Below are positions 1 to 64,000 of a stretch of 64,000 nt of DNA, piece by piece. The stretch comes from Candidatus Woesebacteria bacterium. GTDB taxonomy: Bacteria; Patescibacteriota; Microgenomatia; UBA1400; UBA1396. A program made the position numbers and the translations under genes. The notes beneath the pieces are model-generated. The model searched no databases and was not told the origin of the DNA. It saw only the letters and a list, made by a program, of their open reading frames with translations. Position 1 is the stretch's first letter. Each line of letters begins with the position of its first letter. The stretch spans positions 32,606 through 96,605 of the forward strand of contig CAVVNJ010000002.1 in NCBI GenBank assembly GCA_963749595.1, in the 5' to 3' direction.

Positions 1-271
1 CTCGCTCAACCTCGCCGGAAAAATCGGCGTGGCCCGGAGTATCAAGAATATTCAGTTTATAGCCATTCCAGTTGACCGCCGTATTTTTGGCCAAAATGGT
101 CACCCCACGTTCACGCTCCAGAGCGTTGGAATCCAGGATCGTGGTCTGTTGCATTTCTGCCTGGTACGACGCGAAAACCTTGGCCTGTTTAAGCAGCCCA
201 TCAACGAGAGTCGTTTTACCGTGGTCGACGTGAGCGATGATGGCGATATTGCGGATGTTTTCTGTTTTCAT
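1..271 (-). CDS. typA: Translational GTPase TypA/BipA, N-terminal fragment (gene runs off the window start)
   Basis: Not in the ORF track. Reverse translation from ATG at 271 gives [30 protein letters not shown]...[21 protein letters not shown]...[15 protein letters not shown]. The G1 (AHVDHGKT) and G3 (DTPGH) motifs and flanking pattern fit BipA better than LepA or EF-G. Confidence 0.85.
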
Positions 272-280
272 ACCAAACCG

Positions 281-2980
281 TTATTGTACCTTATTTTTAT
301 AGGGTTTGCCAGCCAAGTATTTATACAACTCAAGGGCCCAAATCACGGTGGAGGAAGCAATAACTATGACCAACATTTCCAAAAAGGAAAGGGAAACAAA
401 CTGAAAAATGTTTTTTAGCCAAGGGGTATAGAGAACGGCAAGCAGCAAGGCGACTGAGGCCACCAGGGCAGCAGTGATGGCCGGATTGGGAGCCAAATGG
501 AAGACCGAGCCTTTGAGAGAACGGAGGCTGATCATATTCATCAACTGCGTCCAGGCCATAACCGCGAAAGCTCCGGTCCTCGCCTTAGCTAAACCAGTGG
601 GCCAGAATAGCCAAAAAAACAAGGTCGTTAAAATGGCCATAACCACTGTGCTAATCAGCAAAAATGGCAACATTTCCAGATTCAAGATTTGTTCCTTGAC
701 CGGACGCGGTGGTGTTTTCAATACATCCTCGTGCGACGGTTCAACCGCTAAAGCCACATCGGTTACACCATCGGTTACCAGATTAAGCCAGAGGATTTGG
801 GTTGGTAACAGTGGTAGCGGCCAACCTAACATCATGGTTATTAGAATGGTCGCGCTTTCCGCCAAATTAGTCGTCACTAAGAATAGAACCGCTCGCCTGG
901 CATTACGAAACTGCGTCCGTCCTTCCTCAATAGCGTTGATGATCGAAGCAAAATTATCATCGGCTAAAACAATTTCGCTGGCTTCCCGGGCCACCTCGGT
1001 ACCGGTAATGGCCATAGAAATACCCACGTCGGCCTGCTTCAACGCTGGAGCGTCATTAACACCATCGCCGGTCATGGCCACGATTTCGCCGCGGCGTTGC
1101 AGGGCGGCGGCCAGTTTTAGTTTGATCGTGGGTGTAAAACGAGCGCAAATAATCGCCTGACCCGCCAGTTGATCAAAGACCGCGTCGTCGGCCGTTTCCA
1201 ATTCAGAACCATTAATTACCTCTCCGAGCTTGGGCACACCGATTAAGCCGATCTGCCGTCCAATGGCTACGGCTGTCAGTGGATGATCGCCAGTGGCCAT
1301 GATGACCTTAATACCAGCCGTACGGGCCGATTCAATCGCCTTAGCCACCTCGAGGCGCGGCGGGTCTAGTAATCCAACCGCCCCTAAATATACTAAGTCC
1401 GAGACCATTTCCTCAGTCAATTTCGTCTGATCTCTGGGAACCGGACGATAGGCTAAAACCACCACCCGCATGGCCAGATCGGTTAACTGACTGATGTGGG
1501 ATTGAATCCTTTCCCGATCCGCAACCGTCAGCGGCCGCGCCTGGCCGTCAGATTGCCAAGCCTGGCAAATTGATAAAACTGCCTCTGGAGCTCCGACCAC
1601 GAAGATTTCATGTCCCGGCGCGGCCGCCTTGTCCTGAACTAGACTTGCCCGCCAGCGCTTTTCTTGGACGAATCCCAAATCCTGAACTAACCGGTAAGGA
1701 TTGCTTTTCCTATCCTGATCCTGACCAAGCGAACTTGCCAGCTCAGATAGGGCGATCTCGGTCGGATCACCAACTAATTTCACCTCGCCGTTTTGCGTCA
1801 CCTGACGCAAGGAATGACAGGTGGCCGCCACCCGCAACAATTTCTGACCATCCAAGGAATCGAAGGCTTTAATGTTGCGGGAAAACTTGCCTGAAAGATC
1901 GCGATCAATAAACTCGGATTTTCCGATCATTACGGCCTGGGCCTGCATCCGATTTTGCGTCAGGGTGCCGGTTTTGTCGGTCACAATGACCGTCACCGCT
2001 CCTAAAGTTTCAATTGAGGAAAGTTGACGCACGATCGCATTGCGTTTGGCCATCCTCCGAGCGCCAACGGCTAAAACAATGACCAAAATCACCGGTAAGC
2101 TTTCGGGTATGCCAGAAACCAGCGCCGCTACCGTAAACGAGAGCATTTCCGTCAGCGGAAATCCCCGCAAGCCATACCCAATAACAAAGGTTAGACCAGC
2201 TACAGCCAGCGCCAACAGCGCCATCTGCTTGGTTAGTCGCCGCATGCGTCGTTCAAAATGTCCGGGAGAAACCGGAATTTTGGCTAATTGACTGGCGATT
2301 TCACCAACGGCAGTTTGCAATCCCGTTCCGACCACAATTGCTTCGGCCGTTCCTCGAACCACCAGCGTCCCCATCCAAACCATGTTTGAACGCTCGGCTA
2401 AGGCCACTTTTTCTGGAACCGGCTCAGTTTTCTTTTCCACCGGGAACGATTCGCCGGTTAAAGAGGCTTCCGAGGTTTGCAGATTGCTTGCCACGGTCAA
2501 ACGTGCATCAGCCGGAACCTTGTCACCATCAGCAAGCACTAAAAGATCCCCGGGAACCAAATCTTTGGCGGGGACAATGGTGAGCCGACCGTCACGATAT
2601 ACTTTAGCCTGTAGAACCAACAAGCCTTGCAACGCTTCCAGCGATCGCTCGGCCCGGTATTCTTGAATAAAACCAATGACCGCGTCAGCCAGTAGCACGA
2701 CAATAATCACGCCGGCATCTAACCAGTAACTAAAGAAAGCGGACAGGATTGCCGCGGCCAGAAGCACCACCGTCATCAAGCCAGTAAACTGCCGCCAAAG
2801 AATCTGCCAAGGCGCATTTCTACCAGTCTGGGGAAGTTCATTTAATCCAAAATGCTGCTTTCGGCTCTCCGCCTCGCTACTGCTTAGTCCCTCCGTTGGC
2901 GAGCGGAGTACTGATCGAACCGTTTCCACGGGTGCGGCATGAAAATTAGCACGATTTTGCGGTGCAGAAAAGGACATCAT
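281..2980 (-). CDS. Cation-transporting P-type ATPase (type IIA, Ca2+/SERCA-like)
   Basis: 899-aa ORF with TGES (SLTGESFPVEK), phosphorylation site DKTGTLT, MATGDHPLTA and TGDGVNDAPALKQADVGISM, plus many hydrophobic segments. Ion specificity cannot be read from sequence. Confidence 0.9.
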   Translation of the reverse strand: MMSFSAPQNRANFHAAPVETVRSVLRSPTEGLSSSEAESRKQHFGLNELPQTGRNAPWQILWRQFTGLMTVVLLAAAILSAFFSYWLDAGVIIVVLLADAVIGFIQEYRAERSLEALQGLLVLQAKVYRDGRLTIVPAKDLVPGDLLVLADGDKVPADARLTVASNLQTSEASLTGESFPVEKKTEPVPEKVALAERSNMVWMGTLVVRGTAEAIVVGTGLQTAVGEIASQLAKIPVSPGHFERRMRRLTKQMALLALAVAGLTFVIGYGLRGFPLTEMLSFTVAALVSGIPESLPVILVIVLAVGARRMAKRNAIVRQLSSIETLGAVTVIVTDKTGTLTQNRMQAQAVMIGKSEFIDRDLSGKFSRNIKAFDSLDGQKLLRVAATCHSLRQVTQNGEVKLVGDPTEIALSELASSLGQDQDRKSNPYRLVQDLGFVQEKRWRASLVQDKAAAPGHEIFVVGAPEAVLSICQAWQSDGQARPLTVADRERIQSHISQLTDLAMRVVVLAYRPVPRDQTKLTEEMVSDLVYLGAVGLLDPPRLEVAKAIESARTAGIKVIMATGDHPLTAVAIGRQIGLIGVPKLGEVINGSELETADDAVFDQLAGQAIICARFTPTIKLKLAAALQRRGEIVAMTGDGVNDAPALKQADVGISMAITGTEVAREASEIVLADDNFASIINAIEEGRTQFRNARRAVLFLVTTNLAESATILITMMLGWPLPLLPTQILWLNLVTDGVTDVALAVEPSHEDVLKTPPRPVKEQILNLEMLPFLLISTVVMAILTTLFFWLFWPTGLAKARTGAFAVMAWTQLMNMISLRSLKGSVFHLAPNPAITAALVASVALLLAVLYTPWLKNIFQFVSLSFLEMLVIVIASSTVIWALELYKYLAGKPYKNKVQ

Positions 2981-2999
2981 CTTTCATTGTACACACCGG

Positions 3000-3701
3000 C
3001 TACGCGACTGGCGCGACTGGGGGATTACCGCCCTCAAGCGGAGAATCTACCTTGTGGAGCCAACCAATCAACCAGGACAGCATCTCGATTATCCCGACTA
3101 TCCCCACAACCCAAAACAAACGATGGTTGGCGGTCAGGGCAATGTGGGCAAAAATGAAAAACAACGCCAAATAAGTCAATTTATGAATCCAATGCCATCC
3201 GGAACCCAGGCGGCGAACGGAGTATTCGTTAGAAGTGAGCCAAAGAGGAAAGAGCAAAATAAAGGCGAGCGTTCCCACTTGGACTTGCAAGTCAAGCATG
3301 GTAAGCAGTTTGGGATTGGTGAAAAAAATCGGCAACGTTCGGATCAGCATCTGATGGGTAATCGCGGTATTAAACATGGCAATCCCGAGGTAGCGGCGCC
3401 AAAGCATGAGAATCGCTTTGGTCAAAGGAAGTGTTTGAAAACGCCGCATCATACCTGGTATGAGGGTGATGAGATAAATTACCGCTGCGATTTGTCCCAT
3501 TTGACGCGCTAAACCGTCAAAAAAAGGAAAATAACTGGTCGGATTTTTCCAAAGAACATAGGTCCCCCAAAATACCGGCAAAACCACGAGCACCGAATAG
3601 AGCTGAATTAGTCGGACTACGATTTTGGAACGGAGAATAATCCAACCGTAAAACCGCCGGAACCAGGCAGTTTGCTCAATTCGGTTTAGTCGCTGCAACA
3701 T
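3000..3701 (-). CDS. Ferric-reductase-like transmembrane protein (MsrQ/YedZ-like heme-binding membrane subunit)
   Basis: 233-aa polytopic ORF. RRYLGIAMFNTAITH and LTSNEYSVRRLGSGWHWIHKLTYLALFFIFAHI match the His-bearing helix pattern of E. coli MsrQ. No MsrP partner is adjacent. Confidence 0.55.
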   Translation of the reverse strand: MLQRLNRIEQTAWFRRFYGWIILRSKIVVRLIQLYSVLVVLPVFWGTYVLWKNPTSYFPFFDGLARQMGQIAAVIYLITLIPGMMRRFQTLPLTKAILMLWRRYLGIAMFNTAITHQMLIRTLPIFFTNPKLLTMLDLQVQVGTLAFILLFPLWLTSNEYSVRRLGSGWHWIHKLTYLALFFIFAHIALTANHRLFWVVGIVGIIEMLSWLIGWLHKVDSPLEGGNPPVAPVA

Positions 3702-3746
3702 CAGTCTATTGTAACCTAGCGACTATGCAATCGCCAGCGAAACAAA

Positions 3747-4130
3747 TTAACGTTTATTACCATTTTTTGTGATACTTGGAAAGCCAAACTGATCCTTGAT
3801 ATATACGCTGAGTACCAACATTCCGGTCTTCGGCTCGTAGAGAATCCGCGCTCCATGGGTGGAACTATTTTGCTTGACCCAGACAAACTGGTCTTCCAGA
3901 TCTTGAATGGCGGCCAATCTAGCCTCTTGATCTCTCATCACCGCATCAACTTGGGACAGAACTGATGAGGCATCTTGTCTGGCCGCGCGAATCTTCTCCA
4001 AAAAGATAGCCTCGCTGATCTCCACCGGCTTTCCCGGCATTTCCGAAAACTGGTCGGGCAAATCAGATCTAGAGGGTTCTTGACGTTGTAGGGCCATTCG
4101 TCTTTCAGCAAGGGAAACGCGCTTGGTCAT
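3747..4130 (-). CDS. Hypothetical protein
   Basis: ORF track lists 3747..4187. I trimmed it to the ATG at 4130, which follows a strong RBS (cgGGAGGAtcATG). No recognisable domain. Confidence 0.5.
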   Translation of the reverse strand: MTKRVSLAERRMALQRQEPSRSDLPDQFSEMPGKPVEISEAIFLEKIRAARQDASSVLSQVDAVMRDQEARLAAIQDLEDQFVWVKQNSSTHGARILYEPKTGMLVLSVYIKDQFGFPSITKNGNKR

Positions 4131-4212
4131 GATCCTCCCGATCGTTAAAGAATGAAAATATTCTTTTCTGCATACTAAGCTTGCCAATTCGCAAATGCAA
4201 GCACCAGCCCAA

Positions 4213-4938
4213 CTACTGCGCCAAATGGTAGAGTTCTCTGGCCAAAGTACTCATGAATAACTCCCGCTCCTGGCGAGATTGTCCAGGGGGCTCCAGCGGC
4301 TCGCCAATCCGAACGACGACCGATATCTTGGGCAAGGAATGACCCCGAAAATGGCGAACTAACCTCTGGCCCGCACTGTCGCTACCTTTGCGCGGTCGAT
4401 AGTTGTCAGGATAGAAATAGCCGATCGGAATAACCAATTTGTTCAGCCTCTTGGCCATTACCACCACCCCCGGCTTGAGTTGCTGAAGCAGCGCTACCTC
4501 AGAATCAACTTCTCCTAATCGGGAACCTTGCGGGTAAATTAGCAAGTGCTTGCGTCGTTGGTCTAAGACCCAACCTTGCCGCTCCAATTCCCGGCGGTGA
4601 CTGCCGATAGCCTCTTCCTCCCGCACAACCGGTAAGGTGTCCAGCAAAAAGGAACTGCCCACCTGGACCAAGCGATTGGTATAAAGCAAATCCGCCGCCG
4701 CCAAAAAAACGATATTATTGGGCGGAAGAAAAAGAGCGTCAATATGCTCGGCGTGGGGATAGGCCGCTAAAATTGCCGGCTCGGCCGGAAGCTGCCCCTC
4801 AATTCTTATCTGGTAATTGGCAAGAGAGAGCAATAGATAACGCAGGAACGGTTGGCTAACCTTACGGATTGGTTCCGGTAAATGAAACTCCGACTCGATC
4901 GTTTTTCTTTCATTAGGCACGTTGATCCCGCAAAACAA
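4213..4938 (-). CDS. Lysophospholipid/1-acylglycerol-3-phosphate acyltransferase family protein (PlsC-like)
   Basis: 241-aa ORF with the HX4D acyltransferase motif (HAEHID) and IYPQGSR (compare FPEGTR). The listed start is TTG, so the start is uncertain. Confidence 0.7.
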   Translation of the reverse strand: MFCGINVPNERKTIESEFHLPEPIRKVSQPFLRYLLLSLANYQIRIEGQLPAEPAILAAYPHAEHIDALFLPPNNIVFLAAADLLYTNRLVQVGSSFLLDTLPVVREEEAIGSHRRELERQGWVLDQRRKHLLIYPQGSRLGEVDSEVALLQQLKPGVVVMAKRLNKLVIPIGYFYPDNYRPRKGSDSAGQRLVRHFRGHSLPKISVVVRIGEPLEPPGQSRQERELFMSTLARELYHLAQ

Positions 4939-4942
4939 CTCG

Positions 4943-4984
4943 ATAGTTTTCTATGTACTAGTGTACTAGTACATAGAAAACTAT
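4943..4984. repeat. 42-nt hairpin/palindrome with a tandem (GTACTAGT)x2 core
   Basis: Arms atagttttctatgtactag (4943-4961) and ctagtacatagaaaactat (4966-4984) are perfect reverse complements around the spacer tgta. The core ATGTACTAGTGTACTAGTACAT recurs at 28692-28713 with one mismatch. Confidence 0.8.
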
Positions 4985-5021
4985 TCCTGAGAACGATCTA
5001 TCTCGCTCAGTTTAGAAAAGA

Positions 5022-5282
5022 TTATCTACTCGGGGGAAAATCTTTGGTAATTTCCGTCACTGGATTCAATAAAAAGTTTAATAGGGTTGAATTCCAAAAT
5101 TTCCACGAAAACTGCCGACCCTCGGTGAGTCGATGTTCTCCACGAAATCGCTGCGTAACCAATAGACGATGTTTATGACCATCGACGGACACGTCTACCC
5201 AAGCAAAACTATCCGGCTCGAAAGGATCATCTTTAACCCCAATTACTTGGCCAGACATTTCGTGACGGAGACTTAGCTTCAT
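5022..5282 (-). CDS. Hypothetical small protein (86 aa)
   Basis: ORF track lists 5022..5384, whose N-terminus overlaps tRNA-Gly. I trimmed it to the ATG at 5282 (MKLSLRHEMSGQ...). The RBS is weak and there is no domain. Confidence 0.3.
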   Translation of the reverse strand: MKLSLRHEMSGQVIGVKDDPFEPDSFAWVDVSVDGHKHRLLVTQRFRGEHRLTEGRQFSWKFWNSTLLNFLLNPVTEITKDFPPSR

Positions 5283-5326
5283 GGCGTTTACCCTTTCGCT
5301 ATTACTAAAAAGATTAACCTCTACTG

Positions 5327-5399
5327 AGCGGAAAACGGGACTCGGACCCGCGACCTTCTCCTTGGCAAGGAGACGCTCTACCAACTGAGCTATTTCCGC
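5327..5399 (-). tRNA. tRNA-Gly(GCC)
   Basis: Reverse complement is GCGGAAATAGCTCAGTTGGTAGAGCGTCTCCTTGCCAAGGAGAAGGTCGCGGGTCCGAGTCCCGTTTTCCGCT. It folds as a cloverleaf with anticodon loop TTGCCAA. The T-loop reads TCCGAGT, which is slightly atypical. Confidence 0.85.
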
Positions 5400-5436
5400 A
5401 ATCTTAGCCGATATTGTAGCATTTACCGGCTAACTT

Positions 5437-5940
5437 GTGGCAAGCCGAGGAGTCGAACCTCGATTTCATGTTCTTCAAAACTCCATCCTCGGCCTGCCTA
5501 TTACGCCACGAGTCTCCGAGGCCATCACTCTGGTTGAAGCCATTCTGGCCGCGGTTTCTGCTTCCCAAATCTCTTTGACTGTCGCGGTCGCACTGACTGA
5601 ATATATTCTCATTCAAGTCGTTACTCAACTTTCAGTTAGTGAGCAACTTGCCCTTTCAGAGTCTCTTGGATTAGATATTCAAATTTACCCCACCGGTCAA
5701 GACTCCATTTCTCTTACAGACCAAGTTGCTATTTCCATGCCCGGGTCCCTGTCACCCGCAAACTCTGATTTGGTCGCGCTGACTGAAAGTACTTCTGTTC
5801 TGGCGTACGCTACGAACTTAGACGTCTCAACAAGTGACAATATTTCGCTCTCTGATAACGTCGCTCTCTCGGTTCGAGGTGTTGTTGATTCAGCTTCAAC
5901 TATTATCCAAATCATTATGCTCGATATAGACCCAAGTTGA
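5437..5940 (+). CDS. Repeat-containing hypothetical protein (S/T/L/D-rich, phage structural-like)
   Basis: 167-aa ORF with recurring short motifs (ISLTDQVAIS, ISLSDNVALS, LALSESLGL, VALTESTSV). The listed start overlaps the tRNA-like element, so the true start is probably downstream. Confidence 0.3.
   Translation: MASRGVEPRFHVLQNSILGLPITPRVSEAITLVEAILAAVSASQISLTVAVALTEYILIQVVTQLSVSEQLALSESLGLDIQIYPTGQDSISLTDQVAISMPGSLSPANSDLVALTESTSVLAYATNLDVSTSDNISLSDNVALSVRGVVDSASTIIQIIMLDIDPS
5438..5498 (-). other. tRNA-like acceptor/T-arm minihelix (pseudo-tRNA or tRNA 3' remnant), not a canonical tRNA
   Basis: Minus-strand RNA is GGCAGGC-(29 nt)-CGAGG TTCGACT CCTCG-GCTTGCC-A. It has a 7-bp acceptor-like stem (one G-T pair) and a canonical T-arm. 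No D-arm or convincing anticodon arm is present. It lies 38 nt upstream of tRNA-Gly on the same strand. Confidence 0.35.
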
Positions 5941-5974
5941 CATTTTAAGTGTTAGTGAGATAGACATAATAATT

Positions 5975-6142
5975 ATGACAAACTCAAAACGCTATTGTTT
6001 TTATTTAACCGCAAAAGATATTCACATTCTAAAAACAGTTGCTGACCAAAAAACCACCAGTAAATCGCAATTAGTAAGAGAAGCCATTTCATTCACATTG
6101 CTGAATTTGTGGTTACCTACCAAGAAAGGGGAAGATTATGAC
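5975..6142 (+). CDS. Ribbon-helix-helix (CopG/Arc-like) DNA-binding protein, 55 aa
   Basis: Below the ORF-track size cutoff; found by reading. Translation is MTNSKRYCFYLTAKDIHILKTVADQKTTSKSQLVREAISFTLLNLWLPTKKGEDYD. The layout (beta strand RYCFYL, helix, helix SKSQLVREAI) is typical of RHH proteins. Its stop overlaps the next ATG. Confidence 0.5.
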
Positions 6143-6359
6143 TAAAAAAGAACACGAGCGACTACTTAACTTGCTCGAGATTACTCTCGGAGCAACCAAA
6201 TCCCTCCACAATAACTATTTGCGAACACTTATGGGAATAAGTTCTTCTTCGTCTTTAGCAGAGGAAGCCCGCCAACAAATGAGTCAGCAGAGCTTTACCC
6301 TGGTGAAGTCGCTATATGAAACAACGAAAGTTTTAACCGGAAATGTCAAGCATAGCTAA
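6138..6359 (+). CDS. Hypothetical protein (73 aa)
   Basis: Start overlaps the RHH gene stop (ATGACTAA). No domain recognised. Confidence 0.4.
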   Translation: MTKKEHERLLNLLEITLGATKSLHNNYLRTLMGISSSSSLAEEARQQMSQQSFTLVKSLYETTKVLTGNVKHS

Positions 6360-6621
6360 TCTGGAACTGGTTTTCGCGGTTGGCCTGCAAAAGTATGGCC
6401 AAGACGAATTGATTAGAATGATTCACTCAACTCTTAGTGGCATTCTTTACGATGGCCTGGCTTGGGATGATGGTTTTTTAGACTTAGTAACAGAAACCAT
6501 AAATAAGCGCAGATTCCAACCGAAAAAGGGCCTTATCACCCTCAAATCCCGGGCGGTTGTTGTGAAACTGCAATCGCCGCCCGGGAAACAACACACCAAG
6601 AAAGGAACGGTCGTTGTATGA
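6343..6621 (+). CDS. Hypothetical protein (92 aa)
   Basis: Overlaps the previous ORF by 17 nt on the same strand. No domain recognised. Confidence 0.4.
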   Translation: MSSIANLELVFAVGLQKYGQDELIRMIHSTLSGILYDGLAWDDGFLDLVTETINKRRFQPKKGLITLKSRAVVVKLQSPPGKQHTKKGTVVV

Positions 6622-6772
6622 CTAACATTTATATCAGGCTAATCAGCCTTCTGCCAAGAATAAATAAAGAGGCAGTAGAAGACATTGAGGAGACTGCCGC
6701 CTGGCTGGCCGTTCATGTCTCGGAAAACATAAAAAAGAATAGCCAGACCATTGCCGGAAGCAATAGAAAGTA
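6617..6772 (+). CDS. Hypothetical protein (51 aa)
   Basis: Not in the ORF track. The ATG at 6617 overlaps the previous stop (ATGA). Translation is MTNIYIRLISLLPRINKEAVEDIEETAAWLAVHVSENIKKNSQTIAGSNRK. Confidence 0.3.
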
Positions 6773-6858
6773 AAAAAATTACCGCCGTGGCTAATGTCTG
6801 CTAGGACACCACGGCGGGAAATAAAACAGCTTTATCACTCACGAAAGGAGTAATAGTT

Positions 6859-7644
6859 ATGAAAAAGTATAAGCGACAACCGTTAAAAAAGCAAAGTATC
6901 CGTTTTGCCGACGAGTCGAAGCGCTCGGGGTTTGTGAATGCCCCAAATTCACTTATTAAAAGTCCATACCTAAGCATTGGGGCCAAGATGGTCTACCTGT
7001 TGCTGCATAGTTATGCGTGGGACGGTGATAAATGTTATCCCGGTCACAATAAAATCGCCGCGGAACTGGGTTTTAAGTCTCCAAAAACGGTTAGAAAATA
7101 CCTAAACGAATTAAGAAACTACATGCTCATTGATTGGCAAGGAAAGAGCGAGCTCAATACTAACCTTTATGAGATTAAAGAAATCCCGGCTATTTTATTA
7201 TCTGACAGCAAACAATCACAAAAACTCATTGCTGAACGCATCGTAAGACTTAACGAAAAACATGAAAAACCACTCGGTTTATGGTCAAAAGGTGGGGTAA
7301 AAAAGGTACCCGAGGGTGGGGTAAAAAAGGTACCCGAAAGCAACACTCAGGAAAATAACACACAGGGGGTGTTTTTGGATTCTTCTTTGGACCACGAAGC
7401 CTCAAAGTCTACTGAAGCCCCCCCATTCGTTCGTGTTGGCCCTAAGCGCAGCGCCTCCGGCAAAGCCGGGACACAAAAGGCGCGAAAACAAACCGCGTAT
7501 ATTCCGTTGACTGAGCTGGAGGTTTACGAGTTGGCCAAGAAGTACACCATTCACCCGGAAGACGTGAAAGAGACATGCGCCGTGACCACCTTGGCTAGCT
7601 TGCCGCTGAGAGTATTTTATCACAAGACGCTCGGCTGGAGATGA
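6859..7644 (+). CDS. Winged-helix/HTH protein, replication-initiator-like (phage/plasmid type)
   Basis: 261-aa ORF preceded by the RBS AAAGGAG. YPGHNKIAAELGFKSPKTVRKYLNELRNYMLIDW resembles HTH replication or DnaD-like N-domains. It contains a GGVKKVPE duplication, and its 3' end overlaps the convergent gene by 25 nt. Confidence 0.5.
   Translation: MKKYKRQPLKKQSIRFADESKRSGFVNAPNSLIKSPYLSIGAKMVYLLLHSYAWDGDKCYPGHNKIAAELGFKSPKTVRKYLNELRNYMLIDWQGKSELNTNLYEIKEIPAILLSDSKQSQKLIAERIVRLNEKHEKPLGLWSKGGVKKVPEGGVKKVPESNTQENNTQGVFLDSSLDHEASKSTEAPPFVRVGPKRSASGKAGTQKARKQTAYIPLTELEVYELAKKYTIHPEDVKETCAVTTLASLPLRVFYHKTLGWR
7291..7338 (+). repeat. 24-nt tandem duplication inside the HTH gene
   Basis: ggtggggtaaaaaaggtacccgag followed by ggtggggtaaaaaaggtacccgaa (23/24 identical). 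It encodes GGVKKVPE twice. Confidence 0.9.
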
Positions 7645-10145
7645 TAATACGGAGGACGATTGCGGTAACGCTTGATCGCCAAAGCGATGATCTCTTCCAA
7701 AAAATCACCATAGTCCTGACCGGCAATCTCCGCCACGCTGGGAACACAGTCGCCAATACCAATCGACGGATTGGGATTCATTTCCAAAACGTAGGGATTG
7801 CCATCCGAGTCAACCCGCACTTCAACCCGGGCGTAATCATGGCAGTCAAGAATGTTATAGGTATCCAGACCGATTTCACTGATCAAAGCCGCCAGCTTGG
7901 ACGGGATTTTTGGCGGACGCTCAACTTTAATACTTTTCTTATAGACCGAATCTTTATAGCCAGGTTCACCATAACGCTTGGCCTCGAACGGAAAAATATG
8001 CCAGTAGCCCTTGGGCAACTTGTCAAAACGAGAGCGCGACAACGGCAGCACCCGCACATCGTCCGGCTCACTGCCCAGAATCGAAACGTCGTACTCGTCG
8101 CCTTCAATATATTCCTCAACTAGCGCCGGACGCTGCAATTTCTCAATCACGAACTTAATCTGTCGGCGCAGTTGCTTTTTATTGGTCACCACCGAATCAT
8201 TGGTTACGCCGATCGAGTTGTCCGTGTTGGCCGGCTTGACGATCAGTGGGTACTGCAACTCGTCGTCAATTGAGTCGTCAATCGTATAGGCGTAATCCCA
8301 CTTTGGCGTTGGAATATTATGATAATCCAGTAATTTCTTCACCCGAATTTTGTCAATACAGAGGGCCAGAGTCGTGGGATTGGAACCGGTGTAGGGAATC
8401 TGCAAGATATCAAGCAACGCCGCCGAATGGGACTCCAGTAGACTGGAGTTATTGATCCGTTCCGCCACGTTAAAAACCAAGTCGACCTGACTTTTTTGCA
8501 GCTCATTGAACGCTTGCGAAATATTATTAAAATCAAAAAGCGTAACGCGGTAACCGCGCTCGGCCAAAGTCCGCTGAATCTCATGACCAACCTGGGTTAA
8601 TTCCGCCTCCACGCCGCCGATTCCATCAAATTCGTTACTGGCGATTCCGATATGCAATTGGCGCTGTTTTTTGATTGGCGTATGACGCAGTTTGGCCAAT
8701 CTGGCCTGACCAGGAAATTGTTGTTTGCGTAGGGTTGCGGCCGCAAAAGGGCTACTCCGAGAAGTTTGACCTACCGAGGAACCGGGTTCAAACGGCACGA
8801 CCTCAAACTCGACCGCGTCATAGACCCGATCTAAATTATCGCGAGCATCATTAGCATTTTCGCCCTTGGCCGTGACCCAACCCAAAAAATCATAACCCTC
8901 AGGCGGGGCATAAACCGGATCACCAACTTGTTTAAAGAAATGTAACTCACCTTGGGCTGGGATGTTTTTTTTCTCCGGCAAATCAAGATTCACTAGTATG
9001 CCCGATTCCTCCGGCAAAAAATATTTTCCGGCCAGGCAGGCATATGGTTCTTCTGGTTTTTCCAGTTTAGGAACATAACGTCCCAAGGCAATGTTGACAG
9101 CCTGATCTATTAAATCCACGTGCCAGGCGGATTTCACAAATGAGTGGACCTCATCGCCGCCCATACGCAAGTTAACTTCAATCGGGACTGGTCCTTTTTT
9201 GGTCATCTTGGCCTCAAAATGAATAACGCCGTTGATAACCCCTAACTTTTCTAGCGTCACCTCAGCTAGATCCACTAAATCCTGTTGATCTTGTTCCGGC
9301 AGAATGGAGGGTATTTGCTGGCCGGTTTCCACAAAAAAAGGTTCATTGGTCTGGTAATTGTCACTCATCGACCAAAATTTGACCTTGCCATTTTGGATTA
9401 CCAAATCAATGTCCACTTCGTCACCATCGATATATTCCTCACAAAAAATTCCCAAGCCATCACCGAGGGCCGACTCGACCTGCACCGAAACGCTCTTGCG
9501 CAAATAATGGACGACGTCTTCCAAACCAGCCAGGTCGTCTACCTTAACCACATAGGCGCTAGAGGAACCGTACGTCGGCTTAACAACCAGAGGAAATTTA
9601 AGTCCTTTGATCGCGATTTTTGGCTCGACTGAGTTGAGAAAGGTGTGCTTAGGGTATGGCAAACCATTGGCCGCGCAGAATTGACGAAACTTGAATTTAT
9701 TGCGGGCCAGGCGCGACACCTCAAAGGGAATTCCGGTGGTCTTAAATTCATCGGTTAATTTGCTGGTCAGCAGAACGTCATCTTCCCAAAAAGTCAGGAT
9801 TCCATCCGGTCGGCGCTCCGGATGTTGGCGAACATAATCCTTGACCGCCCGCAGCGATTCGGAATGGTTGCCGGTATTGGCCATAATCCAGTCATCAACG
9901 TAGAGATCGGCCCAGTTTTTTTCCGCATTCAAAACGACCAAAAATAAATTTAGTTTGGCCAGACGCTGCAAAATAAACCGTTTTTTTTGGCTACCGGTGT
10001 TGACTAAAAGTAGGATTGGTTTATGGGCCAGCTGTTGAGAAACAGCGGCCGGACTAGGTCCAGGTTCTTCAGAATCTTTGATCATAAAGGCGGTATATTT
10101 TACCCGCGCAATAGTAGATCTTACTCCCGTCAGGCTAGAATGCAA
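7620..10145 (-). CDS. Two-module ATP-grasp ligase (N-terminal L-amino-acid-ligase/carnosine-synthase-like module + C-terminal D-Ala-D-Ala-ligase-like module)
   Basis: 841-aa ORF. Module 1 has FPLVVKPTYGSSSAYVVKV...EEYIDGDEVDIDLV...IEVNLRMGGDEV. Module 2 has YPLIVKPANTDNSIGV...VEEYIEGDEYDVSILG...YVLEMNPNPSIG. Each module carries ATP-grasp K, E and N hallmarks. Confidence 0.8.
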   Translation of the reverse strand: MHSSLTGVRSTIARVKYTAFMIKDSEEPGPSPAAVSQQLAHKPILLLVNTGSQKKRFILQRLAKLNLFLVVLNAEKNWADLYVDDWIMANTGNHSESLRAVKDYVRQHPERRPDGILTFWEDDVLLTSKLTDEFKTTGIPFEVSRLARNKFKFRQFCAANGLPYPKHTFLNSVEPKIAIKGLKFPLVVKPTYGSSSAYVVKVDDLAGLEDVVHYLRKSVSVQVESALGDGLGIFCEEYIDGDEVDIDLVIQNGKVKFWSMSDNYQTNEPFFVETGQQIPSILPEQDQQDLVDLAEVTLEKLGVINGVIHFEAKMTKKGPVPIEVNLRMGGDEVHSFVKSAWHVDLIDQAVNIALGRYVPKLEKPEEPYACLAGKYFLPEESGILVNLDLPEKKNIPAQGELHFFKQVGDPVYAPPEGYDFLGWVTAKGENANDARDNLDRVYDAVEFEVVPFEPGSSVGQTSRSSPFAAATLRKQQFPGQARLAKLRHTPIKKQRQLHIGIASNEFDGIGGVEAELTQVGHEIQRTLAERGYRVTLFDFNNISQAFNELQKSQVDLVFNVAERINNSSLLESHSAALLDILQIPYTGSNPTTLALCIDKIRVKKLLDYHNIPTPKWDYAYTIDDSIDDELQYPLIVKPANTDNSIGVTNDSVVTNKKQLRRQIKFVIEKLQRPALVEEYIEGDEYDVSILGSEPDDVRVLPLSRSRFDKLPKGYWHIFPFEAKRYGEPGYKDSVYKKSIKVERPPKIPSKLAALISEIGLDTYNILDCHDYARVEVRVDSDGNPYVLEMNPNPSIGIGDCVPSVAEIAGQDYGDFLEEIIALAIKRYRNRPPYYHLQPSVL

Positions 10146-10148
10146 GGA

Positions 10149-10784
10149 TCAGTGCTGAATCAGACGTCTTATTTTATTGACCAGACTGGGAAAAGCTTTA
10201 CTGTCACCAAGAAGATCGGTTTTTTCCACATCGATCGCGATCAGCGGTGTTTTGTCCCAGCGGGCAAACCAGTGCTCATTAAGGGCACAAATCTTTTCGA
10301 TCCAAGCTAGCGGCGTATCGGCGTCACTTTTCGGTCCGGTTCCTGATTCAATCCGACTTAGCCGACGGACACCATGCAAAAACTTTGGATCGGCGTGCAG
10401 ATAGATCACTACATCCGGCAGGGGAAAATGCTGGCTGGCCACCTCAACCAGGTCCGCGAAAACCTGTTGGTCAATTTCATTAAGCTTGGTAGCGCCGAAA
10501 ATCAGAGTGCTGAAATAAAAAGTATCCAAAACCACCCCGGTACCGGCACGATTCAGTTCTTTAGCCTGATTTAAGGCCGCCAAACGCTGGGTGAGAAACC
10601 AAAGCTGGGAGCGAAAGTAATCACGGGGTTTGTGATCTCGGAATGGATCTTGCCACCAGGGTTCGTCGATTGAAGTGAATCCCAATTGCTCTTTAAAAAG
10701 AGAACAGAGTAGAGACTTGCCAGCATAGTGCGGACCAACAATGGCAATTGTTAAAGGCTTAGTAAACTCAAATTTTCTAGCCAT
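10149..10784 (-). CDS. Deoxynucleoside kinase family protein (divergent)
   Basis: 211 aa with P-loop IAIVGPHYAGKS, LDTFYFS (ERS-like region) and PDVVIYLHADPKFLHGVRR (lid region). Confidence 0.65.
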   Translation of the reverse strand: MARKFEFTKPLTIAIVGPHYAGKSLLCSLFKEQLGFTSIDEPWWQDPFRDHKPRDYFRSQLWFLTQRLAALNQAKELNRAGTGVVLDTFYFSTLIFGATKLNEIDQQVFADLVEVASQHFPLPDVVIYLHADPKFLHGVRRLSRIESGTGPKSDADTPLAWIEKICALNEHWFARWDKTPLIAIDVEKTDLLGDSKAFPSLVNKIRRLIQH

Positions 10785-11640
10785 CGACTAAAACCTTTCG
10801 CTGCAGATCTGACCAAAAAAGATCGTAGTCGGCAGTCACGCTCACTTGGGTCGACGAACCATGGTCGGTTTCAATGAATTCGCCAATCGAGGACAACTCA
10901 ATATATTTTGCCTCAAAATCCACTGTTGGTAAGAAAAGGGTACTAAACGTTAAGGGGTCGTGCATCCGAGAATCGGGAAACATGGTATCAAAAAAACGAT
11001 CAAAATTCTCAATGATGAGACGGTCAAAGAAATCCGAACGATTTTGAAAATGACGGTATAAATCGTGCTGCCGCGTTACGGAAAGCTGAGGTACAAAAGT
11101 GAAGTCACTGAGCACCCAACGCTTTGGGCTCAATTCACCAAAAACCTGTCTGGCCGCGGATAAATCCAGCCTGACATTGTGTTCAGCCACTCCCGGTTTG
11201 CGAAAATGGATGGCGCCACCCATAATTATAGTTTCCATCATGGGCCAAATGTTCGGATAAGCCAACCCCAACTCTGCCCGGTTTGAAAGCGCGCCAATCG
11301 ATAGGTATTTTCCACCTTCCTGGGAGACTTTTTTTAAAATACGTTTCAACTCCGGCGCGGTGACAGCCGGTAGATCAGCCGGTTCAACCAAATCCTCAAG
11401 CAAAAATAGCTTGCTATTGCCCAGATCGCGTCCAGAAAAGACCGGAATGTCACGATCAATTGACTTCAGCCAACGTCGGAGCACTAAGGCCCGATGATTG
11501 GTCTGGAATTCATCGTTGGTTAAAAGGGCTTTAATTTCAATTTCCGGCGATTTGAGGGCATAAACCAGCGCGATTACATCATCAGGATCACCACCAAAAT
11601 CGGTATCAATGATGACGGGAAGCGGCCGGCCGGTATCCAT
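10777..11640 (-). CDS. Nucleoside hydrolase (inosine/uridine-preferring NH family-like)
   Basis: 287 aa. The N-terminal IIDTDFGGDPDDVIAL matches the DxDxxxDD Ca2+/ribose-binding signature of the IU-NH family. Confidence 0.75.
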   Translation of the reverse strand: MDTGRPLPVIIDTDFGGDPDDVIALVYALKSPEIEIKALLTNDEFQTNHRALVLRRWLKSIDRDIPVFSGRDLGNSKLFLLEDLVEPADLPAVTAPELKRILKKVSQEGGKYLSIGALSNRAELGLAYPNIWPMMETIIMGGAIHFRKPGVAEHNVRLDLSAARQVFGELSPKRWVLSDFTFVPQLSVTRQHDLYRHFQNRSDFFDRLIIENFDRFFDTMFPDSRMHDPLTFSTLFLPTVDFEAKYIELSSIGEFIETDHGSSTQVSVTADYDLFWSDLQRKVLVDG

Positions 11641-11664
11641 AACTGGTCCTCTGATTGTAGCAAT

Positions 11665-13635
11665 TTACCGGTGCGGCACAACTTGCCACCCGATAGCTTT
11701 CGTCCGGCCGGCCGCACGAATATCGACCCAACCATCGCCAATAAAAATCAGTTGCCGAACCGGAACACCCAATTTTTCAGCCAAGCTATTCATCGTTTTG
11801 GTGTCAGGTTTTTGCCGACCCAGTGCGGACGACACTAAGATATTCTTTTCGTCCAACCGGCCCGGACCGACAAAGCCAAAATGACGCAGTAAAGCAATCA
11901 TTTCCTCGCGTGGCAGTCGAGAGTTGGAAAAAACACCGACCGCTGACGAACCAAACAGCTGGACCGCAGTTTGCACGGCCTCAATCATTCCCGGCAAAAC
12001 TTGGTGCGTGGCCATCTCATAGACTACCTCATCGAACAGCATTTCCTTGGCCCGCTGTCCGTCCTGGCCAACCCCCAATGATTTCAGTATTTCGGACCAT
12101 AACTCATGATCACTAAACTCGGCTAGTTCACCGTTCTTTTCCTTGGCCGACAAAACCAGCTTTTCTCTGACCTTAAGGTAGGTTGATCGAAGACGAGCCT
12201 CGCTAATGCCTGGTTGCCAGGTCTTCAGCCGCTCCAACCAAACTTTGAACAATACCTCTTTGCGCCGTTTGGAGTCAAAGTTGGGCGCGCCAATTAAGGT
12301 GCCAAAAACATCAAAACCCACTCCCATCGCTCGTCCGCTATCTTTGGCCTCCGCCAAGCGTTGGGCGATTTCAAAACCGTCTTGGGTCCGGCGACTGGCA
12401 TTGAGGCTATCCCTAGTGCGAATCCGGGGTTCCAGAGTTTCTTCCTGACGATGTTTGCCCAAGAATTTTCTGGTCTGAGGCAGAATCGCCAGCCCATACG
12501 AGGCCGCCATTTCCTCCGGTGAAGCCACGTCATTAACCGCCCACCGCGTGCCAACGTAATGGAGCCGCTGGTCAACTTGCTGGATTTTAGAATTGGCTTG
12601 CAAAAACTTCCGCAAATTTTTGGGTGAGGCTCCGGTCGCCAAGGTATCATCGATGATCACTGCCCGCGAATCCCGGTCAAATTTAGCAATGCGCTCTCGC
12701 TGCTGATCATACAAAGAAACCACCACCCCACGTTCCCGCATGGAACGGGAAGCGCCGCCGATCGGAGTTACTTTGGGTAGCAAATACACGTAATCGCGCG
12801 GAAAAAGCTCGGCCGCGAAACCAAACTCTTGCCGATGTCTTTCAATGAACTGCACGGCTTCGGAAGTATCAATACCACCCAGCAGAGGGGCGATCGCCAC
12901 ATCATAGCCAGCTAATTTTCCGTGCGCTACCCACCAGTAGGCAGTGCCTAAAGCCTGAGCGGCTGGACATTCATGATCAGTGCGGAATAAATCTAAATCA
13001 GCGTACTTGACCCAAGCTTGATGATATGGCTCGACTAATTGTTTCATTCGCCGAAGATCGGATCGCACTAAATTTACCAAATGATCGGTGGACTGTCCTA
13101 AAAGAGTCAAGAAGTAACCCTCATACAACTTTCGCAAAATCAATTCGGCTTTGGCCACCTCTGGAAAAGTTTTCTTCTCCAGCAGCGATAGTGCGGTCAG
13201 AGCATAAAACTGCGCCGTTCCCAAGCCGATCAAATTATCCCAAAGCGCCAGCTTGGCCTTCCACTCCTCTTTCTTTTTATCCGAGAGCAGTGTCAGCAAT
13301 TCGGGTATCTCCCCAAATTCCGTCGCCAAATTAAGAAAGCTTTCAAAGCGTTTGGCGCCACCCACGCCACCGGAATAATTACCGTCTAATAAGATCAGAT
13401 CGGTGCTGCGTAGGGCAATGCGATCAGTTTTGTACTGCGCCGAATTTCCCGCTAAAAAAAACTGGCGAGCCTTCATTGGTAATCGGCTAAGCTCTCCTGG
13501 GGTAAACAAGACCGCGCCGTTGGTTTCTAAACGAAGCCACTTGGCTTGCGGAACGCGCTCTTGGTAGAGCGTTTGCACCTCGCTCGCCCGAAGACGCGCC
13601 TGTTTTTCTATTTCCTTGTATGGCAAAAGAGACAT
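11665..13635 (-). CDS. Multidomain protein: unknown N-terminal region + phosphoribosyltransferase-like core + C-terminal HAD-like hydrolase
   Basis: 656 aa. AVIIDDTLATGAS is a PRPP-binding loop. GVGFDVFGTLI (HAD motif I variant, as in DxYGT-type members) and IFIGDGWVDIRAA (motif IV-like) mark the HAD part. The first ~300 aa are unrecognised. Confidence 0.6.
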   Translation of the reverse strand: MSLLPYKEIEKQARLRASEVQTLYQERVPQAKWLRLETNGAVLFTPGELSRLPMKARQFFLAGNSAQYKTDRIALRSTDLILLDGNYSGGVGGAKRFESFLNLATEFGEIPELLTLLSDKKKEEWKAKLALWDNLIGLGTAQFYALTALSLLEKKTFPEVAKAELILRKLYEGYFLTLLGQSTDHLVNLVRSDLRRMKQLVEPYHQAWVKYADLDLFRTDHECPAAQALGTAYWWVAHGKLAGYDVAIAPLLGGIDTSEAVQFIERHRQEFGFAAELFPRDYVYLLPKVTPIGGASRSMRERGVVVSLYDQQRERIAKFDRDSRAVIIDDTLATGASPKNLRKFLQANSKIQQVDQRLHYVGTRWAVNDVASPEEMAASYGLAILPQTRKFLGKHRQEETLEPRIRTRDSLNASRRTQDGFEIAQRLAEAKDSGRAMGVGFDVFGTLIGAPNFDSKRRKEVLFKVWLERLKTWQPGISEARLRSTYLKVREKLVLSAKEKNGELAEFSDHELWSEILKSLGVGQDGQRAKEMLFDEVVYEMATHQVLPGMIEAVQTAVQLFGSSAVGVFSNSRLPREEMIALLRHFGFVGPGRLDEKNILVSSALGRQKPDTKTMNSLAEKLGVPVRQLIFIGDGWVDIRAAGRTKAIGWQVVPHR

Positions 13636-13650
13636 ATTGTTATTGGTTAT

Positions 13651-13660
13651 ACACTAGTGT
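13651..13660. promoter_or_regulatory. 10-bp perfect palindrome ACACTAGTGT in a divergent promoter region
   Basis: Lies 16 nt upstream of the 13635 start codon, in the gap to the divergent 13747 gene. It shares the CACTAGTG core with sites at 28694-28701 and 57265-57274. Confidence 0.4.
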
Positions 13661-13746
13661 TTTTCGAGCAGTAAAGTAGTAATTGTCAGCTTGCAATATA
13701 GATGCTTGTTATCTTTGATATTAATAGGATATACTAGAGGACGTTT

Positions 13747-14604
13747 ATGGGTAAATACGATCGCGAGTTAGAATCGCGAAAATACGATCAACCCAGGGTT
13801 CTTCCCGAGCATCTTCCCGGGCACGATAAGGAATTGACCGCTCTCCAGATACTGACGGGAGAAGCGGACAATATTCTCATCGTTGATCTGGATGATACCC
13901 TCTATGACACCTTTTCGGCACTGACGGAATATATCCCCATGTTCATTCGCCAAGAAGTTGATCCGGAATTCTCTATAAGTTCGTTGGAGTTGCGCGCGGC
14001 AGTTATCGGCGCCCCAGGTGGTCGCTTCGATAATACTGAGGTCCTAAAAAATACTATGGACGCAGCCAATTTGTCGATCGACCAACTAATAAACCACGCG
14101 AATTCTGATCCCCAGCTGCTCAAATTAGCTAAACTTTTTCCGGAAGCCCGAGCCTTAATCCAGGCTTTTGCCACTCGCGGCATACCACTGGTCGGCGCCC
14201 TCACCGCCCGACCGGAAGCGGTAATTCCGGAGACCTACGCCATCTTGCATCAGGATGGCTTTCGTGCCCGGATACCGGGACATGGTTTCGGTCATTACCC
14301 GGATCATAGTCGGCCGATTACCGTCCTTCGTCCGGACGGTGTCACGACCCAGAATCCCGCCGGACCAAAAATTGTATCTTTTGAACGATTGTTGTCACTG
14401 TTACCGCCCCAAACCAGGATCCACTATCCGGAAGATACGGTAAAAACCGCCATCGAAATTCATGCTCGATTCAAGGATCGCGTTACCGTGATCGTGCCGC
14501 TGATCCCGCGAAATCTCAAGGATCGTCAAAAATTGGAGGAACTGGGAATTGTTTGTGGCACCCACGCGGAATTAGTGGCCCGGGTCCAAAATAATCATCG
14601 CTAA
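13747..14604 (+). CDS. HAD-superfamily hydrolase (possible nucleotidase)
   Basis: 285 aa with HAD motif I ILIVDLDDTLYDT. Context is a nucleotide salvage cluster. Substrate unknown. Confidence 0.6.
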   Translation: MGKYDRELESRKYDQPRVLPEHLPGHDKELTALQILTGEADNILIVDLDDTLYDTFSALTEYIPMFIRQEVDPEFSISSLELRAAVIGAPGGRFDNTEVLKNTMDAANLSIDQLINHANSDPQLLKLAKLFPEARALIQAFATRGIPLVGALTARPEAVIPETYAILHQDGFRARIPGHGFGHYPDHSRPITVLRPDGVTTQNPAGPKIVSFERLLSLLPPQTRIHYPEDTVKTAIEIHARFKDRVTVIVPLIPRNLKDRQKLEELGIVCGTHAELVARVQNNHR

Positions 14605-14622
14605 GCAAATTAATTAAGTATC

Positions 14623-14650
14623 TTTACTGCCGCAAGTTTGCTGATATAAT
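14623..14650 (+). promoter_or_regulatory. Candidate sigma70-type promoter for the PfkB kinase/RNR genes
   Basis: TTTACT (14623-14628), 16-nt spacer, then extended -10 TGaTATAAT (TATAAT at 14645-14650). It lies about 40 nt upstream of the ATG at 14693. Confidence 0.4.
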
Positions 14651-14692
14651 TTTCGGTTGGCAGTCAGAAGCAAATAAAATCTCTGGATTTTT

Positions 14693-15760
14693 ATGAGCAA
14701 GGAGCTAATTACACTGGGTCCAGCCCTGGTCGACGTGGTCGCCGACCTGACTCGTCGTCCCCAGGATTATTACGCCATTCTCGATGGCCTCCACGCCGGC
14801 CCCGGTGATTGGGTACCGATTGCCGACGAATACCAGTTGAATCAAATTCTCGGTATTTTGGGTCAACAACTTGCATTTTCCTTGAGTCAAGATTTTTTTG
14901 CTCTCGCTCAGACTCCCCAAATTAGTATTGAGGCTGGTTCCACCGGTTTGGGCATGGTTTCGGCCTTTACTCCTAATCAGCGGCGTCAAACTTCCGTTGT
15001 CACCAGCATCGGCTCGCCTGATGGGCAGCAACCAGACCAAATTTCAACTTTTTTTTCTTCCGCCGTAAAGGACTTAGGCGCCCGTCATGACACCGTTCCG
15101 GTGAGGGGAATTAACCCGATTGGGCTGGTCCTGGCCACTGCCGACTCAACAGATAAGGTCCTCGCTAATTTTGCCGGAGTAGCGCACGAACTGCCCTGGC
15201 TTCCAGAATCGGTCCAGTCGCCGCGCGTGCTACACATCGACGCCTATGAACTGAGAGAGGGGACACTTGCCCAAAGGGCGAACGAACTGATCCGTTCTGG
15301 GACCGCACCAATCGCCTTGGGACTGGGCAACCCACAAATTATTCACGGAAAATTGAAGGCCAAGATTCAGGAGTACGTTAACGATGGCCTGATCACTTAT
15401 CTGATGGGTAATAGTGAAGAATATCGCTTGGCTTTTGATTTGGGCCCAACTGACTTAGAGCCCGCCAAGCTGCCCCAGCTCGGCTTGCAAACCAAAGTCC
15501 CTCATATTTTGATCACCCTCGGCGCCGAAGGAATGGCCGCCTTTGACCGCGGTCAATTTGCGCACGTTGAATCAAAAAAACCAGCCCGAATAGTGAATAC
15601 CTCAGGGGCAGGGGATACAGCGGCGGGAGTTTTCCTATCCGGAATCCTAAAAAATAAACCGCTGGAGCAAATTTTGCGGGAAGCGACTTTTTATGCGGCG
15701 CAAGTTTTGGGCGTACCAGGAAATCGATTACCAGAGGGAAGAGAAACGGAGTGGCGATGA
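14693..15760 (+). CDS. PfkB-family carbohydrate/nucleoside kinase (ribokinase/adenosine-kinase-like)
   Basis: 355 aa with the C-terminal PfkB signature VNTSGAGDTAAGVFLSG. Confidence 0.8.
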   Translation: MSKELITLGPALVDVVADLTRRPQDYYAILDGLHAGPGDWVPIADEYQLNQILGILGQQLAFSLSQDFFALAQTPQISIEAGSTGLGMVSAFTPNQRRQTSVVTSIGSPDGQQPDQISTFFSSAVKDLGARHDTVPVRGINPIGLVLATADSTDKVLANFAGVAHELPWLPESVQSPRVLHIDAYELREGTLAQRANELIRSGTAPIALGLGNPQIIHGKLKAKIQEYVNDGLITYLMGNSEEYRLAFDLGPTDLEPAKLPQLGLQTKVPHILITLGAEGMAAFDRGQFAHVESKKPARIVNTSGAGDTAAGVFLSGILKNKPLEQILREATFYAAQVLGVPGNRLPEGRETEWR

Positions 15761-17547
15761 AAAAAACAGAAAAGTTAAGGGTTGACGCCAGCTGGTATGA
15801 TCCACACTCAACCGAACCATTGATGCGAAAACGGGGAATTGTCAAAGACAGAGAAACAGTTTCTGATGCGCTAAGCCGCGTGGTTCATGCTCTCTGTAAT
15901 GCTGATACGGAACTGGAAGGCAATGCGGATGAGCAATTCCTTAATGACGTTGCTTATTTCACCGAAAAAGGTATTTTTGTTTATGGCACACCCATTTTAA
16001 CTAATGCCGGGAGGGGTGAAATCACCACTGCCGCATGTACCGTTATTCCACTTCCCGTTCGTCAGGGCTTGTTAGAGATAGATCAGTTTCGAGAACGTTC
16101 TTTAGAGTCGCTAGATGCGGCCATTGGAACTGGGTACGACCTCTCAACTTTGGCAAATCCAACTGTCGAGCTCCATCGGATGAATGAAACGATCAATGAA
16201 ATAAATTTAGCCTTACTGAAAGCCAAAAAACGCCCAGTGGCTTGCATGGCCACCCTCCGAGCCGATCATCCGGATATCTTAAATTTTATCTCTGCAAAAA
16301 ACGATGCTGATTTTACTAATTGGCGATTCAACATTTCTGTCTGGGCTAGCGAGAAATTATTCGAGCAAGCTAAAAGAAATTCACTTTGGAATCTGCATGA
16401 CAATGAAGGTCGCGCTGTCGGTCAAATTCCGGCGCAGGAACTATTACAACGAATTGCGACTAACGCCCATTACTGCGGCGAGCCAGGGCTACTCTTCAAA
16501 GATCGCTACAGTCGCGACAACGCAACGCCACAGTGGGAATACGAGAGCACTGCGCCTTGTGCCGAGGTGGCCATGGCCGCCGGAGAGGTTTGTCAATTTA
16601 GTTACATTAATTTGGCTGAACTTTGGTCCGATTCGGGTCAAGGACCGAGTTTTGATTTTGACCAATTCCAAAAGAGCGTGAGAACCATGACCCGCCTTCT
16701 TGACGCCTCGGTGCAGATCACGATTGATTTTGACCCGCTCCACTCCGCAATAATTGGCGCCAAACGACGGATTGGTGTTGGAGTAACTGGTTTTGCAGGT
16801 TTGCTGCTCCGGCTTGGAATCCCATACGCATCACCTGAAGCGGAAAAACTAGCGTACCAAATCTCCGAAACACTTGCCTTTGCCTCAAAAACAGAATCTG
16901 TTGAGCTGGCAACTCGACGTGGAGTGTTTCCGGCATTTTTGGATAGCCGTTATACGAACAAAAGCTGGCTTCGCCGGCATCGAAAAAAATCGACAGGGAT
17001 CATTTCCAATCGAGACTGGGAACTGCTCTATCAGTCTATTCTGAAATCAGGTATTCGAAATGCGTCCACGACTGCTTTTCCGCCAACCGGAACCAGCAGT
17101 CAAATTGCCAGCACCTCAACCAGTTTTGAACCATATTTTTCCCTCGTCAGCTACAAATATGGCTATCCACAGTCGCCGGACACAGCAGTACCGGTTATTA
17201 CCAGAGATGTTTTGTCGGCCTTACAAGTGGTAGCGAAAAATCCCCAGGAGCTGGCTGAATTAATCCGAACGGTCTATGACCCGACTAACCAACATCAGAT
17301 CTCAAATGTTGATCAGTATCCAACTCTCGCCACCGCGCGCCAGATTTCATTGGATTGGCATCTCCGCATCCAAGCCGCTTTCCAAGCCTTTGCTGACGAA
17401 GCCGGGTCAAAAACGATTAATCTCCCCAATCATGCCCAACCTGAGGATGTTATGGCAGTGCTCTTCCGCGCCTATGAACTTGGCCTCAAGGGAGTAACCG
17501 TTTTCCGCGACAACTGTCTCAACGAACGGACCTGCGCCAAGCGTTAA
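15751..17547 (+). CDS. nrdJ: Ribonucleotide reductase, class II (adenosylcobalamin-dependent)-like
   Basis: 598 aa. LTNAGRGEITTAACTVIPL, APCAEVAM and FPPTGTSSQIASTS resemble RNR large-subunit active-site regions. No R2 subunit or NrdD/G partner is nearby. The start overlaps the PfkB gene stop. Confidence 0.8.
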   Translation: MAMKKTEKLRVDASWYDPHSTEPLMRKRGIVKDRETVSDALSRVVHALCNADTELEGNADEQFLNDVAYFTEKGIFVYGTPILTNAGRGEITTAACTVIPLPVRQGLLEIDQFRERSLESLDAAIGTGYDLSTLANPTVELHRMNETINEINLALLKAKKRPVACMATLRADHPDILNFISAKNDADFTNWRFNISVWASEKLFEQAKRNSLWNLHDNEGRAVGQIPAQELLQRIATNAHYCGEPGLLFKDRYSRDNATPQWEYESTAPCAEVAMAAGEVCQFSYINLAELWSDSGQGPSFDFDQFQKSVRTMTRLLDASVQITIDFDPLHSAIIGAKRRIGVGVTGFAGLLLRLGIPYASPEAEKLAYQISETLAFASKTESVELATRRGVFPAFLDSRYTNKSWLRRHRKKSTGIISNRDWELLYQSILKSGIRNASTTAFPPTGTSSQIASTSTSFEPYFSLVSYKYGYPQSPDTAVPVITRDVLSALQVVAKNPQELAELIRTVYDPTNQHQISNVDQYPTLATARQISLDWHLRIQAAFQAFADEAGSKTINLPNHAQPEDVMAVLFRAYELGLKGVTVFRDNCLNERTCAKR

Positions 17548-18369
17548 TCACCGACGCTGATTTTTTAACGACCGTTCGAAAGCTCGAGCCATCGCCGGAG
17601 CATCATCCACCGGAAAAGCTTTCAGCAATTGGTCGTCCAACTTCTCTCTGGTTTCAAAAAACATCCGGAGCAGGAGATTGAGCAACGTGGCGTCCAGATA
17701 AGTTTCAGCATCTTGAGGGTTTTCCGACTGCATCACCGGAGCGCTGATATTCAACTCCTCAGCCTTGTTGCGCCAAATTTGGGTGAAGCCGTCGACATGA
17801 AGCAATCCGCCGGCCAGGTCGTCGGCAGCGGCGATTTTGACGTGATCAATGCCGGAGTTAACCACCGCGCCCACCGTGCACATCGGGCAGGGTTCAAGAG
17901 TGGTAAATAATTCCCGTTTTGGCTGTCCCGGTTTAGCGGCCCGGGTGATTTCCGGATTTCCGTCTTCGTCCCTACCAAAAACATGAATCTTATGCCCGGC
18001 AATTAATTGCAGGATCGCCACTTTATCACCGTCTTTTCCAGCCAGTAGAAACTCTCGCAGGGCAGCCGTAGCGTTCATTTCGGCATGGCCATGGGGGTTA
18101 CTTTCGGAAAAAATCGTGTTGTGACCCAGGAAAATCATCTCCCGACCACCTTGGCGCACCACAACTGAGGCGGCAATCCCATAGTTGCCGCGTTGCCGCG
18201 CTTCAATGCCGTGCTCGAGAAGAATCAAAAAATATTCCGCCGCGGAATGCGTACCGCGCAGTTTTTCACGGTTGGCGGCAATGTATACCTCGGCCTCGCG
18301 AATCAACTGCTTAGTTTCCCGGGAAAATTCCTGGTGGGGGGAATGTTTTTCTAACTTGCCAGATCTCAT
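17548..18369 (-). CDS. CMP/dCMP-type zinc deaminase family protein (nucleoside/nucleobase deaminase)
   Basis: 273 aa with HAEMNA and PCPMCTVGAV (the H-A-E ... PCxxC zinc site). Substrate not assignable. Confidence 0.8.
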   Translation of the reverse strand: MRSGKLEKHSPHQEFSRETKQLIREAEVYIAANREKLRGTHSAAEYFLILLEHGIEARQRGNYGIAASVVVRQGGREMIFLGHNTIFSESNPHGHAEMNATAALREFLLAGKDGDKVAILQLIAGHKIHVFGRDEDGNPEITRAAKPGQPKRELFTTLEPCPMCTVGAVVNSGIDHVKIAAADDLAGGLLHVDGFTQIWRNKAEELNISAPVMQSENPQDAETYLDATLLNLLLRMFFETREKLDDQLLKAFPVDDAPAMARAFERSLKNQRR

Positions 18370-18459
18370 GATGCCTTTCTTCGTGGCCGAACGAGTTTGA
18401 CTCTGTTAGAGAAGGATTATATCACCTATAATTATCAAAAAGCCATAGACGGAGGCATT

Positions 18460-19251
18460 ATGTTTACCGAACAACAAGCAGCCCAAGTCCTGACTAAACG
18501 GGTCAAAAAGTTTCCTTCTTTTCTGGCCGTTCTCGGCAGCGGCTGGAACAAAGTTCTCTCCTCCGCCAAGATTGAGACTGAAATCCCTTATTCCGAGCTG
18601 TTCGGCGTGGCGGCCACGGTTCCGGGGCACGATGGCAAACTGGTCATCGCCAAAATTAAAGGGCAAAGAGTAGCCGTGATGTCCGGACGCTTTCACACCT
18701 ATGAGGGTTTTTCCGCTCGCGAGGCTACTCTGCCGATTCGGGTTTTTGCCAAAGCCGGAGCTAAACAGCTCATTCTCACCGCTGCCTGTGGCGCACTCAA
18801 TGAAAAATATCGCGTCGGGGATTTCGTCCTCCTTAACGACGTTATCACTCTTTTCCTGGCCTTGGATAATCCGTTAATTGGCCCGCAGTTCCTTGATGTC
18901 TCCGAAGTCTTTGATCCGGAAATGCGTAAAACTGCCCGGGAGGTAATGGTCAAAAATGACCTGCCGCTGAAGGAAGGTTCCTATTGCTATTACCACGGAC
19001 CAAACTACGAGACCCCCGCCGACAAAATGGCCCTTCGTTTTTTGGGCGCCGATGTGGTCGGCATGAGCACGGTCCCGGAAGTATTAATGGCCCGCTGGTT
19101 GAAAATGGAAGTGATGGGTTTGGCGTTTGTGACCAATCTGGCTTTTGTCAAACATGATCACAAGGACGTCATTGCCGCGGCCGAAAAAGCCAGCGCCCAG
19201 ATGACAACCGTGCTTGAGGGATTTTTCAATCAAACAGCGAAAAAAGCTTAA
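18460..19251 (+). CDS. Purine nucleoside phosphorylase (PNP/MTAP family, PunA-type)
   Basis: ORF track start is 18397. I prefer the ATG at 18460, which follows the RBS GGAGG. Motifs are GRFHTYEG, YYHGPNYETPAD and GADVVGMSTVPEV. Confidence 0.85.
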   Translation: MFTEQQAAQVLTKRVKKFPSFLAVLGSGWNKVLSSAKIETEIPYSELFGVAATVPGHDGKLVIAKIKGQRVAVMSGRFHTYEGFSAREATLPIRVFAKAGAKQLILTAACGALNEKYRVGDFVLLNDVITLFLALDNPLIGPQFLDVSEVFDPEMRKTAREVMVKNDLPLKEGSYCYYHGPNYETPADKMALRFLGADVVGMSTVPEVLMARWLKMEVMGLAFVTNLAFVKHDHKDVIAAAEKASAQMTTVLEGFFNQTAKKA

Positions 19252-20778
19252 TTATTCCCACTCCATCGTAGCCGGTGGTTTAGTGGTGATATCGTAAACG
19301 ACCCGCGAAATATTGGGTACTTCATTGACAATACGCGATGAAATTTCCTGAAGAACCTCATAAGGAAGATGAGCCCAACCGCATGTCATTTCATCATTGG
19401 AAGTGGTAATGCGTAAAGCGACCACCTCGCCAAAAAAGCGCTCATCACCTTTGACTGATGTCGACGACGCTCCAGTCATTACCGGAAAAGAATGTAGCAC
19501 TTTCCCTAGCCAGCCGGATTGAGTGATCACCTCCATCACAATGGCATCGGCTTGGCGCTCGGCGGTGAGGCGCTCCGCCGTCACTTCACCGCGAATTCGG
19601 ATTCCGTAACCAGGACCGGGAAACTTTTGCATCTGGACAAACTCTTCCGTAATGCCCAACATCATGCCCATCGCCCGTACCTCGTCCTTATAAAAATCGC
19701 GCAGCGGTTCCAGTAGCTTCAGAGCCAATTTTTCCGGCAGTCCGCCCACATTGTGGTGGCTCTTAATTTTGTCGGCGTGCTTGGTACCTTTGCTTTCAAT
19801 AACATCAGAGTAAATCGTTCCTTGCAGCAAGAATTTTGCCGCAATGCCATCTTTTTTCAAACGCTTCATTTCTCGTTCAAAAACTTCGATAAAGAAACCA
19901 CCGATAATTTTTCGTTTGGCCTCAGGATCAGTAACGCCCTTTAACCGCTCCAGCATTTCCGCTTCAACATGCACCACACGCGGCTCAACCCCAGCTGCGC
20001 GGAAAATCTTCTGGACATTGGCAAACGTTCCCTCCCGCATCAGACCGTTGTCGACATAGATGGGAATAAATTTTTCGCCGATCGCCCGGGCCGTTAGCAC
20101 GCCGGCGACCGTGGAATCAACGCCGCCGGATACCGCGCCGATAACGTAAGCGTCGCCGACTTTTTCCCGGATTTGTTGCTCCAGGGGTGAAGGATCCAGG
20201 GCATAGGCGGCGGTTTCCAATCCACATAGCTTGACAAAATTCTCGTAAATCTGGGTGCCGTGCTCAGTATGTTGAACTTCCGGATGGAATTGAATGCCGA
20301 AAATATTTTTATCCTGATGCTTGATGAACGCGAAAGGTACAGTCTTGGTTGAACCGATGACCCGATACTCTTTAGGAATGCCGACTACTTCATCGCCGTG
20401 ACTCATCCAGACCGTAAAAGTTTTGGGCAAATCCTGCAACATTTGGGTAGTGGTTTTTTTCAACGTAATCACCGCTGGGCCGTATTCCTTGCGTCCACGA
20501 ATAACCTTGCCACCCAAAAGGTGAGCGATAAGCATCATGCCATAACAAACTCCCAAAATGGGAATATCCAGTTCAAAAATCGATGGGTCAATGGTTGGCG
20601 CCTGATCGGCATAAACCGACATTGGCCCACCAGAAAGTATAATTCCTTGAGGAGATCGGGCATTTATTTCCGCCTGGGCCACTTCCGGCTCCACAATCTT
20701 AAATTCACAACCCAGTTCTTTTAATCGTCGACCAATGTAGTGGGTGTACTGCGAACCAAAGTCGATGATTAAAATCAT
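19252..20778 (-). CDS. guaA: GMP synthase (glutamine-hydrolysing)
   Basis: 508 aa. N-terminal GATase (ILGVCYGM, HPEV), ATP-PPase loop AVSGGVDSTV, and the canonical C-terminus PPATMEWE. Confidence 0.95.
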   Translation of the reverse strand: MILIIDFGSQYTHYIGRRLKELGCEFKIVEPEVAQAEINARSPQGIILSGGPMSVYADQAPTIDPSIFELDIPILGVCYGMMLIAHLLGGKVIRGRKEYGPAVITLKKTTTQMLQDLPKTFTVWMSHGDEVVGIPKEYRVIGSTKTVPFAFIKHQDKNIFGIQFHPEVQHTEHGTQIYENFVKLCGLETAAYALDPSPLEQQIREKVGDAYVIGAVSGGVDSTVAGVLTARAIGEKFIPIYVDNGLMREGTFANVQKIFRAAGVEPRVVHVEAEMLERLKGVTDPEAKRKIIGGFFIEVFEREMKRLKKDGIAAKFLLQGTIYSDVIESKGTKHADKIKSHHNVGGLPEKLALKLLEPLRDFYKDEVRAMGMMLGITEEFVQMQKFPGPGYGIRIRGEVTAERLTAERQADAIVMEVITQSGWLGKVLHSFPVMTGASSTSVKGDERFFGEVVALRITTSNDEMTCGWAHLPYEVLQEISSRIVNEVPNISRVVYDITTKPPATMEWE

Positions 20779-20868
20779 AAAGGTCCTTAGTTAGTTGAGA
20801 AGTGTATAGACATCTATACGGTCTGATGATACTATGGAGAACCGCTACTTGCAAGAAGAAATGCTGTT

Positions 20869-21450
20869 ATGAATATCCTAATTATCTCGGACATTCACGA
20901 GAATTTTCACAATCTTGAAATAATTTTGACCTATGCCAAAAATGAAGGAATTTCTCGGGGATTTGCTCTTGGCGATTTGATTAACCCTGGCATTATGCAC
21001 CAACTTGGCCGCTCAAAAATTAACTTCGATATAGTTCTGGGCAACAATGACGGCGACAAATTTATGCTCGCTGCTAGCGCTGGTAAATATAAGAATCTTC
21101 ATCTCGAAGATCTGTATGAAGAATTGGAAATAGATGAGAAAAAAATCTTTATAACCCATTACGATAAAATCGGCGACTTGGCCGCGAAATCGGGTGATTA
21201 TCAAGCAACTTTCTGTGGTCACAATCATGTTTTTAACTCGGTAGTACTAGCAAACGGCTGCCTGCTAGCTAACCCGGGAGAGGTATCTGGCCACATGTTT
21301 GGCAAGCCAACTTTCGGTGTGTGGGACAGCATAACGAATAGGTTCAAAGTGATTCAAATTGCTGGAGCATGGGTGGATGTCAAAAGATTTAAGCGTGATA
21401 ACCAGCCTGTTCTCAATGAAGTTTCCTTTACGGAAATTGCTTCCGAATAA
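20869..21450 (+). CDS. Metallophosphoesterase (YfcE/MJ0936 family)
   Basis: 193 aa with MPE motifs SDIHEN, LGDL, GNNDGD and CGHNH. Confidence 0.8.
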   Translation: MNILIISDIHENFHNLEIILTYAKNEGISRGFALGDLINPGIMHQLGRSKINFDIVLGNNDGDKFMLAASAGKYKNLHLEDLYEELEIDEKKIFITHYDKIGDLAAKSGDYQATFCGHNHVFNSVVLANGCLLANPGEVSGHMFGKPTFGVWDSITNRFKVIQIAGAWVDVKRFKRDNQPVLNEVSFTEIASE

Positions 21451-22711
21451 GCTGAGAAAATTCCAATTGAAACTGCTTTCTAGCCAGCATCTCGTTTTCG
21501 CTAAATACTCCAGAGGAGCGCTTAAGTTTAGTGGTAACGCCCTGCAACAACTCAACTCCTGCTCCCCCCAAATCGGAAAATAATTGTGGACGGATAATCA
21601 TCTGCACGGAACCACCTATCTCAAAAAAGGCAGTGCTATAGCATAAACCTGCCAAAGGATAAACGTGAATGGCTACGTCCCGAAAATTAGAATCCCGAAG
21701 TAGATGTGAATTTCGGCTCAACAGACTTGGCTTAAGATTTTGCAAAAAATTTAATAGGGTTTCTAGCGACTCTGGTTCAATCCATTTTAGATTTGAGAGT
21801 CGACTTCTAAGAAACTGAGATTGATGATCATCGGTTGATTCTTGAATACTGGGTCGCTGCCACATTCCTGACTGGCCATCTGTGCAAGCTGCCATCAGGG
21901 ACTCGTGAACCTGAACAAGTGCTGAATGAATCGCGATAAAGTCGGCATCAAATGCGTCAGTAAGCAGAGTATCCCAACCCTGAGCTAAAGTAAAACTCAA
22001 GAATGGTGACTCATCGTCCGCAAAAGGACGTACCATTTTCAGCTTATAGAGAGGCGCTCCATGACGAATAAAATCATATGCCAGAATTGACCCAACCACC
22101 GTGGACTCATCGATAAGACGCCGACGACGCAACGGTGATAATTCGGAAAGCTGTCTTGCCCCGCTCCGTACCACTGCCATTTCTTCAATTGATCTTCCAA
22201 TAAAATGAGCGTGAAAACGTTTTTCGCACTGCCCGCTTTCCCGATCAAAAGTTTCCGGATCATAGCTAAAGGCAATATAGGGGTACAAATCATGTGTCTT
22301 AGCATATTGGGGGAAGTTATTAGCAATAGTAAAAAAAACTGCTCTAGTTTTTCGATCGTGTTCGGATAAAGCAGACTTGGTCACTTTTCCGGCCGACATG
22401 ACCATCAGCTCATACTGGGAATGGGGAGTTAATTTGTCCATTAAAAACAGAGATTCCTCTGCTTGGGTGGTTATTTCAGCAAGTTTAAAAGGTGCGGAAG
22501 ATTCTAAGAAAGTTAAATGCTCATTCGCCTGAAGATGACCATTGGGGGAAAAGGCCAGAAATTTTTTCACGTCAGCACGACCGTTTATCCTCAGTGAATC
22601 ATAGACCAGAGATCTCAACCTTTTCTCTTCAAGCTTCGGAGGCAATAGAGGAAACTCTCGAGATAATGATTCAAATAAGCTGGCAATTCTTTCCTCTGAT
22701 CGATTTACCAT
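21428..22711 (-). CDS. Hypothetical protein (427 aa), no confident family; weak HIT/GalT-like H-x-H element (RFHAHFIG)
   Basis: Long uninterrupted ORF. Its stop lies 2 nt from the start of the next gene, and its 3' end overlaps the convergent MPE gene by 23 nt. The only motif noticed is KRFHAHFIGRS. Confidence 0.55.
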   Translation of the reverse strand: MVNRSEERIASLFESLSREFPLLPPKLEEKRLRSLVYDSLRINGRADVKKFLAFSPNGHLQANEHLTFLESSAPFKLAEITTQAEESLFLMDKLTPHSQYELMVMSAGKVTKSALSEHDRKTRAVFFTIANNFPQYAKTHDLYPYIAFSYDPETFDRESGQCEKRFHAHFIGRSIEEMAVVRSGARQLSELSPLRRRRLIDESTVVGSILAYDFIRHGAPLYKLKMVRPFADDESPFLSFTLAQGWDTLLTDAFDADFIAIHSALVQVHESLMAACTDGQSGMWQRPSIQESTDDHQSQFLRSRLSNLKWIEPESLETLLNFLQNLKPSLLSRNSHLLRDSNFRDVAIHVYPLAGLCYSTAFFEIGGSVQMIIRPQLFSDLGGAGVELLQGVTTKLKRSSGVFSENEMLARKQFQLEFSQLIRKQFP

Positions 22712-22713
22712 GG

Positions 22714-23355
22714 TTACTTTCTGCTCCGTCGCGGCAGCGAGTAGCCTTCCAAATCAGTTCGTGAATCTTGTCGAAATTCTACCTCGATGAGTTTGGAAAG
22801 TTTCGATTTAACCTCTTCTAAACTTTCTGTATTGTTTATTCGTTCAACTTTAAATTGGCCGCAGGTTTGCTCGACCTGATAGTAGCCCTCCCTAACTTTC
22901 GTGATATATGGCTGCCAATAGCTCGCCCAGCTGTCGGCTGTAACGCCATCTCTTTGCGCCAATCGATCGCGAATGACTGAATCAGGTGCGTCGAGTAAAA
23001 TTATGGTTCCTTCAAGCCAAGACTGGCTGGCAACCAAAATTAAACTTTGCAAAAAGACCTCGTTGCTCATAGCCCAAGAGTAGGCTAAAGCATCAAATAC
23101 TCCACGATCCATTATGGTTGATCGACCGTCTTCCCTGGCGATTTTAGTTTTTAAAGCGTGCTGATTAATCGCCCATTCCTGAGCCCGAATTCGACTTGCT
23201 TCGTCTCTTTCTCCGCGCTCATTAACGAATTGCGGAAATGGTTCTAGAAATTCAGGCAGAAATAAGTATTTTTGACCAAAGATCGACCCTAGATAATTCA
23301 GCATCGTACTCTTTCCTGTGGTCGGCAAACCGGATAAATACACAACTTTTTGCAT
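22714..23355 (-). CDS. P-loop nucleoside/nucleotide kinase-like protein (dNK/AAA_17-like)
   Basis: 213 aa with Walker A GLPTTGKST, DRGVFD and LLDAPDSVIRDRLAQR (lid-like). Confidence 0.6.
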   Translation of the reverse strand: MQKVVYLSGLPTTGKSTMLNYLGSIFGQKYLFLPEFLEPFPQFVNERGERDEASRIRAQEWAINQHALKTKIAREDGRSTIMDRGVFDALAYSWAMSNEVFLQSLILVASQSWLEGTIILLDAPDSVIRDRLAQRDGVTADSWASYWQPYITKVREGYYQVEQTCGQFKVERINNTESLEEVKSKLSKLIEVEFRQDSRTDLEGYSLPRRSRK

Positions 23356-23360
23356 TCAAA

Positions 23361-24272
23361 TCACCTCAAAATTCCTCTAACTCGAGCGGTTAGGTAATCC
23401 CAATTATCGGCCAATTCAGGCGTAGACGTACCAAAGATCATTTGGAAGACCCTGTTTCCACCGCCCACCAAAGCCGTTCGGAAAGCTGAGTATAATATTC
23501 TATCAATTGTTGGATCTGACAGGCTCTTCCCGTTTATGGTTGAGATAGCTCCTAGTCTGATTAGGACCGGAAGTGCGAGACCGCCACCAATCTTCAATAG
23601 TGAAGAGGCATATTCCAAATCGAAAGCATGATCCTGATATTTGTCAGCAACTGCCAGATACTCGCCGAAACCGCTTGGGGTGGATAATACTTCTATGACC
23701 GACGGATGAAGCCCAACCACCATTCCTCTCCGACTAACAAAGGATCTTTTATCATTAGATAACACCGCCGCAGAATTAACAAAGTAATACCAATCAGATC
23801 CACTATAACGGGCCTGTTGTCCTAGTGCTAATAAATTTTCCCTAATTTCTTCAAAATTTCTCGGCTTGGCCAACGGCCCACAGCAAGGTATATTAGTTTG
23901 GCTATCAATTCCCAAGCACCACACATCATCTGATTTAATGTTCAAATTTTTCTGCAACGCAATCTCGTCTGGATTTGAAAATTGATTTTCCTCACCAGTC
24001 GGGGCTTGAAAACTTATGTCCAGGTTTGATCCAGAAGCGTTATTGAGATATAACAAGAATTTTTTTCTTAAATAGCTGCCGGTTGAAACCTTTATTTTCT
24101 GAAAGATTACCGATTCGTTACCGAGTGAAAGGTAAATCCTAAATTGGATTTTTCCTTGATCAGAAAACTCCGCGTAACCTTCAAAGCCAGAATCTAAAAC
24201 TTGTTGCATTTCAGGCAGAACGACAATATATTCCGGATTAACAATCTGTCCCTCTTTATTATTTATAACCAT
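23361..24272 (-). CDS. Hypothetical protein (303 aa), no recognisable domain
   Basis: Uninterrupted ORF with its own candidate promoter upstream, followed 5 nt later by the P-loop kinase gene. Confidence 0.55.
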   Translation of the reverse strand: MVINNKEGQIVNPEYIVVLPEMQQVLDSGFEGYAEFSDQGKIQFRIYLSLGNESVIFQKIKVSTGSYLRKKFLLYLNNASGSNLDISFQAPTGEENQFSNPDEIALQKNLNIKSDDVWCLGIDSQTNIPCCGPLAKPRNFEEIRENLLALGQQARYSGSDWYYFVNSAAVLSNDKRSFVSRRGMVVGLHPSVIEVLSTPSGFGEYLAVADKYQDHAFDLEYASSLLKIGGGLALPVLIRLGAISTINGKSLSDPTIDRILYSAFRTALVGGGNRVFQMIFGTSTPELADNWDYLTARVRGILR

Positions 24273-24299
24273 AAATTACTCTGGCAAATTATCGCCAGC

Positions 24300-24328
24300 A
24301 TAATGTCACAACTTATGGGCTTTGTCAA
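24300..24328 (-). promoter_or_regulatory. Candidate sigma70-type promoter for the 23361..24272 operon
   Basis: On the minus strand: perfect TTGACA (24323-24328), 17-nt spacer, CATTAT (24300-24305). A short hairpin, ctggcaaattatcgccag, lies in the predicted leader. Confidence 0.4.
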
Positions 24329-24350
24329 TACAATTTATACGAGAATAAAA

Positions 24351-24971
24351 TTAGGATGTTAAAAGGAAGTTTTCAACTACTGCCCCAATCTGTTGAGCAG
24401 GAAGAGCCTCGGCTTGAATTTCCAAGCAGCGTGTTCCTTGACGGCGCAAGCGCTCCACCAGGGCAGCGATTGAACTGGAAATACCATCGAGGTACTCGGC
24501 TGAATGATATTTAATTTCAAACTCCCGGCCCCGCTTCTCAATCCTTTGACGCAAAAAATCGACTGGACCGTTCAGAAAGACCACCAACTCCGGCGCGGGA
24601 ATTTCCTCGGTTAAATAAGAAAACAGACGTTCGTAAAGTTCCCATTCGTCCGCGGTCATATAACCTTGACTAAGCCGGGAATGTGCGTAGACATAACTCA
24701 TCAACAAACCACTATCAACAACTAAGGGTTGCGGGGAGGGGAGACTCAAGGCTTGCCGCATGAGCAAAAGCCTCTCCAGCAAGAACCAGGTGTCGCTGGT
24801 GAACGACCAACGTTGACGGTCCTTTAGTGCTTCGGGGAAAAAGGGATTCGTTTCAAAAAAACGATCGGCCGGCACCAACTCTCCCTGTAATTTATCGGCC
24901 AACGCTTTGGCCAAAGTGCTTTTACCAGTGGCCACGTTACCAATTACGACAATGTGGGAACGATTGATCAT
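24351..24971 (-). CDS. Deoxynucleoside kinase
   Basis: 206 aa with P-loop VVIGNVATGKSTLAKALA, VVDSGLLMSYVYA, and LVVFLNGPVDFLRQRIEKRGREFE (the dNK lid R-x-x-x-R-G-R). Confidence 0.8.
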   Translation of the reverse strand: MINRSHIVVIGNVATGKSTLAKALADKLQGELVPADRFFETNPFFPEALKDRQRWSFTSDTWFLLERLLLMRQALSLPSPQPLVVDSGLLMSYVYAHSRLSQGYMTADEWELYERLFSYLTEEIPAPELVVFLNGPVDFLRQRIEKRGREFEIKYHSAEYLDGISSSIAALVERLRRQGTRCLEIQAEALPAQQIGAVVENFLLTS

Positions 24972-25569
24972 GCCAGGATTAACTTTCCTTCCGGCGTTAC
25001 TTCCTTAACCCTGATCAGGGAAAAGACATCCACACCGGTTTCACTTTTTATGCGCTGGGTACCATTTTGCCACACCTTGTCAAATAGCACCGCTAAACCA
25101 ACCACTTTAGCCCCAGCGGCCTGCAAAGCCTGGATACCAGCAATGGCGGTTGAACCGTGAGCAACTACGTCGTCGATCACCAAAATGCGCATTCCTGGTT
25201 CAACAAAACCAAAGTGACTAATTACATTTTTTTGACCGGTCGTAAACGATTCGTTAGAAAAAGTCACCACGTTGCTCCAGGCTCCCGGGGGACGGGCAAA
25301 CGTTTAGAGGGCAGGATGTGCTTGGCCCTAATCATTGGCGCCACTACCGAAACCAGACGGGAACCGGCATCGGGCAGACCAACCACGCCATCGATCGGTC
25401 CTTGCTGATGGTAGTGTTCGGCCCAACAACGCGAGGCAAACTCTAAAATATCCGGGTCAATCCGGAGGTTAAATTCTTCCGCCACAATATACCCACTGGC
25501 CGCGTCACGAACATAAACCGTTTCGAGAAATTTTTGTTTTAAAAAGGAAAGCTTGGCATCCTGAGTCAT
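24968..25569 (-). pseudogene. Type I phosphoribosyltransferase (APRT/OPRT-like) interrupted by one frameshift
   Basis: Two adjacent ORFs (25264..25569 and 24968..25270) together form one PRT. The N-part has GVVGLPDAGSRL and the C-part has the PRPP loop ILVIDDVVAHGSTA. The frames join near the C5/G5 run at about 25284-25292. Confidence 0.7.
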
Positions 25570-25617
25570 AATAGGGTCGAGTATAGCCCGCCGAACTGCT
25601 CTAAGCTAGTTGGAATT

Positions 25618-26271
25618 TTGCACATAAGATATAATATAAACATGATTGTCGAGGTGACCGAAGATCTGCAAGCCATTCGCAACCCGATCTTGGTCGATCT
25701 GAATCACGTTTTGGCCAACAACTCGTTACCCCTTGTCCCGAATCCCGAAGCTGCGCAATTCCTCAGCGCGCTTCGCGCCATTGGCACGGTGCTGATCGTT
25801 ACCAGCGCTTCCGATTGGAAATTAGTACACCAATTTTTACAGGATTCCCAACTTTGGACTAAAGATCTGGTTCTGATCACCTCCGGCAATTATCAGTCGA
25901 CCACCGGTGAATATTCTGGTGACTGGAAAAAAGTAAAAGAGCTACAACAACAATATGAAGATCTGGCCCAGAAACATCACCTTCTTACTCCTGAAATAAA
26001 TGATCACCTTGCCAAGTTTCCGGACCTTTTTTGGGGTGGGGCGATCGCCGACAAACGAGTAGCCTTTGCCTTCATGAAACCTCATTTACTACCGATCATC
26101 GATGACGCTGCAATCGCCACGAAGTACAATCCAGGAATGTTGGGCATTCGGGTTAATGCATGGTGTAGTCCAGACGAAATCGCCAAGGGTCGCAAGCCTA
26201 GGACTGACGGTAAAACTTTGGCGGAAGCGGCAAAAATAGTGCGCGATCATTACCAGCCAAAAAATCGATGA
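25618..26271 (+). CDS. HAD-like hydrolase-fold protein (degenerate motif I)
   Basis: 217 aa with ILVDLNHVLA (DxNxV instead of DxDxT), LIVTSASDW (motif II-like) and PIIDDAA (motif IV-like). An alternative start lies at 25642. Confidence 0.45.
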   Translation: MHIRYNINMIVEVTEDLQAIRNPILVDLNHVLANNSLPLVPNPEAAQFLSALRAIGTVLIVTSASDWKLVHQFLQDSQLWTKDLVLITSGNYQSTTGEYSGDWKKVKELQQQYEDLAQKHHLLTPEINDHLAKFPDLFWGGAIADKRVAFAFMKPHLLPIIDDAAIATKYNPGMLGIRVNAWCSPDEIAKGRKPRTDGKTLAEAAKIVRDHYQPKNR

Positions 26272-26277
26272 TCTGGG

Positions 26278-26350
26278 TGGCCGCTGAGGGACTTGAACCC
26301 CCGACCTGCCGGATGTAAACCGGACGCTCTACCAACTGAGCTAAGCGGCC
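26278..26350 (-). tRNA. tRNA-Val(TAC)
   Basis: Reverse complement is GGCCGCTTAGCTCAGTTGGTAGAGCGTCCGGTTTACATCCGGCAGGTCGGGGGTTCAAGTCCCTCAGCGGCCA. Clean cloverleaf with anticodon loop TTTACAT. Confidence 0.92.
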
Positions 26351-26360
26351 AGAAACTAAG

Positions 26361-26441
26361 TGCCCGAGAGAGGACTTGAACCTCCACGGCTTGCGCCATA
26401 CGCACCTCAAGCGTACGTGTATACCATTTCACCACTCGGGC
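26361..26441 (-). tRNA. tRNA-Leu(GAG)
   Basis: Reverse complement is GCCCGAGTGGTGAAATGGTATACACGTACGCTTGAGGTGCGTATGGCGCAAGCCGTGGAGGTTCAAGTCCTCTCTCGGGCA. Class II tRNA with a long variable arm and anticodon loop TTGAGGT. Confidence 0.9.
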
Positions 26442-26528
26442 AATAGTGCCGAAATTATATCATTTCCGACCTAAAAAACCAGCCTGATAACTATGGACAA
26501 AAACCAATTTTTCTGCTAGAAATGTAGC

Positions 26529-26864
26529 ATGTCCCTGACTGTTAATGACCTTCGACTCATTCGGTCGATTGTCCGCGAAGAGATCGATCCGCTTAGGCTC
26601 GATGTCACTGAACTCAAGGGAGACGTTGCTGAACTTAAAAAAGATGTGGCTGTGCTTAAGAGCGACGTGGCTGGTCTCAAGAAGGATGTCGCCGTACTTA
26701 AAACCGATGTTGGTTTACTGAAAAAAGGCCAGAAGAAAATCATTGCCGAAGTGCATTTCATCCGAGAATCATTAAACGCGACGATCGGCCATTTCGACCA
26801 CTGTGAGCTTGATTTGACCAAGAGAATGCTTCGCGTTGAGACCGATCTTGGGTTAGCCAATTAA
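26529..26864 (+). CDS. Coiled-coil protein with six tandem DVxxLKx heptads
   Basis: 111 aa containing DVTELKG DVAELKK DVAVLKS DVAGLKK DVAVLKT DVGLLKK. The antisense ORF (26516..26860) is judged an artefact of the repeat. No RBS seen. Confidence 0.5.
   Translation: MSLTVNDLRLIRSIVREEIDPLRLDVTELKGDVAELKKDVAVLKSDVAGLKKDVAVLKTDVGLLKKGQKKIIAEVHFIRESLNATIGHFDHCELDLTKRMLRVETDLGLAN
26601..26726 (+). repeat. 21-nt tandem repeat x6 (coding heptads)
   Basis: gatgtcactgaactcaaggga and five diverged copies lie in phase with the reading frame. Confidence 0.85.
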
Positions 26865-26866
26865 TG

Positions 26867-26949
26867 TGCCGAGAAGAGGAATTGAACCTCCACGAGATTG
26901 CTCTCATACGCTCCTGAAGCGTACGCGTCTACCATTCCGCCACCCCGGC
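26867..26949 (-). tRNA. tRNA-Leu(CAG)
   Basis: Reverse complement is GCCGGGGTGGCGGAATGGTAGACGCGTACGCTTCAGGAGCGTATGAGAGCAATCTCGTGGAGGTTCAATTCCTCTTCTCGGCA. Class II tRNA with anticodon loop TTCAGGA. Confidence 0.9.
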
Positions 26950-26998
26950 ATGAGCGCCAATTATATCATTTTCCCGAGATTTTCGGTATAACAGACGC

Positions 26999-27511
26999 AT
27001 GACTAATATCATTTTTCGTTACTGCCCGGTCTGCGGCTCGGCTTATCCGGAGAACGTGAATCCCAAAGCTAGAACTTGCGCCGATTGCGGTTTTACGCTT
27101 TATGAAAACCAAAGCGCCACCGTTGGAGCAGTGATAAGACGCGGTCGTGAGGTGCTTCTGATCGAGCGAGGCGTTGATCCTGGTAAAGGAACTTGGGATA
27201 TTCCCGGTGGTTTTGTCGAGCCGGACGAGACGGCCGAACACGCAATTCTGCGCGAACTGGAAGAAGAACTTAGCGTTAAGGGAAAAATTATCCGCCTTTT
27301 GGGGGCTTTTGGTCCTACCTGGTACGAATTTCAGGGTCGGGGCCAGTACAACACCGATCTATTTTTTGAAGTCGAGCCGGAATCAATACATTTTGTAGCC
27401 GGGGATGATGCCGCCGGATTTAGATGGTTTTCTCTGAATAATTTGCCGCCGGAAGATCAATTAAGTTTTCCCTCGATCAGCAAGGTTCTACAACTGATTC
27501 GTCAAAACTGA
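26999..27511 (+). CDS. NUDIX hydrolase with N-terminal zinc ribbon (NudC-like architecture)
   Basis: 170 aa with CPVCGS...CADCGF and the NUDIX box GGFVEPDETAEHAILRELEEELSV. Confidence 0.85.
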   Translation: MTNIIFRYCPVCGSAYPENVNPKARTCADCGFTLYENQSATVGAVIRRGREVLLIERGVDPGKGTWDIPGGFVEPDETAEHAILRELEEELSVKGKIIRLLGAFGPTWYEFQGRGQYNTDLFFEVEPESIHFVAGDDAAGFRWFSLNNLPPEDQLSFPSISKVLQLIRQN

Positions 27512-28443
27512 GGTAAAAATTGGACTCCCAAAAAGCCCAAATAGATAAGCATCATGATGAATCCCTCGCGTCGCGATAAAGTTTTCCTGCTCGTCGCCAG
27601 GAACCAGAATCCAACATAGCCGATACCCATCACCACCACCGTTAACCAAACTTTGGGCGGCAGCGTAATGTCCCGACCCGCCAGCAAACTGAAAACTCCG
27701 AAAAATAACGTATTCGCTGCGGCCGAACCCAGATAATCGCCAAAAGCTACTTCTTTCCGGTGGGTAAGAATCGAGCGAAAGCCTAGAGTGATTTCCGGAA
27801 CGTTGGTACCCAGCGAGAGAATAAAGAGACTCACCAGCAAAGCGGGTATTCCCCAATCGGCAGCCAAGGCCACCGTACCTTCTACTAAGTAATGACTGGC
27901 CACGTAAACCACCGCGGCCCCAAGTAATAAGCGGGCGACATCGACAAGGGAGCGAGAAAAAATATGTCGATTAAGATTTTGGCGAAGATGGGTTAACAAT
28001 CCTCGATCCGATGGCAAAATAATAATTAGAAGGGCGTAGAGCAGCAATAAGATCGCCCCTTCGGACATACTCAAGCGACTATCTACCACCAGAATCGCTG
28101 GCGCCATGATTACCGCCAGGGCCAAACCAAGCTGTTTGGACTGAAAACCACCGTTTAACTTGACTCCATTGCCAAAGATCGCCAGCAGGGGAATAATCAG
28201 AAAAAATAATACCGCTGAGGCGCCGAGTAGGTTGCCAATAAAAATGTCGGGATTATTACTGAAAACAGCATTGAGGCCGACCGAAAACTCCGGCACGGAG
28301 GTCAACAATCCCAGAACCGTGAATGACAGAGCAAAGACGGAAAGGTGCAGCCGAGCAGCAACGCGATTGACGGCACTAACCACCAATCCCGACCCCAACC
28401 AGAGAAAAAATAATGCCAGAAGAAAAACCCACCATTGGGACAC
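27502..28443 (-). CDS. Ca2+/cation antiporter (CaCA family, YrbG-like sodium/calcium exchanger)
   Basis: 313-aa polytopic ORF with two alpha-repeat signatures, GLLTSVPE and GTNVPE. GTG start. Confidence 0.85.
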   Translation of the reverse strand: MSQWWVFLLALFFLWLGSGLVVSAVNRVAARLHLSVFALSFTVLGLLTSVPEFSVGLNAVFSNNPDIFIGNLLGASAVLFFLIIPLLAIFGNGVKLNGGFQSKQLGLALAVIMAPAILVVDSRLSMSEGAILLLLYALLIIILPSDRGLLTHLRQNLNRHIFSRSLVDVARLLLGAAVVYVASHYLVEGTVALAADWGIPALLVSLFILSLGTNVPEITLGFRSILTHRKEVAFGDYLGSAAANTLFFGVFSLLAGRDITLPPKVWLTVVVMGIGYVGFWFLATSRKTLSRREGFIMMLIYLGFLGVQFLPQF

Positions 28444-28526
28444 GATCTTTTTATTGTGTCATCTTGAAAAGACTGCTGTCAAACGCTGTCTGGGAAATTG
28501 TGATTTTTCGTTGTTATCACGATTTG

Positions 28527-28669
28527 CTTCACGAATTTGGGAACATCTATCTTCTTTTGGACAATTCCAGCTTGCCGCTACTTGTACAAGTTGTTGTACA
28601 AGTTAGACGAAGCAGAAAATTCCAAAATTAATACCTATTTTCCTGAACTCGTGAAGTTCGTCGTGAAAG
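28527..28669. repeat. Intergenic motif set: inverted TTCACGA-type repeats flanking a tandem AACTTGTACAA pair
   Basis: cttcacgaatttggga (28527-28542) is an imperfect inverted copy of cctgaactcgtgaag (28642-28656). cttgtacaagtt and gttgtacaagtt are tandem at 28581-28604. cctgaactcgtgaag-N6-gtgaaag (28642-28669) recurs at 57597-57624. Confidence 0.7.
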
Positions 28670-28691
28670 GATAACTCGACTCGTGCTTTCT

Positions 28692-28713
28692 ATGCACTAG
28701 TGTACTAGTACAT
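28692..28713. repeat. Second copy of the ATG(T/C)ACTAGTGTACTAGTACAT motif
   Basis: atgcactagtgtactagtacat is 21/22 identical to 4953-4974. It lies between tRNA-Lys and the antiporter gene. Confidence 0.8.
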
Positions 28714-28771
28714 GAAAATGGGAGGGATATTGATTTGTTGGATTCCTGCGAGAAACGTTTCGGGAAAAAAG

Positions 28772-28845
28772 TGGGTCAGGTGGGACTTGAACCCACGACA
28801 CCCTGCTTAAGAGGCAGGTGCTCTAACCAACTGAGCTACTGACCC
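28772..28845 (-). tRNA. tRNA-Lys(CTT)
   Basis: Reverse complement is GGGTCAGTAGCTCAGTTGGTTAGAGCACCTGCCTCTTAAGCAGGGTGTCGTGGGTTCAAGTCCCACCTGACCCA. Anticodon loop CTCTTAA. Confidence 0.92.
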
Positions 28846-28900
28846 GACGGCAGTTATTATACTACGTTTTGGTGGCAAGAAAGGTATAATAGTTCCCACT

Positions 28901-29839
28901 ATGCGCCGCGCTCTCCTCACGCTCTTCCTGCTCTTTTTCTGGCTATCAGTGCTTACTCCGGCTAAAGCCCAAGTCCGAACCAACCGTCTGGGCCAAACTC
29001 CAACGGAAGAGCCAGCGCCCCTAGCCACCCAATCGGCTGAGACCGCCAGCCCGTCGGCAGAAATAGTGGCCAAAATAGAGCAAAAGGAAGAAAAGGATAT
29101 TACTCAGACCACCCCGCAGGTGAAAAGCCGATTAGCGCGTATTTTGGATGACAATCCCATCGGGCCGCTCAGCTGGAATAACTTTATCCAGCAGACAATC
29201 CGCCGGGCAGTTGATGGGGGAGTTCCGGCCAACATCCTAGTCCTGCTGCTACTTTTCCCGGTCATCGCCTCGTTTATCGCCGTCTCCCGTCACTTTATCG
29301 GCCTGGAGGGCTTCGGCGTCTACATCCCGGCCGTCCTGGCGGTCGCGTTACTTTCAACCGGTATCATTTCCGGCCTGTCGTTATTTATCGTTATTATCCT
29401 GGTCGCCACTCTCGGTAGAGATGTCGTCAAGCGCTTGCGTTTGCAATACCTGCCCCGCACCGCGATCGTTCTCTGGGCGGTATCTTTGGCGGTGTTCGGA
29501 GTGTTATTGATTTCACCTTTTTTGGTCCGCGTCGGAATTGATTTGATCACTCTGAGCATTTTCCCAATCCTGGTTTTGATTCTACTCTCGGAAAACTTCA
29601 TTGACGCCCAATTATCCAGCACCCAATCCCGAGCACTCCAACTGATGACCGAAACCATCGTTCTGGCGGTTGCATCAGCTCTATTCGTCCGTACCCAAAT
29701 AGTGCAGGATTTCGTGATTCTTCATCCGGAAATAGTCATTCTGGCCGTACTCTTCATCGATTTGGCGGTGGGCAAATACACCGGCTTGCGCGTCACCGAA
29801 TATTTGCGTTTTAAAAGCATTATTGACCGGGAGGAATGA
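28901..29839 (+). CDS. Multi-pass (about 7-TM) membrane protein, first gene of the ATP-grasp/QEGLA triad
   Basis: 312 aa with a signal-like N-terminus (LFLLFFWLSVLTPAKA) followed by a long run of hydrophobic segments. The stop overlaps the next start. It resembles the 7TM module that accompanies RimK-related ligases, but has no transglutaminase-like domain. Confidence 0.6.
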   Translation: MRRALLTLFLLFFWLSVLTPAKAQVRTNRLGQTPTEEPAPLATQSAETASPSAEIVAKIEQKEEKDITQTTPQVKSRLARILDDNPIGPLSWNNFIQQTIRRAVDGGVPANILVLLLLFPVIASFIAVSRHFIGLEGFGVYIPAVLAVALLSTGIISGLSLFIVIILVATLGRDVVKRLRLQYLPRTAIVLWAVSLAVFGVLLISPFLVRVGIDLITLSIFPILVLILLSENFIDAQLSSTQSRALQLMTETIVLAVASALFVRTQIVQDFVILHPEIVILAVLFIDLAVGKYTGLRVTEYLRFKSIIDREE

Positions 29840-31122
29840 CCGTGGTCAACCCACGTCACCTGTTGGGAATGAATGCCAGAGTTCAGCTTTACACGGCCCT
29901 GAATCCGATGGCGGCCAAAAAATATGGCTTTTCCAAATTACGCGCCAAATCATTTTTAAAAAAACACGGGGTTCTGGTACCCGAATTGTACGGCCAAATC
30001 GGTTCACCGGAGGATCTGCGTCAATTTTCCTGGCATAGCATTCCCGGCGGATTTGCCGTCAAGCCGGCTAGCGGCAGCGCGGGCAAAGGCATTGTAGTAA
30101 TTAAGCGGAAGAAACCGCGACAACTGGTTTGGATTGACGTTGCCGGCCGCGACTGGACGGAAGACGATCTCAATCTGCACGTCAGCGACATCCTGGCTGG
30201 CCAGTACAGCACTTGGGGCTCGCGCCACATGGCGCTAATTGAGGAGAGGATCCCAATCCACCCGGATTTGGAATCATACGCCCAACTAGGTACGCCGGAC
30301 ATACGCGTCATTGTCTTTCACAACATCCCGGTGATGGCGATGGCCCGTATTCCCACCGAAACTTCCGGGGGTCGGGCCAACCTGGATCAAGGGGCGATCG
30401 GCTTGGGGCTAGATATGGGAACCGGCAAATCAATCTACGGTGTTTCCGGCAAAAAGAAAGTGATTACTCATTTTCCCCACAACAACCTCTCCGTTCGCGG
30501 CATTCAGATTCCTTTCTGGACCGATGTCTTAAAAACTGCCGTCCGGGTTGCCAACTCAACCGGCTTGATTTTCATGGGTTGTGACATTTTTCTGCACCCG
30601 GAAAAGGGTCCCATGGTCGCGGAAGTTAATGCTTACCCAGGTCTATCGATCCAGCTGGCCAACCGTGCCGGCTTGCGGCGGCGCCTGGAAAGACTGGAGG
30701 GTGTGGAAGCCCGTAATGTCGCTCACGCCGTTAAGATCGCCCAATCCTTATTCGCGGAAAGTTATCCAGGCGCCGCCGGAGAGCTAGATCGGCCGATCAT
30801 CGCGCCCAAGGAAAAAATTAAAGTCTATGACCTTGAGGAAGAGTCACATGAGGTTCTGGCTTTAGTTAATACCGCCCGCGGCCGAAGCGTCATCGCCGAA
30901 AATCTGGCTCAGCAACTCGGGTTGGATAAACAAACCACGGTGCTATCGGAAGAGCTGGAAGAGGGGGATGGAAAGTCGCTGGTGGTTCCGGTGCGAATCA
31001 AAATTAGCGACCGCATTCTAAACACGTCTATGGCCATTTCTAAGCGCTTAAACAACAAGCGGCACCGGGTGGAATTGGGGCGCAAAGAATTATCCGGATT
31101 TCTGGTTGGGGAAGAACTATGA
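29836..31122 (+). CDS. RimK-related ATP-grasp ligase (alpha-L-glutamate-ligase-like)
   Basis: 428 aa with FAVKPASGSAGKGIVVI, IEERIPIHPDL, PDIRVIVFHNIPVMAMARIPT..GGRANLDQGAIGLGLD and VAEVNAYPGLSIQ. Confidence 0.8.
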   Translation: MTVVNPRHLLGMNARVQLYTALNPMAAKKYGFSKLRAKSFLKKHGVLVPELYGQIGSPEDLRQFSWHSIPGGFAVKPASGSAGKGIVVIKRKKPRQLVWIDVAGRDWTEDDLNLHVSDILAGQYSTWGSRHMALIEERIPIHPDLESYAQLGTPDIRVIVFHNIPVMAMARIPTETSGGRANLDQGAIGLGLDMGTGKSIYGVSGKKKVITHFPHNNLSVRGIQIPFWTDVLKTAVRVANSTGLIFMGCDIFLHPEKGPMVAEVNAYPGLSIQLANRAGLRRRLERLEGVEARNVAHAVKIAQSLFAESYPGAAGELDRPIIAPKEKIKVYDLEEESHEVLALVNTARGRSVIAENLAQQLGLDKQTTVLSEELEEGDGKSLVVPVRIKISDRILNTSMAISKRLNNKRHRVELGRKELSGFLVGEEL

Positions 31123-32147
31123 AACAACCACAAAAAAAACTGACTTTACTCCAAAAGATTAATCCGATAAACAAGGACCAAGAAAAACGTAAATTCTTTT
31201 TCGATCCGCTTTATAATCCGCAGTTTGAATACTTGGAGGACGTCAGCCTGGAAGATTGGATGAAGTACGGCCCAGCCGCTACTGAGTTCTTACCAGCGGC
31301 TCAACATATTTTAGATTCAGTACTCAAACAGTGGGGTACCGAATCCCAATATTTGGCGGACACCGAAGGCGAGGTTTTAACCCAAGAAGCGGCGCAAGCA
31401 GAGATTAACGATTATTTAAAAAAAAACAGTTTAGAAAAGGAAATCGTCCTGGTATTTTCGCCCAAGCAGACCGCTCGCACTTTAATGCGGAAAAACGTGC
31501 TCAGCATTCGTACTCCGATTCAATATCGCCAGCGCGCAATTATTGGCATGCTCAACCACGAGCTGGGAACCCATTACTTCCGGGGAATAAACGAAAAACA
31601 ACAGCCCTGGCATGGCCAACACCAGGCCTTTGGTCTTGGCGCTGGGGAGTCAGAGGATGGCTTCTGGTCAGGCTCCTATTTGGAAACGGAAGAGGGCCTG
31701 GCGGTAATCAACTCTAATGCCTCCTTGCCGGATAAACACTTGTGGTTTCCCGCCTTATCTTATCTTTCGGTTAACCTGGCGAAAGAGCTTTCATTCTCCG
31801 AACTTTTTCATGAACTAAAACGCTACACTGATGATCGCGACCGTCGTTGGAGTTTAAGTTTGAAAGCCAAGCGCGGGCTGAGGGACACCTCTCTCCCAGG
31901 CGCTTTCACGAAAAACCAGCTCTATTTTTCCGGCGCCATTAAGACTTTACACTGGCTAAAAGAAAATAATTTTGCGGCCGAGAAACTTTACCTTGGAAAG
32001 ATTTCCCTGGATGACGTCGAGCAAGCCAAAGAAATAGCCCAGTTTTCTTCCATCCGCTTGCCGAGCTTTCTAAACGATCGGGAGAAATATCGCGATGCGG
32101 TGAAAAAAATCATCGCTCTTAATAAACTTGAGTCCTGGTTAAAATAA
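31119..32147 (+). CDS. DUF1704/QEGLA-motif family metallopeptidase-like protein (MATCAP-type carboxypeptidase fold)
   Basis: 342 aa. NHELGTHY is an HEXXXH motif, followed by YLETEEGLAV (the family QEGLA motif with Q->E). The start overlaps the ligase stop. Confidence 0.7.
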   Translation: MKQPQKKLTLLQKINPINKDQEKRKFFFDPLYNPQFEYLEDVSLEDWMKYGPAATEFLPAAQHILDSVLKQWGTESQYLADTEGEVLTQEAAQAEINDYLKKNSLEKEIVLVFSPKQTARTLMRKNVLSIRTPIQYRQRAIIGMLNHELGTHYFRGINEKQQPWHGQHQAFGLGAGESEDGFWSGSYLETEEGLAVINSNASLPDKHLWFPALSYLSVNLAKELSFSELFHELKRYTDDRDRRWSLSLKAKRGLRDTSLPGAFTKNQLYFSGAIKTLHWLKENNFAAEKLYLGKISLDDVEQAKEIAQFSSIRLPSFLNDREKYRDAVKKIIALNKLESWLK

Positions 32148-32151
32148 AATT

Positions 32152-33309
32152 ATGAACAATCGTTTGACTAAAGTCTTTGCCCGCTGGCCCCGTCATTATT
32201 GGATCGCCGCTACCCTCGGACTAATCGCCGGAGGTCTGATTCTCTCTGGTCTCTGGATTTGGTCTACCTATCGAACTATCTCGGTCCAGCGCACCGAGCC
32301 GGTTATTTCTCCCGGATTACCCAGTCCAACTCCCACCCCGGAACCGCCCTATGAAACTTTAGTTCTGCTGGGTTACGGCGGTGGTGGACACTCTGGCGGC
32401 CGGCTTACCGACACTATCATTACTGTTTTTATCGACCGCGATCGCCAAAGGATTACCCTCTTGTCTTTGCCGCGTGATTTGTGGGTTTCTCTACCCACTC
32501 AACCGGATCAAGAAACCGGTTGGAAATTAAACGCCGCCTATGCCATTGGTTCAGATGACCAACGCTATCCGCTTAAACCGGCACAATACACCGGGCCGGC
32601 CGGTGGCGGCGAATTAGCCAAATTTGCCATCGAAAAAATCCTTGGTATTCCAGTTAAATATTTTGTCGCTCTCGATTTTGACGGTTTTGTCCGCTCGGTT
32701 GACGTTCTTGGCGGCGTGGAAATTAACGTGACCCGGACCTTCACCGATCCGCTCTATCCGATCGAAGGCCAAGAAGAAAATACCTGTGGAAAATCACCAG
32801 AGGAGTTGGCAACCATTGAAGCCACCACCTCAGCCGAGCAAGCGGAAAAACTATTTGCTTGCCGCTATGAAATCCTACATTTTGAACGCGGTCCACAACT
32901 TATGTCCGGAGATACAGCCCTGAAATATGTGCGATCTCGTCATTCCCCGGAGGCTGGTAATGACTTTAGCCGCTCACAGCGCCAGAGGGAACTACTGGTG
33001 GCCGTCAAAAATAAGGTGTTAAGTATCGGGTTTTTGCCCAAAGCGATCACGTTCGTTAATACTCTGGCCGGTCATCTGCAGACCGATCTACAAATTGAGG
33101 ACTTCCAGCGCTTGATCGCCGAGGCACCAGAATTAGGCGGTTATACGATTGTTAACCTGGCTCTAACCGATAAAAATCTGTTAAAACAAGGTCGGAGTGC
33201 TAATGGGCAATTCGTACTGTTGCCAAGGGAGGGGGAGGGACAGTTTAGTGCCATTCACTCCTGGATCGAGGCCGAGCTGGCAACCCCGGCAGCAAAACTA
33301 CAACCATAA
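32152..33309 (+). CDS. LytR-CpsA-Psr (LCP) family cell-envelope phosphotransferase
   Basis: 385 aa with an N-terminal TM segment, then LLGYGGGGHSGGRLTDTIITVFID..ITLLSLPRDLWV and TALKYVRSRH. Confidence 0.85.
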   Translation: MNNRLTKVFARWPRHYWIAATLGLIAGGLILSGLWIWSTYRTISVQRTEPVISPGLPSPTPTPEPPYETLVLLGYGGGGHSGGRLTDTIITVFIDRDRQRITLLSLPRDLWVSLPTQPDQETGWKLNAAYAIGSDDQRYPLKPAQYTGPAGGGELAKFAIEKILGIPVKYFVALDFDGFVRSVDVLGGVEINVTRTFTDPLYPIEGQEENTCGKSPEELATIEATTSAEQAEKLFACRYEILHFERGPQLMSGDTALKYVRSRHSPEAGNDFSRSQRQRELLVAVKNKVLSIGFLPKAITFVNTLAGHLQTDLQIEDFQRLIAEAPELGGYTIVNLALTDKNLLKQGRSANGQFVLLPREGEGQFSAIHSWIEAELATPAAKLQP

Positions 33310-33510
33310 AAAGGGAAAGATTAACGGACCTGACGATCATAATTGTCCATCTTAAGCCAGCAAGTTCGACAACCTATGTTCCCTAGAAAATCACCTGTCA
33401 GTGACTGCCATTGGTGACAGTGGGTGACAACGGTGACAGTGACTGACATATTGAATTTTTTGGAAAGCATACTCCGGGACAGAGTAATCGTTAATGAAAA
33501 TTGGAAAAGC

Positions 33511-33586
33511 TGGTGCACCAGGAGGGATTTGAACCCCCGACCCTCTGATCCGAAGTCAGATGCTCTATCCACTGAGCTACTGGTGC
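33511..33586 (-). tRNA. tRNA-Arg(TCG), CCA encoded
   Basis: Reverse complement is GCACCAGTAGCTCAGTGGATAGAGCATCTGACTTCGGATCAGAGGGTCGGGGGTTCAAATCCCTCCTGGTGCACCA. Anticodon loop CTTCGGA. Confidence 0.92.
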
Positions 33587-34506
33587 AGTAAGGCAATTTT
33601 ACCACCATTAGCCTCTAAAGCCTGGCGGAATGCCTCCCAGTTACCAGTCGGCTGACCTTTTTCATCGCGGAAACTAAATCCTGAGAAAGGACCGGGACTG
33701 CCAGCAAAAACAAAAGGAGTAACGGCTTTAACTTGTTCGTCTGACCAAATCGATTGCAAGGCGTACTGGTAATACCCTGGCAACTTCGAAGATCTGACTG
33801 CCGAAGTATCCCAACCCGTCTCGGTAATAAAAACCTCAAGCTTACGGTCGGTATACCGGTTTAGAAAAGCCAACTCGCTCTCAAACCCACGGAGGGAATT
33901 TTTTCCCGAACGCTGCGGAGCCGAGGCAAAACCGGGATTAGGATAGCTGTGGGAATTCCAAGCGGTGATTTTGTCAAGAATTTCCGGTTTTGAACCCAGT
34001 ACTTCCCGCCAGTAGCCAAAAGCCTCTTTGGTCACGCGGCTATCAGGGGCCGCAAGATCCAGGGCGGCCGGCAGGAGGGCGTAGTGGGCGTTTTCGGTGC
34101 CGAACCAGTCCAGGGCGAAATCAGTGATCCGGGCAAACTCGTGCGGGTCCAGCCGGCCGCCCCATTCCTTAGCATGATTAGGCTCGTTGAACAAAATAAC
34201 GTGACGCTCTTCTTGCGGCCAGTCCAACCGATTCAACGCCTTGGTTAACTCGACGATATCCTTGCGGGTCGGCACGCGCCAATAATCGTGTTCGGGATCG
34301 TACTCGGTCGCCAACCGGACCAGGGGAATGATATTTTTTTCCCGGGCTACATCGAAAGCCGCCTGCCAGTCGCCCAACCGATCCATGTCGGCCAAAGTGA
34401 AAGGAATCGTGACATACAAAGATTCATCCGCTGCTCGGTAGGGCGCAAATTGATCCGCCACGGCCGTCATTTCCCGCGGGTAGAGAACGTGCATTCCCAG
34501 GCCCAT
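33577..34506 (-). CDS. TIM-barrel glycoside hydrolase (GH5-like / Glyco_hydro_cc-like)
   Basis: 309 aa with VILFNEPNH (acid/base Glu context) and VFITETGW (nucleophile Glu context). A signal-peptide-like ORF start at 34577 lies out of frame upstream. The stop overlaps the tRNA-Arg 5' end by about 10 nt. Confidence 0.65.
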   Translation of the reverse strand: MGLGMHVLYPREMTAVADQFAPYRAADESLYVTIPFTLADMDRLGDWQAAFDVAREKNIIPLVRLATEYDPEHDYWRVPTRKDIVELTKALNRLDWPQEERHVILFNEPNHAKEWGGRLDPHEFARITDFALDWFGTENAHYALLPAALDLAAPDSRVTKEAFGYWREVLGSKPEILDKITAWNSHSYPNPGFASAPQRSGKNSLRGFESELAFLNRYTDRKLEVFITETGWDTSAVRSSKLPGYYQYALQSIWSDEQVKAVTPFVFAGSPGPFSGFSFRDEKGQPTGNWEAFRQALEANGGKIALLHQ

Positions 34507-34606
34507 GGCCAGCGCCGGCGCACTGCCAACATTAGGGCACCAACAATTAGCAACAATCCAAAAATTTTCTTGTGCATCTGACTATATTGTACGCCAGCTA
34601 CGCAAG

Positions 34607-35158
34607 TTATTCGGTTTTCTTCTTACCCTTTAGCCGGGCGCTGACACTGAACTCGCGCTCCCCGCCACTGGCGGTCTCGATAACCTGCGAACCGGTCAGC
34701 TGGTAGTAACGGATCAAGTGGTTACTGACGGTCTGCTTGACCTCATTGGCCTCTTCCAGTAATTCTTTGATCTTGATCTGAAACTGGACGGCTTCCGGCG
34801 ATTCCTTAATCCGCTGTTTCTTGGCGGTTACCTCGGTCTTGACGGCTTTTTCTTTTTGCTCCGCCTCCTGCAACTCCTCGTTATTCTCAAACAAATTAGT
34901 CAATGATTCGCGCAAGTCGCGAATTTTTTTATTAAGCTCGTCGAGTTGGTCGCCGTAGCGTTCAACGATGTTCTGGATTGCGGTCAATTGCTCGCCAAAT
35001 TCCTCGGCTTGGACAGTTTGGGAAGCCAACTCATCAGCAGAGAGGGCTCCGATTTCACCCTCCGGCAAAACCTCGATTTCCGGCTCAGGTAAGGCCAGCT
35101 CGTCACCTTCGGGCAACGACTCGACGGCAGATTCGGCTAGAGCGGTTTCTTCAGGCAT
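34607..35158 (-). CDS. Acidic coiled-coil hypothetical protein
   Basis: ORF track lists 34607..35221. I trimmed it to the ATG at 35158, which follows the RBS AGGAGAA. N-terminal E/P/L-rich repeats (LPEGDELALPEPEIEVLPEGEIGAL) precede a coiled coil. Confidence 0.5.
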   Translation of the reverse strand: MPEETALAESAVESLPEGDELALPEPEIEVLPEGEIGALSADELASQTVQAEEFGEQLTAIQNIVERYGDQLDELNKKIRDLRESLTNLFENNEELQEAEQKEKAVKTEVTAKKQRIKESPEAVQFQIKIKELLEEANEVKQTVSNHLIRYYQLTGSQVIETASGGEREFSVSARLKGKKKTE

Positions 35159-35271
35159 GGGTTCTCCTCTTGGGTTCCTCGAAAAGCCACTGTAGCAGGC
35201 GGGGTAGAAAATTACAACCAACTGCCTCTAGGCGAAATTATCGGTCGAAAGTACAATCCAAAAAAACCTAT

Positions 35272-36105
35272 ATGAAAAACGAAATACAAGTCTCGTTAGT
35301 CAATATTATTAATCACAAAAAGGGAATCGATACCCGCATTCTTGATCATAGCGGCAAAAGAGAACTAATCCAGATCAGCCGCCGCCTGGCTGAGCATGCC
35401 CACAATCAAGGCATCAGGCGTGTGGCGTTCATTGACCGCAGCGCGCGTTTGGGCTACATCGGCTTTAGGAAGGAATGGCACAATCTCTATCCGCAGGAAA
35501 AACTGCCGTCCATCATCTTTTTTAATCCGCGCAGCTTCGTCTATCAAGATTTTTTGAATCAAAAATTTAAACTTTCCGATGAATTAACCCTCACCAGAGC
35601 GATGATGATCGCCGGAAAGGAAATGAGCGAAATTCAACTACTGCTGTTCTCCTGGAGAGAACTAGTCAACGAGATTTTGCCACAAAAAGGTCGGGCTCTC
35701 ACCAAGAACGCCCCCGCTAATGTGGGCGGAATTGTTGAGCGGTTGCGACAAGATTTTCCCCGGCTATGTCAGGACAAAAAGAGTCCGCTCCTGCTTATTG
35801 ATACTTGCCGCCATACCGGCAATGCTTATATGCCGATCGCGGAAACCTTGAAATGCGCCGGATTCAAAGATGTTCGATTGGCTTTGGTCTCCCATACTCG
35901 CGATCTGTCCGGGCAGTCCAATCCCGACTTTGTGGCTCTACCTGGCGAGCCGACTTATGCCTGTTATCCCTTTAAGCAGGATTCAATGGTGGAAAAAACT
36001 ACCAATCACCTTTACTCCGCGCCAACAGCTTCCTCTATGGAGCGACGCTGCGGGCAAGAACTCCGGCGCTCCTTAAAAGCAATCTTTGCGATGGAAATTA
36101 GATAG
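35272..36105 (+). CDS. Phosphoribosyltransferase-like hypothetical protein
   Basis: ORF track lists 34978..36105, whose N-part is antisense to the previous gene. I trimmed it to the ATG at 35272 (MKNEIQVSL...). PLLLIDTCRHTGNA resembles a PRPP-binding loop. Confidence 0.5.
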   Translation: MKNEIQVSLVNIINHKKGIDTRILDHSGKRELIQISRRLAEHAHNQGIRRVAFIDRSARLGYIGFRKEWHNLYPQEKLPSIIFFNPRSFVYQDFLNQKFKLSDELTLTRAMMIAGKEMSEIQLLLFSWRELVNEILPQKGRALTKNAPANVGGIVERLRQDFPRLCQDKKSPLLLIDTCRHTGNAYMPIAETLKCAGFKDVRLALVSHTRDLSGQSNPDFVALPGEPTYACYPFKQDSMVEKTTNHLYSAPTASSMERRCGQELRRSLKAIFAMEIR

Positions 36106-36107
36106 GG

Positions 36108-36181
36108 TGCGCCCGGCGGGATTCGAACCTGCGACCTACTCCTTAGAAGGGAGGCGCTCTATCCAGCTGAGCTACGGGCGC
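36108..36181 (-). tRNA. tRNA-Arg(TCT)
   Basis: Reverse complement is GCGCCCGTAGCTCAGCTGGATAGAGCGCCTCCCTTCTAAGGAGTAGGTCGCAGGTTCGAATCCCGCCGGGCGCA. Anticodon loop CTTCTAA. There is one A-C mismatch in the T-stem and one non-Watson-Crick 27-43 pair. Confidence 0.8.
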
Positions 36182-36197
36182 GCACGTGTATTCTACA

Positions 36198-36279
36198 GGA
36201 TCGTCCCTCCAGGTGTAAGGGTGGGAGAGGACGATCCCGGGATCGTCCCTCCAGGCCTGGGGTTGGTATAGGACGATCC
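36198..36279. repeat. Two tandem copies of a ~41-nt hairpin repeat immediately upstream of tRNA-Arg(TCT)
   Basis: GGATCGTCCCTCCAGG at 36198-36213 and again at 36240-36255. Each copy pairs with a downstream GGACGATCC (36229-36237 and 36271-36279). Confidence 0.8.
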
Positions 36280-36408
36280 TCCCCGGCTTGGGGTAAAAAA
36301 AATCGGAAAGTATCCCGGTGAGGGGGTAACTGTCCGACCTGTGTTGTATTAAACCTCATACTATAGGTTCCGTCAAGGGGTAGTTTCGGATAGTGTTCGG
36401 TTATGGGA

Positions 36409-37089
36409 TTAGCGGGTACTCGAGGCTGGTTTAGCCAGACGCTGGTACACCACCCCCAGATTGACTCCCACAAATGGGTAGCCATCGGTATAGATGGACA
36501 TTACGGCGGTCCGTTCGACCCGCCAGTGGAGATCAGCAGGCGGACGCTCAGTATCGAACGAACCGGAACAAATAAATCGACCGCCGGGCCGAACGTGCTT
36601 TGCCAGACAATCTAATAGGTCTTGTTCGCGTAGTTGTCGTTCCATATTGGGCAAGCGGAACATTGTCACGGTGTCAAACTGCACCGAGACCGGCCATTTA
36701 TCCAACAAATATCCCGCCCCAACGTCATAATAATCAATGATCAGAGGATTTTGCTTTGGAACTTCCGGAATTGGATCAACATCTCTACTCTCAGTTTCCA
36801 AACCAAAAATTATTGACTCTGGGTTAGAAAGAAACTCCGGTTCGGTGGTAACTAGCGATTTTACCTCTGGTCGCAATTTTTCGCGAAAACCTCCTTCCGG
36901 CAAAAAGAACAAGCATCGCTCTGGAAAGGCCTGACCATGGCCAATAACGAAGACATCACCGCTTACTTCCGACGGTTTGATAGCCATTGCTTCAATCGAT
37001 CCAAAGAATCCGCGAATCACGGAGGGGATAGATCGATCGTAATGGTCGATATCAAAAAAAACTTCCTCAGGCCGTCGGGATCGTGACAT
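36409..37089 (-). CDS. Class I SAM-dependent methyltransferase-like protein with unknown N-terminal domain
   Basis: 226 aa with YDVGAGYLL (motif I-like), FDTVTMFRL (motif II-like) and LAKHVRPGGRFI (motif III-like). Confidence 0.5.
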   Translation of the reverse strand: MSRSRRPEEVFFDIDHYDRSIPSVIRGFFGSIEAMAIKPSEVSGDVFVIGHGQAFPERCLFFLPEGGFREKLRPEVKSLVTTEPEFLSNPESIIFGLETESRDVDPIPEVPKQNPLIIDYYDVGAGYLLDKWPVSVQFDTVTMFRLPNMERQLREQDLLDCLAKHVRPGGRFICSGSFDTERPPADLHWRVERTAVMSIYTDGYPFVGVNLGVVYQRLAKPASSTR

Positions 37090-37123
37090 CGGGGAATTAT
37101 ACCACTTTTGCTATCAATATCGG

Positions 37124-37522
37124 CTATTCGGCTACTTTCACACGCCGATAGACCACGCCCAGATTGTGTCCGTAGAAAGGATAATCGGCATCGATTGTCG
37201 ACATCTCGGCAAACCGCTCAACCTGCCAATGCTTATTCTTCACCGGCTGATCGCTCGAATGAGAACCGGAGCAAATAAACCGACCACCGACCATGGACTT
37301 CACCTCCGGCCGAAATTTCTCGGTAAAAAAATCATCAGGCAACAAAAGCGAGCCGCGCTCGGGAAACAACTGCGCCTGGCCGATAACAAAAACTTTGCCG
37401 ATAATTTCACTAGGCTTCAATTGGAGTCGTCGCAGCGAAATTAAGAAGTTACGAATCATCGTTGGTGCTTCATCGCTCGAAAAGGTATCGTGTTCCTTTT
37501 CCATTGGTCGGGTGGGTGACAT
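37124..37522 (-). pseudogene. Internally deleted paralog of the 36409..37089 gene (lacks the methyltransferase core)
   Basis: 132 aa. It matches the neighbour at KVFVIGQAQLFPER/DVFVIGHGQAFPER, FREKLRPEVKSLV/FTEKFRPEVKSMV and GGRFICSGS...HW(R/Q)VER...GVVY(Q/R)R. It jumps directly from EVKSMV to GGRFICSGS. Confidence 0.45.
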
Positions 37523-37545
37523 ATCGGTTATAATAACACCGCCGA

Positions 37546-37616
37546 TCCCGGGTAGTGAAATGGCATCACAACTGGCTCTGAACCAGTTATTCGAGGTTCG
37601 AATCCTTGCCCGGGAA
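37546..37616 (+). tRNA. tRNA-Gln(CTG)
   Basis: TCCCGGGTAGTGAAATGGCATCACAACTGGCTCTGAACCAGTTATTCGAGGTTCGAATCCTTGCCCGGGAA. The U1-A72 pair is typical of tRNA-Gln. Anticodon loop CTCTGAA. Confidence 0.85.
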
Positions 37617-37691
37617 CCTTTGAGATTACACTCAAAAAAACATTTGCGTAGTTTTTACATAAAAAGTCATGATTACTATACAATCAAATTT

Positions 37692-37919
37692 ATGAAGAAA
37701 ATTAGCTTGTTATTAGTCGTAATTATTTGTTTGATCGCAATTTTCCAAGGTATTTTTAAAATCTACAAAGTTGACGTAGCTAATACGTGCCAGTGGAAAA
37801 ACGGAAAAATTGTCTTATCAACAGTGATGATAGCTAAGGTTAAGTATGTACTTGTTCGTAGATCCAATGAAACAGAGTTTATAAAAAGATCCGAAAAAAA
37901 TGGTGTCTGCATTTATTAG
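37692..37919 (+). CDS. Small membrane-anchored/secreted hypothetical protein (75 aa)
   Basis: I trimmed ORF 37293..37919 to the ATG at 37692 (MKKISLLLVVIICLIAIFQG...). The local sequence is AT-rich. Confidence 0.4.
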   Translation: MKKISLLLVVIICLIAIFQGIFKIYKVDVANTCQWKNGKIVLSTVMIAKVKYVLVRRSNETEFIKRSEKNGVCIY

Positions 37920-37955
37920 CAGCGCAGTAGTCTTTTTCGCTATAATTAACCCGGA

Positions 37956-39137
37956 ATGATCTCTGGTTTTATTACCAAAATATATCTCTATCGATTCTTC
38001 GCGGATTTAATCTTTATTTATCCGGTTTATTCGGTAATGTTTGTCGATCATGGTCTCAGTCCGATCCAGATATCAATCTTGTTGATGACTTGGGCGGGAA
38101 CCTCATTTATTCTGGAAGTACCCTCCGGTGTCTTGGCTGATAAGTATTCCCGGAAAAATATTTTGGCACTGGCCCAAATAATCAGAATTGCGGGTTATCT
38201 ATTTTGGATCTTGCGACCGGATTTTTTTGGTTTCTTGATCGGCTTTATCTTGTGGGGCGTCCAAAGTGCCTTTACCTCTGGTACTTTGGAAAGTTTTGTT
38301 TTCGACGAACTTAAAGCCCAGCAACTCGAATCCCGGTACACTAAAGTATGGGGGCAACTAGAAAGTTTGGGATATCTGGCGCTCTTGTTCTCCGGTGTAG
38401 GAGCAGCTTTAGCAGTGAATTTTGGTTATAGTTTTGTTTTGGTAATCAGCCTTATTTCCTTGGTTGTTTCGACTATTACTGTCTGTCTGATACCAAGCGT
38501 GAAAGCCGCTGCCTCAACCGAGGAAACAAAGTACTTCGCCTTGTTACGCCGGGGCCTGAAGGCCAGTTTTAAAAATATTCCGGTCTTAAAGATCATCGTC
38601 TTTGTCTCTCTGGTTCAAGCCCTGTTCGGCGCCCTGGATGAGTACTGGCCGATTTTTGCTAATGAGGCGGGGTTAGCTCGGTCTGGTTTAGGTGTCTTTT
38701 TTGCCCTGTATGGTTCAGTCCAAATTCTGGCCAGCCTGATCGCCTACCGCTTGGAAAAACTATCCTCCACCTTCTTTGAGTTTTTGTTTGTCATCAATGG
38801 ATTATTGCTTCTCGCCGCTTCATATTTCTATCGAGTATCGTCTTTGGTGCTGCTCTTGTTGTTCAGTTTCCTTTTCAAATTAATCGACGTTGTTCTGCAG
38901 AGCCGGCTCCAACATCAGGTGACAGAAGTCAGCGTCCGGGCCACCATCACGTCGGTCAAAGGCTTTTTTGTCGAGTTAACCGTCATGGCACTCTATCTGA
39001 TCATGGGTCTGATGGCGAAGTCTATGGGTTACCAAAGTGCCTTCGGAGGGGTCGGGATTATTATCAGCGTCATCGGCATGATATATTTGGGCCTCGAACT
39101 TATAAAGGCAATCAAGACGAAAGAAAGGCAAAAATGA
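37956..39137 (+). CDS. MFS transporter
   Basis: 393 aa with about 12 hydrophobic segments and an MFS loop-like motif, GVLADKYSRKN. Confidence 0.8.
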   Translation: MISGFITKIYLYRFFADLIFIYPVYSVMFVDHGLSPIQISILLMTWAGTSFILEVPSGVLADKYSRKNILALAQIIRIAGYLFWILRPDFFGFLIGFILWGVQSAFTSGTLESFVFDELKAQQLESRYTKVWGQLESLGYLALLFSGVGAALAVNFGYSFVLVISLISLVVSTITVCLIPSVKAAASTEETKYFALLRRGLKASFKNIPVLKIIVFVSLVQALFGALDEYWPIFANEAGLARSGLGVFFALYGSVQILASLIAYRLEKLSSTFFEFLFVINGLLLLAASYFYRVSSLVLLLLFSFLFKLIDVVLQSRLQHQVTEVSVRATITSVKGFFVELTVMALYLIMGLMAKSMGYQSAFGGVGIIISVIGMIYLGLELIKAIKTKERQK

Positions 39138-39589
39138 CTCCTCTCGAACAAGGATCAGGTTATCCCGGGTATCAGGATCTGATCTCTCAGCTGCAATTGG
39201 CGATCAAAATTCAGATCGACTCGTTTCGTCAGGATATAGAACAACGCCTTGGCAATCGGCCACTAAAAGCCGCGGCGGAGAAGCTTCGCCTTCGAGTTGA
39301 TGCGAGAATGACGGAATCGCGGCTAAACGAAACCTGGACGGAAATGCTAGCCTACGATTTGGCGGCAATGGAAGAAGCCAGAAAGATTTTAAATTATCTT
39401 CGGGTCGGCCGAATCGCTGACGTGGACGGAACGGCGATTATTTACTCCCTAGGACAAATCTGCCAATCAGTTGGGGTTGACGTCAAGCGAACCTTTGACG
39501 ATCCTGATTTGGCAACCCAACTAGCCAGACGACAACTGGCGTCGGAAATCCAGACCTTGCTTGCGGACATGCTCGGATTTAATCGTTAA
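39134..39589 (+). CDS. Hypothetical protein
   Basis: 151 aa. The start overlaps the MFS gene stop (ATGA). No domain recognised. Confidence 0.5.
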   Translation: MTPLEQGSGYPGYQDLISQLQLAIKIQIDSFRQDIEQRLGNRPLKAAAEKLRLRVDARMTESRLNETWTEMLAYDLAAMEEARKILNYLRVGRIADVDGTAIIYSLGQICQSVGVDVKRTFDDPDLATQLARRQLASEIQTLLADMLGFNR

Positions 39590-39591
39590 AG

Positions 39592-40052
39592 TTACTCAAC
39601 TTTTTCGATTTGATATTCCACGGCTCCGGAAGGAGTTTCTACTCTGATTTGATCGCCGACTTTTTTACCTAGGACCGCCGCGCCGATCGGACTGGCCAGC
39701 GGATAATTTTTGTTTCACCGGATCTGATTCATGTTCGCTGACCAGCATGAACTTCAGTTCGCCCCGCGGACCGGCCAAAGTTAAGGTGGCCCCGAAATCG
39801 ATGGTGTTACCGGTTGGTCTTTCTCGTATTTCTCCCTCGCGCAGTAAATAATTGAGCTGCCGCAAGCTCCCGCCCAATGTTGCCCAGCTCGAACTTGGCA
39901 TAGCGGTAAGCACCGTTTTCGGAAAGGTCGCCCATTTCGCGCGCCGCCTTGAGGCGCACCAAGGTTTCCTCGCGCAAGTCGTGAAGTTGTTTACGCCGCT
40001 CGATCATTTTCTGAAAGGCGGCGCGCGTGAACGGAATTTTCGGTTCGGGCAT
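39592..40052 (-). pseudogene. greA: Transcription elongation factor GreA, split over three frames (two frameshifts)
   Basis: Frame 1: MPEPKIPFTRAAFQKMIERRKQLHDLREETLVRLKAAREMGDLSENGAYRYAKFELGNIGRE. Frame 2: LRQLNYLLREGEIRERPTGNTIDFGATLTLAGPRGELKFMLVSEHESDPVKQKL. Frame 3: YPLASPIGAAVLGKKVGDQIRVETPSGAVEYQIEKVE*. The shifts lie near 39860-39875 and 39700-39715. Confidence 0.75.
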
Positions 40053-40116
40053 AATGTCCCGAGTATAGTCTTATACCGGGTGTATACACTAGGTCTGTTC
40101 AACAGAGGAGGAAGTC

Positions 40117-41055
40117 ATGAGTCGTATTCTCGTTACCGGCGCTTTCGGTCAAATCGGATCGGAATTAGTTCCGGCTTTGCAACAAAACACGGAATCGATA
40201 ACGTCATCGCCATCGGCCACCGTAACGTGCCGCCTGAGTTTAAGGGCATTCTGGAATCCGCGGATGCGATGGACTTTAATCGGCTGAAAGAATTGGTCGA
40301 GAAATATGACGTCGACACCATTTACCATCTGGTTTCACTGTTGTCCGCCACCGGTGAGAAAAATCCCGATTTGGCTTGGGAATTAAACTTGGTCGGCTTG
40401 AAGGGGATACTTGATTTAGCCAAGGAAAAGAAATTACGTCTATTCTGGCCGAGCTCGATCGCTGCCTTCGGCCCGACCACGCCGCGGCAGCAAACGCCCG
40501 CAACATACCGTCCTCGAACCAACCACGATGTATGGCGTGACCAAGGTCGCCGGCGAGTTATTGGTGCAGTACTACTACCAAAAATACGGCGTCGACGTGC
40601 GCAGCGTGCGCTATCCGGGCATTATCAGCTGGAAAGCCGAACCAGGCGGCGGTACGACCGATTACGCGGTGGCGATTTTCTACGACGGCATCAAATACGG
40701 ACGCTACACCTGCTTCGTTAAACCGGAAACGGTTTTGCCGATGATGTATATGGACGACGCGGTGAAAGCCACGATCCAGCTCATGGACGCCGATCCGGAA
40801 AAATTGACTGTCCGGACCAGTTATAACCTGGCGGCAATCAGTTTTTCGGTGGAAGAATTGGCGAATGAGATCCGCAAACATCTTCCCTTGGAAGTCGCAT
40901 ATGAACCGGACCAGCGCCAGAAAATTGCCGATTCCTGGCCGCAATCGATCGATGACAGCCAGGCTCGACAAGACTGGAACTGGAAACACGAATTCGACTT
41001 GTCGAAAATGACGGAAGTGATGCTGGAAAACTTGGGAAAGAAATTAAAAGCTTAA
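40117..41055 (+). pseudogene. tdh: L-threonine 3-dehydrogenase (SDR/epimerase-type), split over three frames (two frameshifts)
   Basis: RBS GAGGAGG then MSRILVTGAFGQIGSELVPALQQ. After a shift: KHGIDNVIAIGHRNVPPEF...FWPSSIAAFGPTTPRQQTP. After a second shift: QHTVLEPTTMYGVTKVAGELLVQYYYQKYGVDVRSVRYPGIIS... to the stop at 41055. The shifts lie near 40181-40190 and 40495-40503. Confidence 0.75.
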
Positions 41056-41116
41056 AAATCGTAAGGGGATTTTCCTCTAAATGAGGATAATCCCCGCTAC
41101 AATGTAGAAAGGCCAT

Positions 41117-42360
41117 ATGTCCAAACAAGCATTTTTACAGGTACTGCAAAAGGAACTTGAGCGCGTCGACTCGGTCCACGTCAGCAAGCGGCGAGAGCGG
41201 GTGATCAGCGGCTTCACCAAAGACGCTTCGCCCAAAGCGATTATCGACGGAAAAGAATACCGGATCTTCAACTCCAACGACTACCTGGGTCTGCGCCATG
41301 ATCCCGATCTACTGGCGGCCGAACACGCCGCGGGAGAAAAGTTTGGCACCGGCCCAGGCGCGGTGCGGTTTATTTCCGGCACGATGTCGGTTCACCAAGA
41401 ACTGGAGGCCGCCACGGCTAAGTTCCACGGACGGAAAGCAGCAATGGTCTTTTCCTCGGCGTTTGCCACAAACCTGGCGGTATTGCACGCCCTGATTAAG
41501 GGCCAGAGCGCCGATTCGATGGTTAGCGCCAAGACTCTGGTTTTGTCCGATGCCTTGAATCATCGCAGTATCATCGACGGTATCCGCGTCGCCAATCTGG
41601 ACAAAGAGGCGCGGCCAATCTTCGAACACCTTAATCCAGCTGACGCGGGACGAGTGCTGAAGGAAAACGTCGGCAAATTCGATCGCGCCCTGGTGATAAC
41701 CGATGGCGTGTTTCAGCATGCTGGGTGAGTACCAGGACCTAAAGGCCCTGCGGGAAGTAATCGACCAGTACGATGACCAGTATCCGGAGGGCGTCTGGTT
41801 GGTGGTGGACGATGCCCATGGCGTGGGCGCGTTCGGTCCGACCGGCCGTGGCACGGAAGAAATGAGCGGCGCCCAAGCCGACGTTTTAATCGGCACCTAT
41901 GGCAAGGCTTTCGGCGCGGACGGCGGTTACGTCACGGCAGACGAGACGGTGATCGCTTATTTGCGCGAATCCGCCGCCACCTATATCTACTCGAATTCGA
42001 TCTCGCCCGGGAACGGCCGGGGCAGCCAAGAAAGCGCTGGAAATGATGGGTTCGCCGGAAGGGCAACAAAAGCTACATCAACTGGAAAAGAATGTTGCCC
42101 GAATGAAAGAGGGGCTAAAACAAGCCGGGTTCGCCATGGCGGCGGATTCGCGCCACCCCATCCAACCGCTGTTGATCGGCGATCCGGAAAAGACGCAAAA
42201 ATTGGTCGAGTATTTCTTCCAGAACGGCATCCTGGCCACGGCGATTAGTTACCCGGTCGTGCCGCGCGGACGGGACGAAATCCGCATCCAGCTTAGCGCT
42301 GCGCATCAAGATGAAGATGTTGAAGCATTTCTGAAGGTCTTAAGCAGTTTTGTTGGCTAG
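41117..42360 (+). pseudogene. kbl: 2-amino-3-ketobutyrate CoA ligase (glycine C-acetyltransferase), split over three frames (two frameshifts)
   Basis: Frame 1: NSNDYLGLRHDP...ALNHRSIIDGIR...LVITDGVF. Frame 2: SMLGEYQDL...VVDDAHGVGAFGPTGRGT...GTYGKAFG (PLP lysine)...YIYSNSISPG. Frame 3: AGAAKKALEMMGSPEG...ISYPVVPRGRDEIRIQLSAAH. The shifts lie near 41708-41718 and 42006-42022. Confidence 0.75.
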
Positions 42361-43050
42361 CCGACTTAGAAATTGTGAAAGAAGCAACACTTCATTCAGG
42401 ACGCTCTCCGGGCTATCGCTACCATGGAGAACGGTATTGTGTACGTCTTTGGCATACCTGGCGCGGAGAGCATCGGGAGCAATTTCTCTTAATTTCACCA
42501 CATCCCAGTGTTGGCCCATTTGTTCACGCCAATTTTCCACGGCCCAACCTTCGGCAGAGTAGAGCAATAAGAAAGTTGACGGGCCGCGCAACATCAAGCT
42601 CACAAATTCGTCCCACCTGGTTTCGTGGTGAAGTCCATAGCGATTGGCTTCCATCGGCGGCAGATTTTTTTGTCGGGTGGCGCCACCACCATACCACTGT
42701 GCCACCATTTCGGGAGTAAAAATTAGCGAAAGCGAAAAAACGATTTGTAGGGGCGATTTAATATCAACTTTGATTCTCTCAAATAGCTCGGCGTCACCAA
42801 GTAAAGATTCGGTTTGGGGAAAGGCTTGATCCAATTCCGGCCGAATCATGGCTAGCGTCAATTTATTGGCTTGAATTAAAACTTTAATCTCTTCCGATTC
42901 TAGCATCCGCCTAATCGCTTCAATGGAGGCCGGAGAAAAACTAGTTTCCGCCAATAAACCTTGGGCATAAAACTGCCACATCTTTTCCCGACTAAATTCT
43001 TCCGGAATAGGAGTCGCTTTTAGCTGATCAACAATTCGCTTATTCATCAA
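42340..43050 (-). CDS. ndk: Nucleoside diphosphate kinase-like protein with N-terminal extension (divergent)
   Basis: 236 aa with LTLAMIRPE (compare ERTLAMIKPD), MLRGPSTFLLLYS (compare SGPVVAMV) and DALRARYAKDVHNTVLHGSDSPESVLNEV (compare TIRGDF..N.VHGSDS.ESA..EI). Confidence 0.6.
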   Translation of the reverse strand: MMNKRIVDQLKATPIPEEFSREKMWQFYAQGLLAETSFSPASIEAIRRMLESEEIKVLIQANKLTLAMIRPELDQAFPQTESLLGDAELFERIKVDIKSPLQIVFSLSLIFTPEMVAQWYGGGATRQKNLPPMEANRYGLHHETRWDEFVSLMLRGPSTFLLLYSAEGWAVENWREQMGQHWDVVKLREIAPDALRARYAKDVHNTVLHGSDSPESVLNEVLLLSQFLSRLANKTA

Positions 43051-43760
43051 GGTGAATTATACTTGACTACGGTCGCAAACCGGCCCTCTGGTTCTCCAGT
43101 GCGAATCGACCGGTAATGGGAAAAATATCGGTCGGATAATTTGACCGTGTCTTCTCCCAAAAAAGTCATGTTCTCTAGGGTTAAACCCTCGCGCTCAAGC
43201 TGATTTGCCGCATAACCAACCAGGTCGATCGACACCCCCATTTTTACCGGACGAAGAAATGGTTGCCAACTTGGATCGGTTTCATGCTCGATCGGGGAGG
43301 GGAGAATATAAGATTCGGCCGAAATCGACGGGCCAAAAATCGCCTTAAGGTCAGCGGTTTTTTTACCGAATCGATCGACTAGAATCCGCAGCACCTTCCT
43401 TGGCAATCCCAGCGCCGCCGTTTTCCGGCTGACGTGAATCAGAGCGAGAATCGATTCTTCCTGATCAAATAATATTATCGGCAGACAGTCGGCCGTCAGT
43501 AAAAATAATCCCAAGCCTTTTTCCTGAGTAATCAGGGCATCAGCCAACAAGGCTGTCTCTAGATCCAACATCCCTTGTCCCGCGTTGGTCCGATCGACAA
43601 TCGCTACTTCGTCCCGATGCTGCCCTAAAACCGTCACACAGTTTTCTAATTTCAAGTCATGTTTACTAAGCCACCGGTGGCGGTTAGCCAAGACTGCTTC
43701 CGGATCGTCATAACGAAAGGACATATTCCCGTCGGCTTTAGTCGAAACGCCATAAACCAT
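43047..43760 (-). CDS. YfiH/PgeF (DUF152, laccase-domain) family protein
   Basis: 237 aa with STKADGNMS, ADALIT, LLTADCLPIILFD and LIHVSRKTAALG (a variant of HAGWRG). Confidence 0.65.
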   Translation of the reverse strand: MVYGVSTKADGNMSFRYDDPEAVLANRHRWLSKHDLKLENCVTVLGQHRDEVAIVDRTNAGQGMLDLETALLADALITQEKGLGLFLLTADCLPIILFDQEESILALIHVSRKTAALGLPRKVLRILVDRFGKKTADLKAIFGPSISAESYILPSPIEHETDPSWQPFLRPVKMGVSIDLVGYAANQLEREGLTLENMTFLGEDTVKLSDRYFSHYRSIRTGEPEGRFATVVKYNSP

Positions 43761-43844
43761 GGGAAATAGTATAGCTGGTTGGTTTAGTTAAGTTTGACAA
43801 GCAATTCATAAAAACGCTAGCATTGAGCAAAACAGAGGAGGTCA

Positions 43845-44327
43845 ATGACCCGATTTTCGCAACTGTTGGTTTTAGGCGGCACGGCCCTCTTGCTAACCGC
43901 TTGCGCTCCCCAAAGCGCCACTCCCGCCATTACGCCAACCTCGCCACCTGAGGCCGCGGCGCCTGAAGTTTCGCCGCCCACGGAAAAAATATCCATGATG
44001 AAACAAGACGGTATTACCGTTACCATGAACGCTCAAAATGATTCCGGCCAAGCTGGAACCGCGGTTTTGCAGGAAGTGGACGGACAAGTGAAGGTAACAA
44101 TCAATCTGCCGAAGTTGGCTAATGACCGGCAGCCGGCCCACATCCACATTGGCGCTTGTCCATCTCCCGGAGCCGTGCAGTATCCACTTCAGGAGGTGGT
44201 CGCCGGCAAATCTACCACGGTGATCGCGGTCGACGCCGAAACGTTACTGTCCCAGCTTCCGCTGGCAGTCAATGTTCATAAGTCTGCCACCGAAGCCAGT
44301 GTTTACACTTCCTGCGGCGATCTCTAA
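43845..44327 (+). CDS. Lipoprotein with CHRD/Cu-Zn-SOD-like HIHxGxC motif, function unknown
   Basis: 160 aa with lipobox LLLTAC and QPAHIHIGACPSPGAVQYPL. Confidence 0.55.
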   Translation: MTRFSQLLVLGGTALLLTACAPQSATPAITPTSPPEAAAPEVSPPTEKISMMKQDGITVTMNAQNDSGQAGTAVLQEVDGQVKVTINLPKLANDRQPAHIHIGACPSPGAVQYPLQEVVAGKSTTVIAVDAETLLSQLPLAVNVHKSATEASVYTSCGDL

Positions 44328-44384
44328 AGGGTAAAGCCTGGAAGGTTTAACCCTCGCTTCAATCACCCCTGGAGGGTTTAACCT

Positions 44385-45611
44385 TCAGAGAAACTGGTAC
44401 TGCTTGTCGCCCAGGTAACCGGTCACTTCCGGACGAATGATCAGCTGGCTGGCCAAAACGCCTGAGCGCAGCGTGAACAGGCCGTATTTATCGCTGATCT
44501 GGTCCATCGCCTGGCTTAAACGTTCGTTGCGCTCCCACTGCGGGAACCAGGACTGCGGGGTATCGGTTTCCGCTTTCAGCATGCCCAAACTTACCCAGTA
44601 ACGGATCACCGGAAAACTGCGCTGCCAGGAAAGATAAAACTGATGATAAAGCAAATCGAATAAGTCACTGGTGTGGCGGATGTATCTTTTTAGTGTCTGG
44701 TGCCGGAACCAGGATTGGTCGTCGCCGGACAAACCGATGGCTGCATACCGCCCGGACATCCCCAATCGCCGAGTCTTGTAAGTCACTTCCTCCATTAGGT
44801 TGTACAGCACCCGCTTGATCGCGTCCTCGTCCTGGCAGAGTTGATATCCTGTGGTCGAGCGGCTGACGCTTTTCATCGGTTGGACGTCGTCGACCCGTTC
44901 CAAATGGGCAGGTTCCTGGCCAAGACTCATTTTGCGCAACTCCACGCTCCAAAAAGGACCAAACTCCCGCTCCAAGTCATCATTGGGAATCAGGCGGATA
45001 AGATAAGGATTATTAGCTCCCAGCCGATTCAGGCGCCGTCCAAGCCGTGGCCCGATCCCACAAACATCGTCAAAAGACACACTAGCCAGGATTTCATCGC
45101 GGTTCTGCTCATTAATTTCCGAAACCGAGCCCTTGGGCGCGATTTCGCCGGACATTTTCGCCAAAAACCGATTTGGCCCCAGACCGACGTTACAGGTTAC
45201 CCAGTCGCCCAACTCGGCTTTTACGCGCCGCTGAATTTCCCGCCCCAGTCGATGAGGATCGGGATAAATCCGGACGCAATCGCGTAAATCAAGGAAAGCT
45301 TCGTCCAGCGAAAAAACCTCAACGTTGGGTACTAAAGAATTAAAAATCTGGACCAGGCGTTTGGTCGCCGCCAGGCAACGGTCGAACGGCGCGGCGACAA
45401 AAACAATGCCCTGTGCCAGCCGCTCCGCCTCACTCCGGGAGCAACCGGTTTTCACGCCGTAAGTTTTAGCCTCCTTGGAAGCGGCAATAACGCAGGTACG
45501 GCCCATTTCTTTAAGCACGCCCACCGGCCGTCCGCGCAGGGCTGGATTTTCCTGCTGCAGCAAGGTCGCGAAATAGGAATTGATGTCAACATGCAGCCAG
45601 TCAGCCCTCAC
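44385..45611 (-). CDS. dinB: DNA polymerase IV (Y-family translesion polymerase)
   Basis: 408 aa with HVDINSYFATLLQQENPALRGRPVGV, FSLDEAFLDL and other Y-family palm/finger patterns. Confidence 0.9.
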   Translation of the reverse strand: MRADWLHVDINSYFATLLQQENPALRGRPVGVLKEMGRTCVIAASKEAKTYGVKTGCSRSEAERLAQGIVFVAAPFDRCLAATKRLVQIFNSLVPNVEVFSLDEAFLDLRDCVRIYPDPHRLGREIQRRVKAELGDWVTCNVGLGPNRFLAKMSGEIAPKGSVSEINEQNRDEILASVSFDDVCGIGPRLGRRLNRLGANNPYLIRLIPNDDLEREFGPFWSVELRKMSLGQEPAHLERVDDVQPMKSVSRSTTGYQLCQDEDAIKRVLYNLMEEVTYKTRRLGMSGRYAAIGLSGDDQSWFRHQTLKRYIRHTSDLFDLLYHQFYLSWQRSFPVIRYWVSLGMLKAETDTPQSWFPQWERNERLSQAMDQISDKYGLFTLRSGVLASQLIIRPEVTGYLGDKQYQFL

Positions 45612-45849
45612 ACCAAACCTCCTCCAGCCACCAGGTTTCCGCCTCCCGCTGGAAAGCTAGCCGATACAGATTACCGCCAGCCACCAGGGAATACTGCCGC
45701 CAACGAACCCCACCGTCCTTGGTATCGGCCACGAAAGTCACCTGTTCTACCGGTAGATTTTTGCTTCCCCAGCGCATTTTTTTGGGCCAGAACTTACCCT
45801 GATCGAACACGCCGGCCACCGCAACTTTTTCGTGTATTGTTTGGTACAT
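45601..45849 (-). CDS. Small hypothetical protein translationally coupled to dinB (82 aa)
   Basis: I trimmed ORF 45601..45876 to the ATG at 45849 (MYQTIHEKVAV...WWLEEVWCEG). It overlaps the dinB start by 11 nt. Confidence 0.45.
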   Translation of the reverse strand: MYQTIHEKVAVAGVFDQGKFWPKKMRWGSKNLPVEQVTFVADTKDGGVRWRQYSLVAGGNLYRLAFQREAETWWLEEVWCEG

Positions 45850-45934
45850 GGATTCACTGTAACACGAAGAAAACAAGAAGCGTCAAGAGCGATTGTAATA
45901 ATTTTGTAAGATTTGTCTGGCATGATATCGACGT

Positions 45935-46000
45935 GGGCCTGCTGGGCGGGCGCGGGGACCTGTCATTTCCGGCGCAGGGGTTCAACTCCCCTCAGGTCCA
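45935..46000 (+). other. tRNA-like element (acceptor stem with G3-U70, canonical T-arm, reduced D region), not a canonical tRNA
   Basis: GGGCCTG(45935-41) CTGGGCGGGCGC GGGGA CCTGTCA TTTCC GGCGC AGGGG TTCAACT CCCCT CAGGTCC(45993-99) A. An alternative perfect partner for the 3' strand, GGACCTG, lies at 45956-45962. No CCA is encoded (CGA follows). Confidence 0.3.
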
Positions 46001-46090
46001 CGACTGATTCTTGACAGAATATGGTTTATTGCTATCCTATAAGCAGACAGGTTCCCCAATCTAGAAATAGATTGTTGGAGATGCAAGAAG

Positions 46091-46112
46091 CCACTCGCAA
46101 GAGTGGTTTTTT
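46091..46112 (+). terminator. Rho-independent terminator-like hairpin with the T-tract on the plus strand
   Basis: ccactc-GCAA-gagtgg followed by tttttt. It lies 9 nt beyond the argS stop (minus strand), but the U-tract orientation fits a plus-strand transcript. It may act in both directions. Confidence 0.55.
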
Positions 46113-46120
46113 GTTGAAAA

Positions 46121-47980
46121 CTACATTTTATTAACGGCCTCGATACCCAAAAGAGCTAACCCATTTTTCAGAATCTGAGCGGTGGCCGCGGTCAACTGCA
46201 AACGCAGCAGCCGGGTCGGCTCGTCTTCCGCCATTAGAATCGAATGCTTATTGTAAAAAACATTAAAACGCTGGGCCAAAGTAAAGAGAAAACCTGCCAA
46301 ACTATTAGGCGAATATTCTAAGCCTGCTTGCAGCACTACCTCAGGGAAACGGTACAACCAACGTAACAGATCCAGCTCTTCAAGCTGGAAGGTCAGACCT
46401 TCCAGGCTAATCGGCTGAAGCTCCTTGGCCTGCGCCAAAACTGATCGGCAGCGGGCGTGGGTATATTCCAGGTAGGGTCCGGAATCACCCTCGATAGTCA
46501 GAGAAGTTTCAAAATCAAAGGCCGTGTTGGTCATCCGCCCAACTTTAAGAATGCTGTATTTCACGGCCGCCAGAGCAACTTTTTCGGACACTATTTCTGG
46601 ATTTTCGCCACTAAGGCGCTGCGAATCCATCTTGGCCAGTATTTCCGCCTTGGCCGTGTCGATCAGGTCATCAATATAAACCACATTACCCAAGCGAGAG
46701 CTCATCTTGCCCTGACCTTTGATACTCATGTGGCCATAAGAGATGTGTCCGTAATCGGTCACTTTGCCTTGACCTAGTTGCTCGCAAACCGCGAACATTT
46801 GCTTCAAAGCCAGAGCTTGTTCCGGACCGACCACCCAAAATAATTTATCCGGATGAAAAGTATCCCGCTTCAGCTGAGTCAGCGCCAAATCCTGAGTGAT
46901 ATAAAGAGCGGTGCCGTCAGACTTTTCCACGATCGTGTCAGTCAGGCCGAACTTCTCCAAATCAGTCAGGATCGCCCCGTCACCAAGTCGGTGGAAAACG
47001 CCATTTTTTAGCCCCTTTTGCACCAAATCCTTGCCACGTTGATAGTGTTCATGCTCGTGCCAAACCTTATCCCAGTGTGAACCCAGCCGGGCAAGGGTTA
47101 GCTGCTGGCCTTCATAAACGTAATCCAGCACTTTCTGCCAGAGCGCCCAGTTTTTGGCTTCGTGATTTTCCCAGTCGACCACCATTTGCCGCACTTGTTT
47201 TTCAACCTCGGGATTTTTGAAGTCCTCCGCCGCCTTGGCGTACAACTCGTCCATGAACCGATCCGGGCGCTGGCCTTTTTGGTCCGGAGTCAACCATTCA
47301 TCTTGATGGGCAAACCAATAATCGATTTTGGTTTTATCCTGGCTGGCGCGGTGGGCAAATTTCAAGTAACCCCACATCAGCTTGGCGATAGCAATGCCGC
47401 GGTTGTTGTCAATGCAGTCGCGCACCACACTAACGCCCATAAATTCCCAGATATTGCCCAGGGCCATACCTAGCACATTATTGCGCAAATGACCCAAATG
47501 CATGGCCTTATTCGGGTTAGGGGAGGTGTGCTCGATCAGCCATAACTGGCCCTTCCCCCAGTCACTCCGGCCAAAATCCTCGCCTTCCTGAACAATGCGG
47601 TTGAGTTGATCGACAAAGTAATTGGTTTTCAGAAAAAGATTGATAAATCCCGGACCGGCCACTTCAACTTTTTCGATTAAATCCGATTGCTTGATCTGAG
47701 CGGCAATGGCTTCGGCCAAGGCACGGGGCGTAGCAAAATCTTGATTACCATTGGCCTGTAAACGGCCAAATAGTTTCAAAGCTACGTTGGTGGAGAAGTC
47801 TCCGTGTTGCTCCTGAATCGGATGCTCTAATGCCAGTTCAGAACGATCAACGTTTATTCCAAGTTGAGTCAAAACAATCAAGAAAATGTCGACTATCGTC
47901 TTAGCTGGTACCTTGGCCATAGCTTGATTATAACCTGGAAATTGAGTCTTCACGCCAACAACCAAATTGGTATACTCCAC
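46121..47980 (-). CDS. argS: Arginyl-tRNA synthetase
   Basis: 619 aa with HIGH-type motif SPNPNKAMHLGHLRN, a class I core and the C-terminal DALR anticodon-binding pattern. The start is uncertain (alternative ATG at 47917). Confidence 0.93.
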   Translation of the reverse strand: MEYTNLVVGVKTQFPGYNQAMAKVPAKTIVDIFLIVLTQLGINVDRSELALEHPIQEQHGDFSTNVALKLFGRLQANGNQDFATPRALAEAIAAQIKQSDLIEKVEVAGPGFINLFLKTNYFVDQLNRIVQEGEDFGRSDWGKGQLWLIEHTSPNPNKAMHLGHLRNNVLGMALGNIWEFMGVSVVRDCIDNNRGIAIAKLMWGYLKFAHRASQDKTKIDYWFAHQDEWLTPDQKGQRPDRFMDELYAKAAEDFKNPEVEKQVRQMVVDWENHEAKNWALWQKVLDYVYEGQQLTLARLGSHWDKVWHEHEHYQRGKDLVQKGLKNGVFHRLGDGAILTDLEKFGLTDTIVEKSDGTALYITQDLALTQLKRDTFHPDKLFWVVGPEQALALKQMFAVCEQLGQGKVTDYGHISYGHMSIKGQGKMSSRLGNVVYIDDLIDTAKAEILAKMDSQRLSGENPEIVSEKVALAAVKYSILKVGRMTNTAFDFETSLTIEGDSGPYLEYTHARCRSVLAQAKELQPISLEGLTFQLEELDLLRWLYRFPEVVLQAGLEYSPNSLAGFLFTLAQRFNVFYNKHSILMAEDEPTRLLRLQLTAATAQILKNGLALLGIEAVNKM

Positions 47981-47985
47981 TAACT

Positions 47986-48744
47986 ATGGAACAACCCAAA
48001 TCCGGCTTGGCCGAAATCCTCAACCGCTACCTCACTACTTCGTTGTTAGTTGCGGCTGCCTTTATCATCGGCATGCTCGTCACCGAAGTCCGTTACTTGA
48101 AGAAAGGCGCTCCGGTTCAAGCTGGCGCTAATGATCAGGCTGCCGCTCAAGCGACCCCGCCGCCGATGGAAATCTGGACCGAGGATCAATTGAAGAAAGT
48201 CATTCCGGTCACTGACGCTGATAATATTCGTGGCAATAAAGATGCCAAGCTGACACTAATTGAGTATTCTGATTTTGAATGTCCTTACTGCCAGCGCTTT
48301 GTTAGCACTTTGGACCAAATTCAGAAAGAGTTCGGCGATCAGGTGCGAATTGTCTTTCGCCATTATCCTTTGAGCTTCCATCCATTCGCCCAAAAAGCGG
48401 CCGAGGCCTCCGAGTGTGCCGCCAAACAGGGTGGCGACGAGGTCTTTTGGAAATTCCATGACCTCTATTACGAACGAACCACGGCTAACGGCTCGGGTTT
48501 CCCACAAGAAAAACTAGCTGATCTTGCCGCCGAGGCCGGAGCCAAAGACAAGGGCGCTTTCCAAAAGTGTCTGGATTCCGATGAAATGGCCCAGAAAGTC
48601 AAGGATCAATTGGACTCCGGTGCTGCCGTTGGCATCCAGGGCACTCCTGGCACGATCGTCATAACTAAAGACGGCAAGGGTGGATTCATTTCCGGAGCGC
48701 TGCCATTGGAATTGATTAAGCCGGAGCTGGAAAAGTTCCTTTAA
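47986..48744 (+). CDS. DsbA-like thiol:disulfide oxidoreductase, membrane-anchored
   Basis: 252 aa with an N-terminal TM segment (LLVAAAFIIGMLV) and thioredoxin-fold active site FECPYCQRF. Confidence 0.8.
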   Translation: MEQPKSGLAEILNRYLTTSLLVAAAFIIGMLVTEVRYLKKGAPVQAGANDQAAAQATPPPMEIWTEDQLKKVIPVTDADNIRGNKDAKLTLIEYSDFECPYCQRFVSTLDQIQKEFGDQVRIVFRHYPLSFHPFAQKAAEASECAAKQGGDEVFWKFHDLYYERTTANGSGFPQEKLADLAAEAGAKDKGAFQKCLDSDEMAQKVKDQLDSGAAVGIQGTPGTIVITKDGKGGFISGALPLELIKPELEKFL

Positions 48745-48775
48745 GTTAAGCTACTAGCTCTGGCAATATTTGCGT

Positions 48776-48798
48776 CTGGCGGGGCATATCCCCGCCAG
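48776..48798 (+). terminator. GC-rich hairpin downstream of the dsbA-like gene (possible terminator, no clear U-tract)
   Basis: ctggcgggg-catat-ccccgccag, a perfect 9-bp stem 30 nt after the stop codon. Confidence 0.35.
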
Positions 48799-48967
48799 CC
48801 ATTTGCTCTACAGATTCCCCCGAATAAGGACCGTGGACAGTCCAGCTGCCTGGGTTATTCGGGGTCTTTTCCCCTTTGGCCAAAATAGGGATGGTTTAGG
48901 GTCATTTTCTGGCCAGTCCGGGCAAGGATCGGTTAACTTAAGTCCGGTCGATCCTGATCTGAAAGAT

Positions 48968-49021
48968 AAGTACTATTTAAGTACTATTAATGAGCATTAG
49001 AGTTTGTTGTACATATGTACA
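48968..49021. repeat. GTAC-containing repeats: 11-nt tandem pair plus a 14-bp perfect palindrome
   Basis: aagtactattt and aagtactatta are tandem at 48968-48989. tgtacatatgtaca at 49008-49021 is self-complementary. Both lie between convergent gene ends. Confidence 0.75.
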
Positions 49022-49066
49022 TATTGTCTTAGGGCCATGAGCTGACCCTTTCGTCTCATCGGTGGG

Positions 49067-49534
49067 TCAAACCCCTGGAGTTCGCGCGGCAACTGATTGG
49101 AGAATTCTCAGGGCTTCCGCATAGTTCTCACGGTGAAACCAAAGTTCAGCTTGCGCCAGTTGCTGGGAGGCAAAAGCTTCTTGCGCATAACGCTGTTTCA
49201 AATCGTTAAGAAATTCTTCCAGTACCTCATGCTTCATCTGGGCGGTCTTGTCGAGCAGGATTTGATCAAGGTCGGCAACTTTCTCATGCAACCAAGCCAA
49301 CAAATCAGTTTGTCTCGCTATCATAGGCTTTAATTCGTCAGTCAGCATTTGTTTGGCTTGACTCAAGTCTTCCGGAGAAAGTCGAGTAACCAAGTCAGTG
49401 TCGACTAAATCCTGAATTAACAAATTTTGGGCTTCTTCCAAAATTTGGTTCTTCTCGACCTCATCGGTACCGGCATAGCCAAGTAGCTGAAAAATGTCCA
49501 TGGATTGGAGAGCATCACGGGCGGCTGGGGTCAT
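49067..49534 (-). CDS. Hypothetical protein (155 aa, helical)
   Basis: Uninterrupted ORF starting 1 nt after the stop of the upstream gene. No domain recognised. Confidence 0.55.
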   Translation of the reverse strand: MTPAARDALQSMDIFQLLGYAGTDEVEKNQILEEAQNLLIQDLVDTDLVTRLSPEDLSQAKQMLTDELKPMIARQTDLLAWLHEKVADLDQILLDKTAQMKHEVLEEFLNDLKQRYAQEAFASQQLAQAELWFHRENYAEALRILQSVAARTPGV

Positions 49535-49535
49535 A

Positions 49536-50102
49536 TTATTTTCCTCTTTCCTTCATCCAAGCCGTCAGCCTTCTGCCCAGACTTGACGATGCTGGTTCGG
49601 GTTTCGAGAGCTGTTCATCAGCATCAGCATCAGCCTGAGGAACTTCTCCACTCAAGACCATCGGGGCAGCTGCATCAATGGTTGGCATCGGCGATTGTCC
49701 ATACTGGGTCGTATCCCAAAATGGTCGATTTTGAGCCCGCGCCACTATCGGGCTATTTTCCGCGGTGTAAAGAATCGGCTCAGTACTGGGCACGAATGGA
49801 GCAGCCGGGGATTCAGCTTGTGGTGATTGTTGCCAAGGATTTATTGCTGGTTCCGGCGCTACCAAACCAAGTCCAGGTGGAGCGGTCAACGCTCGAGGGG
49901 AATCGGCCGGGGACGATATGGGCTCACCAGTATTCAATCCGGCCTGTTGGCTCAGCAATTGACTCCGCTTTTCCTGTAAAGAATTATTCTCATCCCTTAA
50001 TTTTGCCAACTGAACATTTATCTCCCGTTGCTTCCGGTCATTGTCGGCAAGTTGTGCCTCAATAACTTTCATCTCGTCATTTGGTTGGTCAGTTTCGCCC
50101 AT
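49536..50102 (-). CDS. Hypothetical protein (188 aa; N-terminal coiled coil, P/A/S-rich C-terminal half)
   Basis: Uninterrupted ORF, first gene of a two-gene unit. Confidence 0.55.
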   Translation of the reverse strand: MGETDQPNDEMKVIEAQLADNDRKQREINVQLAKLRDENNSLQEKRSQLLSQQAGLNTGEPISSPADSPRALTAPPGLGLVAPEPAINPWQQSPQAESPAAPFVPSTEPILYTAENSPIVARAQNRPFWDTTQYGQSPMPTIDAAAPMVLSGEVPQADADADEQLSKPEPASSSLGRRLTAWMKERGK

Positions 50103-50201
50103 GTTTCCCTTTTCATTTTATCCGATATCCCATCTTAGAACAGTCCTTCCCGCCAAGACAAGAGGCGCCCGAATTGCCCCAACCATGGTACAATTTCCCC
50201 C

Positions 50202-52031
50202 ATGATCACCGCAACCGAATTGCGCCACCAGTTTCTCGATTTTTTCCGGGAAAAAGATCATGCCGTTATCCCTTCCGCTTCTCTGGTCCCCGATAACGAT
50301 CCAACCACACTTTTTATCACCGCCGGCATGCATCCCCTGGTACCCTATCTTTTGGGTCAACCCCACCCGGAAGGAAAGCGTCTGGTTGACGTCCAAAAAT
50401 GCGTCCGTACGGTCGATATCGAAGAAGTTGGAGATGTCACCCACTTCACCTTTTTCGAAATGTTGGGTAACTGGTCGCTCGGCGATTATTTCAAACGCGA
50501 GGCGATCGAATGGAGCTGGGAGTTTTTGACTTCCCCAAAATGGCTAGGCCTTAATCCGGAAAAATTATTCGTTTCCGTTTTTGCCGGCGACGCCGATGCC
50601 CCGCGCGATGATGAAGCAGCCGAAATCTGGAAATCAGTGCTAGCTAAAAGCGGCGTCAGCCAACCTGAAAAACGGATTTATTTCTACCCCAAATCCGAAA
50701 ACTGGTGGGGACCGGCCGGTCAAACCGGTCCCTGCGGGCCTGACACGGAAATTTTTTACTATACCGGTGAGGCGGACCCATTCGCGCCCGGATTCAATGA
50801 CGAGCCTTCGGCCGGCCAGAGCGCTTTTATCGAAATCTGGAATAACGTTTTCATGCAATACAATAAAAATGCCGATGGTAGTTTTGTGCCCCTGAAGCAA
50901 CATAATGTTGATACCGGACTCGGCCTGGAGAGAATGACTGCCATCTTGAACTGGTTGCAGGGGAATATTGCCGATCCCGATCCTTACACCACCGATTTGT
51001 TCCGCCCGATCATTGCCGAACTGGAAAAAATTTCGGGGCAGAGTTATGCGGATCTGGTTGCCCGGCGCTCAATGCGCATTGTGGCCGATCACTTGCGTTC
51101 GGTCATCTTTGTTATCCAGGACGGGGTCGTCCCAACCAACAAAGAACGCGGTTACGTGCTGCGCCGCTTGATCCGCCGCGCGGTCCGGGAATTATTCAAG
51201 TTGGGCGTACCGACCGAGAACTATCGAACGACGGTCGAGTCCTTGGTCGGTTTGTTCATTGCCAACTCGGAATACGATGAGGCATATCCGGAATTGGCCG
51301 TCAATCGCGAATCGATTACGGCCCTGATCTCGACCGAAGTGGAAAAATTCACTAAGACGCTCCGCAAGGGTCTGCACGAAATCGAAAAGTATCCGCAACT
51401 TGATGGCGAAATTGCTTTCCAGCTTTATCAGTCCTACGGTTTTCCGCTGGAAATGACTCAGGAAATTGCGATGGAACGGGGACAGACCGTTGACGCCGAC
51501 GGGTTCCGTTCAGAATTTATCAAACACCAGGAGTTATCCCGCCAATTATCCGCCGGCACGTTCAAGGGCGGACTGGCTGACCACTCGGAAGCCGCGACGC
51601 GTTTTCACACGGCCACCCATCTACTGCATGCGGCACTGCGCCGAGTATTGGGAGAATCGGTTCATCAGGAAGGCTCCAACATCACCTCTGACCGTCTGCG
51701 CTTTGATTTTTCTTACGACCGTCCGCTAGCCGATCAGGAAATCGAGCAAGTTGAAAATTGGATTAATCAGCAAATTAAACTCGACTTGGTAGTCACGAAG
51801 CAAACCATGCCCAAAGACAAAGCCCTCGCTTCTGGCGCGCTCGCCTTTTTCAAGGAAAAATACCCGGATACCGTTTCGGTTTACACCATCGGCGGAGAAG
51901 AGAACTGGATCAGCCGGGAATTGTGCGGCGGGCCCCATGTGAATCATACCGGTGAAATCGGACCAATTGAGATTTTCAAACAAAAACCGGTGAGTGCGGG
52001 CGTTCGCCGCCTTTATTTGCGATTTTCTTAA
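50202..52031 (+). CDS. alaS: Alanyl-tRNA synthetase, short form (catalytic + editing domains, no C-Ala domain)
   Basis: 609 aa. N-terminus MITATELRHQFLDFFREKDHAVIPSASLVP. FFEMLGNWSLGDYFK. Editing-site motifs HTATHLLHAAL and CGGPHV lie near the C-terminus. Confidence 0.93.
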   Translation: MITATELRHQFLDFFREKDHAVIPSASLVPDNDPTTLFITAGMHPLVPYLLGQPHPEGKRLVDVQKCVRTVDIEEVGDVTHFTFFEMLGNWSLGDYFKREAIEWSWEFLTSPKWLGLNPEKLFVSVFAGDADAPRDDEAAEIWKSVLAKSGVSQPEKRIYFYPKSENWWGPAGQTGPCGPDTEIFYYTGEADPFAPGFNDEPSAGQSAFIEIWNNVFMQYNKNADGSFVPLKQHNVDTGLGLERMTAILNWLQGNIADPDPYTTDLFRPIIAELEKISGQSYADLVARRSMRIVADHLRSVIFVIQDGVVPTNKERGYVLRRLIRRAVRELFKLGVPTENYRTTVESLVGLFIANSEYDEAYPELAVNRESITALISTEVEKFTKTLRKGLHEIEKYPQLDGEIAFQLYQSYGFPLEMTQEIAMERGQTVDADGFRSEFIKHQELSRQLSAGTFKGGLADHSEAATRFHTATHLLHAALRRVLGESVHQEGSNITSDRLRFDFSYDRPLADQEIEQVENWINQQIKLDLVVTKQTMPKDKALASGALAFFKEKYPDTVSVYTIGGEENWISRELCGGPHVNHTGEIGPIEIFKQKPVSAGVRRLYLRFS

Positions 52032-52032
52032 T

Positions 52033-52683
52033 ATGGAACAATCCTGGTTCAAACAATTTAAGATCGAAAGCCTAACACAACTTCATTCGCTTAAACCCTC
52101 GGAAGTGAAAATATTTCGAGATGAACCGGTTCCTGAGAATTTCACGATTGTCGTTCGCCCGGAAGATAAAATACTAACCGCAATCGAAAAAGAGATGTCT
52201 GCCTTAAAGAAAATCGAGCCGAATCAATTTTATTATCCCTTAAGCGATTTACATCTTACGCTTGTGGGTAATATTCCCACCACTATCGACCAGCAAAAAA
52301 TTACCATTGCCCTCGAGAGCATAATCAAGCATTATCAGCTGGAATTCAAACTCGAAGGTCTGGGTAGTAATAAGTATTGCTCCTCATTTTCTGCTTATCC
52401 GATCGATTTTTCGCTCCATAAGTTGAGAGAAGAACTGCGTTCCAGAATCGGTATTCATGGCGATAATTACCAAAACATTCTTCCCAGTTATGAATATGTC
52501 GGTTGGATCAACTACCTGCGTTACCTCCAAATCCCAGGGCAGAAATTTCTTAATCGACTTTATGAAAACAGGGGAGCGGTATTCGGACAATTTCGACCAA
52601 GCTCGGTCCAACTTTTTCGAAACACCAGTAAAGTGCTCGCCTCGCCTCAAGCTCAATTGATCACCGAAATCAGCTTAGTTTGA
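52033..52683 (+). CDS. Hypothetical protein (single HLTL motif; possible 2H-phosphoesterase-like, weak)
   Basis: I trimmed ORF 51994..52683 to the ATG at 52033. SDLHLTLVG resembles one H-x-T-x motif of 2H phosphoesterases. I could not find the second motif. Confidence 0.45.
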   Translation: MEQSWFKQFKIESLTQLHSLKPSEVKIFRDEPVPENFTIVVRPEDKILTAIEKEMSALKKIEPNQFYYPLSDLHLTLVGNIPTTIDQQKITIALESIIKHYQLEFKLEGLGSNKYCSSFSAYPIDFSLHKLREELRSRIGIHGDNYQNILPSYEYVGWINYLRYLQIPGQKFLNRLYENRGAVFGQFRPSSVQLFRNTSKVLASPQAQLITEISLV

Positions 52684-52723
52684 TCTTGCTTATCAGGCAA
52701 AAACTTGCTTCAATGGAACCAGT

Positions 52724-54730
52724 ATGGCTGCCCCTGAACAACATCTGGCGCTAGTATTTCTTGGCGATGCCGTGGCGGCGGCTTTGTGGCAATCGGTTGG
52801 TCGTCAACCCACCGTGATCGCCCAGTCGAGCTTTTCTCCTCTGGATAATCTGACCCTGCCGTCAATTAATGCTGCCCTGGATCCCGCCCTGGATCAATTG
52901 GGCGAGGCCGGTTTGTCAGTCAAAGACTGCCTATTTTGCGTGCCCGCAGCCTGGACTGATGAAGCCGGGTTGCGCTCCGACAAAAAAGGCTTACTTAAGT
53001 CGATTACCGATGATTTGGTTCTCAAACCGTTGGGCTTCGTCGTCAACAGCGATGCCCTGGCAGCGGCCGACAAAGAACGAACCGATCAACCTCTATCCGG
53101 CCTAATTGTTTATGCCACCGATCTCAATCTCTCGGCCGACTATTACCAATCCGGGGAACTGCGGCAAAGCGAGGAATTGGGTCGGAGTCAGCCGGAGGCA
53201 GATTGCAAAGAGCTTTTAGCCCGCTTTACGACTAAACCGAAACGTCTGTTATTGATTGAGGGACAGAATCCGACAGATACCACTAAACTGGCCACCGTTC
53301 TCAAGCAGCAAACCGGACTGGAAGCCGAAACAATTCCCCGAACTGAGTTGCTGCGCTCCGTGATCGTCGCTGGCGGCGGCGCCGTCACCAGTGAAATACC
53401 GCTTCCTGAGGCCACACCGGCCCCTAAAACAGAGGAAGAAGCGGCTTTTACCCCGCCTGACTTTCTGATCCACCGGGCTGAGGAAAAACCGGTCGAAGAA
53501 ATTGCTGAGACGACTACCGCCGCGCCCACCAGGCCACGCCTCCCCAAATTTCATTGGCCCAAAATGAAAAAACTAAGTTGGCCTCGCGTAAATCAAGGTC
53601 GTTGGCCGATTTTAGGCGCATTAGGCATCGTCTTACTGCTTCTGGCTGGCGGCTGGTTCTGGCTAAACCGCTCCTACACCGCCGCCGTTACTGTTTTAGT
53701 TAAAACGCAAAAATTCGAAACTGAGGAAACCTTTTTGTTGGCAACCGCTGATGCTCCCGTGGCCTCTGCTTCGGTCAGCGCCTTGCGGGCGACACCGGTC
53801 ACTGAATCAATCACTCTAGATAAAGAGGTTCCTACTACCGGGTCAAAAATCATTGGTGAAAAGGCCAGTGGTACCGTGACAATTTACAACCGGACGAGTC
53901 AGTCGAAAACTTTTTCCGCCGGAACCAAGCTGGTCGCCGGAAAATTAAACTTTATCCTAAATAATGAGATCACCGTGGCCTCAATCTCTGGAGAATACGC
54001 GCCAGGAACAGCCGAAACCTCAGTTAGCGCCGTAGAGATCGGGCCGGGCAGCAACTTGCCCAAGGAAACCGAGTTTCGGATCGCCAACTTTGACGTTTCT
54101 TCTTATGTCGCAAAAAATAAGTCCGCCCTTACCGGTGGCACCAGCCGTGAAATCCAAGCCGTGTCCGGAAAAGATATTGATCAGGCAAAAAAGGATTTGC
54201 TCAGCGCCGCTCAAACCCAACTTACGGAACGTTTTGCTTCCTTAGCCACTGACGAAGAACCGGTGTTATTTACCGGCGTGACAAGAATAATTGAGGAGAA
54301 GTCCTCCGCCAAAATTGGCGACGAAACCAAATTTGTCAACATCACCATTGAAGTCGAGGGAACCGGCGCCAAAATAGTTAAGGATGACGCCGTGACAGCG
54401 GCGCGAAGAATTTTTACCTTGCCAGAGGGATTCACTCTCCAGGAAGAAACCGTTGAGCTTGAGCCGATTGAGGTTCATCCAGAAAAAGACGGTTTGTATT
54501 TGCGTGCCAGATTGCGCGCGCAGGGCATGCCGATGGTCAGCGCCAGCGAAATCGCCCAGACGATTGCCGGTGTTTACGCCCCGCGCGCGCAAACCCAGTT
54601 GGCGGAAAACCCCAAGTTGGCTCAGGCGGAAATTGTTTTGCGTCCAACCTGGGCGGCGACCTTCTTTAATACCGTACCGGCCGATTCCAATCGAATTTCC
54701 ATCAGCATCCGGCTTGAAGGTGCGCCGTGA
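52724..54730 (+). CDS. Large single-pass membrane protein, function unknown
   Basis: 668 aa with one clear TM segment (WPILGALGIVLLLLAGGWFWL) separating an N-terminal cytoplasmic region from a ~340-aa C-terminal region. The stop overlaps the sortase gene start. Confidence 0.6.
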   Translation: MAAPEQHLALVFLGDAVAAALWQSVGRQPTVIAQSSFSPLDNLTLPSINAALDPALDQLGEAGLSVKDCLFCVPAAWTDEAGLRSDKKGLLKSITDDLVLKPLGFVVNSDALAAADKERTDQPLSGLIVYATDLNLSADYYQSGELRQSEELGRSQPEADCKELLARFTTKPKRLLLIEGQNPTDTTKLATVLKQQTGLEAETIPRTELLRSVIVAGGGAVTSEIPLPEATPAPKTEEEAAFTPPDFLIHRAEEKPVEEIAETTTAAPTRPRLPKFHWPKMKKLSWPRVNQGRWPILGALGIVLLLLAGGWFWLNRSYTAAVTVLVKTQKFETEETFLLATADAPVASASVSALRATPVTESITLDKEVPTTGSKIIGEKASGTVTIYNRTSQSKTFSAGTKLVAGKLNFILNNEITVASISGEYAPGTAETSVSAVEIGPGSNLPKETEFRIANFDVSSYVAKNKSALTGGTSREIQAVSGKDIDQAKKDLLSAAQTQLTERFASLATDEEPVLFTGVTRIIEEKSSAKIGDETKFVNITIEVEGTGAKIVKDDAVTAARRIFTLPEGFTLQEETVELEPIEVHPEKDGLYLRARLRAQGMPMVSASEIAQTIAGVYAPRAQTQLAENPKLAQAEIVLRPTWAATFFNTVPADSNRISISIRLEGAP

Positions 54731-55644
54731 TTATTCGCTTCTCCTGGCAGACAACTCCTTCGCCAAAACAAAGTTGGTCGGCCAGCTCCGGCTCGCCCGT
54801 TTTTTCCAAAGAAGAAAGTTTCCGCCAAAAATTATCCAAAGAATTAAATCGAACTTCACTTCGCCGTCAACGCCGAATTCATCTGGCCTCGGCTCAATTC
54901 CGCACTCGCTCCGGCTTATTACGTCTGCTTCCTGGAATTTCGATGACCCTGGGCAGCGTTTTGCTGGCTAATGCTTTTTGGCCGATCCTGTCCTACTTTA
55001 TTTTTGTATCACCGGACCTGCAGCGAGCCAAACTAGTTTCCCCACTTCCAGATGTGGCGGTAGTTCGGCAGACCAGCGTGGCTTCCGCCAAGGCCGCCGG
55101 CCCGGAGGAAATCCGCCCCAAAATTATTCGGGATAATTTGGATTACACCAATCTGTCCAGCTGGTTTCCTCAATCCAGCGGTCAGGTAACCGAACTATCG
55201 GAGTCCAGTGAAGAAAAAGAATATATTCTTTCCATACCGGCGGTAAATATTGAGAATGCTAAGGTGCGCGTGGGCGGCCTTAACTTAGATGAAAACTTGA
55301 TCCAATATCCCGGAACCGCCGACCCCGGCGAGCTGGGGGCGCCGGTAATTTTCGGCCACTCAACCTTGCAGCAATTCTATAACCCCAATGAAAAAAATCC
55401 ACGCCGCTATCTTTCTCTCTTCAGCAAAATAATGTCGCTCAAGCCAGGGGAGAAGATTTTTCTTGACTACGACGGCATTCGCTACACCTATGTCGTACAG
55501 AAAAAAGTCGAAGTTAAACCTGAAGATACCTACATTTTGGAACAAGAATATGCCGCCCGGCAGTTGAAGCTGGTCACTTGCGTACCCAACGGTACTTATC
55601 TACGTCGGGGAATCGTCCTGGCTCAATTAGAGACAAAGCAGTAA
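54727..55644 (+). CDS. Sortase family transpeptidase
   Basis: 305 aa with a TM anchor, VIFGHS (catalytic His), LKLVTCVP (TLxTC-type Cys) and YLRRGIV (Arg). GTG start. Confidence 0.8.
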   Translation: MIIRFSWQTTPSPKQSWSASSGSPVFSKEESFRQKLSKELNRTSLRRQRRIHLASAQFRTRSGLLRLLPGISMTLGSVLLANAFWPILSYFIFVSPDLQRAKLVSPLPDVAVVRQTSVASAKAAGPEEIRPKIIRDNLDYTNLSSWFPQSSGQVTELSESSEEKEYILSIPAVNIENAKVRVGGLNLDENLIQYPGTADPGELGAPVIFGHSTLQQFYNPNEKNPRRYLSLFSKIMSLKPGEKIFLDYDGIRYTYVVQKKVEVKPEDTYILEQEYAARQLKLVTCVPNGTYLRRGIVLAQLETKQ

Positions 55645-55653
55645 TATACTGGT

Positions 55654-56046
55654 ATGCAACGCTTTCTCGGTCTCGATTTCGGCCTGGAAAGGGTCGGTGT
55701 GGCGATTTCCTATGGCTCTCTGGCCGAGCCACTATTGATTCTGCCCAACAACGATCGGCTTCTTGCCAAAATTAAACAGCTCTCTCTTGATCATAATATT
55801 GATTCGATCGTTATCGGCCGTAGCGAGAATGTCATGGCGAAGAAAACCGAGACTTTTGCCAAACAGCTGGCTCAGGTAATTGACTTACCATTAGTGTTCG
55901 AAGACGAAACTCTGTCCTCAAAAGAGGTAGAGCGCCGATTGCGCGAAACTCGTCTGGGTAAAAAACAACATCGCGGTCCGATCGACCACTTTGCGGCGGC
56001 CTTAATTCTACAACGCCACCTGGACGAAAACCTGCCAACCGTGTAA
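55654..56046 (+). CDS. ruvX: Holliday junction resolvase-like / pre-16S rRNA nuclease YqgF
   Basis: 130 aa with FLGLDFGLERVGVAIS and SIVIGRS. Confidence 0.85.
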   Translation: MQRFLGLDFGLERVGVAISYGSLAEPLLILPNNDRLLAKIKQLSLDHNIDSIVIGRSENVMAKKTETFAKQLAQVIDLPLVFEDETLSSKEVERRLRETRLGKKQHRGPIDHFAAALILQRHLDENLPTV

Positions 56047-56055
56047 CCTGAAATC

Positions 56056-57048
56056 GTGAAACTTACTGTCTCGACCCGAAAGTTGATTCTTGGATTGGCA
56101 GCGATAAGCCTAGGTTTTGCCATGGCCGCCGTTGGCATTGGCTGGTGGCTACTGCAGCCGGTGGGTCAGGCCGAAGCGGAGATTACCGTCGTCATCCCCA
56201 CTAATAGCTCGAGTAAAAATATTGCCGCTTTGCTCAGGCAAAAAGGATTGATCCGATCCTCCTGGGCCTTTTTATTTTCCGTCTGGCAACAAGGTCTGCA
56301 GAACCAGCTACAAGCCGGTAGCTTCCGCCTCAAGCCCTCACAAAGTACGCCGGAAATTGCCCAAGCCTTAACCAAAGGGACCAACGATGTTTGGATAACC
56401 ATTAAAGAGGGTTGGCGGGCAGAAGAAATCGGGGCACTGCTCGAAGAATTAATCAATGGTTTTCAACGCGATGATCCAACTTATCAGACCGAGTGCCTAG
56501 CTTATGAAGGCTATCTTTTTCCGGAGACCTACCTTGTCCCAAGACAGTACTCTACAGCCCAGGCTTGCCAATTATTGCGGCAAGAATATGGTCGCAAAGT
56601 TCCCTTCGAATTGAGGGAGGCCATTCATCGCGCGGGCCGGACCGAAGAAGAGGTGATGACTTTGGCCTCAATCGTTCAGCGCGAGGCCAAAAAACCGGCA
56701 GACATGAAGATTGTTGCGGGCATACTGTGGCAGCGCATTAAGTTATCGATGCCGCTGCAAGTTGATGCCACTCTACAGTACGTGCGGGGTTATGATGAGG
56801 TTGAAAATACCTGGTGGCCCCAAGCCAGACCGGAAGATAAAACTCTCCCGTCACCGTACAATACTTACGCCAATGCCGGATTGCCGCCCGGACCGATCAG
56901 TAACCCGGGGCTGGATGCAATTATGGCCGCGATTTATCCGACGGAGACCGAATACCTATATTACCTCTCCAGCACCGAAGACCAAACGATTTACTACGCC
57001 GAAACCTACGATGGTCATCTGAAAAACATCGAACAGTATTTGCAATAA
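56056..57048 (+). CDS. mltG: Endolytic murein transglycosylase MltG (YceG family)
   Basis: 330 aa with an N-terminal TM segment and YceG patterns LASIVQREAK, LQVDATLQY, SPYNTY and GLPPGPISNPG. Confidence 0.9.
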   Translation: MKLTVSTRKLILGLAAISLGFAMAAVGIGWWLLQPVGQAEAEITVVIPTNSSSKNIAALLRQKGLIRSSWAFLFSVWQQGLQNQLQAGSFRLKPSQSTPEIAQALTKGTNDVWITIKEGWRAEEIGALLEELINGFQRDDPTYQTECLAYEGYLFPETYLVPRQYSTAQACQLLRQEYGRKVPFELREAIHRAGRTEEEVMTLASIVQREAKKPADMKIVAGILWQRIKLSMPLQVDATLQYVRGYDEVENTWWPQARPEDKTLPSPYNTYANAGLPPGPISNPGLDAIMAAIYPTETEYLYYLSSTEDQTIYYAETYDGHLKNIEQYLQ

Positions 57049-57165
57049 GACTTTTACAAGACGAGAACCCCGAAACTCCTCTAAATCCATGATCAAGTTG
57101 GTGGCTGGGACAATGTATCTCCGCCGGTACTATCGACTTGACCGTTGGAGGAATATCTATCCTCC

Positions 57166-57583
57166 CAGCAATTTGCCTCCCAAATTACCCCTCAAAGTAT
57201 CCCCAGATAGGTTAGTTTTAGGAGCAGTTTGTGGTTACTCTAAGGACTTTTGGACAGATGTGGTCCACTAGTGGTCCATCTTTGGCCAGAGTGGGCAAAT
57301 AGGGGTCAAGAATGGGCGAATGGATTCCAATTACTTTCGAGCTTGATTAGCATTGGGAGCAACTACTTATCGACTACTACGCAATCAAGTTCATTCTGAC
57401 AGCATCTTTGGTTTTTAAGTAGTCGATTGGTCCCCAAATTACCCCCTGCTTGCCCGGATGGACTCAAACTAACCCAACAGTGAACCCTGCCTGCCCGTAA
57501 GGTCTGATTAATGACCTGTTTAGGGTCACCTTTAGGGGTAATTAGGGGCCTCCGGAGGGGACAGTTTGAGAGGCAAAACGCTG
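57166..57583. other. ORF-poor region with nested long-range inverted repeats: candidate structured ncRNA or MITE-like element
   Basis: The outer arms are 57166-57195 (cagcaatttgcctcccaaattacccctcaa) and the reverse complement of 57554-57583 (cagcgttttgcctctcaaactgtcccctcc). The inner arms are 57432-57445 (ccccaaattacccc) and 57535-57548 (ggggtaattagggg). Direct repeats ccctgcttgcccggatgg and ccctgcctgcccgtaagg lie at 57444 and 57485. Confidence 0.35.
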
Positions 57584-57643
57584 GGGAAATATATTCCCTG
57601 AACTCGTGAAGAGGAATGTGAAAGACCAAAACATTAGCGTCGA

Positions 57644-58273
57644 TTATTTTAGGTGCAACCTAAACCATTTTTCCGCTTCCTGAGAAACTATTTCCAGAGC
57701 GCCCGGTTCTTCGAACAGATGAGTCGCTCCGGGAACAACCATTAATTTTTTCTTTGCCTGGATTTTTTCCATCGCCCGCTTATTCAGCTCGAGCACCACT
57801 AAGTCGTTTCCACCAACAATCAACAGTGTCGGCGCCACTACCCGATCCAAGTCGGCCGCGGCCAGGTCGGGGCGGCCACCGCGAGAAACAACCGCCTGAA
57901 CCAATTTGGGCTGATTGGCCGCCGCGATCAAGGCCGCGGCCGCGCCGGTGCTGGCACCAAAATACCCCAGCGCTAATTGTCCGGTATCAGCCCGACCACG
58001 CATGGCTAAAGTCACTTGCTCCATTCTCCGAGCCAGCAAAGCAATATTAAACCTGGCTTGCGGATTACGATCCTCCTCCTCGGACAGCAAATCGAATAAG
58101 AGGGCCGCCCACCAATGATCCGCCAAATATTCGGCCACCCAGCGATTACGGGAGCTAGCGCGACTACTACCGCTACCATGGGCAAAAATAATTAAACCTC
58201 GTCGCTGATCCGGCCAAAATAAATCGCCGGTCAAGTATTCCCGATCAATGGCCATCGTGACTTTATTGATCAT
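57644..58273 (-). CDS. Dienelactone hydrolase family alpha/beta hydrolase
   Basis: I trimmed ORF 57644..58405 to the ATG at 58273, which overlaps the prs stop (ATGA). Motifs are IIFAHGSGSSR, GYFGASTGAAAAL (nucleophile elbow) and VPGATHLFEEPGAL. Confidence 0.75.
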   Translation of the reverse strand: MINKVTMAIDREYLTGDLFWPDQRRGLIIFAHGSGSSRASSRNRWVAEYLADHWWAALLFDLLSEEEDRNPQARFNIALLARRMEQVTLAMRGRADTGQLALGYFGASTGAAAALIAAANQPKLVQAVVSRGGRPDLAAADLDRVVAPTLLIVGGNDLVVLELNKRAMEKIQAKKKLMVVPGATHLFEEPGALEIVSQEAEKWFRLHLK

Positions 58274-59136
58274 GGACTGAAGTATTCTTTCAAAATTGGT
58301 AAAACTGAATACGTCCGCCAGCGCGGATCGACTGGTTGCGGAGGTAGAGGTCGGGAATCGCTGAACCACATGTGTTCCAACCCAGCCTCCCATATTCTTG
58401 GCCAATCCGGCTGGGAAAAAACGCCATGAACTACCGCCGCCGAAATACTATCCGCCGTGGGTCGTAGCGCGGATAAACACGACAATATCGTTGATCCGGT
58501 ATCGAAAATGTCATCAACAATCAACACTCGACCGCCAACCAGCCCATCGGAATACTTGTGCCTAACGCTTTGCCGATCACGGGTTTTGGTCATCACCAGC
58601 ACCGCCGGATGGTTTGGTAATAAGATTGCCACTTCTCGGGCCAAATTTTCCGCCCCGACATCAGGTGCCACTACCCAATCAAACAGCTGGCTATCGTCCA
58701 AAATTTTCTGAGCCAAAGGACGAGCGCAGGAAAGGGAAATAATCGGCAAAGCCAGAGCATTGCCCGGACCAGAATCAAAACGGATGTTATGAAGCTGCAA
58801 GACAATAATCTCTTTTATCCCGCACGTTTGCCAATAATCGGTGAACCACTGCAATCCCAGACACCGCCCGGGTTCAGGTTTATCTTGGCGGGCATAAGGA
58901 AAATATGGCGTCGCCAAACTCACCAAACCCCCATTGCGAGCCAAAGTATGCGCCAGCAAACCCAAACCAAACCAGTCTTCATAGCTGCTCGTAAAATCGA
59001 ACAAGAGAACACATTCGTCGCCGTCGACCAAATCCGGCAATTCTACATACAGCTCCCCGTTGGCGTATTTTTTCCAGCGCCACTCGACTTGGTAGGGAAA
59101 AGGGAGGTGATCGGATAGACTGATTAACCGCTTCAT
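58270..59136 (-). CDS. prs: Ribose-phosphate pyrophosphokinase (PRPP synthetase) family, divergent
   Basis: 288 aa with PYFPYARQDK (compare PYFGYARQDR), VVAPDVGAENLAREVA, VLIVDDIFDTGSTI and VVHGVFS. Confidence 0.75.
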   Translation of the reverse strand: MKRLISLSDHLPFPYQVEWRWKKYANGELYVELPDLVDGDECVLLFDFTSSYEDWFGLGLLAHTLARNGGLVSLATPYFPYARQDKPEPGRCLGLQWFTDYWQTCGIKEIIVLQLHNIRFDSGPGNALALPIISLSCARPLAQKILDDSQLFDWVVAPDVGAENLAREVAILLPNHPAVLVMTKTRDRQSVRHKYSDGLVGGRVLIVDDIFDTGSTILSCLSALRPTADSISAAVVHGVFSQPDWPRIWEAGLEHMWFSDSRPLPPQPVDPRWRTYSVLPILKEYFSP

Positions 59137-59777
59137 GACCCCTGAACTTCCCGAACCTGCTTCATGATTTGCAGCACACCCTCGTCATCCACCTGTGGGA
59201 AATCATCATAATAGGCGCCGATTGCACCCAAGAAATCTGCGTCTGACTGCAGAACCACCACTTCGTCTGCCAGTTGTTTTAATGCCCAAATCGTATCCGC
59301 CGGCGCCACTGGGGCAGCGGCCACAATTAACGCCGGATCACGGTGGCGCAACTCCTGCAATGCTGCTTTCATGGTTAGCCCGGTAGCAATCCCATCGTCC
59401 ACCACTACCGCCACCGCACCGGTAACGTCAATCGTTCTTCGATCGCCAAGGTAAATTTTCCGCCGCCGTTGGACCTCTAACTGCTCTTGTTCGATTTGTT
59501 GCAAAAACCAACGTTGATCCACGCCGGTCATTGATTGCTCATCTTTGAAGACATGCCCGTCTTCAGCAACGGCGGCGATCGCGAATTCCGGCGAAGAAGG
59601 ATGACCAATTTTTCGGACCAGAATTAAGTCAAGCGGCGCCTGCAAAACAAGCGCCACCGGGGCAGCGGTCACCACTCCTCCTCTGGGCAAAGCAAAAACG
59701 ACACACTTTTGCGCGGAAAAGCGACGCAATTTCTCCGCCAATAACTGTCCGGCTTCTAATCGATTCTTAAATCGCAC
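59133..59777 (-). CDS. Phosphoribosyltransferase-domain protein (COG1926-like predicted PRT)
   Basis: 214 aa with FALPRGGVVTAAPVA, LILVRKIGHPSSPEFAIAAV and the PRPP loop VAVVVDDGIATGLTM. The stop overlaps the prs start. Confidence 0.8.
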   Translation of the reverse strand: MRFKNRLEAGQLLAEKLRRFSAQKCVVFALPRGGVVTAAPVALVLQAPLDLILVRKIGHPSSPEFAIAAVAEDGHVFKDEQSMTGVDQRWFLQQIEQEQLEVQRRRKIYLGDRRTIDVTGAVAVVVDDGIATGLTMKAALQELRHRDPALIVAAAPVAPADTIWALKQLADEVVVLQSDADFLGAIGAYYDDFPQVDDEGVLQIMKQVREVQGS

Positions 59778-59782
59778 TTAGT

Positions 59783-60904
59783 TTAGGATATTAAGTTTTT
59801 ACTCAGCTTGTCAAGCCGGGTGTAGGTCAGAGCGGCCAAAAAAGTGGTGATCGGCACGGCCAGAATCAGTCCGATACTGGCCACTAAAGTGCGCACTATC
59901 TCGTCAGCAATAAACTCGTAGTTGATCACTTCTGCTAGCGGCCGCGGTGAGTCAACAAAGAGTAGTAACAGCGGTAGGGCAGCACCGGCATAAACCAGAA
60001 AGAGGGTATTAATCAGCGAAGCGATATGGTCGCGACCAATCCTCATTGCTCGGGTAAATAACTGCCTCATCGTCAAGTGATCCGCCGCCGCCTTTAACTC
60101 GGCAACAATTCCCGCCTGAGAAACCGTAATATCGTCAAAAATACCCAAGCCACCGATAATGATTCCGGCGAGCAAAAGACCACGGATATCAATTTGTCCC
60201 GGGCGAAAAGCCTGGAGAAAATTGGCCTCTTCTGACGCAAAACCAGTGAGCTTAGTGAGGCTCACAAAAACTTCAGCCAAAATACCGGTCAAAATCAGAG
60301 TTAGAATTGTGCTGACTGCCGCCACGGTAGTTTTTTTATTAAACCCGTGCGAAAGAAAAAAGGTGATTGGCACAATTAATAGAGAAGCAGTAATCGCGGT
60401 GGCCACCGGATCATGACCTTGCGAAATCTGTGGCAAAATGAAGGCAAAAATGATTAGTAGCGTCAAGCCCATCCCCAGTAACGAAGTCACGCCCTGCCAG
60501 CGACCCACCGCCACCGCGACGACAACAAAAAAAATAAGCAATAGTAATAATCCCCCGCGCCGGACATAATCCACGATTTGAAAATATTGGCTACCTTGCT
60601 GATCAACCGTCAGATTCACCACCACTCGATCCCCGACTTGATACTTTGGCAGGTTCGTCACCGGATAAAGCCCATTTTCGATAATCGCTGACTGGCCCCG
60701 AAGCGGACCTTTGACAATCGCCACCGACACTTTCTGATACAGCTGCTCATCTGAACCACCAGCCGGCACAATTTTCTTTTCCTCAAGCACTTCGGTAATC
60801 CGGCCTTCCAACATTTCTTCCCGAATCTCTTGCGCCGCGATTTTTGTCGGCCAAAAAAAAGCGATTAACCAGACTCCGATAAATAGAACAACCCCACGTT
60901 TCAT
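59783..60904 (-). CDS. YibE/F-like polytopic membrane protein
   Basis: 373 aa with a signal/TM segment, a soluble N-domain (EGRITEVLEEKK...VTNLPKYQVGDRVVV) and then about 7 TM segments. The family call is from overall architecture. Confidence 0.5.
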   Translation of the reverse strand: MKRGVVLFIGVWLIAFFWPTKIAAQEIREEMLEGRITEVLEEKKIVPAGGSDEQLYQKVSVAIVKGPLRGQSAIIENGLYPVTNLPKYQVGDRVVVNLTVDQQGSQYFQIVDYVRRGGLLLLLIFFVVVAVAVGRWQGVTSLLGMGLTLLIIFAFILPQISQGHDPVATAITASLLIVPITFFLSHGFNKKTTVAAVSTILTLILTGILAEVFVSLTKLTGFASEEANFLQAFRPGQIDIRGLLLAGIIIGGLGIFDDITVSQAGIVAELKAAADHLTMRQLFTRAMRIGRDHIASLINTLFLVYAGAALPLLLLFVDSPRPLAEVINYEFIADEIVRTLVASIGLILAVPITTFLAALTYTRLDKLSKNLIS

Positions 60905-61695
60905 AATCGGCGGATGGTCGTTAAACCGAAAATCCCCAGCGCGACCAGCACAATGGAAGCGCCCGCCGGCAAGTTGAGATAGTAGGCTGCAAGTAGCCCG
61001 GCCAGTACGGAAATTAGGGCAAAGATAATCGATAAAATCAAGCTTTGCCGGAAACTTTTCGCCACTTGCATGGCAGTAACCGCCGGAATAATCATCAAGG
61101 CACCAATTAGTAAAATGCCGACCACGCGCATCGCCAGAGTAACCGTTACGGCGGTGAGAACAATCAAGACACTATTGATCAAGCCGACACGGATCCCATC
61201 GACTCGGGCGCTTTCCTCATCAAAGGATGAATACAACAACTCGCGGTAGAGCGTCAACACAACCGTGATCACCACCGCGCCCAAACCTAAAATTAACCAC
61301 ACCTCTTCCGGCCGCACCGTAGTAATACTGCCAAACAGATAACTAAACAAGTTGGCGTTAAACCCATTACCCAAGCTGATTAGCAATACGGCCAACGCTA
61401 AACCACCAGGCAGGAACATGGCTAGTACGGCTTCAGCCGGCAATTGACGGCGCGACCGCAACCATTCAATCGATAATGCTGCCAGAGAAGTCACCAGAAT
61501 CGTCACTACCAAGGGCTGTGCCCCCAGCAGCACACCTAAGCCTACCCCAGCCAAAGCAATATGAGCCAAGGTATCAGCCATCAATGACAAGCGGCGAATC
61601 ACTAGAAAATTACCGATTAGAGGGGCAATAATGGCAATCATCACTCCGGCGAGTAACGCTCTAATCATAAAGTCATATTGCAAGATGGCCAACAT
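60901..61695 (-). CDS. Metal (Zn/Mn-type) ABC transporter permease (ZnuB/MntB family)
   Basis: 264-aa polytopic ORF with YDFMIRALLAG and SFDEESARVDGIRV, typical of ABC-3 permeases. Confidence 0.85.
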   Translation of the reverse strand: MLAILQYDFMIRALLAGVMIAIIAPLIGNFLVIRRLSLMADTLAHIALAGVGLGVLLGAQPLVVTILVTSLAALSIEWLRSRRQLPAEAVLAMFLPGGLALAVLLISLGNGFNANLFSYLFGSITTVRPEEVWLILGLGAVVITVVLTLYRELLYSSFDEESARVDGIRVGLINSVLIVLTAVTVTLAMRVVGILLIGALMIIPAVTAMQVAKSFRQSLILSIIFALISVLAGLLAAYYLNLPAGASIVLVALGIFGLTTIRRL

Positions 61696-61697
61696 AT

Positions 61698-62411
61698 TTA
61701 TTCGTGGTGATGTTCGACAAAACGTACGTTTTTACCGTACATCTGCTCGCGCATCTCCGCTGCTACCCCTTTTGGTTCCCCGTGGTAAATCACTTGGCAA
61801 TTCAGACACAGGATGTGCTGCACCTCCTGGGCCACCACATCGATGTCGTGAGAGACCAGGATCAGAGTTAACTGTTTTTCCTGATTTAAGCGCCGAAGCA
61901 GCGCATAGAATTGCGCTTGAGAGGCCGTATCAACACCAACGGTTGGCTCATCGAGAATCAGTAGACGAGGATTCTCCACCAGTGCCCGGGCAATGAATAC
62001 TCGCTGCTGCTGGCCTCCAGACAACTCCGATAGCAGGCGATTCCGTCGGTCATACAAATCAACCGCTTTCAGGGCCTCGCCCGCCGCTTTTTTCGTACCC
62101 GCCAGACCGACTACCTCTTCCACCGTCAGGGGAAATTTGAGTACGGCCGCCCCTGGTTTTTGTGGAACATATCCGATTTTTTTCCAATCACTAAACTTTC
62201 GGACCGGTTGACCGAAAAGCTTAACTTCACCGGTAGTCGGTTTGAGCAAACCCAGCATCAAGCGCAGCAGCGTCGTTTTTCCGCTACCATTAGGACCAAT
62301 AATGCCGATAAAGTCCCCAGCCGGAACGGAAAAAGAAACATGCTCCAAAACTAATTCCCGATCATAACGGAAACTGACATCCTTGAGTGCGATCACCGAT
62401 TCTGAAACCAT
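61698..62411 (-). CDS. Metal ABC transporter ATP-binding protein (ZnuC/MntA family)
   Basis: 237 aa with Walker A GPNGSGKTT, signature LSGGQQQRV and Walker B LLILDEPT. Confidence 0.9.
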   Translation of the reverse strand: MVSESVIALKDVSFRYDRELVLEHVSFSVPAGDFIGIIGPNGSGKTTLLRLMLGLLKPTTGEVKLFGQPVRKFSDWKKIGYVPQKPGAAVLKFPLTVEEVVGLAGTKKAAGEALKAVDLYDRRNRLLSELSGGQQQRVFIARALVENPRLLILDEPTVGVDTASQAQFYALLRRLNQEKQLTLILVSHDIDVVAQEVQHILCLNCQVIYHGEPKGVAAEMREQMYGKNVRFVEHHHE

Positions 62412-62413
62412 GG

Positions 62414-63337
62414 TTATTGACAGTCTAGCGCAGTGCGCAAACTTTCTAAATTAGCTCTTTGAACCGTAAAATAATTTTCCCCGGCCAGTTGCTGTTCCTG
62501 GGTCAAGCCTTCCAGAGGATCAAGAATCAAAGTTTGCGCCCCAACTTCCCGAGCGATTGTTTCGGCCAGGCGTGGGCTGACCAGAGTTTCCAAAAAGATG
62601 TAGTTCACTTGGTTTTCCTTAGAAAATTTGGCAATTTTGATCAAATCTTGAGGAGTCGGCTCTTCCTCCGGTGATAACCCGGTTAGTGGCACTTGTTTCA
62701 GGCCGTAACGAGCGGCCAAGTGACCAAAAGCAGCGTGTGAGGTCACCATGTTTTTTTGCCGGCAATATTGAGTACCACTCCGAAACGCTTGATCCAACTC
62801 GGCCAATTGGCCCAGCAGAATTGTGGTATTTTTTTCATACTCCTGACTATGAGCAGGATCAATTTCCGTTAAGGCTTGACTGATCCGTTTGACTTCTTCC
62901 TGGGCCAGGACCGGATCCAACCAAACGTGGGGATCGGCCCGATCGTCATCCGCTTCCTCAACCTGGAGATCGGATAGTCCTTCAGCAACGGCTAGAACTT
63001 TTACTTCGCTGCGAACCAGTTGATCGCGTAATCTTTCCGCCCAAGGCTCAAAGCCAACGCCGTTAATGATCAGTAGTCGACTATTTTCAAGCAGGGACAG
63101 ATCGCGGGTGCTGGGCTCAAAATCGTGAGGTTCGGCCCCGGCCGGAATCAGATTTACCACCGACATCCATTCCCCGCCAATTTCCTGAGCAAAGAAGGCG
63201 AGAGGATAAAATGATGCCACCACGGAAAGCTGGTCCGCTTTCCCCGCGGGTCGATTCCGGCTACGAAAAAGCCAAACAAATCCGGCCAACACCATCAAGC
63301 CAAGCAAAGCCAATAAGACAACGCGAGTAATTTTCAA
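62414..63337 (-). CDS. Metal ABC transporter substrate-binding protein (ZnuA/TroA cluster A-I)
   Basis: 307 aa with an N-terminal anchor, PAGAEPHDFEP, DPHVWLDP and an acidic loop EEADDDRAD. TTG start preceded by the RBS AAGGAG. Confidence 0.85.
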   Translation of the reverse strand: MKITRVVLLALLGLMVLAGFVWLFRSRNRPAGKADQLSVVASFYPLAFFAQEIGGEWMSVVNLIPAGAEPHDFEPSTRDLSLLENSRLLIINGVGFEPWAERLRDQLVRSEVKVLAVAEGLSDLQVEEADDDRADPHVWLDPVLAQEEVKRISQALTEIDPAHSQEYEKNTTILLGQLAELDQAFRSGTQYCRQKNMVTSHAAFGHLAARYGLKQVPLTGLSPEEEPTPQDLIKIAKFSKENQVNYIFLETLVSPRLAETIAREVGAQTLILDPLEGLTQEQQLAGENYFTVQRANLESLRTALDCQ

Positions 63338-63345
63338 CCCGACTC

Positions 63346-63368
63346 CTTAATGCAATTGAGTTGCATTA
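63346..63368. promoter_or_regulatory. 9-5-9 perfect palindrome directly upstream of the metal-uptake operon (candidate metalloregulator operator)
   Basis: TTAATGCAA-ttgag-TTGCATTAA abuts the RBS of the substrate-binding protein gene (start 63337). Confidence 0.5.
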
Positions 63369-63403
63369 ATTGTCGCAGATTTTGCCCGTCCTGTCAAAAG
63401 ATG

Positions 63404-63757
63404 CTAGCGTTGACTAGGCCAGGGACCAACTACCACTAAAAATGGCTGCACCCCATCGCGCTGAGTGAGATTGACCGAGATGCCATAATTGCCAATCCTA
63501 ATTAAATTATCCGTGGTTTGAAAACGCTGGATCAGGGCAATTTGAGCCTTCGACTCCATGATGGTGCCGACCAAACCCGCCGATAAGGCTTCAACAATAA
63601 AGGTTGAATCCAGATCGAGATGAGATTCATGTAAGGAGGCCACGACCGATCCAATCAACCGGCGGAGCTCATAGCTGTCGCTAATCAGTTGTCGGTCAAT
63701 CTCCGCTCGTTCGCCAGCGCGGCGGCGGATTAAATTATTTACTTCGTCTTTGGCCAC
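63404..63757 (-). CDS. Hypothetical protein (117 aa)
   Basis: Uninterrupted ORF overlapping the upstream ORF by 23 nt. No domain recognised. Confidence 0.45.
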   Translation of the reverse strand: MAKDEVNNLIRRRAGERAEIDRQLISDSYELRRLIGSVVASLHESHLDLDSTFIVEALSAGLVGTIMESKAQIALIQRFQTTDNLIRIGNYGISVNLTQRDGVQPFLVVVGPWPSQR

Positions 63758-64000
63758 TGCCCTCCCATTCTTTTAATTGTTGTTTTCTCAAGATCTGTCT
63801 CTCATCGGCAGCAATAATTTTTTTTGCTTCGGCCAGGTGTTGTTGCGATAACTCCGGATTATCAAACTCAAGCATCCTGGCAATTCGCAGATGGGCACCG
63901 GAAAGCCAAGCGTTGTAGTTGAAGGTTGAGTCCTCGCGAGCATTCTGCAAATCCGCCAAAGCCCTTATGGCCCGTTCCAGCGCCGTTTTATCGCCCGCTA
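63735..64000 (-). CDS. Hypothetical protein, partial (open to the window end)
   Basis: ORF track starts it at TTG 63959, but the frame stays open upstream to 64000 (...AGDKTALERAIRALADLQNARE...). The true start probably lies outside the window. Confidence 0.35.
   Translation of the reverse strand, partial: AGDKTALERAIRALADLQNAREDSTFNYNAWLSGAHLRIARMLEFDNPELSQQHLAEAKKIIAADERQILRKQQLKEWEGSGQRRSK

Follow-up and report, generated by a model that had tools for sequence, protein, structure and literature searches.

Organization of the gene cluster and its surroundings

The DNA analyzed here is a single 64-kb stretch, referred to as the window. Its ORF listing contains four co-directional minus-strand reading frames that span 13635->7620, in agreement with the coordinates of the original prediction:

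11665..13635, minus strand: gene 1, N-domain/PRT/HAD fusion, 656 aa (ORF, Pfam HAD match, family alignments, structure models, Foldseek)
10777..11640, minus strand: gene 2, nucleoside hydrolase, 287 aa (ORF, Pfam IU_nuc_hydro)
10149..10784, minus strand: gene 3, P-loop kinase of the deoxynucleoside-kinase family, 211 aa (ORF, Pfam dNK)
7620..10145, minus strand: gene 4, tandem ATP-grasp ligase, longest ORF 841 aa with TTG start (ORF, Pfam, PDB matches)

Genes 1 and 2 are separated by 24 nt and genes 2 and 3 share 8 nt. The gap between genes 3 and 4 amounts to 3 nt if gene 4 starts at the TTG at 10145. The public protein for gene 4, P0001, has 821 aa and starts at the ATG at 10085, and the alignment of gene 4 homologues sets in only at about residue 14-24 of this 821-aa version. 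Hence, a product of 821 aa starting at ATG 10085 and a gap of 63 nt are more likely. No terminator-like site was found between the four genes; the total of such sites, 14, equals the expectation from shuffling (11.1 ± 3.6). Because of the tight spacing and the lack of an intervening terminator-like site, the four genes are probably co-transcribed, which can be a sign of common function.

ATP-grasp ligases participate in peptidyl-nucleoside and other non-ribosomal amide pathways. In the bolder reading of the original prediction, genes 1-4 would make up one pathway whose product is a nucleoside (or nucleotide) carrying an aminoacyl or peptidyl group, with genes 1-3 supplying the scaffold and gene 4 acylating it twice. 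The tight co-directional spacing, uninterrupted by any terminator-like site, speaks for this explanation, whereas the 63-nt gap left by the probable start at 10085 speaks against it. Comparison with other genomes, described below, makes it very unlikely.

On the other side of gene 1, a divergent intergenic region leads to genes of nucleotide metabolism:

13636..13746, no strand: divergent intergenic region, 111 nt, separating gene 1 from the HAD-like/PfkB/NrdJ genes, with promoter-like hexamers on either strand
13747..24971, no strand: nucleotide-metabolism neighborhood, context outside the operon, with the following genes
13747-14604: HAD-like protein with canonical DLDDT
14693-15760: PfkB kinase
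15751-17547: class II RNR NrdJ
17548-18369: dCMP/cytidine deaminase-like protein
18397-19251: PNP_UDP_1 phosphorylase
19252-20778: GMP synthase
22714-23355: P-loop kinase-like protein (Pfam matches near or below cut-off)
24351-24971: second dNK

The promoter-like hexamers, which are consensus matches only, lie at 13724→13695 on the minus strand (TTAATA-18-TATATT) and at 13706→13735 on the plus strand. About 15 kb around genes 1-3 hold dNK, PfkB, NrdJ, deaminase, phosphorylase and GMP synthase.

Gene 1 encodes a predicted phosphoribosyltransferase fold fused to a HAD domain

The first ~215 residues of the gene 1 protein form a helical N-domain for which no match was found. Residues ~215-400 resemble type I PRTs in fold. 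They contain GG at 252-253, an invariant W365 and, at 325-336, the PRPP loop VIIDDTLATGAS. This loop and the gene 2 motif DTDFGGDPDD are both present as quoted in the original prediction. Searches with Pfam and NCBIfam yielded no PRT model matching this part, and the only hint at the sequence level was a PADLOC match of the family member P0122 to ShosT (E 0.0037). The PADLOC defence models did not match the fusion, the hydrolase or the ATP-grasp protein, and matches of the dNK and P0122 were marginal only. The structure model of residues 1-422 (pLDDT 80.9, pTM 0.85) agreed with the earlier reading of the loop: all 50 of the 50 best PDB matches obtained with Foldseek were type I PRTs (HGPRT, PyrR, APRT, OPRT) at a probability of ≥0.99. 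These matches are individually weak, with E values from 8e-4 to 1.3e-2 and TM scores on the target of 0.37-0.49. In BFVD, viral PRTs ranked first with the PRT model. Motif and structure model together indicate that the predicted fold in gene 1 is that of a type I PRT and that its PRPP loop is intact. Residues D215, R218, E222, G253, D256, D329 and W365 are invariant across both fusion subfamilies, and the acidic pair of the PRPP loop is kept in 11 of 11 aligned family members. T-G of the loop is replaced by T-M or T-L in P0123-P0125, three of six close homologues, and also in P0127 and P0128, so that its Gly is absent from these five of the seven close-clade members.

Residues ~430-656 constitute a HAD-IA domain (PF00702 on residues 439-642, 42.6 bits versus a cut-off of 26.4) with motif I D442-V-F-G-T, S570-N571, K609 and D638. 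These HAD motifs I-IV (D442, S/T570-N571, K609, D638) are invariant across both fusion subfamilies. The general acid/base at Asp+2 of HAD motif I (DxD) is absent throughout the fusion family, which has D-x-F or D-x-Y. When the profile of the fusion family was compared with the PDB, the ribofuranosyl transferase 7shg was the second-best sequence (E 2.1e-7) and was matched over the whole HAD domain and cap. It was also the structural HAD match with the lowest rmsd (3.4 Å), and its motif I, F-D-I-F-D-T, resembles the G-F-D-L-F-G-T of the fusion family. The closest relative of the fusion HAD in both sequence and structure is the phosphoribose-phosphatase (PRP) module of PRPP-dependent ribofuranosyltransferases, with which it has the D-x-F motif I in common. 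The 7shg family, whose motif I is also D-x-F, has been reported as an active phosphatase (PMC11294581), and a two-step reaction of PRPP transfer and subsequent removal of the 5-phosphate is established for the dual-domain ribofuranosyltransferases (PMC11294581, PMC10299916). By analogy with 7shg only, we infer that the HAD domain of the fusion may have phosphatase chemistry. The fusion as a whole was rejected as a gPRT-PRP ribofuranosyltransferase: its domains come in the opposite order, the match to 7shg is confined to the HAD half and there are no glycan-assembly neighbors.

Genes 2 and 3 and the conserved partnership of fusion and hydrolase

The gene 2 protein matches IU_nuc_hydro (PF01156) with 76.1 bits versus a cut-off of 34.2 and bears DTDFGGDPDD at its N-terminus. 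Alignment with RihA (1yoe/3g5i) revealed that the Asp cluster, E-x-N and H-D-P are retained, and all NCBIfam equivalog cut-offs were missed (e.g. RihA, 42 bits versus 433). Its subfamily is small (34 matches), is linked to the fusion and is recognized by an Asp cluster with a 2-residue insertion, (D/S)TDxxxDPDD, and by a (M/L)HD(P/V)L motif. One homologue of this hydrolase adjoins a Vut_1/YhhQ transporter. Gene 3 matches dNK (PF01712) over its full length with 46.8 bits versus a cut-off of 27.

The fusion family is very rare, with six matches among 5.8 billion clusters and 15 matches, or about 12 family proteins, among 1.84 billion representatives. Four of the 15, P0134-P0137, are distant relatives, ~20% identical over the full alignment and 23-27% over the matched stretch, and keep the N-domain/PRT-like/HAD layout. 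A nucleoside hydrolase of the one distinctive (DPDD) subfamily lies directly downstream of the fusion in five of eight distinct readable loci, namely the window, L091, L087, L089 and L090, a set that includes relatives only ~20% identical. It is absent in three of the eight distinct informative loci, which correspond to five contigs (the P0122 island and L086/L092/L129). In L090 the hydrolase is followed by a dNK that is 50% identical to that of the window, so that the dNK follows in two genomes; L090 also carries a UMP-kinase-like gene. The divergences of the two partners track each other: identities of hydrolase and fusion are 50% and 45% in the near clade and 27-30% and ~20% in the far clade. 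Since the DPDD hydrolase follows the fusion in five of the eight loci and the dNK comes next in L090 as it does in the window, we conclude that genes 1-3 are a rare, conserved module with the hydrolase as a dedicated, often overlapping downstream partner. The label "salvage" of the original prediction holds for these three genes.

The fusion might instead be a PRPP-dependent ribosyltransferase for a non-nucleobase acceptor (a glycan, cofactor or metabolite), comparable to the gPRT-PRP Ribf-transferases or CobT/CobC, with the hydrolase trimming or recycling the riboside. In favor of this, the nearest match of its HAD domain is the PRP module of 7shg, such an acceptor could be bound by the helical N-domain of 215 residues, and of the five loci with a linked hydrolase, three (L087, L089 and L091) have no other nucleotide genes nearby. 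We nevertheless regard this as distinctly unlikely: the PRT part resembles classical base-specific PRTs and leaves the gPRT half of 7shg unmatched by sequence, polysaccharide, ABC-transporter or cofactor genes are not found adjacent, the dNK and the UMP-kinase-like gene accompany the fusion as described, and the context in the window is saturated with nucleotide enzymes.

Gene 4 unites two ATP-grasp modules and is not an ordinary Ddl

The N-module of the gene 4 protein (~residues 40-470) is L-amino-acid-ligase-like. ATP-grasp_4 and LAL_C2 cover residues 148-449, with LAL_C2 (PF18603) on residues 375-449 scoring 43.5 bits versus a cut-off of 29.4, and among PDB entries the L-amino-acid ligase BL00235 matches best (3vot, E 5.6e-27). 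By sequence, the N-module would qualify as a LAL, since an ATP-grasp core is combined with LAL C-terminal domain 2. The Ddl-like C-module (~residues 495-841) carries Dala_Dala_lig_C on residues 621-820 and has the Ddl 3r23 as its best PDB match (E 8e-24 in one search and 3e-25 in another). Both halves exceed the cut-offs of several Pfam ATP-grasp families. The domain calls of the original prediction (hydrolase, dNK, HAD and two ATP-grasp modules) were upheld by Pfam scores above cut-off and by the matches to 3vot and 3r23. In an alignment of 25 sequences, the Mg/ATP residues of both modules, including the Lys, the hinge Glu and the Mg-binding E-x-N of the ATP-grasp fold, are invariant: K168, E215, E290, E302 and N304 (N-module) and K616, E656, E657, R752, E754, E767 and N769 (C-module).

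None of the curated Ddl models was passed by gene 4 (NF002378, 190.9 bits versus 243; TIGR01205, 141.8 versus 245.65), and all Ddl equivalog models were missed by a wide margin. Alignment to the Ddl proteins of Y. pestis and B. anthracis, in DdlB numbering, revealed replacement of residues which we take, from what is known of DdlB, to bind D-Ala: S150→N622, Y216→R703, S281→D778 and L282→C779. The position of Y216→R is variable across the gene 4 family. The alignment begins only at the central domain of Ddl, and no Dala_Dala_lig_N Pfam match was present in gene 4. An ordinary Ddl was therefore rejected for the C-module on the basis of the missed curated cut-offs and the replaced D-Ala-binding residues, nor does the N-module correspond to any known housekeeping ligase. 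For neither the tandem ATP-grasp protein nor the fusion was a curated model passed or a paper found that describes a matching characterized enzyme, in line with the original prediction, which recognized neither as one. No Ddl was found elsewhere in the 64-kb window.

The gene 4 family in other genomes

We found 727 homologues of gene 4 at E ≤ 1e-10. Among the best 120 of these, almost all are ~800 aa long (775-837) and both modules are present. The family occurs at 194 loci in species-representative genomes, is 54-61% identical across Patescibacteria and Lysobacterales and has a mean column identity of 70% in its alignment. Neighbors were clustered for 83 loci, i.e. the window and 82 others, with flanks of ~8 kb. 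At none of the 82 other loci did a gene related to the fusion, hydrolase or dNK lie within ~8 kb, and gene 4 in turn was absent from all other loci of the fusion family. Recurrence of the gene order in relatives is therefore confined to genes 1-3, and the linkage of gene 4 to them does not hold up as a sign of an aminoacyl- or peptidyl-nucleoside product. The lack of co-occurrence counts against a single pathway of genes 1-4. So does the 54-61% identity of gene 4 to homologues in genomes devoid of the module, since it suggests that the substrate has stayed the same whether or not genes 1-3 are present.

Different partners recur beside the tandem ATP-grasp gene elsewhere. Members of a MurL-like family adjoin or overlap it in 15 loci and lie within the flanks in 16, a third ATP-grasp is near in 9, a LysA-like PLP decarboxylase in 12 and a GNAT (Acetyltransf_6) in 10; in the Lysobacterales clade a GNAT and an AstE/AspA-like protein are nearby. 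The match to MurL, seen in other genomes only, is sub-threshold (best E 6e-10, 31 bits versus a cut-off of 700). None of the MurL-like, third ATP-grasp, PLP decarboxylase and GNAT genes occurs in the 64-kb window, and this isolation of gene 4 from its usual partners is a point in favor of a single pathway with genes 1-3. In the alternative peptidoglycan pathway of Xanthomonas, MurD2/MurL, an L-amino acid is ligated first and an ATP-dependent unidirectional epimerase then acts at the peptide C-terminus (PMC8788868). The recurrence of the MurL-like homologue, the third ATP-grasp, the LysA-like decarboxylase and the GNATs points to a small peptide, possibly with a D-residue, rather than a nucleoside conjugate as the product of the gene 4 family.

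Gene 4 could also be a cell-wall enzyme, i.e. a fusion protein that replaces or supplements Ddl while sparing a racemase, makes a di- or tripeptide of the peptidoglycan stem or cross-bridge and lies here by chance. This would fit with the C-module being nearest to Ddl (190.9 bits for the subfamily model NF002378; 3r23), with the FemAB-like Acetyltransf_6 GNATs and LysA-like decarboxylases beside the family and with a window that has no other Ddl. We consider it unlikely in view of the replaced D-Ala-binding residues, the unaligned Ddl N-domain and the failure at every Ddl cut-off. In addition, mur, alr and dcw genes are not among the families that recur beside the tandem ATP-grasp gene, the family is carried by true Lysobacterales, which as Gammaproteobacteria would be expected to have ddlB, and in one MAG of the Paceibacterota a canonical Ddl-Ddl fusion exists separately, adjoining alr.

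Two independent units as the best explanation

Taken together, the cluster is more probably than otherwise composed of two evolutionarily independent units that are co-directional by chance, unit A (genes 1-3) and unit B (gene 4). The position of gene 4 behind the dNK gene is most likely operon packing, the fallback reading of the original prediction, which is favored by the comparative data. Of the outcome that the original prediction named as its refutation, only half was observed: the gene order is unconserved for gene 4, but its modules are neither an ordinary Ddl nor a known housekeeping ligase.

As part of the two-unit explanation and with the same moderate confidence, we propose that genes 1-3 serve the interconversion of bases, nucleosides and nucleotides in a salvage-dependent, small-genome, Patescibacteria-like organism. 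According to the predicted activities, the PRT domain of the fusion would join a base-like acceptor to PRPP, yielding a ribosyl-5'-phosphate, and the HAD domain would take off the ribose-5'-phosphate, either from the PRT product or from incoming nucleotides. The hydrolase would release base and ribose from nucleosides, while re-phosphorylation of (deoxy)nucleosides would fall to the kinase. Gene 4 would carry out two successive amide ligations via acyl-phosphates with its LAL-like and Ddl-like modules, giving a short peptide or peptide-amine.

It is possible, if doubtful, that at least one of two more specific proposals is right. In the first, the tandem ligase together with the MurL-like epimerase, the third ATP-grasp and the PLP decarboxylase of other genomes would constitute a racemase-independent route to a D-residue peptide or peptide-amine, widespread in Patescibacteria, whose product could be related to the cell envelope. 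In the second, fusion and hydrolase would represent a PRPP-dependent "ribosylate then dephosphorylate" enzyme for a special base; the hydrolase homologue adjoining Vut_1/YhhQ hints at a 7-deazapurine or queuine-type base.

Patescibacteria depend on scavenging, and for a large share of the genes conserved among them no function has been assigned. The tandem ATP-grasp protein is among the more strongly conserved of such unknowns, with identities of ~60% between phylum-level groups and even to Lysobacterales, and its newly noted association with a MurL-like epimerase homologue leads to a testable hypothesis: ligate, epimerize, ligate again. The module of fusion and hydrolase suggests by analogy that the design "PRPP transfer then 5-phosphate removal", known from ribofuranose polysaccharides, may also exist in a permuted, cytoplasmic, nucleotide-linked form, and once its acceptor is found, nucleoside salvage in reduced genomes would gain a further step. 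For annotation, the lesson is that in compact genomes the close packing of an operon says little about common function.

Comparison with known systems

Type I PRTs (HGPRT, APRT, OPRT, PyrR) resemble gene 1 in predicted fold, and their PRPP loop, [VIL]3-D-D-x3-T-G-x-S/T, and upstream G-G loop occur in gene 1 at the expected spacing, the loop having been assigned by eye. They differ in that the gene 1 PRT is only 11-16% identical to them and is embedded between two other domains. The dual-domain ribofuranosyltransferases (gPRT + PRP), among which we count the Thermobacillus composti enzyme 7shg, the Klebsiella prototype, Salmonella STM0726 and Hib Bcs3 CriT/CrpP, likewise combine a PRPP-using PRT-type domain and a HAD phosphatase in one polypeptide. 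However, they have the order PRP then gPRT, whereas the fusion has PRT then HAD, and they lack its additional N-terminal helical domain of ~215 residues. In 7shg, the gPRT half has no match to the fusion PRT, which resembles classical HGPRT/PyrR-type enzymes. Furthermore, they belong to polysaccharide loci, while the fusion sits with a nucleoside hydrolase, a dNK and nucleotide genes. Gene 2 is like IU-NH proteins (RihA/YbeK) in passing the Pfam threshold and in keeping the Ca/ribose-binding Asp cluster, E-x-N and H-D-P; the known enzymes are devoid of its two-residue insertion in the Asp cluster (DTDxxxDPDD).

The halves of gene 4 possess the full ATP-grasp catalytic set, as do LAL enzymes (BL00235/3vot, BacD) and Ddl; LAL_C2 is present in the N-half, and equivalents of Ddl K215, R255, E270 and N272 are kept in the C-half. 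LAL and Ddl are separate proteins, whereas gene 4 has both fused in a chain of ~810 aa, and its family, conserved at 54-61% across phyla, has no characterized member. With MurD2/MurL of Xanthomonas, the tandem ATP-grasp and its adjoining distant MurL homologue in 15 loci have a similar logic. MurD2, however, belongs to the Mur ligases and not to the ATP-grasp enzymes, the MurL score falls far short of its threshold and the window itself has no MurL-like gene, so the likeness concerns the gene 4 family as it occurs in other genomes.

The four-gene cluster and its surroundings

An ORF listing recovered four minus-strand reading frames exactly where the original prediction had placed a single salvage operon that possibly makes an aminoacyl or peptidyl conjugate, and both motifs quoted there were present in the translated proteins. 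Its domain calls were also right: the IU_nuc_hydro and dNK matches lay above thresholds, and the HAD domain and the LAL-like and Ddl-like ATP-grasp modules were located.

Genes of the cluster (window coordinates)
11665-13635, minus strand: gene 1, PRT-HAD fusion, ORF of 656 aa
10777-11640, minus strand: gene 2, nucleoside hydrolase, ORF of 287 aa
10149-10784, minus strand: gene 3, dNK, ORF of 211 aa
7620-10145, minus strand: gene 4, tandem ATP-grasp ligase, ORF of 841 aa with TTG start

Between genes 1 and 2 lie 24 nt, and the start of gene 3 overlaps the end of gene 2 by 8 nt. Genes 3 and 4 are 3 nt apart only with the TTG start at 10145. The public version of the gene 4 protein (P0001) comprises 821 aa, corresponding to an ATG start at 10085, and since alignments with its homologues begin around residue 14-24 of this version, the true gap is more likely 63 nt. 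No terminator-like site was found between the four genes; such sites are not commoner than in shuffled sequence. Rfam searches of the locus at gathering level returned tRNAs only, with no riboswitch or other RNA. The closest homologues of genes 2 and 4 stem from Patescibacteria MAGs, which suggests a patescibacterial source for the window.

The four genes sit within a nucleotide-metabolism neighbourhood reaching to about position 24971. Beyond an intergenic region of 111 nt, genes for a HAD-like protein, a PfkB kinase and NrdJ run divergently from the cluster, and a deaminase, a PNP_UDP_1 phosphorylase, a GMP synthase, a P-loop kinase and a second dNK are encoded farther away. This second dNK-family kinase (24351-24971, minus strand; 84 bits) is encoded some 14 kb away from gene 3. 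Two ORFs without Pfam match, of 427 aa (21428-22711, minus strand) and 303 aa (23361-24272, minus strand), fall inside the same neighbourhood, and another of 668 aa is located at 52724-54730 (plus strand). Downstream of the cluster, an HTH_36 gene (6859-7644) converges on gene 4, and its 3' end overlaps the gene 4 stop codon by 25 nt. Two ORFs without family match separate it from a tRNA-Gly(gcc) at 5326-5399, and the stretch 5326-7644 may be a small integrated element beside the tRNA. Elsewhere in the window, a second ATP-grasp system occupies 28901-33309 (plus strand): consecutive genes specify 7TM_transglut (312 aa), ATPgrasp_ST (428 aa, 182 bits) and MATCAP/DUF1704-like (342 aa) proteins, and a LytR_cpsA_psr gene comes next.

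A rare PRT-HAD fusion

Homologues of the gene 1 fusion are scarce. Only five, 41-44% identical, were found among 5.8 billion clusters, and a search of 1.84 billion representatives gave only 15 matches. Among these 15 are four distant relatives of about 720 aa (P0134-P0137), which share the three-part layout at an identity of about 20% over the full alignment, or 23-27% over the matched stretch. A metagenome scan with a HAD-motif pattern for further fusion loci yielded chiefly HAD proteins standing alone and added just two true family members.

Apart from a good HAD domain, the full-length structure model was mediocre (pLDDT 72.8). For residues 1-422, modelled from 12 sequences, a pLDDT of 80.9 and a pTM of 0.85 were obtained, and the 50 best PDB matches of this model were all type I PRTs; PRT-domain proteins also came out on top in a search of a viral library. 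The first ~215 residues, which form long helices, matched nothing. Residues D215, R218, E222, G253, D256, D329 (in the PRPP loop) and W365 are invariant across both the close and the distant subfamily. The window protein and its closest homologue, P0122, carry a textbook PRPP loop, and in P0123-P0125, P0127 and P0128 of the close clade T-M or T-L replaces T-G. The HAD domain spans residues 439-642 of the 656-aa protein and retains the nucleophile Asp, S/T-N, Lys and the motif IV Asp, with F or Y at Asp+2.

The second-best PDB sequence for the family profile was 7shg, a ribofuranosyl transferase from Thermobacillus composti. The match extends over the complete HAD domain and its cap, motif I of 7shg reads F-D-I-F-D-T, and 7shg is likewise the best-fitting HAD structure (rmsd 3.4 Å). 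In gPRT-PRP enzymes of this type, PRPP donates ribose-5-phosphate in a transfer carried out by the gPRT domain, and the 5-phosphate is cleaved off by the HAD (PRP) module (PMC11294581; PMC10299916). With a PRT fold and a PRP-like HAD domain, the fusion appears to hold the same two chemistries and would couple PRPP-dependent phosphoribosylation of a base-like acceptor to hydrolysis of a ribose-5'-phosphate.

P0122 (44% identical) stands alone among ORFans on a 3.0-Mb contig (L084, 1-22046), a setting that resembles a mobile or variable island. H-NS-like, HTH, AAA, HNH and T6SS Tle1-like genes lie nearby. We considered a function in defence, given the H-NS, HNH and AAA genes of this ORFan island, and rejected it, as PADLOC gave no support.

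Conservation of the salvage genes

The linkage of fusion and hydrolase is conserved beyond the window, in one locus together with the dNK. Four other loci encode, immediately after the fusion and often with an overlap, a hydrolase that shares the unusual Asp cluster (D/S)TDxxxDPDD with gene 2: L087 (a closed genome of 1.27 Mb), L089 and L090 belong to the distant subfamily and L091 to the near one. In L090 the hydrolase gene is followed by a dNK gene, whose product is 50% identical to that of gene 3, and then by a UMP-kinase-like gene. Hydrolase divergence parallels fusion divergence. The gene order is conserved in part. The pair is absent from the P0122 island and from the P0123-P0128 clade, where a separate HAD gene (237-239 aa) stands ahead of the fusion and a gene for an ATPase/winged-helix regulator lies behind it on the opposite strand.

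The hydrolase subfamily is small (34 matches) and has kept RihA's catalytic residues. It can also be found without the fusion: in L130 (8195-10761) and L131 (142-2708), a DPDD hydrolase 70% identical to the fusion-linked enzyme of L091 has an IS200-type Y1 transposase on one side and a Vut_1 (YhhQ-type) transporter on the other. This arrangement, a single observation, may point to a nucleoside of the 7-deazapurine or queuosine type as substrate. Hydrolase and kinase would interconvert nucleosides, bases and nucleotides around the fusion.

The tandem ATP-grasp family

Gene 4 combines a LAL-like ATP-grasp module with LAL_C2 (best PDB match 3vot) and a Ddl-like one (best PDB match 3r23). Its family comprises 727 proteins at E <= 1e-10; the best 120 of these are almost all of ~800 aa (775-837), contain two modules and are 56-61% identical to gene 4. 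In an alignment of 25 sequences, mean column identity was 70% and the Lys, hinge and E-x-N residues were invariant in both modules, suggesting that both are active.

The C-terminal module missed every curated Ddl model (190.9 versus a cut-off of 243), and the Ddl N-domain did not align to gene 4. DdlB residues K215, R255, E270 and N272 are kept, and S150, Y216, S281 and L282 correspond to N, R, D and C. On these sequence comparisons, gene 4 is not a canonical Ddl. When the window was searched by tblastn with both modules for a second Ddl, gene 4 alone was returned. A different, canonical tandem is present in L130, a Paceibacterota MAG: at 4219-7726, a Ddl-Ddl protein of 790 aa, which clears the curated Ddl cut-offs (322 versus 246 bits), is encoded ahead of an alanine racemase.

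Species-representative genomes hold at least 194 gene 4 loci. A neighbour-joining tree splits true Lysobacterales (GC 0.55-0.65, among them the cultured Elongatibacter sediminis) from a broad low-GC Patescibacteria group. Many TPA_asm MAGs titled uncultured Gammaproteobacteria, Pseudomonadales or Saccharibacteria (for example L010, L013, L023, L024 and L026) have loci of GC 0.27-0.49, and as their ligases nest within the Patescibacteria group these labels are probably wrong. Literature on "two ATP-grasp domains" dealt with CarB and pseudomurein only and did not cover tandem CPR proteins; no paper describing the gene 4 family was found.

Gene 4 is distributed independently of genes 1-3

ORFs were called in 82 other gene 4 loci and the window, and all neighbours were clustered. 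Homologues of the hydrolase, dNK and fusion occurred in none of the 82 loci; the gene order is thus not conserved for gene 4, which is independent of genes 1-3. No neighbour family exceeds 16 of the loci, the window included.

One recurrent and informative neighbour is a 458-aa family encoded directly beside the gene 4 homologue in 15 loci, usually upstream and usually overlapping (L062, 6595-7971, plus 15 further copies; alignment A5). It had no Pfam match, but 12 of 16 members match the NCBIfam MurL model, far under cut-off (best E 6e-10). Carrying S-F-G-K-D-S (PP-loop-like) and C-x2-C-x2-C motifs, it is, as far as sequence can tell, a distant MurL homologue. Further neighbours are a LysA-like PLP decarboxylase (12 loci; 170 bits versus a cut-off of 298), which is similar, too, to conjugate decarboxylases of the FslC type, an Acetyltransf_6 GNAT (10 loci) and a third ATP-grasp protein, of the ATP-grasp_3 type (nine loci). 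The Lysobacterales loci repeatedly contain a small GNAT and a deacylase of the AstE/AspA family. Within the window, none of these partner genes was found.

The tandem ligase would form two amide bonds via acyl-phosphates on an amino-acid-derived substrate. The MurL-like neighbour in other genomes suggests a short peptide that can gain a D-residue after ligation. Analogies to carnosine synthase, GshF and mycosporine synthesis (MysC/MysD) were set aside, as no supporting neighbours or model matches were found. The tight linkage in the window had been taken as a possible sign of a nucleoside-linked conjugate; comparative support for this is absent, and we regard joint synthesis of a peptidyl-nucleoside by the four genes as very improbable.

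A composite cluster

We conclude that the cluster is composite, consisting of a conserved salvage module and an independently distributed ligase. The original observation was confirmed and its interpretation upheld for the salvage genes but not for the link to gene 4. The more interesting leads fall outside the original prediction: the ligase family with its MurL-like genes, and a PRT-PRP layout in permuted order that comes with a dedicated hydrolase. Two conserved unknowns gain concrete, testable hypotheses, and no specialist expectation is overturned. Neither family has been characterised, and their pieces are variants of ATP-grasp ligases, PRT/HAD pairs and IU-type hydrolases; compared with the gPRT-PRP enzymes, the domain order of the fusion is reversed and its PRT half looks classical.

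Follow-up and report, generated by a model that had tools for sequence, protein, structure and literature searches.

Enzymes that process unusual nucleotides are known from several settings. OxsB contracts the deoxyribose ring of dAMP, dADP or dATP in the synthesis of oxetanocin A and requires a partner phosphohydrolase, OxsA, while in eukaryotes the Drn1/CWF19L1 proteins fuse a metallophosphoesterase (MPE) domain to CwfJ domains. The latter domains belong to the HIT superfamily, whose classical motif is H-phi-H-phi-H/Q-phi-phi and which includes a two-lobed branch with GalT, ADP-glucose phosphorylase, Ap4A phosphorylase and the C-terminal domains of CwfJ/Cwf19. A further parallel comes from PDC-M51, an uncharacterised candidate defence system in PADLOC with a radical-SAM component (A) and a kinase component (B). 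In the cluster for the oxetane nucleoside albucidin, an OxsB homologue is paired with a ribonucleotide reductase (RNR), with a thymidylate-kinase gene nearby (PMC7074753). In the Maf family, the signature S-R-E-K-D-K corresponds in YhdE to Ser10, Arg13, Glu33, Lys52, Asp70 and Lys82 (PMC3899018). Here we describe a four-gene block with points of contact to each of these systems in a 64,000-nucleotide stretch of DNA (the window) from a Candidatus Woesebacteria bacterium. We propose, at a probability of about 0.55, that it is an accessory nucleotide-processing module within the nucleotide-salvage island of a small-genome bacterium.

An AT-rich block within a nucleotide-salvage island

The genes flanking the block were correctly recognised in an earlier note as salvage genes. 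They form an island of ~17 kb (~10.1-27.5 kb of the window) coding for a second deoxynucleoside kinase (dNK), an IU-nucleoside hydrolase, HAD proteins, a PfkB kinase, RNR (3.3 kb from the block), a deaminase, PNP, GuaA, a dNK, a PRTase and a NUDIX protein (Table 1). Only one related metagenome contig, L003, was found; on it all four block genes recur together, beside GuaA, PRTase and PNP. GuaA of the window is 55% identical to the product of L003 10769-12286, in which Pfam recognises the domains GATase and GMP_synt_C.

Computation bears out the impression that this stretch is richer in AT than its flanks. The window has a GC content of 0.493, and its genes average 0.494 for GC (sd 0.037) and 0.514 for GC3 (sd 0.058). 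The four genes between 20869 and 24272 have values of 0.409 and 0.418 (MPE), 0.433 and 0.381 (ORF427), 0.442 and 0.421 (K213), and 0.412 and 0.378 (ORF303), whereas GuaA and the upstream dNK stand at GC 0.489 and 0.491; both values are average, and the dNK hence lies outside the block. These four constitute the lowest four-gene GC3 run among the 63 ORFs of the window, and shuffling of the gene order matched the low GC3 of the block in 12 of 20,000 trials and its low GC in 122 of 20,000. The ORF sizes and tight packing given earlier were likewise all recovered: ORF303 and K213 are separated by 5 nt (23356-23360), K213 and ORF427 by 2 nt (22712-22713), and the 3' ends of the convergent ORF427 and MPE genes overlap by 23 nt (21428-21450). 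The proposal of a three-gene module facing an MPE gene thus stands as regards its distinct composition, but both composition and co-occurrence on L003 make the MPE gene a fourth member.

Horizontal acquisition of the block is plausible. Long residence under weaker constraint accounts for the data equally well. On L003 (GC 34%) these genes occupy the same salvage neighbourhood and are again AT-richer than their neighbours. Neither flanking repeats nor mobile-element genes were found around the block.

Upstream of ORF303 lies the promoter-like site that had been called perfect; it is present as a consensus match at 10 of 12 positions, in an AT-rich region that holds 19 promoter-like sites against 8.3 expected. 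To judge from their spacing, ORF303, K213 and ORF427 probably form one transcription unit that it drives. The hairpin CTGGCGATAATTTGCCAG could be a weak terminator of the upstream PRTase-dNK transcript or a structure in the 5' UTR.

Table 1. Features of the block and its immediate flanks (positions in the window)
Feature	Position	Strand	Description
GMP synthase GuaA	19252-20778	-	Flanks the block
MPE	20869-21450	+	193 aa; MJ0936/YfcE-type metallophosphoesterase, inside AT-rich block
ORF427	21428-22711	-	Predicted HIT-superfamily (GalT/CwfJ-like) nucleotide-binding enzyme
ORF427 motif E163-K-R-F-H167-A-H169-F-I-G-R173	22193-22225	-	Proposed catalytic histidine pair, predicted beta strand
K213	22714-23355	-	P-loop nucleoside/nucleotide kinase, dTMP-kinase/dNK-like
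K213 P-loop G9-T17 (GLPTTGKST)	23305-23331	-	N-terminal
ORF303	23361-24272	-	Maf-fold NTP pyrophosphatase-like protein, very divergent
ORF303 K136	23865-23867	-	Maf signature residue
ORF303 D123	23904-23906	-	Maf signature residue
ORF303 K108	23949-23951	-	Maf signature residue
ORF303 E95	23988-23990	-	Maf signature residue
ORF303 R69	24066-24068	-	Maf signature residue
ORF303 S66	24075-24077	-	Maf signature residue
Hairpin CTGGCGATAATTTGCCAG	24281-24298	-	Between -10 element and ORF303 start; terminator-like site
Sigma-70-like promoter candidate	24300-24328	-	TTGACA, 17 nt, CATTAT, TG before -10; 27 nt upstream of ORF303 start
Deoxynucleoside kinase (canonical)	24351-24971	-	Directly upstream of block; Pfam dNK 1.6e-23

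ORF303 is a divergent Maf-like protein

Neither large protein of the block had been assigned to a family, and in single-sequence Pfam and NCBIfam scans this remains so; profile or structure comparison, however, points to a family for each. ORF303 on its own has no Pfam match at E<=0.1, and so falls below the gathering threshold of Maf (PF02545), nor does it match PADLOC or PHROG. Its 51 relatives, collected by exhaustive phmmer search, reveal in their alignment the Maf motifs YAGxSxRR, EP, K, AADTRT and GKP. Pfam Maf is detected in 23 of 45 family members (best 9.1e-7), and the family profile matches ITPase at 1.3e-6 as well as Maf structures. The AF2 model (pLDDT 87.3) concurs: its top 13 Foldseek matches in the PDB are all Maf proteins (E 5.1e-7 to 4.9e-5, probability 1.00, target TM ~0.6). 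Hence, far from being an orphan, ORF303 is a very divergent member of the Maf family, and its model has the Maf/ITPase alpha-beta fold. It retains all six residues of the signature, in a register to YhdE taken from the profile alignment; E95, K108, D123 and K136 are invariant in all 45 family members, R69 in 43/43 and S66 in 39/45. Distant long Maf-like relatives occur in housekeeping or nucleotide settings, with dNK, PRTase, SHMT/FolD or DUF488 genes.

ORF427 is predicted to be a HIT-like enzyme

ORF427 has no match in Pfam, NCBIfam, PADLOC or PHROG, and its relatives amount to just 12 clusters among 5.8 billion proteins; it is the founding member of a rare family without database annotation. 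The earlier note had singled out KRFHAHFIGRS as a weak HIT/GalT-like H-x-H element. The motif is indeed there, EKRFHxH being the most conserved block of the family, with K164, R165, F166, H167 and H169 invariant in 11 members. An AF2 model built from these 11 sequences (pLDDT 82.8, pTM 0.86) lends the suggestion further weight: strand E167-173 closes a beta-beta-beta-alpha-beta-beta unit with H167-x-H169 on its last strand, and the Foldseek matches, weak as they are (best E 1.8e-3, TM 0.2-0.3), consistently retrieve HIT, GalT or CwfJ proteins, namely CWF19L2/Cwf19, a GalT-like uridylyltransferase, ADP-glucose phosphorylase, DUF4931, Ap4A phosphorylase and HIT proteins. Against these stand several negative comparisons: none of the 11 members matches the Pfam families HIT, GalT or CwfJ, the family profile retrieved nothing relevant from PDB sequences, and hhalign of the family with a HIT protein of L003 and with HINT1 was not significant. 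An alternative register of the motif would be R165-x-H167-x-H169. Taking the model and its fold matches together, we predict that ORF427 is a HIT-superfamily enzyme of the GalT/CwfJ-like kind.

The kinase and the metallophosphoesterase

Besides its P-loop, K213 displays the motif D83-R84 and a lid with R129/R131/R135. It matches Pfam AAA_18 (7.3e-7) and AAA_28 (2.3e-6), phrog_761 thymidylate kinase (1.1e-13), PADLOC PDC-M51B over its full length (4.7e-8) and the dTMP-kinase model TIGR00041 (3.8e-7; its residues 6-185 align with model positions 8-195 out of 196, but the score of 30 bits stays below the cutoff of 83). The MPE matches Pfam Metallophos_2 (1.9e-23; 83.6 bits against a cutoff of 27), TIGR00040 yfcE (5.6e-12) and, in the PDB, the MJ0936 phosphodiesterase (1.1e-16); PADLOC and PHROG gave no match. 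Its translation shows SDIHEN, LGDL, GNND, THYD and GHNH at the metal-binding motifs checked (DxH, GD, GNxD, H and GHxH), and by sequence it is a calcineurin-like metallophosphoesterase of the MJ0936/YfcE type. It is 65% identical to its L003 homologue, and the convergent arrangement is the same in both.

The kinase, the MPE and the CwfJ-like matches together raise the alternative that the module heals or processes nucleic-acid ends, with K213 as a polynucleotide 5'-kinase, the MPE as a 2',3'-phosphoesterase and ORF427 acting, in the manner of aprataxin or Drn1, on RNA or DNA ends that are adenylylated or branched. ORF427 finds its best fold matches in two spliceosomal proteins with CwfJ domains, CWF19L2 and Cwf19 (probability up to 0.99), the conserved MPE/ORF427 adjacency mirrors the Drn1/CWF19L1 fusion, and an RNase T-like exonuclease gene follows the ORF427 homologue of Kaiserbacteria. 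We nonetheless consider this alternative very unlikely, given the low TM-scores of those matches, the full-length alignment of K213 with dTMP-kinase models and not with PNK-type kinases, a fold family for ORF303 that acts on free NTPs, and salvage-gene surroundings that have no ligase, RtcB or Hen1.

Distribution and partners of the ORF427 family

The ORF427 family is nearly always found beside a kinase-type gene: a P-loop kinase adjoins it in 13 of 15 actinobacterial loci and an APH-fold kinase in Kaiserbacteria. Outside CPR, its members are carried mainly by Streptomyces plasmids and integrative elements, an unusual habitat if the function were plain housekeeping. The plasmids with homologues comprise 10 from Streptomyces, one from [Kitasatospora] papulosa and a conjugative one from Sulfobacillus. 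One homologue is found in each of the two terminal repeats of a linear plasmid; others have WhiB, DUF2637, IS605 and HTH genes as neighbours and a small RHH- or Phd-like gene upstream.

Such contexts could be understood if ORF427 and the kinase formed a mobile two-gene conflict system (for defence, anti-defence or addiction) that makes or destroys a nucleotide-derived signal or toxin, the CPR copy having been domesticated or acquired horizontally. The patchy taxonomic distribution of the family, an ORF427 gene AT-richer than its neighbours in three genomes, and the match of K213 to PDC-M51B, joined by one of a radical-SAM protein of L003 to PDC-M51A (1.3e-10), are in keeping with this. On the other hand, no recognisable defence genes flank the block of the window, where the neighbours are salvage enzymes, the partner matching component A is found in L003 only, the L003 kinase falls below the PDC-M51B threshold, ORF427, ORF303 and the MPE match neither PADLOC nor PHROG, and phage collections yielded no homologues. 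Moreover, the adjacent kinases of CPR and actinobacteria belong to different subfamilies, so the ORF427-kinase pair is not one transferable unit. For the block described here we think a conflict role quite improbable.

An OxsB-like enzyme in the related contig

In L003, the genes at 3971-9236 overlap or abut, forming an operon in which a kinase (41% identical to K213), a classical HIT protein, a deaminase, a NUDIX protein and ORF427 are combined with an OxsB-like B12 radical-SAM enzyme. The last aligns with OxsB (5ul2) across 360 residues that take in the CxxxCxxC cluster motif, with a score of 2.7e-41; the runner-up among B12 radical-SAM structures has 3.9e-5. This intermixing of block genes with an OxsB-like enzyme points to some special chemistry beyond simple sanitation.

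One way to read the operon is that a nucleoside-analogue pathway has the block as its conserved core or has left it as a remnant; the Maf-like, HIT-like and MPE proteins would trim the phosphates of the analogue or detoxify it for self-resistance, with the genome of the window keeping only the processing and immunity enzymes. The tight linkage of the OxsB-like gene to the kinase and ORF427, the dependence of OxsB on a phosphohydrolase, and the proximity of RNR in the window, which recalls the albucidin cluster, speak for such an origin. Against it, the radical-SAM, NUDIX and HIT genes of L003 have no homologue in the window by tblastn, the resemblance to OxsB does not by itself establish ring-contraction chemistry, and L003 is the one such locus known; the genes may have been inserted into L003 or lost from the genome of the window. 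On balance we regard this origin as unlikely.

A proposed nucleotide-processing role

The assignments of the Maf-fold ORF303, the TMPK/dNK-like kinase, the HIT-like ORF427 and the MJ0936-type phosphodiesterase agree with the earlier view that the module works on nucleotides. For the salvage-associated processing module that we favour, folds and motifs suggest the following steps. ORF303 would cleave the alpha-beta bond of a (d)NTP to yield (d)NMP and PPi; since Leu takes the base-selecting position, where the family has Arg or Lys, a non-canonical substrate is probable. K213 would phosphorylate a nucleoside or NMP. In ORF427, the His167/His169 pair might form a covalent His-NMP intermediate, so as to hydrolyse, phosphorolyse or transfer the NMP moiety of a conjugate (NpnN, NDP-X, NMP-sulfate or NMP-amidate); its many invariant Arg/Lys residues would fit a polyphosphate substrate. 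The MPE, for its part, could take off a terminal phosphate or a phosphodiester. Overall, scavenged nucleotides of unusual or conjugated form would be turned into ordinary NMPs and nucleosides, supplying the enzymes of the flanking PNP, PRTase, GuaA, dNK and RNR genes, and the module would also keep aberrant NTPs out of nucleic acids.

More speculatively, ORF427 might typify an undescribed HIT-like family whose members invariably act in concert with an enzyme that uses ATP (a kinase of TMPK-like, FlaR/AK-like or APH-like type, or an ATP-grasp protein), the two together making or dismantling a special nucleotide derivative, coupled to an OxsB-type radical-SAM enzyme in CPR and serving as a mobile conflict module on Streptomyces plasmids. 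We hold this generalisation to be unlikely; if true, tiny CPR symbionts would make or resist a ring-modified nucleoside analogue.

Comparison with known systems

With respect to PDC-M51, K213 resembles component B and the radical-SAM protein of L003 component A, but the matches are remote and the window itself has B without A. As in the oxetanocin-A and albucidin clusters (OxsB with OxsA; albB with the RNR albC), the L003 operon combines an OxsB homologue with several nucleotide phosphohydrolases, here alongside the kinase and ORF427 of the block; the window differs in having neither an OxsB homologue nor an HD-domain OxsA, the phosphohydrolases present being of the NUDIX, HIT, Maf-like and MPE types.

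ORF427 is like the two-lobed HIT branch in its predicted core and H-x-H, in a D-K-x-x-P-H element between strands 2 and 3, in being a single chain with a second beta-rich lobe, and in having nucleotide-related gene neighbours. It departs from that branch in showing no detectable sequence similarity and weak fold-match statistics, in the ~170-residue helical insert (175-340) between its lobes, in the invariant FxDxGGAG loop of the second lobe, and in the third position of the motif, which across the family holds Ile, Thr or Asn in place of His/Gln. ORF303, in turn, shares its predicted fold and the complete signature with the Maf family (YhdE, YceF, B. subtilis Maf and ASMTL; PF02545). Compared with a typical Maf protein it is ~110 residues longer; it has an N-terminal hairpin domain of ~57 residues that only its L003 homologue shares and a C-terminal helical extension common to ~50 "long Maf-like" representatives, and at the subfamily-specific base-recognition positions Leu68 and Ser124 stand in place of the Arg and Thr of YhdE.

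Layout and composition of the block

The metallophosphoesterase (MPE) gene, the gene for the 213-aa P-loop kinase K213 and the genes for the two large proteins ORF427 and ORF303 lie in the middle of an unusually large nucleotide-salvage island (10149-27511 of the window; see table). Beginning with a second deoxynucleoside kinase (dNK) and an IU-nucleoside hydrolase, this island continues through a 656-aa HAD protein, another HAD, a PfkB kinase, RNR, a deaminase, PNP and GuaA to the four-gene block, which is followed by a dNK, a frameshifted PRTase, a 217-aa ORF, three tRNA genes and a NUDIX gene. A double ATP-grasp protein is encoded at the island's edge, and none of the genes flanking the block is a recognised defence gene. 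The ORF map confirms the spacing given in the earlier note, with gaps of 5 nt and 2 nt separating the three minus-strand genes and a 23-nt overlap between the convergent ORF427 and MPE genes. The promoter site proposed upstream of ORF303 also stands as a candidate by consensus match (TTGACA-17 nt-CATTAT, with TG before CATTAT). Directly after its -10 element is a small candidate hairpin, which read-through transcripts from dNK would carry whole and of which transcripts from the candidate promoter would probably lack the 5' arm; it could insulate the dNK and ORF303 transcription units.

Features of the block and its surroundings, with gene composition and the identity of each homologue on the related metagenome contig L003
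Feature	Position	Strand	Description	GC	GC3	L003 identity (%)
Low-GC region	6-7 kb			0.426
ATP-grasp	7620-10145		841 aa, double
Second dNK	10149-10784
IU-nucleoside hydrolase	10777-11640
PNP						66
GuaA				0.489	0.515	55
MPE	20869-21450	+	193 aa	0.409	0.418	65
ORF427	21428-22711	-	427 aa	0.433	0.381	49
K213	22714-23355	-	GLPTTGKST at N-terminus	0.442	0.421	41
ORF303	23361-24272	-	303 aa	0.412	0.378	39
Hairpin	24298-24281	-	7-bp stem, candidate
Promoter	24328-24300	-	candidate
dNK (flank)				0.491	0.517
PRTase	24968-25569	-	split: 25264-25569 and 24968-25270
217-aa ORF	25618-26271	+
tRNA genes	26274-26949		nearest to block
111-aa ORF	26529-26864	+	between tRNA genes
NUDIX	26999-27511
Low-GC "ORF"	37293-37919		overlaps tRNA-Gln (37546-37618)	0.392
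Low-GC gene	51994-52683			0.417

Several other features of the island deserve mention. The xanthine/adenine-type PRTase is split into overlapping ORFs by a shift of frame near a CCCCGGG run (around 25265-25285), so that it is a pseudogene unless the assembly is wrong here; the start of the downstream dNK overlaps the PRTase stop by 4 nt. The 217-aa ORF, which is divergent from this PRTase-dNK operon, is matched by neither Pfam nor NCBIfam, and its position in the island suggests another unrecognised nucleotide enzyme. The 111-aa ORF has a repetitive coiled-coil-like sequence (DVAELKKDVAVLKSDVAGLKKDVAVLKTDV) and is overlapped by a long ORF on the opposite strand.

The window has a GC content of 49.3%, with per-gene means of 0.494 (sd 0.037) for GC and 0.514 (sd 0.058) for GC3 over its 63 non-overlapping ORFs. 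MPE-ORF427-K213-ORF303 is its lowest four-gene run in composition, a value equalled on permutation of gene order in 12 of 20,000 cases for GC3 and 122 of 20,000 for GC. The AT-richness that had been judged by eye is therefore real, the permutation test ruling out an artefact of inspection. The unit, conceived previously as three genes with the MPE merely facing them, has to be redrawn as four, since the AT-rich stretch takes in the MPE and ends at the ORF303 start. Other low-GC spots in the window, the first within a stretch at 5000-7000, are listed in the table, and the "ORF" overlapping tRNA-Gln is probably spurious.

As for marks of insertion, we found only short, chance-level repeats flanking or inside the block and neither an integrase nor an adjacent tRNA, the nearest tRNA genes being 2 kb outside it; an Rfam scan returned only tRNAs. 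On L003 (JGI Ga0172374_1000945, 34% GC), the homologues of the four block genes are among the contig's AT-richest (0.26-0.32 versus 0.34 overall), and an ORF427 homologue in a Kaiserbacteria MAG is AT-richer than its neighbors (0.43 versus 0.49). Acquisition from a low-GC donor would produce such a pattern. So, equally well, would an old residence under weaker constraint, given that the block genes also stand out as the more divergent.

ORF303 is a divergent Maf-fold protein

Single-sequence scans of Pfam, NCBIfam, PADLOC, and PHROG returned nothing for ORF303 or for ORF427. A word-indexed homology search with ORF303 gave only the self-match, a metagenome scan with ORF303 and its 301-aa L003 homologue (39% identical by direct comparison) led again to the L003 contig and no other, and the phage and plasmid collections yielded no homologue. 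An exhaustive phmmer search recovered 51 hits among 1.84 billion representatives, mostly 20-30% identical over residues 133-298. An alignment of 45 of these relatives shows the Maf-like motifs YAGxSxRR, GGxEP, a lone K, AADTRT, and GKP; its profile matches an ITPase structure at 1.3e-6 and the YhdE, YceF, ASMTL, and B. subtilis Maf structures more weakly, and 23 of the 45 members match Pfam Maf (best 9.1e-7). Foldseek comparison of the AF2 model (pLDDT 87.3, pTM 0.87) with the PDB placed Maf proteins in all of the top 13 positions (5.1e-7 to 4.9e-5); ITPase/HAM1 proteins came next. In the S-R-E-K-D-K signature of Maf, the Asp is the general base, the Glu is a metal ligand, and the Arg and two Lys bind the triphosphate (PMC3899018). 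ORF303 retains all six residues (S66, R69, E95, K108, D123, and K136), the last four of which are invariant in its family. Rather than being an orphan, it is a Maf that has diverged strongly.

ORF303 and its L003 homologue differ from the rest of the family in carrying an N-terminal domain of ~57 residues and a Leu at the position of YhdE Arg12, where 40 of the 45 relatives have Arg or Lys. As this position helps define the substrate class, the base preference of ORF303 is probably different. Some 50 representatives make up the long Maf-like family, whose C-terminal helical extension bears a W..W motif; its genes repeatedly adjoin DUF488, with dNK, PRTase, and SHMT/FolD nearby (L034 2307-4147; L041 1-1291; L042 2901-4700). 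The distant members occupy housekeeping or nucleotide contexts, and the family may represent these genomes' own lineage-specific Maf.

ORF427 defines a rare, probably HIT-like family

The ORF427 family comprises 12 clusters among 5.8 billion proteins, none with a Pfam domain, and a profile search with the alignment added a single protein. Across the 11 aligned sequences, the invariant positions are K93, P96, H97, D151, T154, D156, R157, the block K164-R-F-H167-x-H169, R197, R198, F378-x-D380-x-G382-G-A-G385, and R411. In the AF2 model (pLDDT 82.8, pTM 0.86), a beta-beta-beta-alpha-beta-beta unit spans residues 76-173 and carries H167-A-H169 on its last strand; it is followed by a helical region (175-340), a second beta-rich lobe (357-402), and a C-terminal helix. 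HIT proteins such as HINT1 have the same order of elements, with the histidine triad on the last strand. We found no internal repeat between the N- and C-terminal halves.

Foldseek gave no PDB match with E < 0.001; nearly all high-probability matches are HIT-superfamily proteins, including the spliceosomal CwfJ-domain proteins CWF19L2 and Cwf19 (probability 0.57-0.99), with others to a GalT-like uridylyltransferase, ADP-glucose phosphorylase, DUF4931, the Ap4A phosphorylase Rv2613c, and small HIT proteins. Against BFVD, a mycobacteriophage HIT-domain protein was matched (probability 0.98, E 0.1). The sequence profile found nothing relevant among PDB sequences or in Pfam, and its hhalign comparisons were not significant with either the L003 HIT protein or HINT1; the latter, which serves only as a lead, placed DKLTPH..LMVMS on HDISPQAPTHFLVIP. 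The H-x-H element singled out in the earlier note was a good lead by conservation, model topology, and fold matches, with the sequence-profile tests negative, and ORF427 is no orphan but a member of a new, rare family that, judging from the model, is probably HIT-like. The CwfJ type of its top fold matches, together with an MPE adjacency resembling Drn1/CWF19L1, might point to the processing of nucleic-acid ends; this is very unlikely given the salvage context and the TMPK-like alignment of K213.

K213, the MPE, and the L003 operon

K213 can be assigned, if loosely, to the dTMP kinases: it aligns over its full length to their models below trusted cutoffs (TIGR00041, 3.8e-7; phrog_761, 1.1e-13) and carries a P-loop, a DR motif, and an Arg-rich lid. 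It also matches the kinase (PDC-M51B, 4.7e-8) of a PADLOC candidate defence system, on which a literature search found no paper; the phage collection yielded no K213 homologue. The MPE belongs by family match to the standard MJ0936/YfcE-type phosphodiesterases, with all metal-binding motifs present.

L003 encodes homologues of all four block proteins and of two neighboring salvage enzymes (GuaA and PNP; see table) and retains the convergent ORF427/MPE arrangement. A PRTase gene adjoins there too; it resembles the window's split PRTase only weakly, over 67 residues of the C-terminal half (28%). In a tight run of overlapping or abutting genes (3971-9236 of L003), a deaminase, a HIT protein (CwfJ_C_1-like), the TMPK-like K213 homologue, a B12 radical-SAM protein, a NUDIX protein, and the ORF427 homologue are encoded. 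The radical-SAM protein matches, at 2.7e-41, OxsB (5ul2), the ring-contracting enzyme of oxetanocin-A synthesis, which has a phosphohydrolase partner. Given this match, the operon may be a nucleoside-analogue pathway of an uncultivated low-GC bacterium. With K213 and ORF427 homologues sharing one operon with an OxsB-like enzyme, the block itself may belong to a pathway making or resisting such an analogue; we consider this unlikely, as no homologues of the L003 radical-SAM, NUDIX, and HIT genes were found in the window.

Distribution and partners of the ORF427 family

Beyond the clusters, the family occurs at roughly 30 actinobacterial loci, with ~20 loci in Streptomyces, Streptosporangiaceae, and Egibacteraceae, and on plasmids from Streptomyces (ten), [Kitasatospora] papulosa (one), and Sulfobacillus (one, conjugative); viral contigs and the phage collection yielded no homologue. 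A small FlaR/adenylate-kinase-like P-loop kinase adjoins the ORF427 homologue in 13 of 15 actinobacterial loci, and a small RHH-like or Phd-like gene often lies upstream, the usual cassette on Streptomyces plasmids and integrative elements being RHH-like gene, ORF427 homologue, and FlaR/AK-like kinase (L005-L007; L012-L030). On the Sulfobacillus plasmid, the homologue overlaps the end of an ATP-grasp gene, and in one Kaiserbacteria MAG it is flanked by genes for an APH-fold kinase and an RNase T-like protein. From the partners seen across these loci, what recurs is ORF427 beside a partner that uses ATP, and these partners come from at least three kinase families; the family is patchy, rare, prone to horizontal spread, and nearly always accompanied by a kinase.

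In a third clade (contigs of P0009-P0011; L008 2219-4160; JGI 3300071325), the ORF427 homologue lies between an NMT1/SsuA-type binding-protein gene and ABC permease and ATPase genes, which suggests action on an imported small molecule. Two homologues (L010/L011) lie at most ~1.5 kb from both ends of the 502-kb plasmid NZ_CP108601.1 of Streptomyces sp. NBC_01176; from these mirrored copies, presumably in terminal inverted repeats, the plasmid is apparently linear.

Because actinobacterial copies lie on plasmids and PDC-M51 is matched, ORF427 and its kinase might form a mobile conflict module. We regard this as improbable: ORF427, ORF303, and the MPE have no defence-database match, and the block sits among salvage genes.

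Proposed role of the block

The block is likely to act on nucleotides. We propose that ORF303 would convert a (d)NTP, probably a non-canonical one, to (d)NMP and PPi, that K213 would phosphorylate a nucleoside or NMP, that ORF427 would act on a nucleotide conjugate or polyphosphate via a covalent His-NMP intermediate, and that the MPE would cut a phosphodiester or phosphomonoester. Jointly, they might turn unusual scavenged nucleotides into forms usable by the flanking salvage enzymes and prevent aberrant NTPs from entering nucleic acids. We give this scheme as a whole a probability of about 0.55, and an action on nucleotides of some kind a higher one. What the earlier note had observed of layout and composition holds, and its interpretation is borne out in part; its orphan proteins and three-gene unit are not.

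CPR/Patescibacteria are thought to depend on scavenged nucleotides, which makes the cleaning and recycling of imports central to their biology. To this picture, the block adds a putative lineage-specific, long Maf-like pyrophosphatase, a kinase-partnered new HIT-like family lacking database annotation, and, via L003, a tie to an OxsB-like radical-SAM enzyme. Two "hypothetical proteins" thereby become testable enzymes with predicted catalytic residues. Of most value as leads are the pairing of ORF427 with a kinase, seen across phyla, and the L003 operon. Nature is known to make only two oxetane nucleosides (PMC7074753), so an OxsB homologue embedded among the salvage genes of an uncultivated bacterium offers a concrete starting point for new nucleoside chemistry.

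Follow-up and report, generated by a model that had tools for sequence, protein, structure and literature searches.

The question raised by this locus is whether three adjacent genes have lost their reading frames in the organism, or whether the damage belongs to the deposited sequence. In the window, i.e. the whole 64,000-nt stretch of DNA that was analysed, greA, tdh and kbl are each spread over three frame segments in the ORF reading, and two frame changes are needed to read each gene from end to end. A sequence-only reading had proposed two frameshifts in each of these genes. This is confirmed both by the ORF reading and by alignment to intact relatives, and its six coordinates agree with ours within a few bases.

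By alignment to intact relatives, the lesions are insertions of a single nucleotide at five sites and a deletion of a single nucleotide at one, all located between 39700 and 42008, Table 1. For the placement, greA was aligned with MAFFT to the intact gene of L001, the closest relative contig, and tdh and kbl were compared with the intact genes of L001, L165 and L166. One of the sites named earlier has to be moved: the A5 run at 39707-39711, which was taken for a lesion site, is also found in the intact gene of L001, and the extra base follows about 7 nt further downstream in greA. With six 1-nt edits it is possible to restore the three ORFs to the lengths given in Table 1, with zero internal stops.

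Table 1. Coordinates of the three genes, the six lesions and the neighbouring features in the window. Inserted bases are given in square brackets, and ^ marks the missing base.
Feature	Coordinates	Strand	Remarks
tRNA-Gln(ctg)	37546..37618	+	in L001 directly adjoins the greA stop
MFS transporter (393 aa) and 151-aa protein without known family	37956..39589	+	intact left flank; missing from L001
greA, probable transcript-cleavage factor	39592..40052	-	152 aa repaired; three frames in the window
greA lesion 2, 3'-proximal	39694..39706	-	extra base ~39700, TTATCC[G]CTGGCC; MAFFT against L001
greA lesion 1	39860..39869	-	extra base ~39864/5, GAGCT[T]GCGG
Divergent greA/tdh intergenic region	40053..40116		AGGAGG ribosome-binding site, 6 nt upstream of the ATG of tdh; region conserved in the alignment with L001
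tdh, SDR-type L-threonine 3-dehydrogenase	40117..41055	+	312 aa repaired
tdh lesion 1	40177..40192	+	base missing ~40187/8 after A4 run, CAACAAAA^CACGG
tdh lesion 2	40494..40506	+	extra base ~40500, ACGCCC[G]CAACAT
kbl, probable 2-amino-3-ketobutyrate CoA ligase (glycine C-acetyltransferase)	41117..42360	+	413 aa repaired
kbl lesion 1	41705..41717	+	extra T at 41711-41713, GTGTT[T]CAGC; context GGCGTGTT[T]CAGC
kbl lesion 2	42001..42016	+	extra C/G ~42006-42011, TCGCC[C]GGGAAC; context TCTCGCC[C]GGGAACGG
NDK-like (236 aa) and PgeF/YfiH-like (237 aa) genes	42340..43760	-	intact right flank

The six lesions span 2,309 nt of the 64,000-nt window. By our own calculation, six uniformly placed points would fall within a range of at most 2.3 kb with a probability of ~4e-7. 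The clustering is thus far beyond chance, as had been suspected from the sequence, and no split gene was found among the ~50 other window ORFs scanned against Pfam. The lesions are located at short runs of 1-4 nt, not at long homopolymers; homopolymers of 6 nt or more occur 134 times in the window, and those of 8-9 nt that were checked sit in ORFs that read through. The lesions are carried by the deposited record, as fragments of 81, 56, 175 and 203 aa, all from one NCBI/ENA contig of 174,862 nt, are present in the protein collection. An exact look-up of these fragments returned no record in any assembly; as the source contig was likewise not returned, this negative is a weak one.

Some other ORF pairs in the window were considered as split genes and rejected. 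The alaS gene and the 229-aa ORF next to it (50202-52683) do not appear to be joined, since neither PDB nor Pfam gave a match for the 229-aa ORF, and the tRNA_SAD domain of alaS is followed directly by the end of the gene. The two members of the pair at 57644-59136 match two different families, and no Pfam match joins either the pair at 49067-50102 or that at 4213-5384.

After repair, all three products can be compared with known families. GreA covers positions 2-151 of the 151 profile positions of TIGR01462 (E 3.5e-30), with a score of 105 bits against a curated cutoff of 139. Its homologs bear PF03449 and PF01272, a GDLSEN motif is readable in the repaired protein, and the identity to the intact GreA of L001 is 83%. 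Repaired Tdh, 90% identical to the Tdh of L001, aligns end to end with PDB 2yy7 (E 2.9e-116); the matches to 2yy7, 7epr, 5y1d and others have E-values from 1e-102 to 1e-116 and cover residues 3-307. The protein has the NAD-binding GxxGxxG (GAFGQIG) and the catalytic YxxxK (YGVTK), and by this full-length similarity and both motifs it is assigned as an SDR-type L-threonine 3-dehydrogenase.

Repaired Kbl aligns end to end with PDB 3tqx, 1fc4, 7v58 and 7bxp (E ~1e-61 to 1e-64), matches NF005394 with an E-value of 7e-95, and has a readable GTYGKAFG motif. Among the NCBIfam models, the Kbl model gives 318 bits (cutoff 460) and the BioF model 323 bits (cutoff 426). As the two models score alike and below their cutoffs, the Kbl assignment rests on the PDB matches and on the operon context; the tdh-kbl adjacency was found again in 40 of the retrieved loci. 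The two genes would form an operon that converts threonine to glycine and acetyl-CoA, with greA divergently transcribed from it.

Relatives carry the same genes in the same context. In L001, intact kbl and tdh are transcribed divergently from an intact greA, followed by the tRNA-Gln and the same left-hand neighbours as in the window. In L165, the PgeF-like gene, the right-hand neighbour shared with the window, comes straight after kbl. The window has specific insertions on both sides of the block, namely the MFS transporter with the 151-aa gene on the left and the NDK-like gene on the right. In protein searches with GreA, Tdh and Kbl, L001 is the closest match at 82-91% identity, and the scans of genome and metagenome contigs with repaired Tdh gave loci of at most 75% identity among the matches listed, which did not include L001. 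Most matches are metagenome sequences, and the named best matches of all three proteins are of the CPR/Microgenomates type.

The base composition of the block is atypical. Its GC content is 0.539, against a mean of 0.493 (sd 0.023) in windows of the same size (z ~+2), the highest value in the window, so the impression that it is GC-richer than its neighbours was correct. The tetranucleotide distance lies in the top 1.6% of the window, and GC3 is 0.59 for greA, 0.64 for tdh and 0.67 for kbl, compared with 0.38-0.64 in the other genes. One of the two origins offered by the sequence-only reading, a recently acquired foreign GC-rich segment that is now decaying, could draw on these values: no other 2.8-kb stretch of the window is as rich in GC as the block, GC3 peaks in tdh and kbl, and window-specific insertions flank the block on either side. 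However, we regard such an origin as very unlikely. The genes of L001 and L165 stand in the same context, at the nucleotide level the block is 80% identical to L001 and the best-conserved segment of the flanks 79%, and the best homologs of the three proteins are, by best matches, from CPR/Microgenomates. In L166 (0.511 vs 0.468) and in L001, too, the GC content of tdh-kbl exceeds that of the DNA around it. Mobility genes are absent, and the lineage-specific DNA lies in the flanking insertions and not in the block. The atypical composition stands, but the foreign origin is contradicted by synteny, the homologs and a divergence like that of the flank speak against it, and no sign of decay was found beyond the six indels. 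The other origin offered, a low-quality or chimeric patch, is better supported.

The selective regime of the genes was estimated against L001. The dN/dS values are 0.094 for greA, 0.062 for tdh and 0.031 for kbl, and those of the flank genes are 0.05-0.07. Found in the window lineage alone are 7 amino-acid changes in tdh and 6 in kbl, compared with 11 and 9 in the intact L001 lineage. Judged by these values, the three genes show no relaxed selection. Only the frame is damaged: after repair the ORFs are complete and free of stops and match their families over the full length, and the intergenic region with its ribosome-binding site is conserved. A scan of the block for promoters and terminators gave nothing exceeding the shuffled expectation.

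These observations bear on a second explanation, a genuine and very recent pseudogenisation of greA, tdh and kbl that is specific to the strain. The lesions do stand in the deposited sequence, and one intergenic control region is common to all three genes, which would explain joint damage to adjacent, functionally unrelated genes. A possible route is that this shared 64-nt divergent promoter region was silenced, so that the genes became neutral together and then collected slippage indels, with an indel-biased spectrum; each of the six lesions is compatible with a +/-1 change in the length of a short run, the kind of change that slippage would give. The patchy distribution of tdh-kbl in CPR also makes these genes plausibly dispensable. 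However, where decay is genuine, dN/dS is relaxed as well, stop codons appear, and the indels are larger and biased towards deletion; here stop codons, larger deletions and an excess of amino-acid changes are all absent. The intergenic region and the ribosome-binding site look intact and conserved. Indels in real bacterial pseudogenes are deletion-biased and variable in size, so six lesions that are all of 1 nt, five of them insertions, are unlike natural ones, and their occurrence without accompanying substitutions would be an improbable natural spectrum. There is also no second greA in the 64-kb window that could compensate for the loss; the other intact copy that the sequence-only reading had suggested looking for was not found there. 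Together with the independent assemblies below, this makes pseudogenisation unlikely.

Independent evidence comes from the Logan assemblies of two read sets, ERR12037366 and ERR15459711, which we compared with the window through ORF coordinates; the contigs concerned measure 2367 and 4437 nt in ERR12037366 and 2317 and 1915 nt in ERR15459711. The flank proteins of 393, 151 and 237 aa are identical to those of the window in both, and both assemblies appear to represent the same strain. The 3' frame of greA stops in the window at the TGA at 39715 after 40 codons, but is open for 105 codons in ERR12037366 and for 103 in ERR15459711. For kbl, the 3' frame is open for 135 codons in the window (TGA at 41950) and for 138 codons, to the contig end, in both Logan contigs, a margin of just 3 codons. 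As the Logan frames run past the in-frame stops of the window, the two outermost lesions (39700 and ~42008) appear to be absent there. The ORF coordinates thus indirectly counter two of the six lesions, the outermost sites of greA and kbl, and these assemblies with identical flank proteins argue against pseudogenisation. The runs may derive from other samples, in which case only other members of the population would be intact and the record would not necessarily be wrong. A literature search on ERR12037366 and ERR15459711 found nothing.

The short-read Logan contigs of both runs break off within the block at almost identical positions, ~39904-39911 on one side and exactly 41943 on the other. 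Contig ends that are shared by two runs indicate a reproducible branch of the assembly graph, which hints at co-occurring variants within the block. The left contig of ERR12037366 begins exactly at the shared tRNA-Gln (37545). We considered k-mers shared with an L001-like relative as the cause of the contig ends, and this is only partly borne out: the nearest 31-mer in common with L001 inside greA (39925-39956) lies 15-20 nt past the contig ends, and therefore a nearer co-occurring variant must be postulated.

Programmed recoding, in which ribosomal frameshifting or transcriptional slippage would keep the genes expressed, has in its favour the frameshifts themselves and nothing more. The six sites share no common motif and contain no slippery heptamer, and both directions are present, with five +1 and one -1. 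At every site the orthologs of L001, L165 and L166 keep the frame, and the Logan assemblies of what appears to be the same strain do so, by their ORF coordinates, at two of them. We consider this explanation extremely improbable.

It is therefore probable that the six indels form a local consensus or assembly error patch of ~2.3 kb (39700-42008). They would then be errors of the deposited consensus and not mutations of the organism, and greA, tdh and kbl would be ordinary, native and functional genes of a CPR/Microgenomates-type bacterium. According to our model, no stretch of the neighbourhood is as conserved or as GC-rich as the block, and in the source community the block would be common to, or polymorphic among, co-occurring relatives. 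A small number of reads, or reads that were mixed or mis-aligned, would then probably underlie the consensus of the patch. Small indels may be left in such a stretch by a long-read or gap-fill segment that was not polished, or by the collapse of haplotypes, while the rest of the contig is accurate. In collapsed assemblies, allelic variants that lie close by are known to lead to misaligned reads and to INDEL errors (PMC8445201), and frameshift errors in long-read MAGs worsen at low coverage (PMC8103633). Such assembly errors concentrate at low coverage or at co-occurring variants (PMC8103633, PMC8445201, PMC12007338).

The main value of the result lies in the quality control of the record. Taken at face value, the record would point to a CPR bacterium without GreA and without the route from threonine to glycine, and would add spuriously to the number of pseudogenes and to the evidence for 'genome decay'. 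The signs used here amount to a usable recipe by which a local error patch can be recognised from assembled sequence, with no need of reads: the indels are of 1 nt only, selection is not relaxed in comparison with an intact sister lineage, the gene order is kept, and ORF lengths in independent assemblies contradict the record. We think it improbable that the frameshifts are real and that one Microgenomates-type CPR strain has very recently lost greA and tdh-kbl, possibly after promoter silencing and by insertion-biased indels. If they were real, the locus would show gene loss at its very first step in a genome that is already reduced, with a near-universal transcription factor among the genes lost. 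The loss of greA would then be mildly interesting, but nothing in the analysis points there.

Compared with known systems, the repaired GreA resembles known GreA in its 152 aa and in its predicted N-terminal coiled-coil and C-terminal domains, and differs in a score under the curated cutoff and in the two frameshifts of the deposited gene. The window shares with the tdh-kbl threonine degradation operon two adjacent, co-oriented genes and end-to-end structure matches; here too the difference lies in two frameshifts per gene as deposited and in NCBIfam scores under the curated cutoffs. Clustered pseudogenes of reduced genomes, e.g. those of host-restricted bacteria, also consist of adjacent frameshifted genes, but the relaxed dN/dS, stops and larger deletions of genuine cases are missing here. 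Closer is the likeness to indel errors of metagenome and long-read assemblies, in which 1-nt indels split conserved and otherwise intact genes into adjacent shifted ORFs (PMC8103633, PMC8445201, PMC12007338). The window differs from these in that the errors form one ~2.3-kb patch in a clean contig, away from long homopolymers, which points to a local cause, e.g. an unpolished or mixed-haplotype stretch, and not to the general error rate of the platform.

The sequence-only reading held that greA, tdh and kbl, three adjacent genes in a GC-rich block of ~2.8 kb (39592-42360), each need two frame changes to be read end to end, and the ORF map, three-frame translations and alignment to intact relatives confirm this. 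The lesions were located by DNA alignment to the intact genes of L001, the closest relative contig found (JGI 3300037424), and for tdh and kbl also to L165 and L166, two Logan contigs of relatives. Exactly six single-base lesions lie in the block, within a span of 2,309 nt; five are insertions and the sixth is a deletion. The shift coordinates proposed earlier agree within a few bases, but the A5 run near 39707-39711 is not a lesion, as intact L001 greA has it too. After six single-base edits the ORFs encode 152 (greA), 312 (tdh) and 413 (kbl) residues with no internal stops.

Features of the window with their positions; greA, tdh and kbl are placed from the ORF map and translations.
Feature	Position	Strand	Remarks
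Nucleotide-salvage gene run	10149-24971
Operon-like trio	28901-32147	+
Gene with L001 ortholog	33577-34506
Gene with L001 ortholog	34607-35221
375-aa ORF	34978-36105	+
226-aa gene	36409-37089	-	L001 ortholog, 222 aa
132-aa ORF	37124-37522	-
tRNA-Gln(ctg)	37546-37618
~2-kb insertion	37619-39591
AT-rich leader of insertion	around 37600-38000		GC ~0.32
MFS transporter	37956-39137
151-aa protein	39134-39589
greA	40052 down to 39592	-	Extra bases at ~39864/5 and ~39700
tdh (SDR-type threonine dehydrogenase)	40117-41055		Missing base at ~40187/8, extra base at ~40500
kbl	41117-42360		Extra bases at 41711-13 and ~42006-11
NDK-like gene, 236 aa	42340-43050	-
PgeF/YfiH-like gene	43047-43760

The repaired Tdh aligns over its full length with solved structures of SDR-type L-threonine 3-dehydrogenase (2yy7, E 3e-116), and Kbl matches solved 2-amino-3-ketobutyrate CoA ligases (3tqx, 1fc4; E ~1e-64). 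The repaired GreA covers the full length of the TIGR01462 profile, and its homologs have the PF03449 and PF01272 domains. NCBIfam scores of the repaired proteins fall under the curated cutoffs, which we attribute to sequence divergence because their closest homologs with a name come from CPR bacteria. The motifs GAFGQIG, YGVTK, GTYGKAFG and GDLSEN are all retained. Broken fragments of 81, 56, 175 and 203 aa are present in a public protein collection on one NCBI/ENA contig (174,862 nt), so the frameshifts belong to the deposited record. A gene-position index returned the flank genes of the source contig and not the four fragments; the source annotation may flag the three genes as pseudogenes.

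The clustering of the lesions, earlier judged to be beyond chance, is real. Six uniformly placed points fall within 2.3 kb of 64 kb with a probability of about 4e-7 (our calculation), and no further split gene turned up among about 50 other ORFs of the window scanned against Pfam. One suspected split gene, alaS with a 229-aa ORF, proved to be two separate genes. Homopolymer runs of 6 nt or longer number 134 in the window, and twelve of these reach 8 nt or more; those of 8-9 nt that were checked lie within ORFs that read through. The lesions are located at runs of only 1-4 nt. Programmed recoding at these sites, the least probable of the readings, is effectively excluded.

The block is, as first noticed, GC-richer than its neighbours; at 0.539 (mean 0.493) it is the highest of all 2.8-kb windows, with GC3 highest in tdh and kbl. 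This could suggest a foreign island now decaying. However, in L166 too the tdh-kbl pair exceeds its surroundings in GC (0.511 vs 0.468), as it does slightly in L001, and the excess is therefore a property of tdh-kbl in the lineage. Gene order is conserved too: L001 has intact kbl and tdh divergent from greA, then tRNA-Gln and, further along, orthologs of three window genes, while L165 has tdh-kbl followed by the PgeF-like ortholog. At the nucleotide level the block is 80% identical to L001 and the best-conserved flank segment 79%. For each of the three repaired proteins, whose origin had been put forward as a check, the closest homologs that carry a name are Microgenomates/CPR. These results lead us to reject a foreign, decaying island, which is very improbable and effectively excluded.

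The lineage-specific parts are instead two flanking insertions. Between tRNA-Gln and the greA stop codon lies a ~2-kb segment with an AT-rich leader, an MFS transporter and a 151-aa protein without a family match. In L001 greA directly adjoins the tRNA, and the segment resembles a small insertion beside the tRNA gene. The Logan assemblies of two read sets, ERR12037366 and ERR15459711, contain it as well. On the other side, between kbl and the PgeF-like gene, the NDK-like gene is a second lineage-specific insertion; in L165 the PgeF-like gene comes straight after kbl. Its product matches NDK weakly and carries additional sequence on the N-terminal side of the NDK-like part.

Other loci in the window also stand out. 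The 226-aa gene has a shortened paralog beside it, the 132-aa ORF. This ORF aligns in one frame to residues 9-89 and 169-218 of the L001 ortholog, without the middle ~80 residues; it is a tandem copy that has lost an internal segment and may be a genuine gene remnant. The 375-aa ORF, with no Pfam match, shares ~240 nt with the 3' part of an opposite-strand 204-aa gene; the corresponding place in L001 is taken by an unrelated 122-aa gene, and 35.2-36.1 kb is only a candidate coding region. The dense salvage run includes two deoxynucleoside kinases, a nucleoside hydrolase, a PfkB kinase, ribonucleotide reductase, dCMP deaminase, purine nucleoside phosphorylase and GMP synthase. Such sets are typical of CPR bacteria dependent on scavenged nucleosides. 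The trio (a 7TM_transglut membrane protein, a sugar-transfer-associated ATP-grasp, ATPgrasp_ST, and a MATCAP-like (PF08014) carboxypeptidase-type protein) may be a peptide-ligase/peptidase module.

A genuine, very recent strain-specific inactivation of the three genes, possibly through silencing of their shared divergent promoter, is a coherent reading but an unlikely one. Neutral indels in bacterial pseudogenes are expected alongside many substitutions, some stop codons and larger, mostly deletional events; none of these was seen here. Against L001, dN/dS is 0.094 (greA), 0.062 (tdh) and 0.031 (kbl), compared with 0.05-0.07 in flank genes. The window lineage has no excess of unique amino-acid changes: with L165 as outgroup, window vs L001, 7 vs 11 (tdh) and 6 vs 9 (kbl), and with L166, 8 vs 9 and 5 vs 10. 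Conservation also extends to the ribosome-binding site and the divergent intergenic region. Only the reading frame is damaged.

Inactivation is also opposed by the Logan assemblies of the two read sets, which encode identical 393-aa MFS, 151-aa and 237-aa flank proteins in exact-product look-ups. This comparison rests on ORF extents of contigs and bears on the two outermost lesions. On the left-flank contigs the minus-strand ORF that starts from the greA stop codon meets no stop over 105 and 103 codons, until the contigs end, whereas in the window a TGA at 39715 closes this frame after 40. On the right, the kbl 3' ORF has 138 open codons in both runs, again as far as the contig reaches, against 135 in the window, where a TGA at 41950 ends it. 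Judged by these ORF extents, the two read sets appear to lack the lesions at ~39700 and ~42008. Their contigs end nearly alike in both runs (left ~39904-39911, right exactly 41943), and one left contig begins exactly at tRNA-Gln. This looks like reproducible graph branching from co-occurring related sequences, not random coverage loss.

The most economical explanation, and probably the right one, is that the consensus is wrong over a local patch while the rest of the contig is accurate. The low-quality or chimeric assembly patch of the sequence-only reading is supported by damage confined to frame, clustering, and the apparent lack of the two outer lesions in other read sets. Such a patch might arise where a conserved stretch is common to, or polymorphic among, co-occurring relatives, and its cause could be an unpolished long-read or gap-fill segment, or collapsed haplotypes. 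The finding is an ordinary one, a probable artefact in three well-known genes. Collapsed assemblies are known to carry INDEL errors and wrong read alignments from nearby allelic variants (PMC8445201), and in long-read MAGs frameshift errors are worse at low coverage (PMC8103633).
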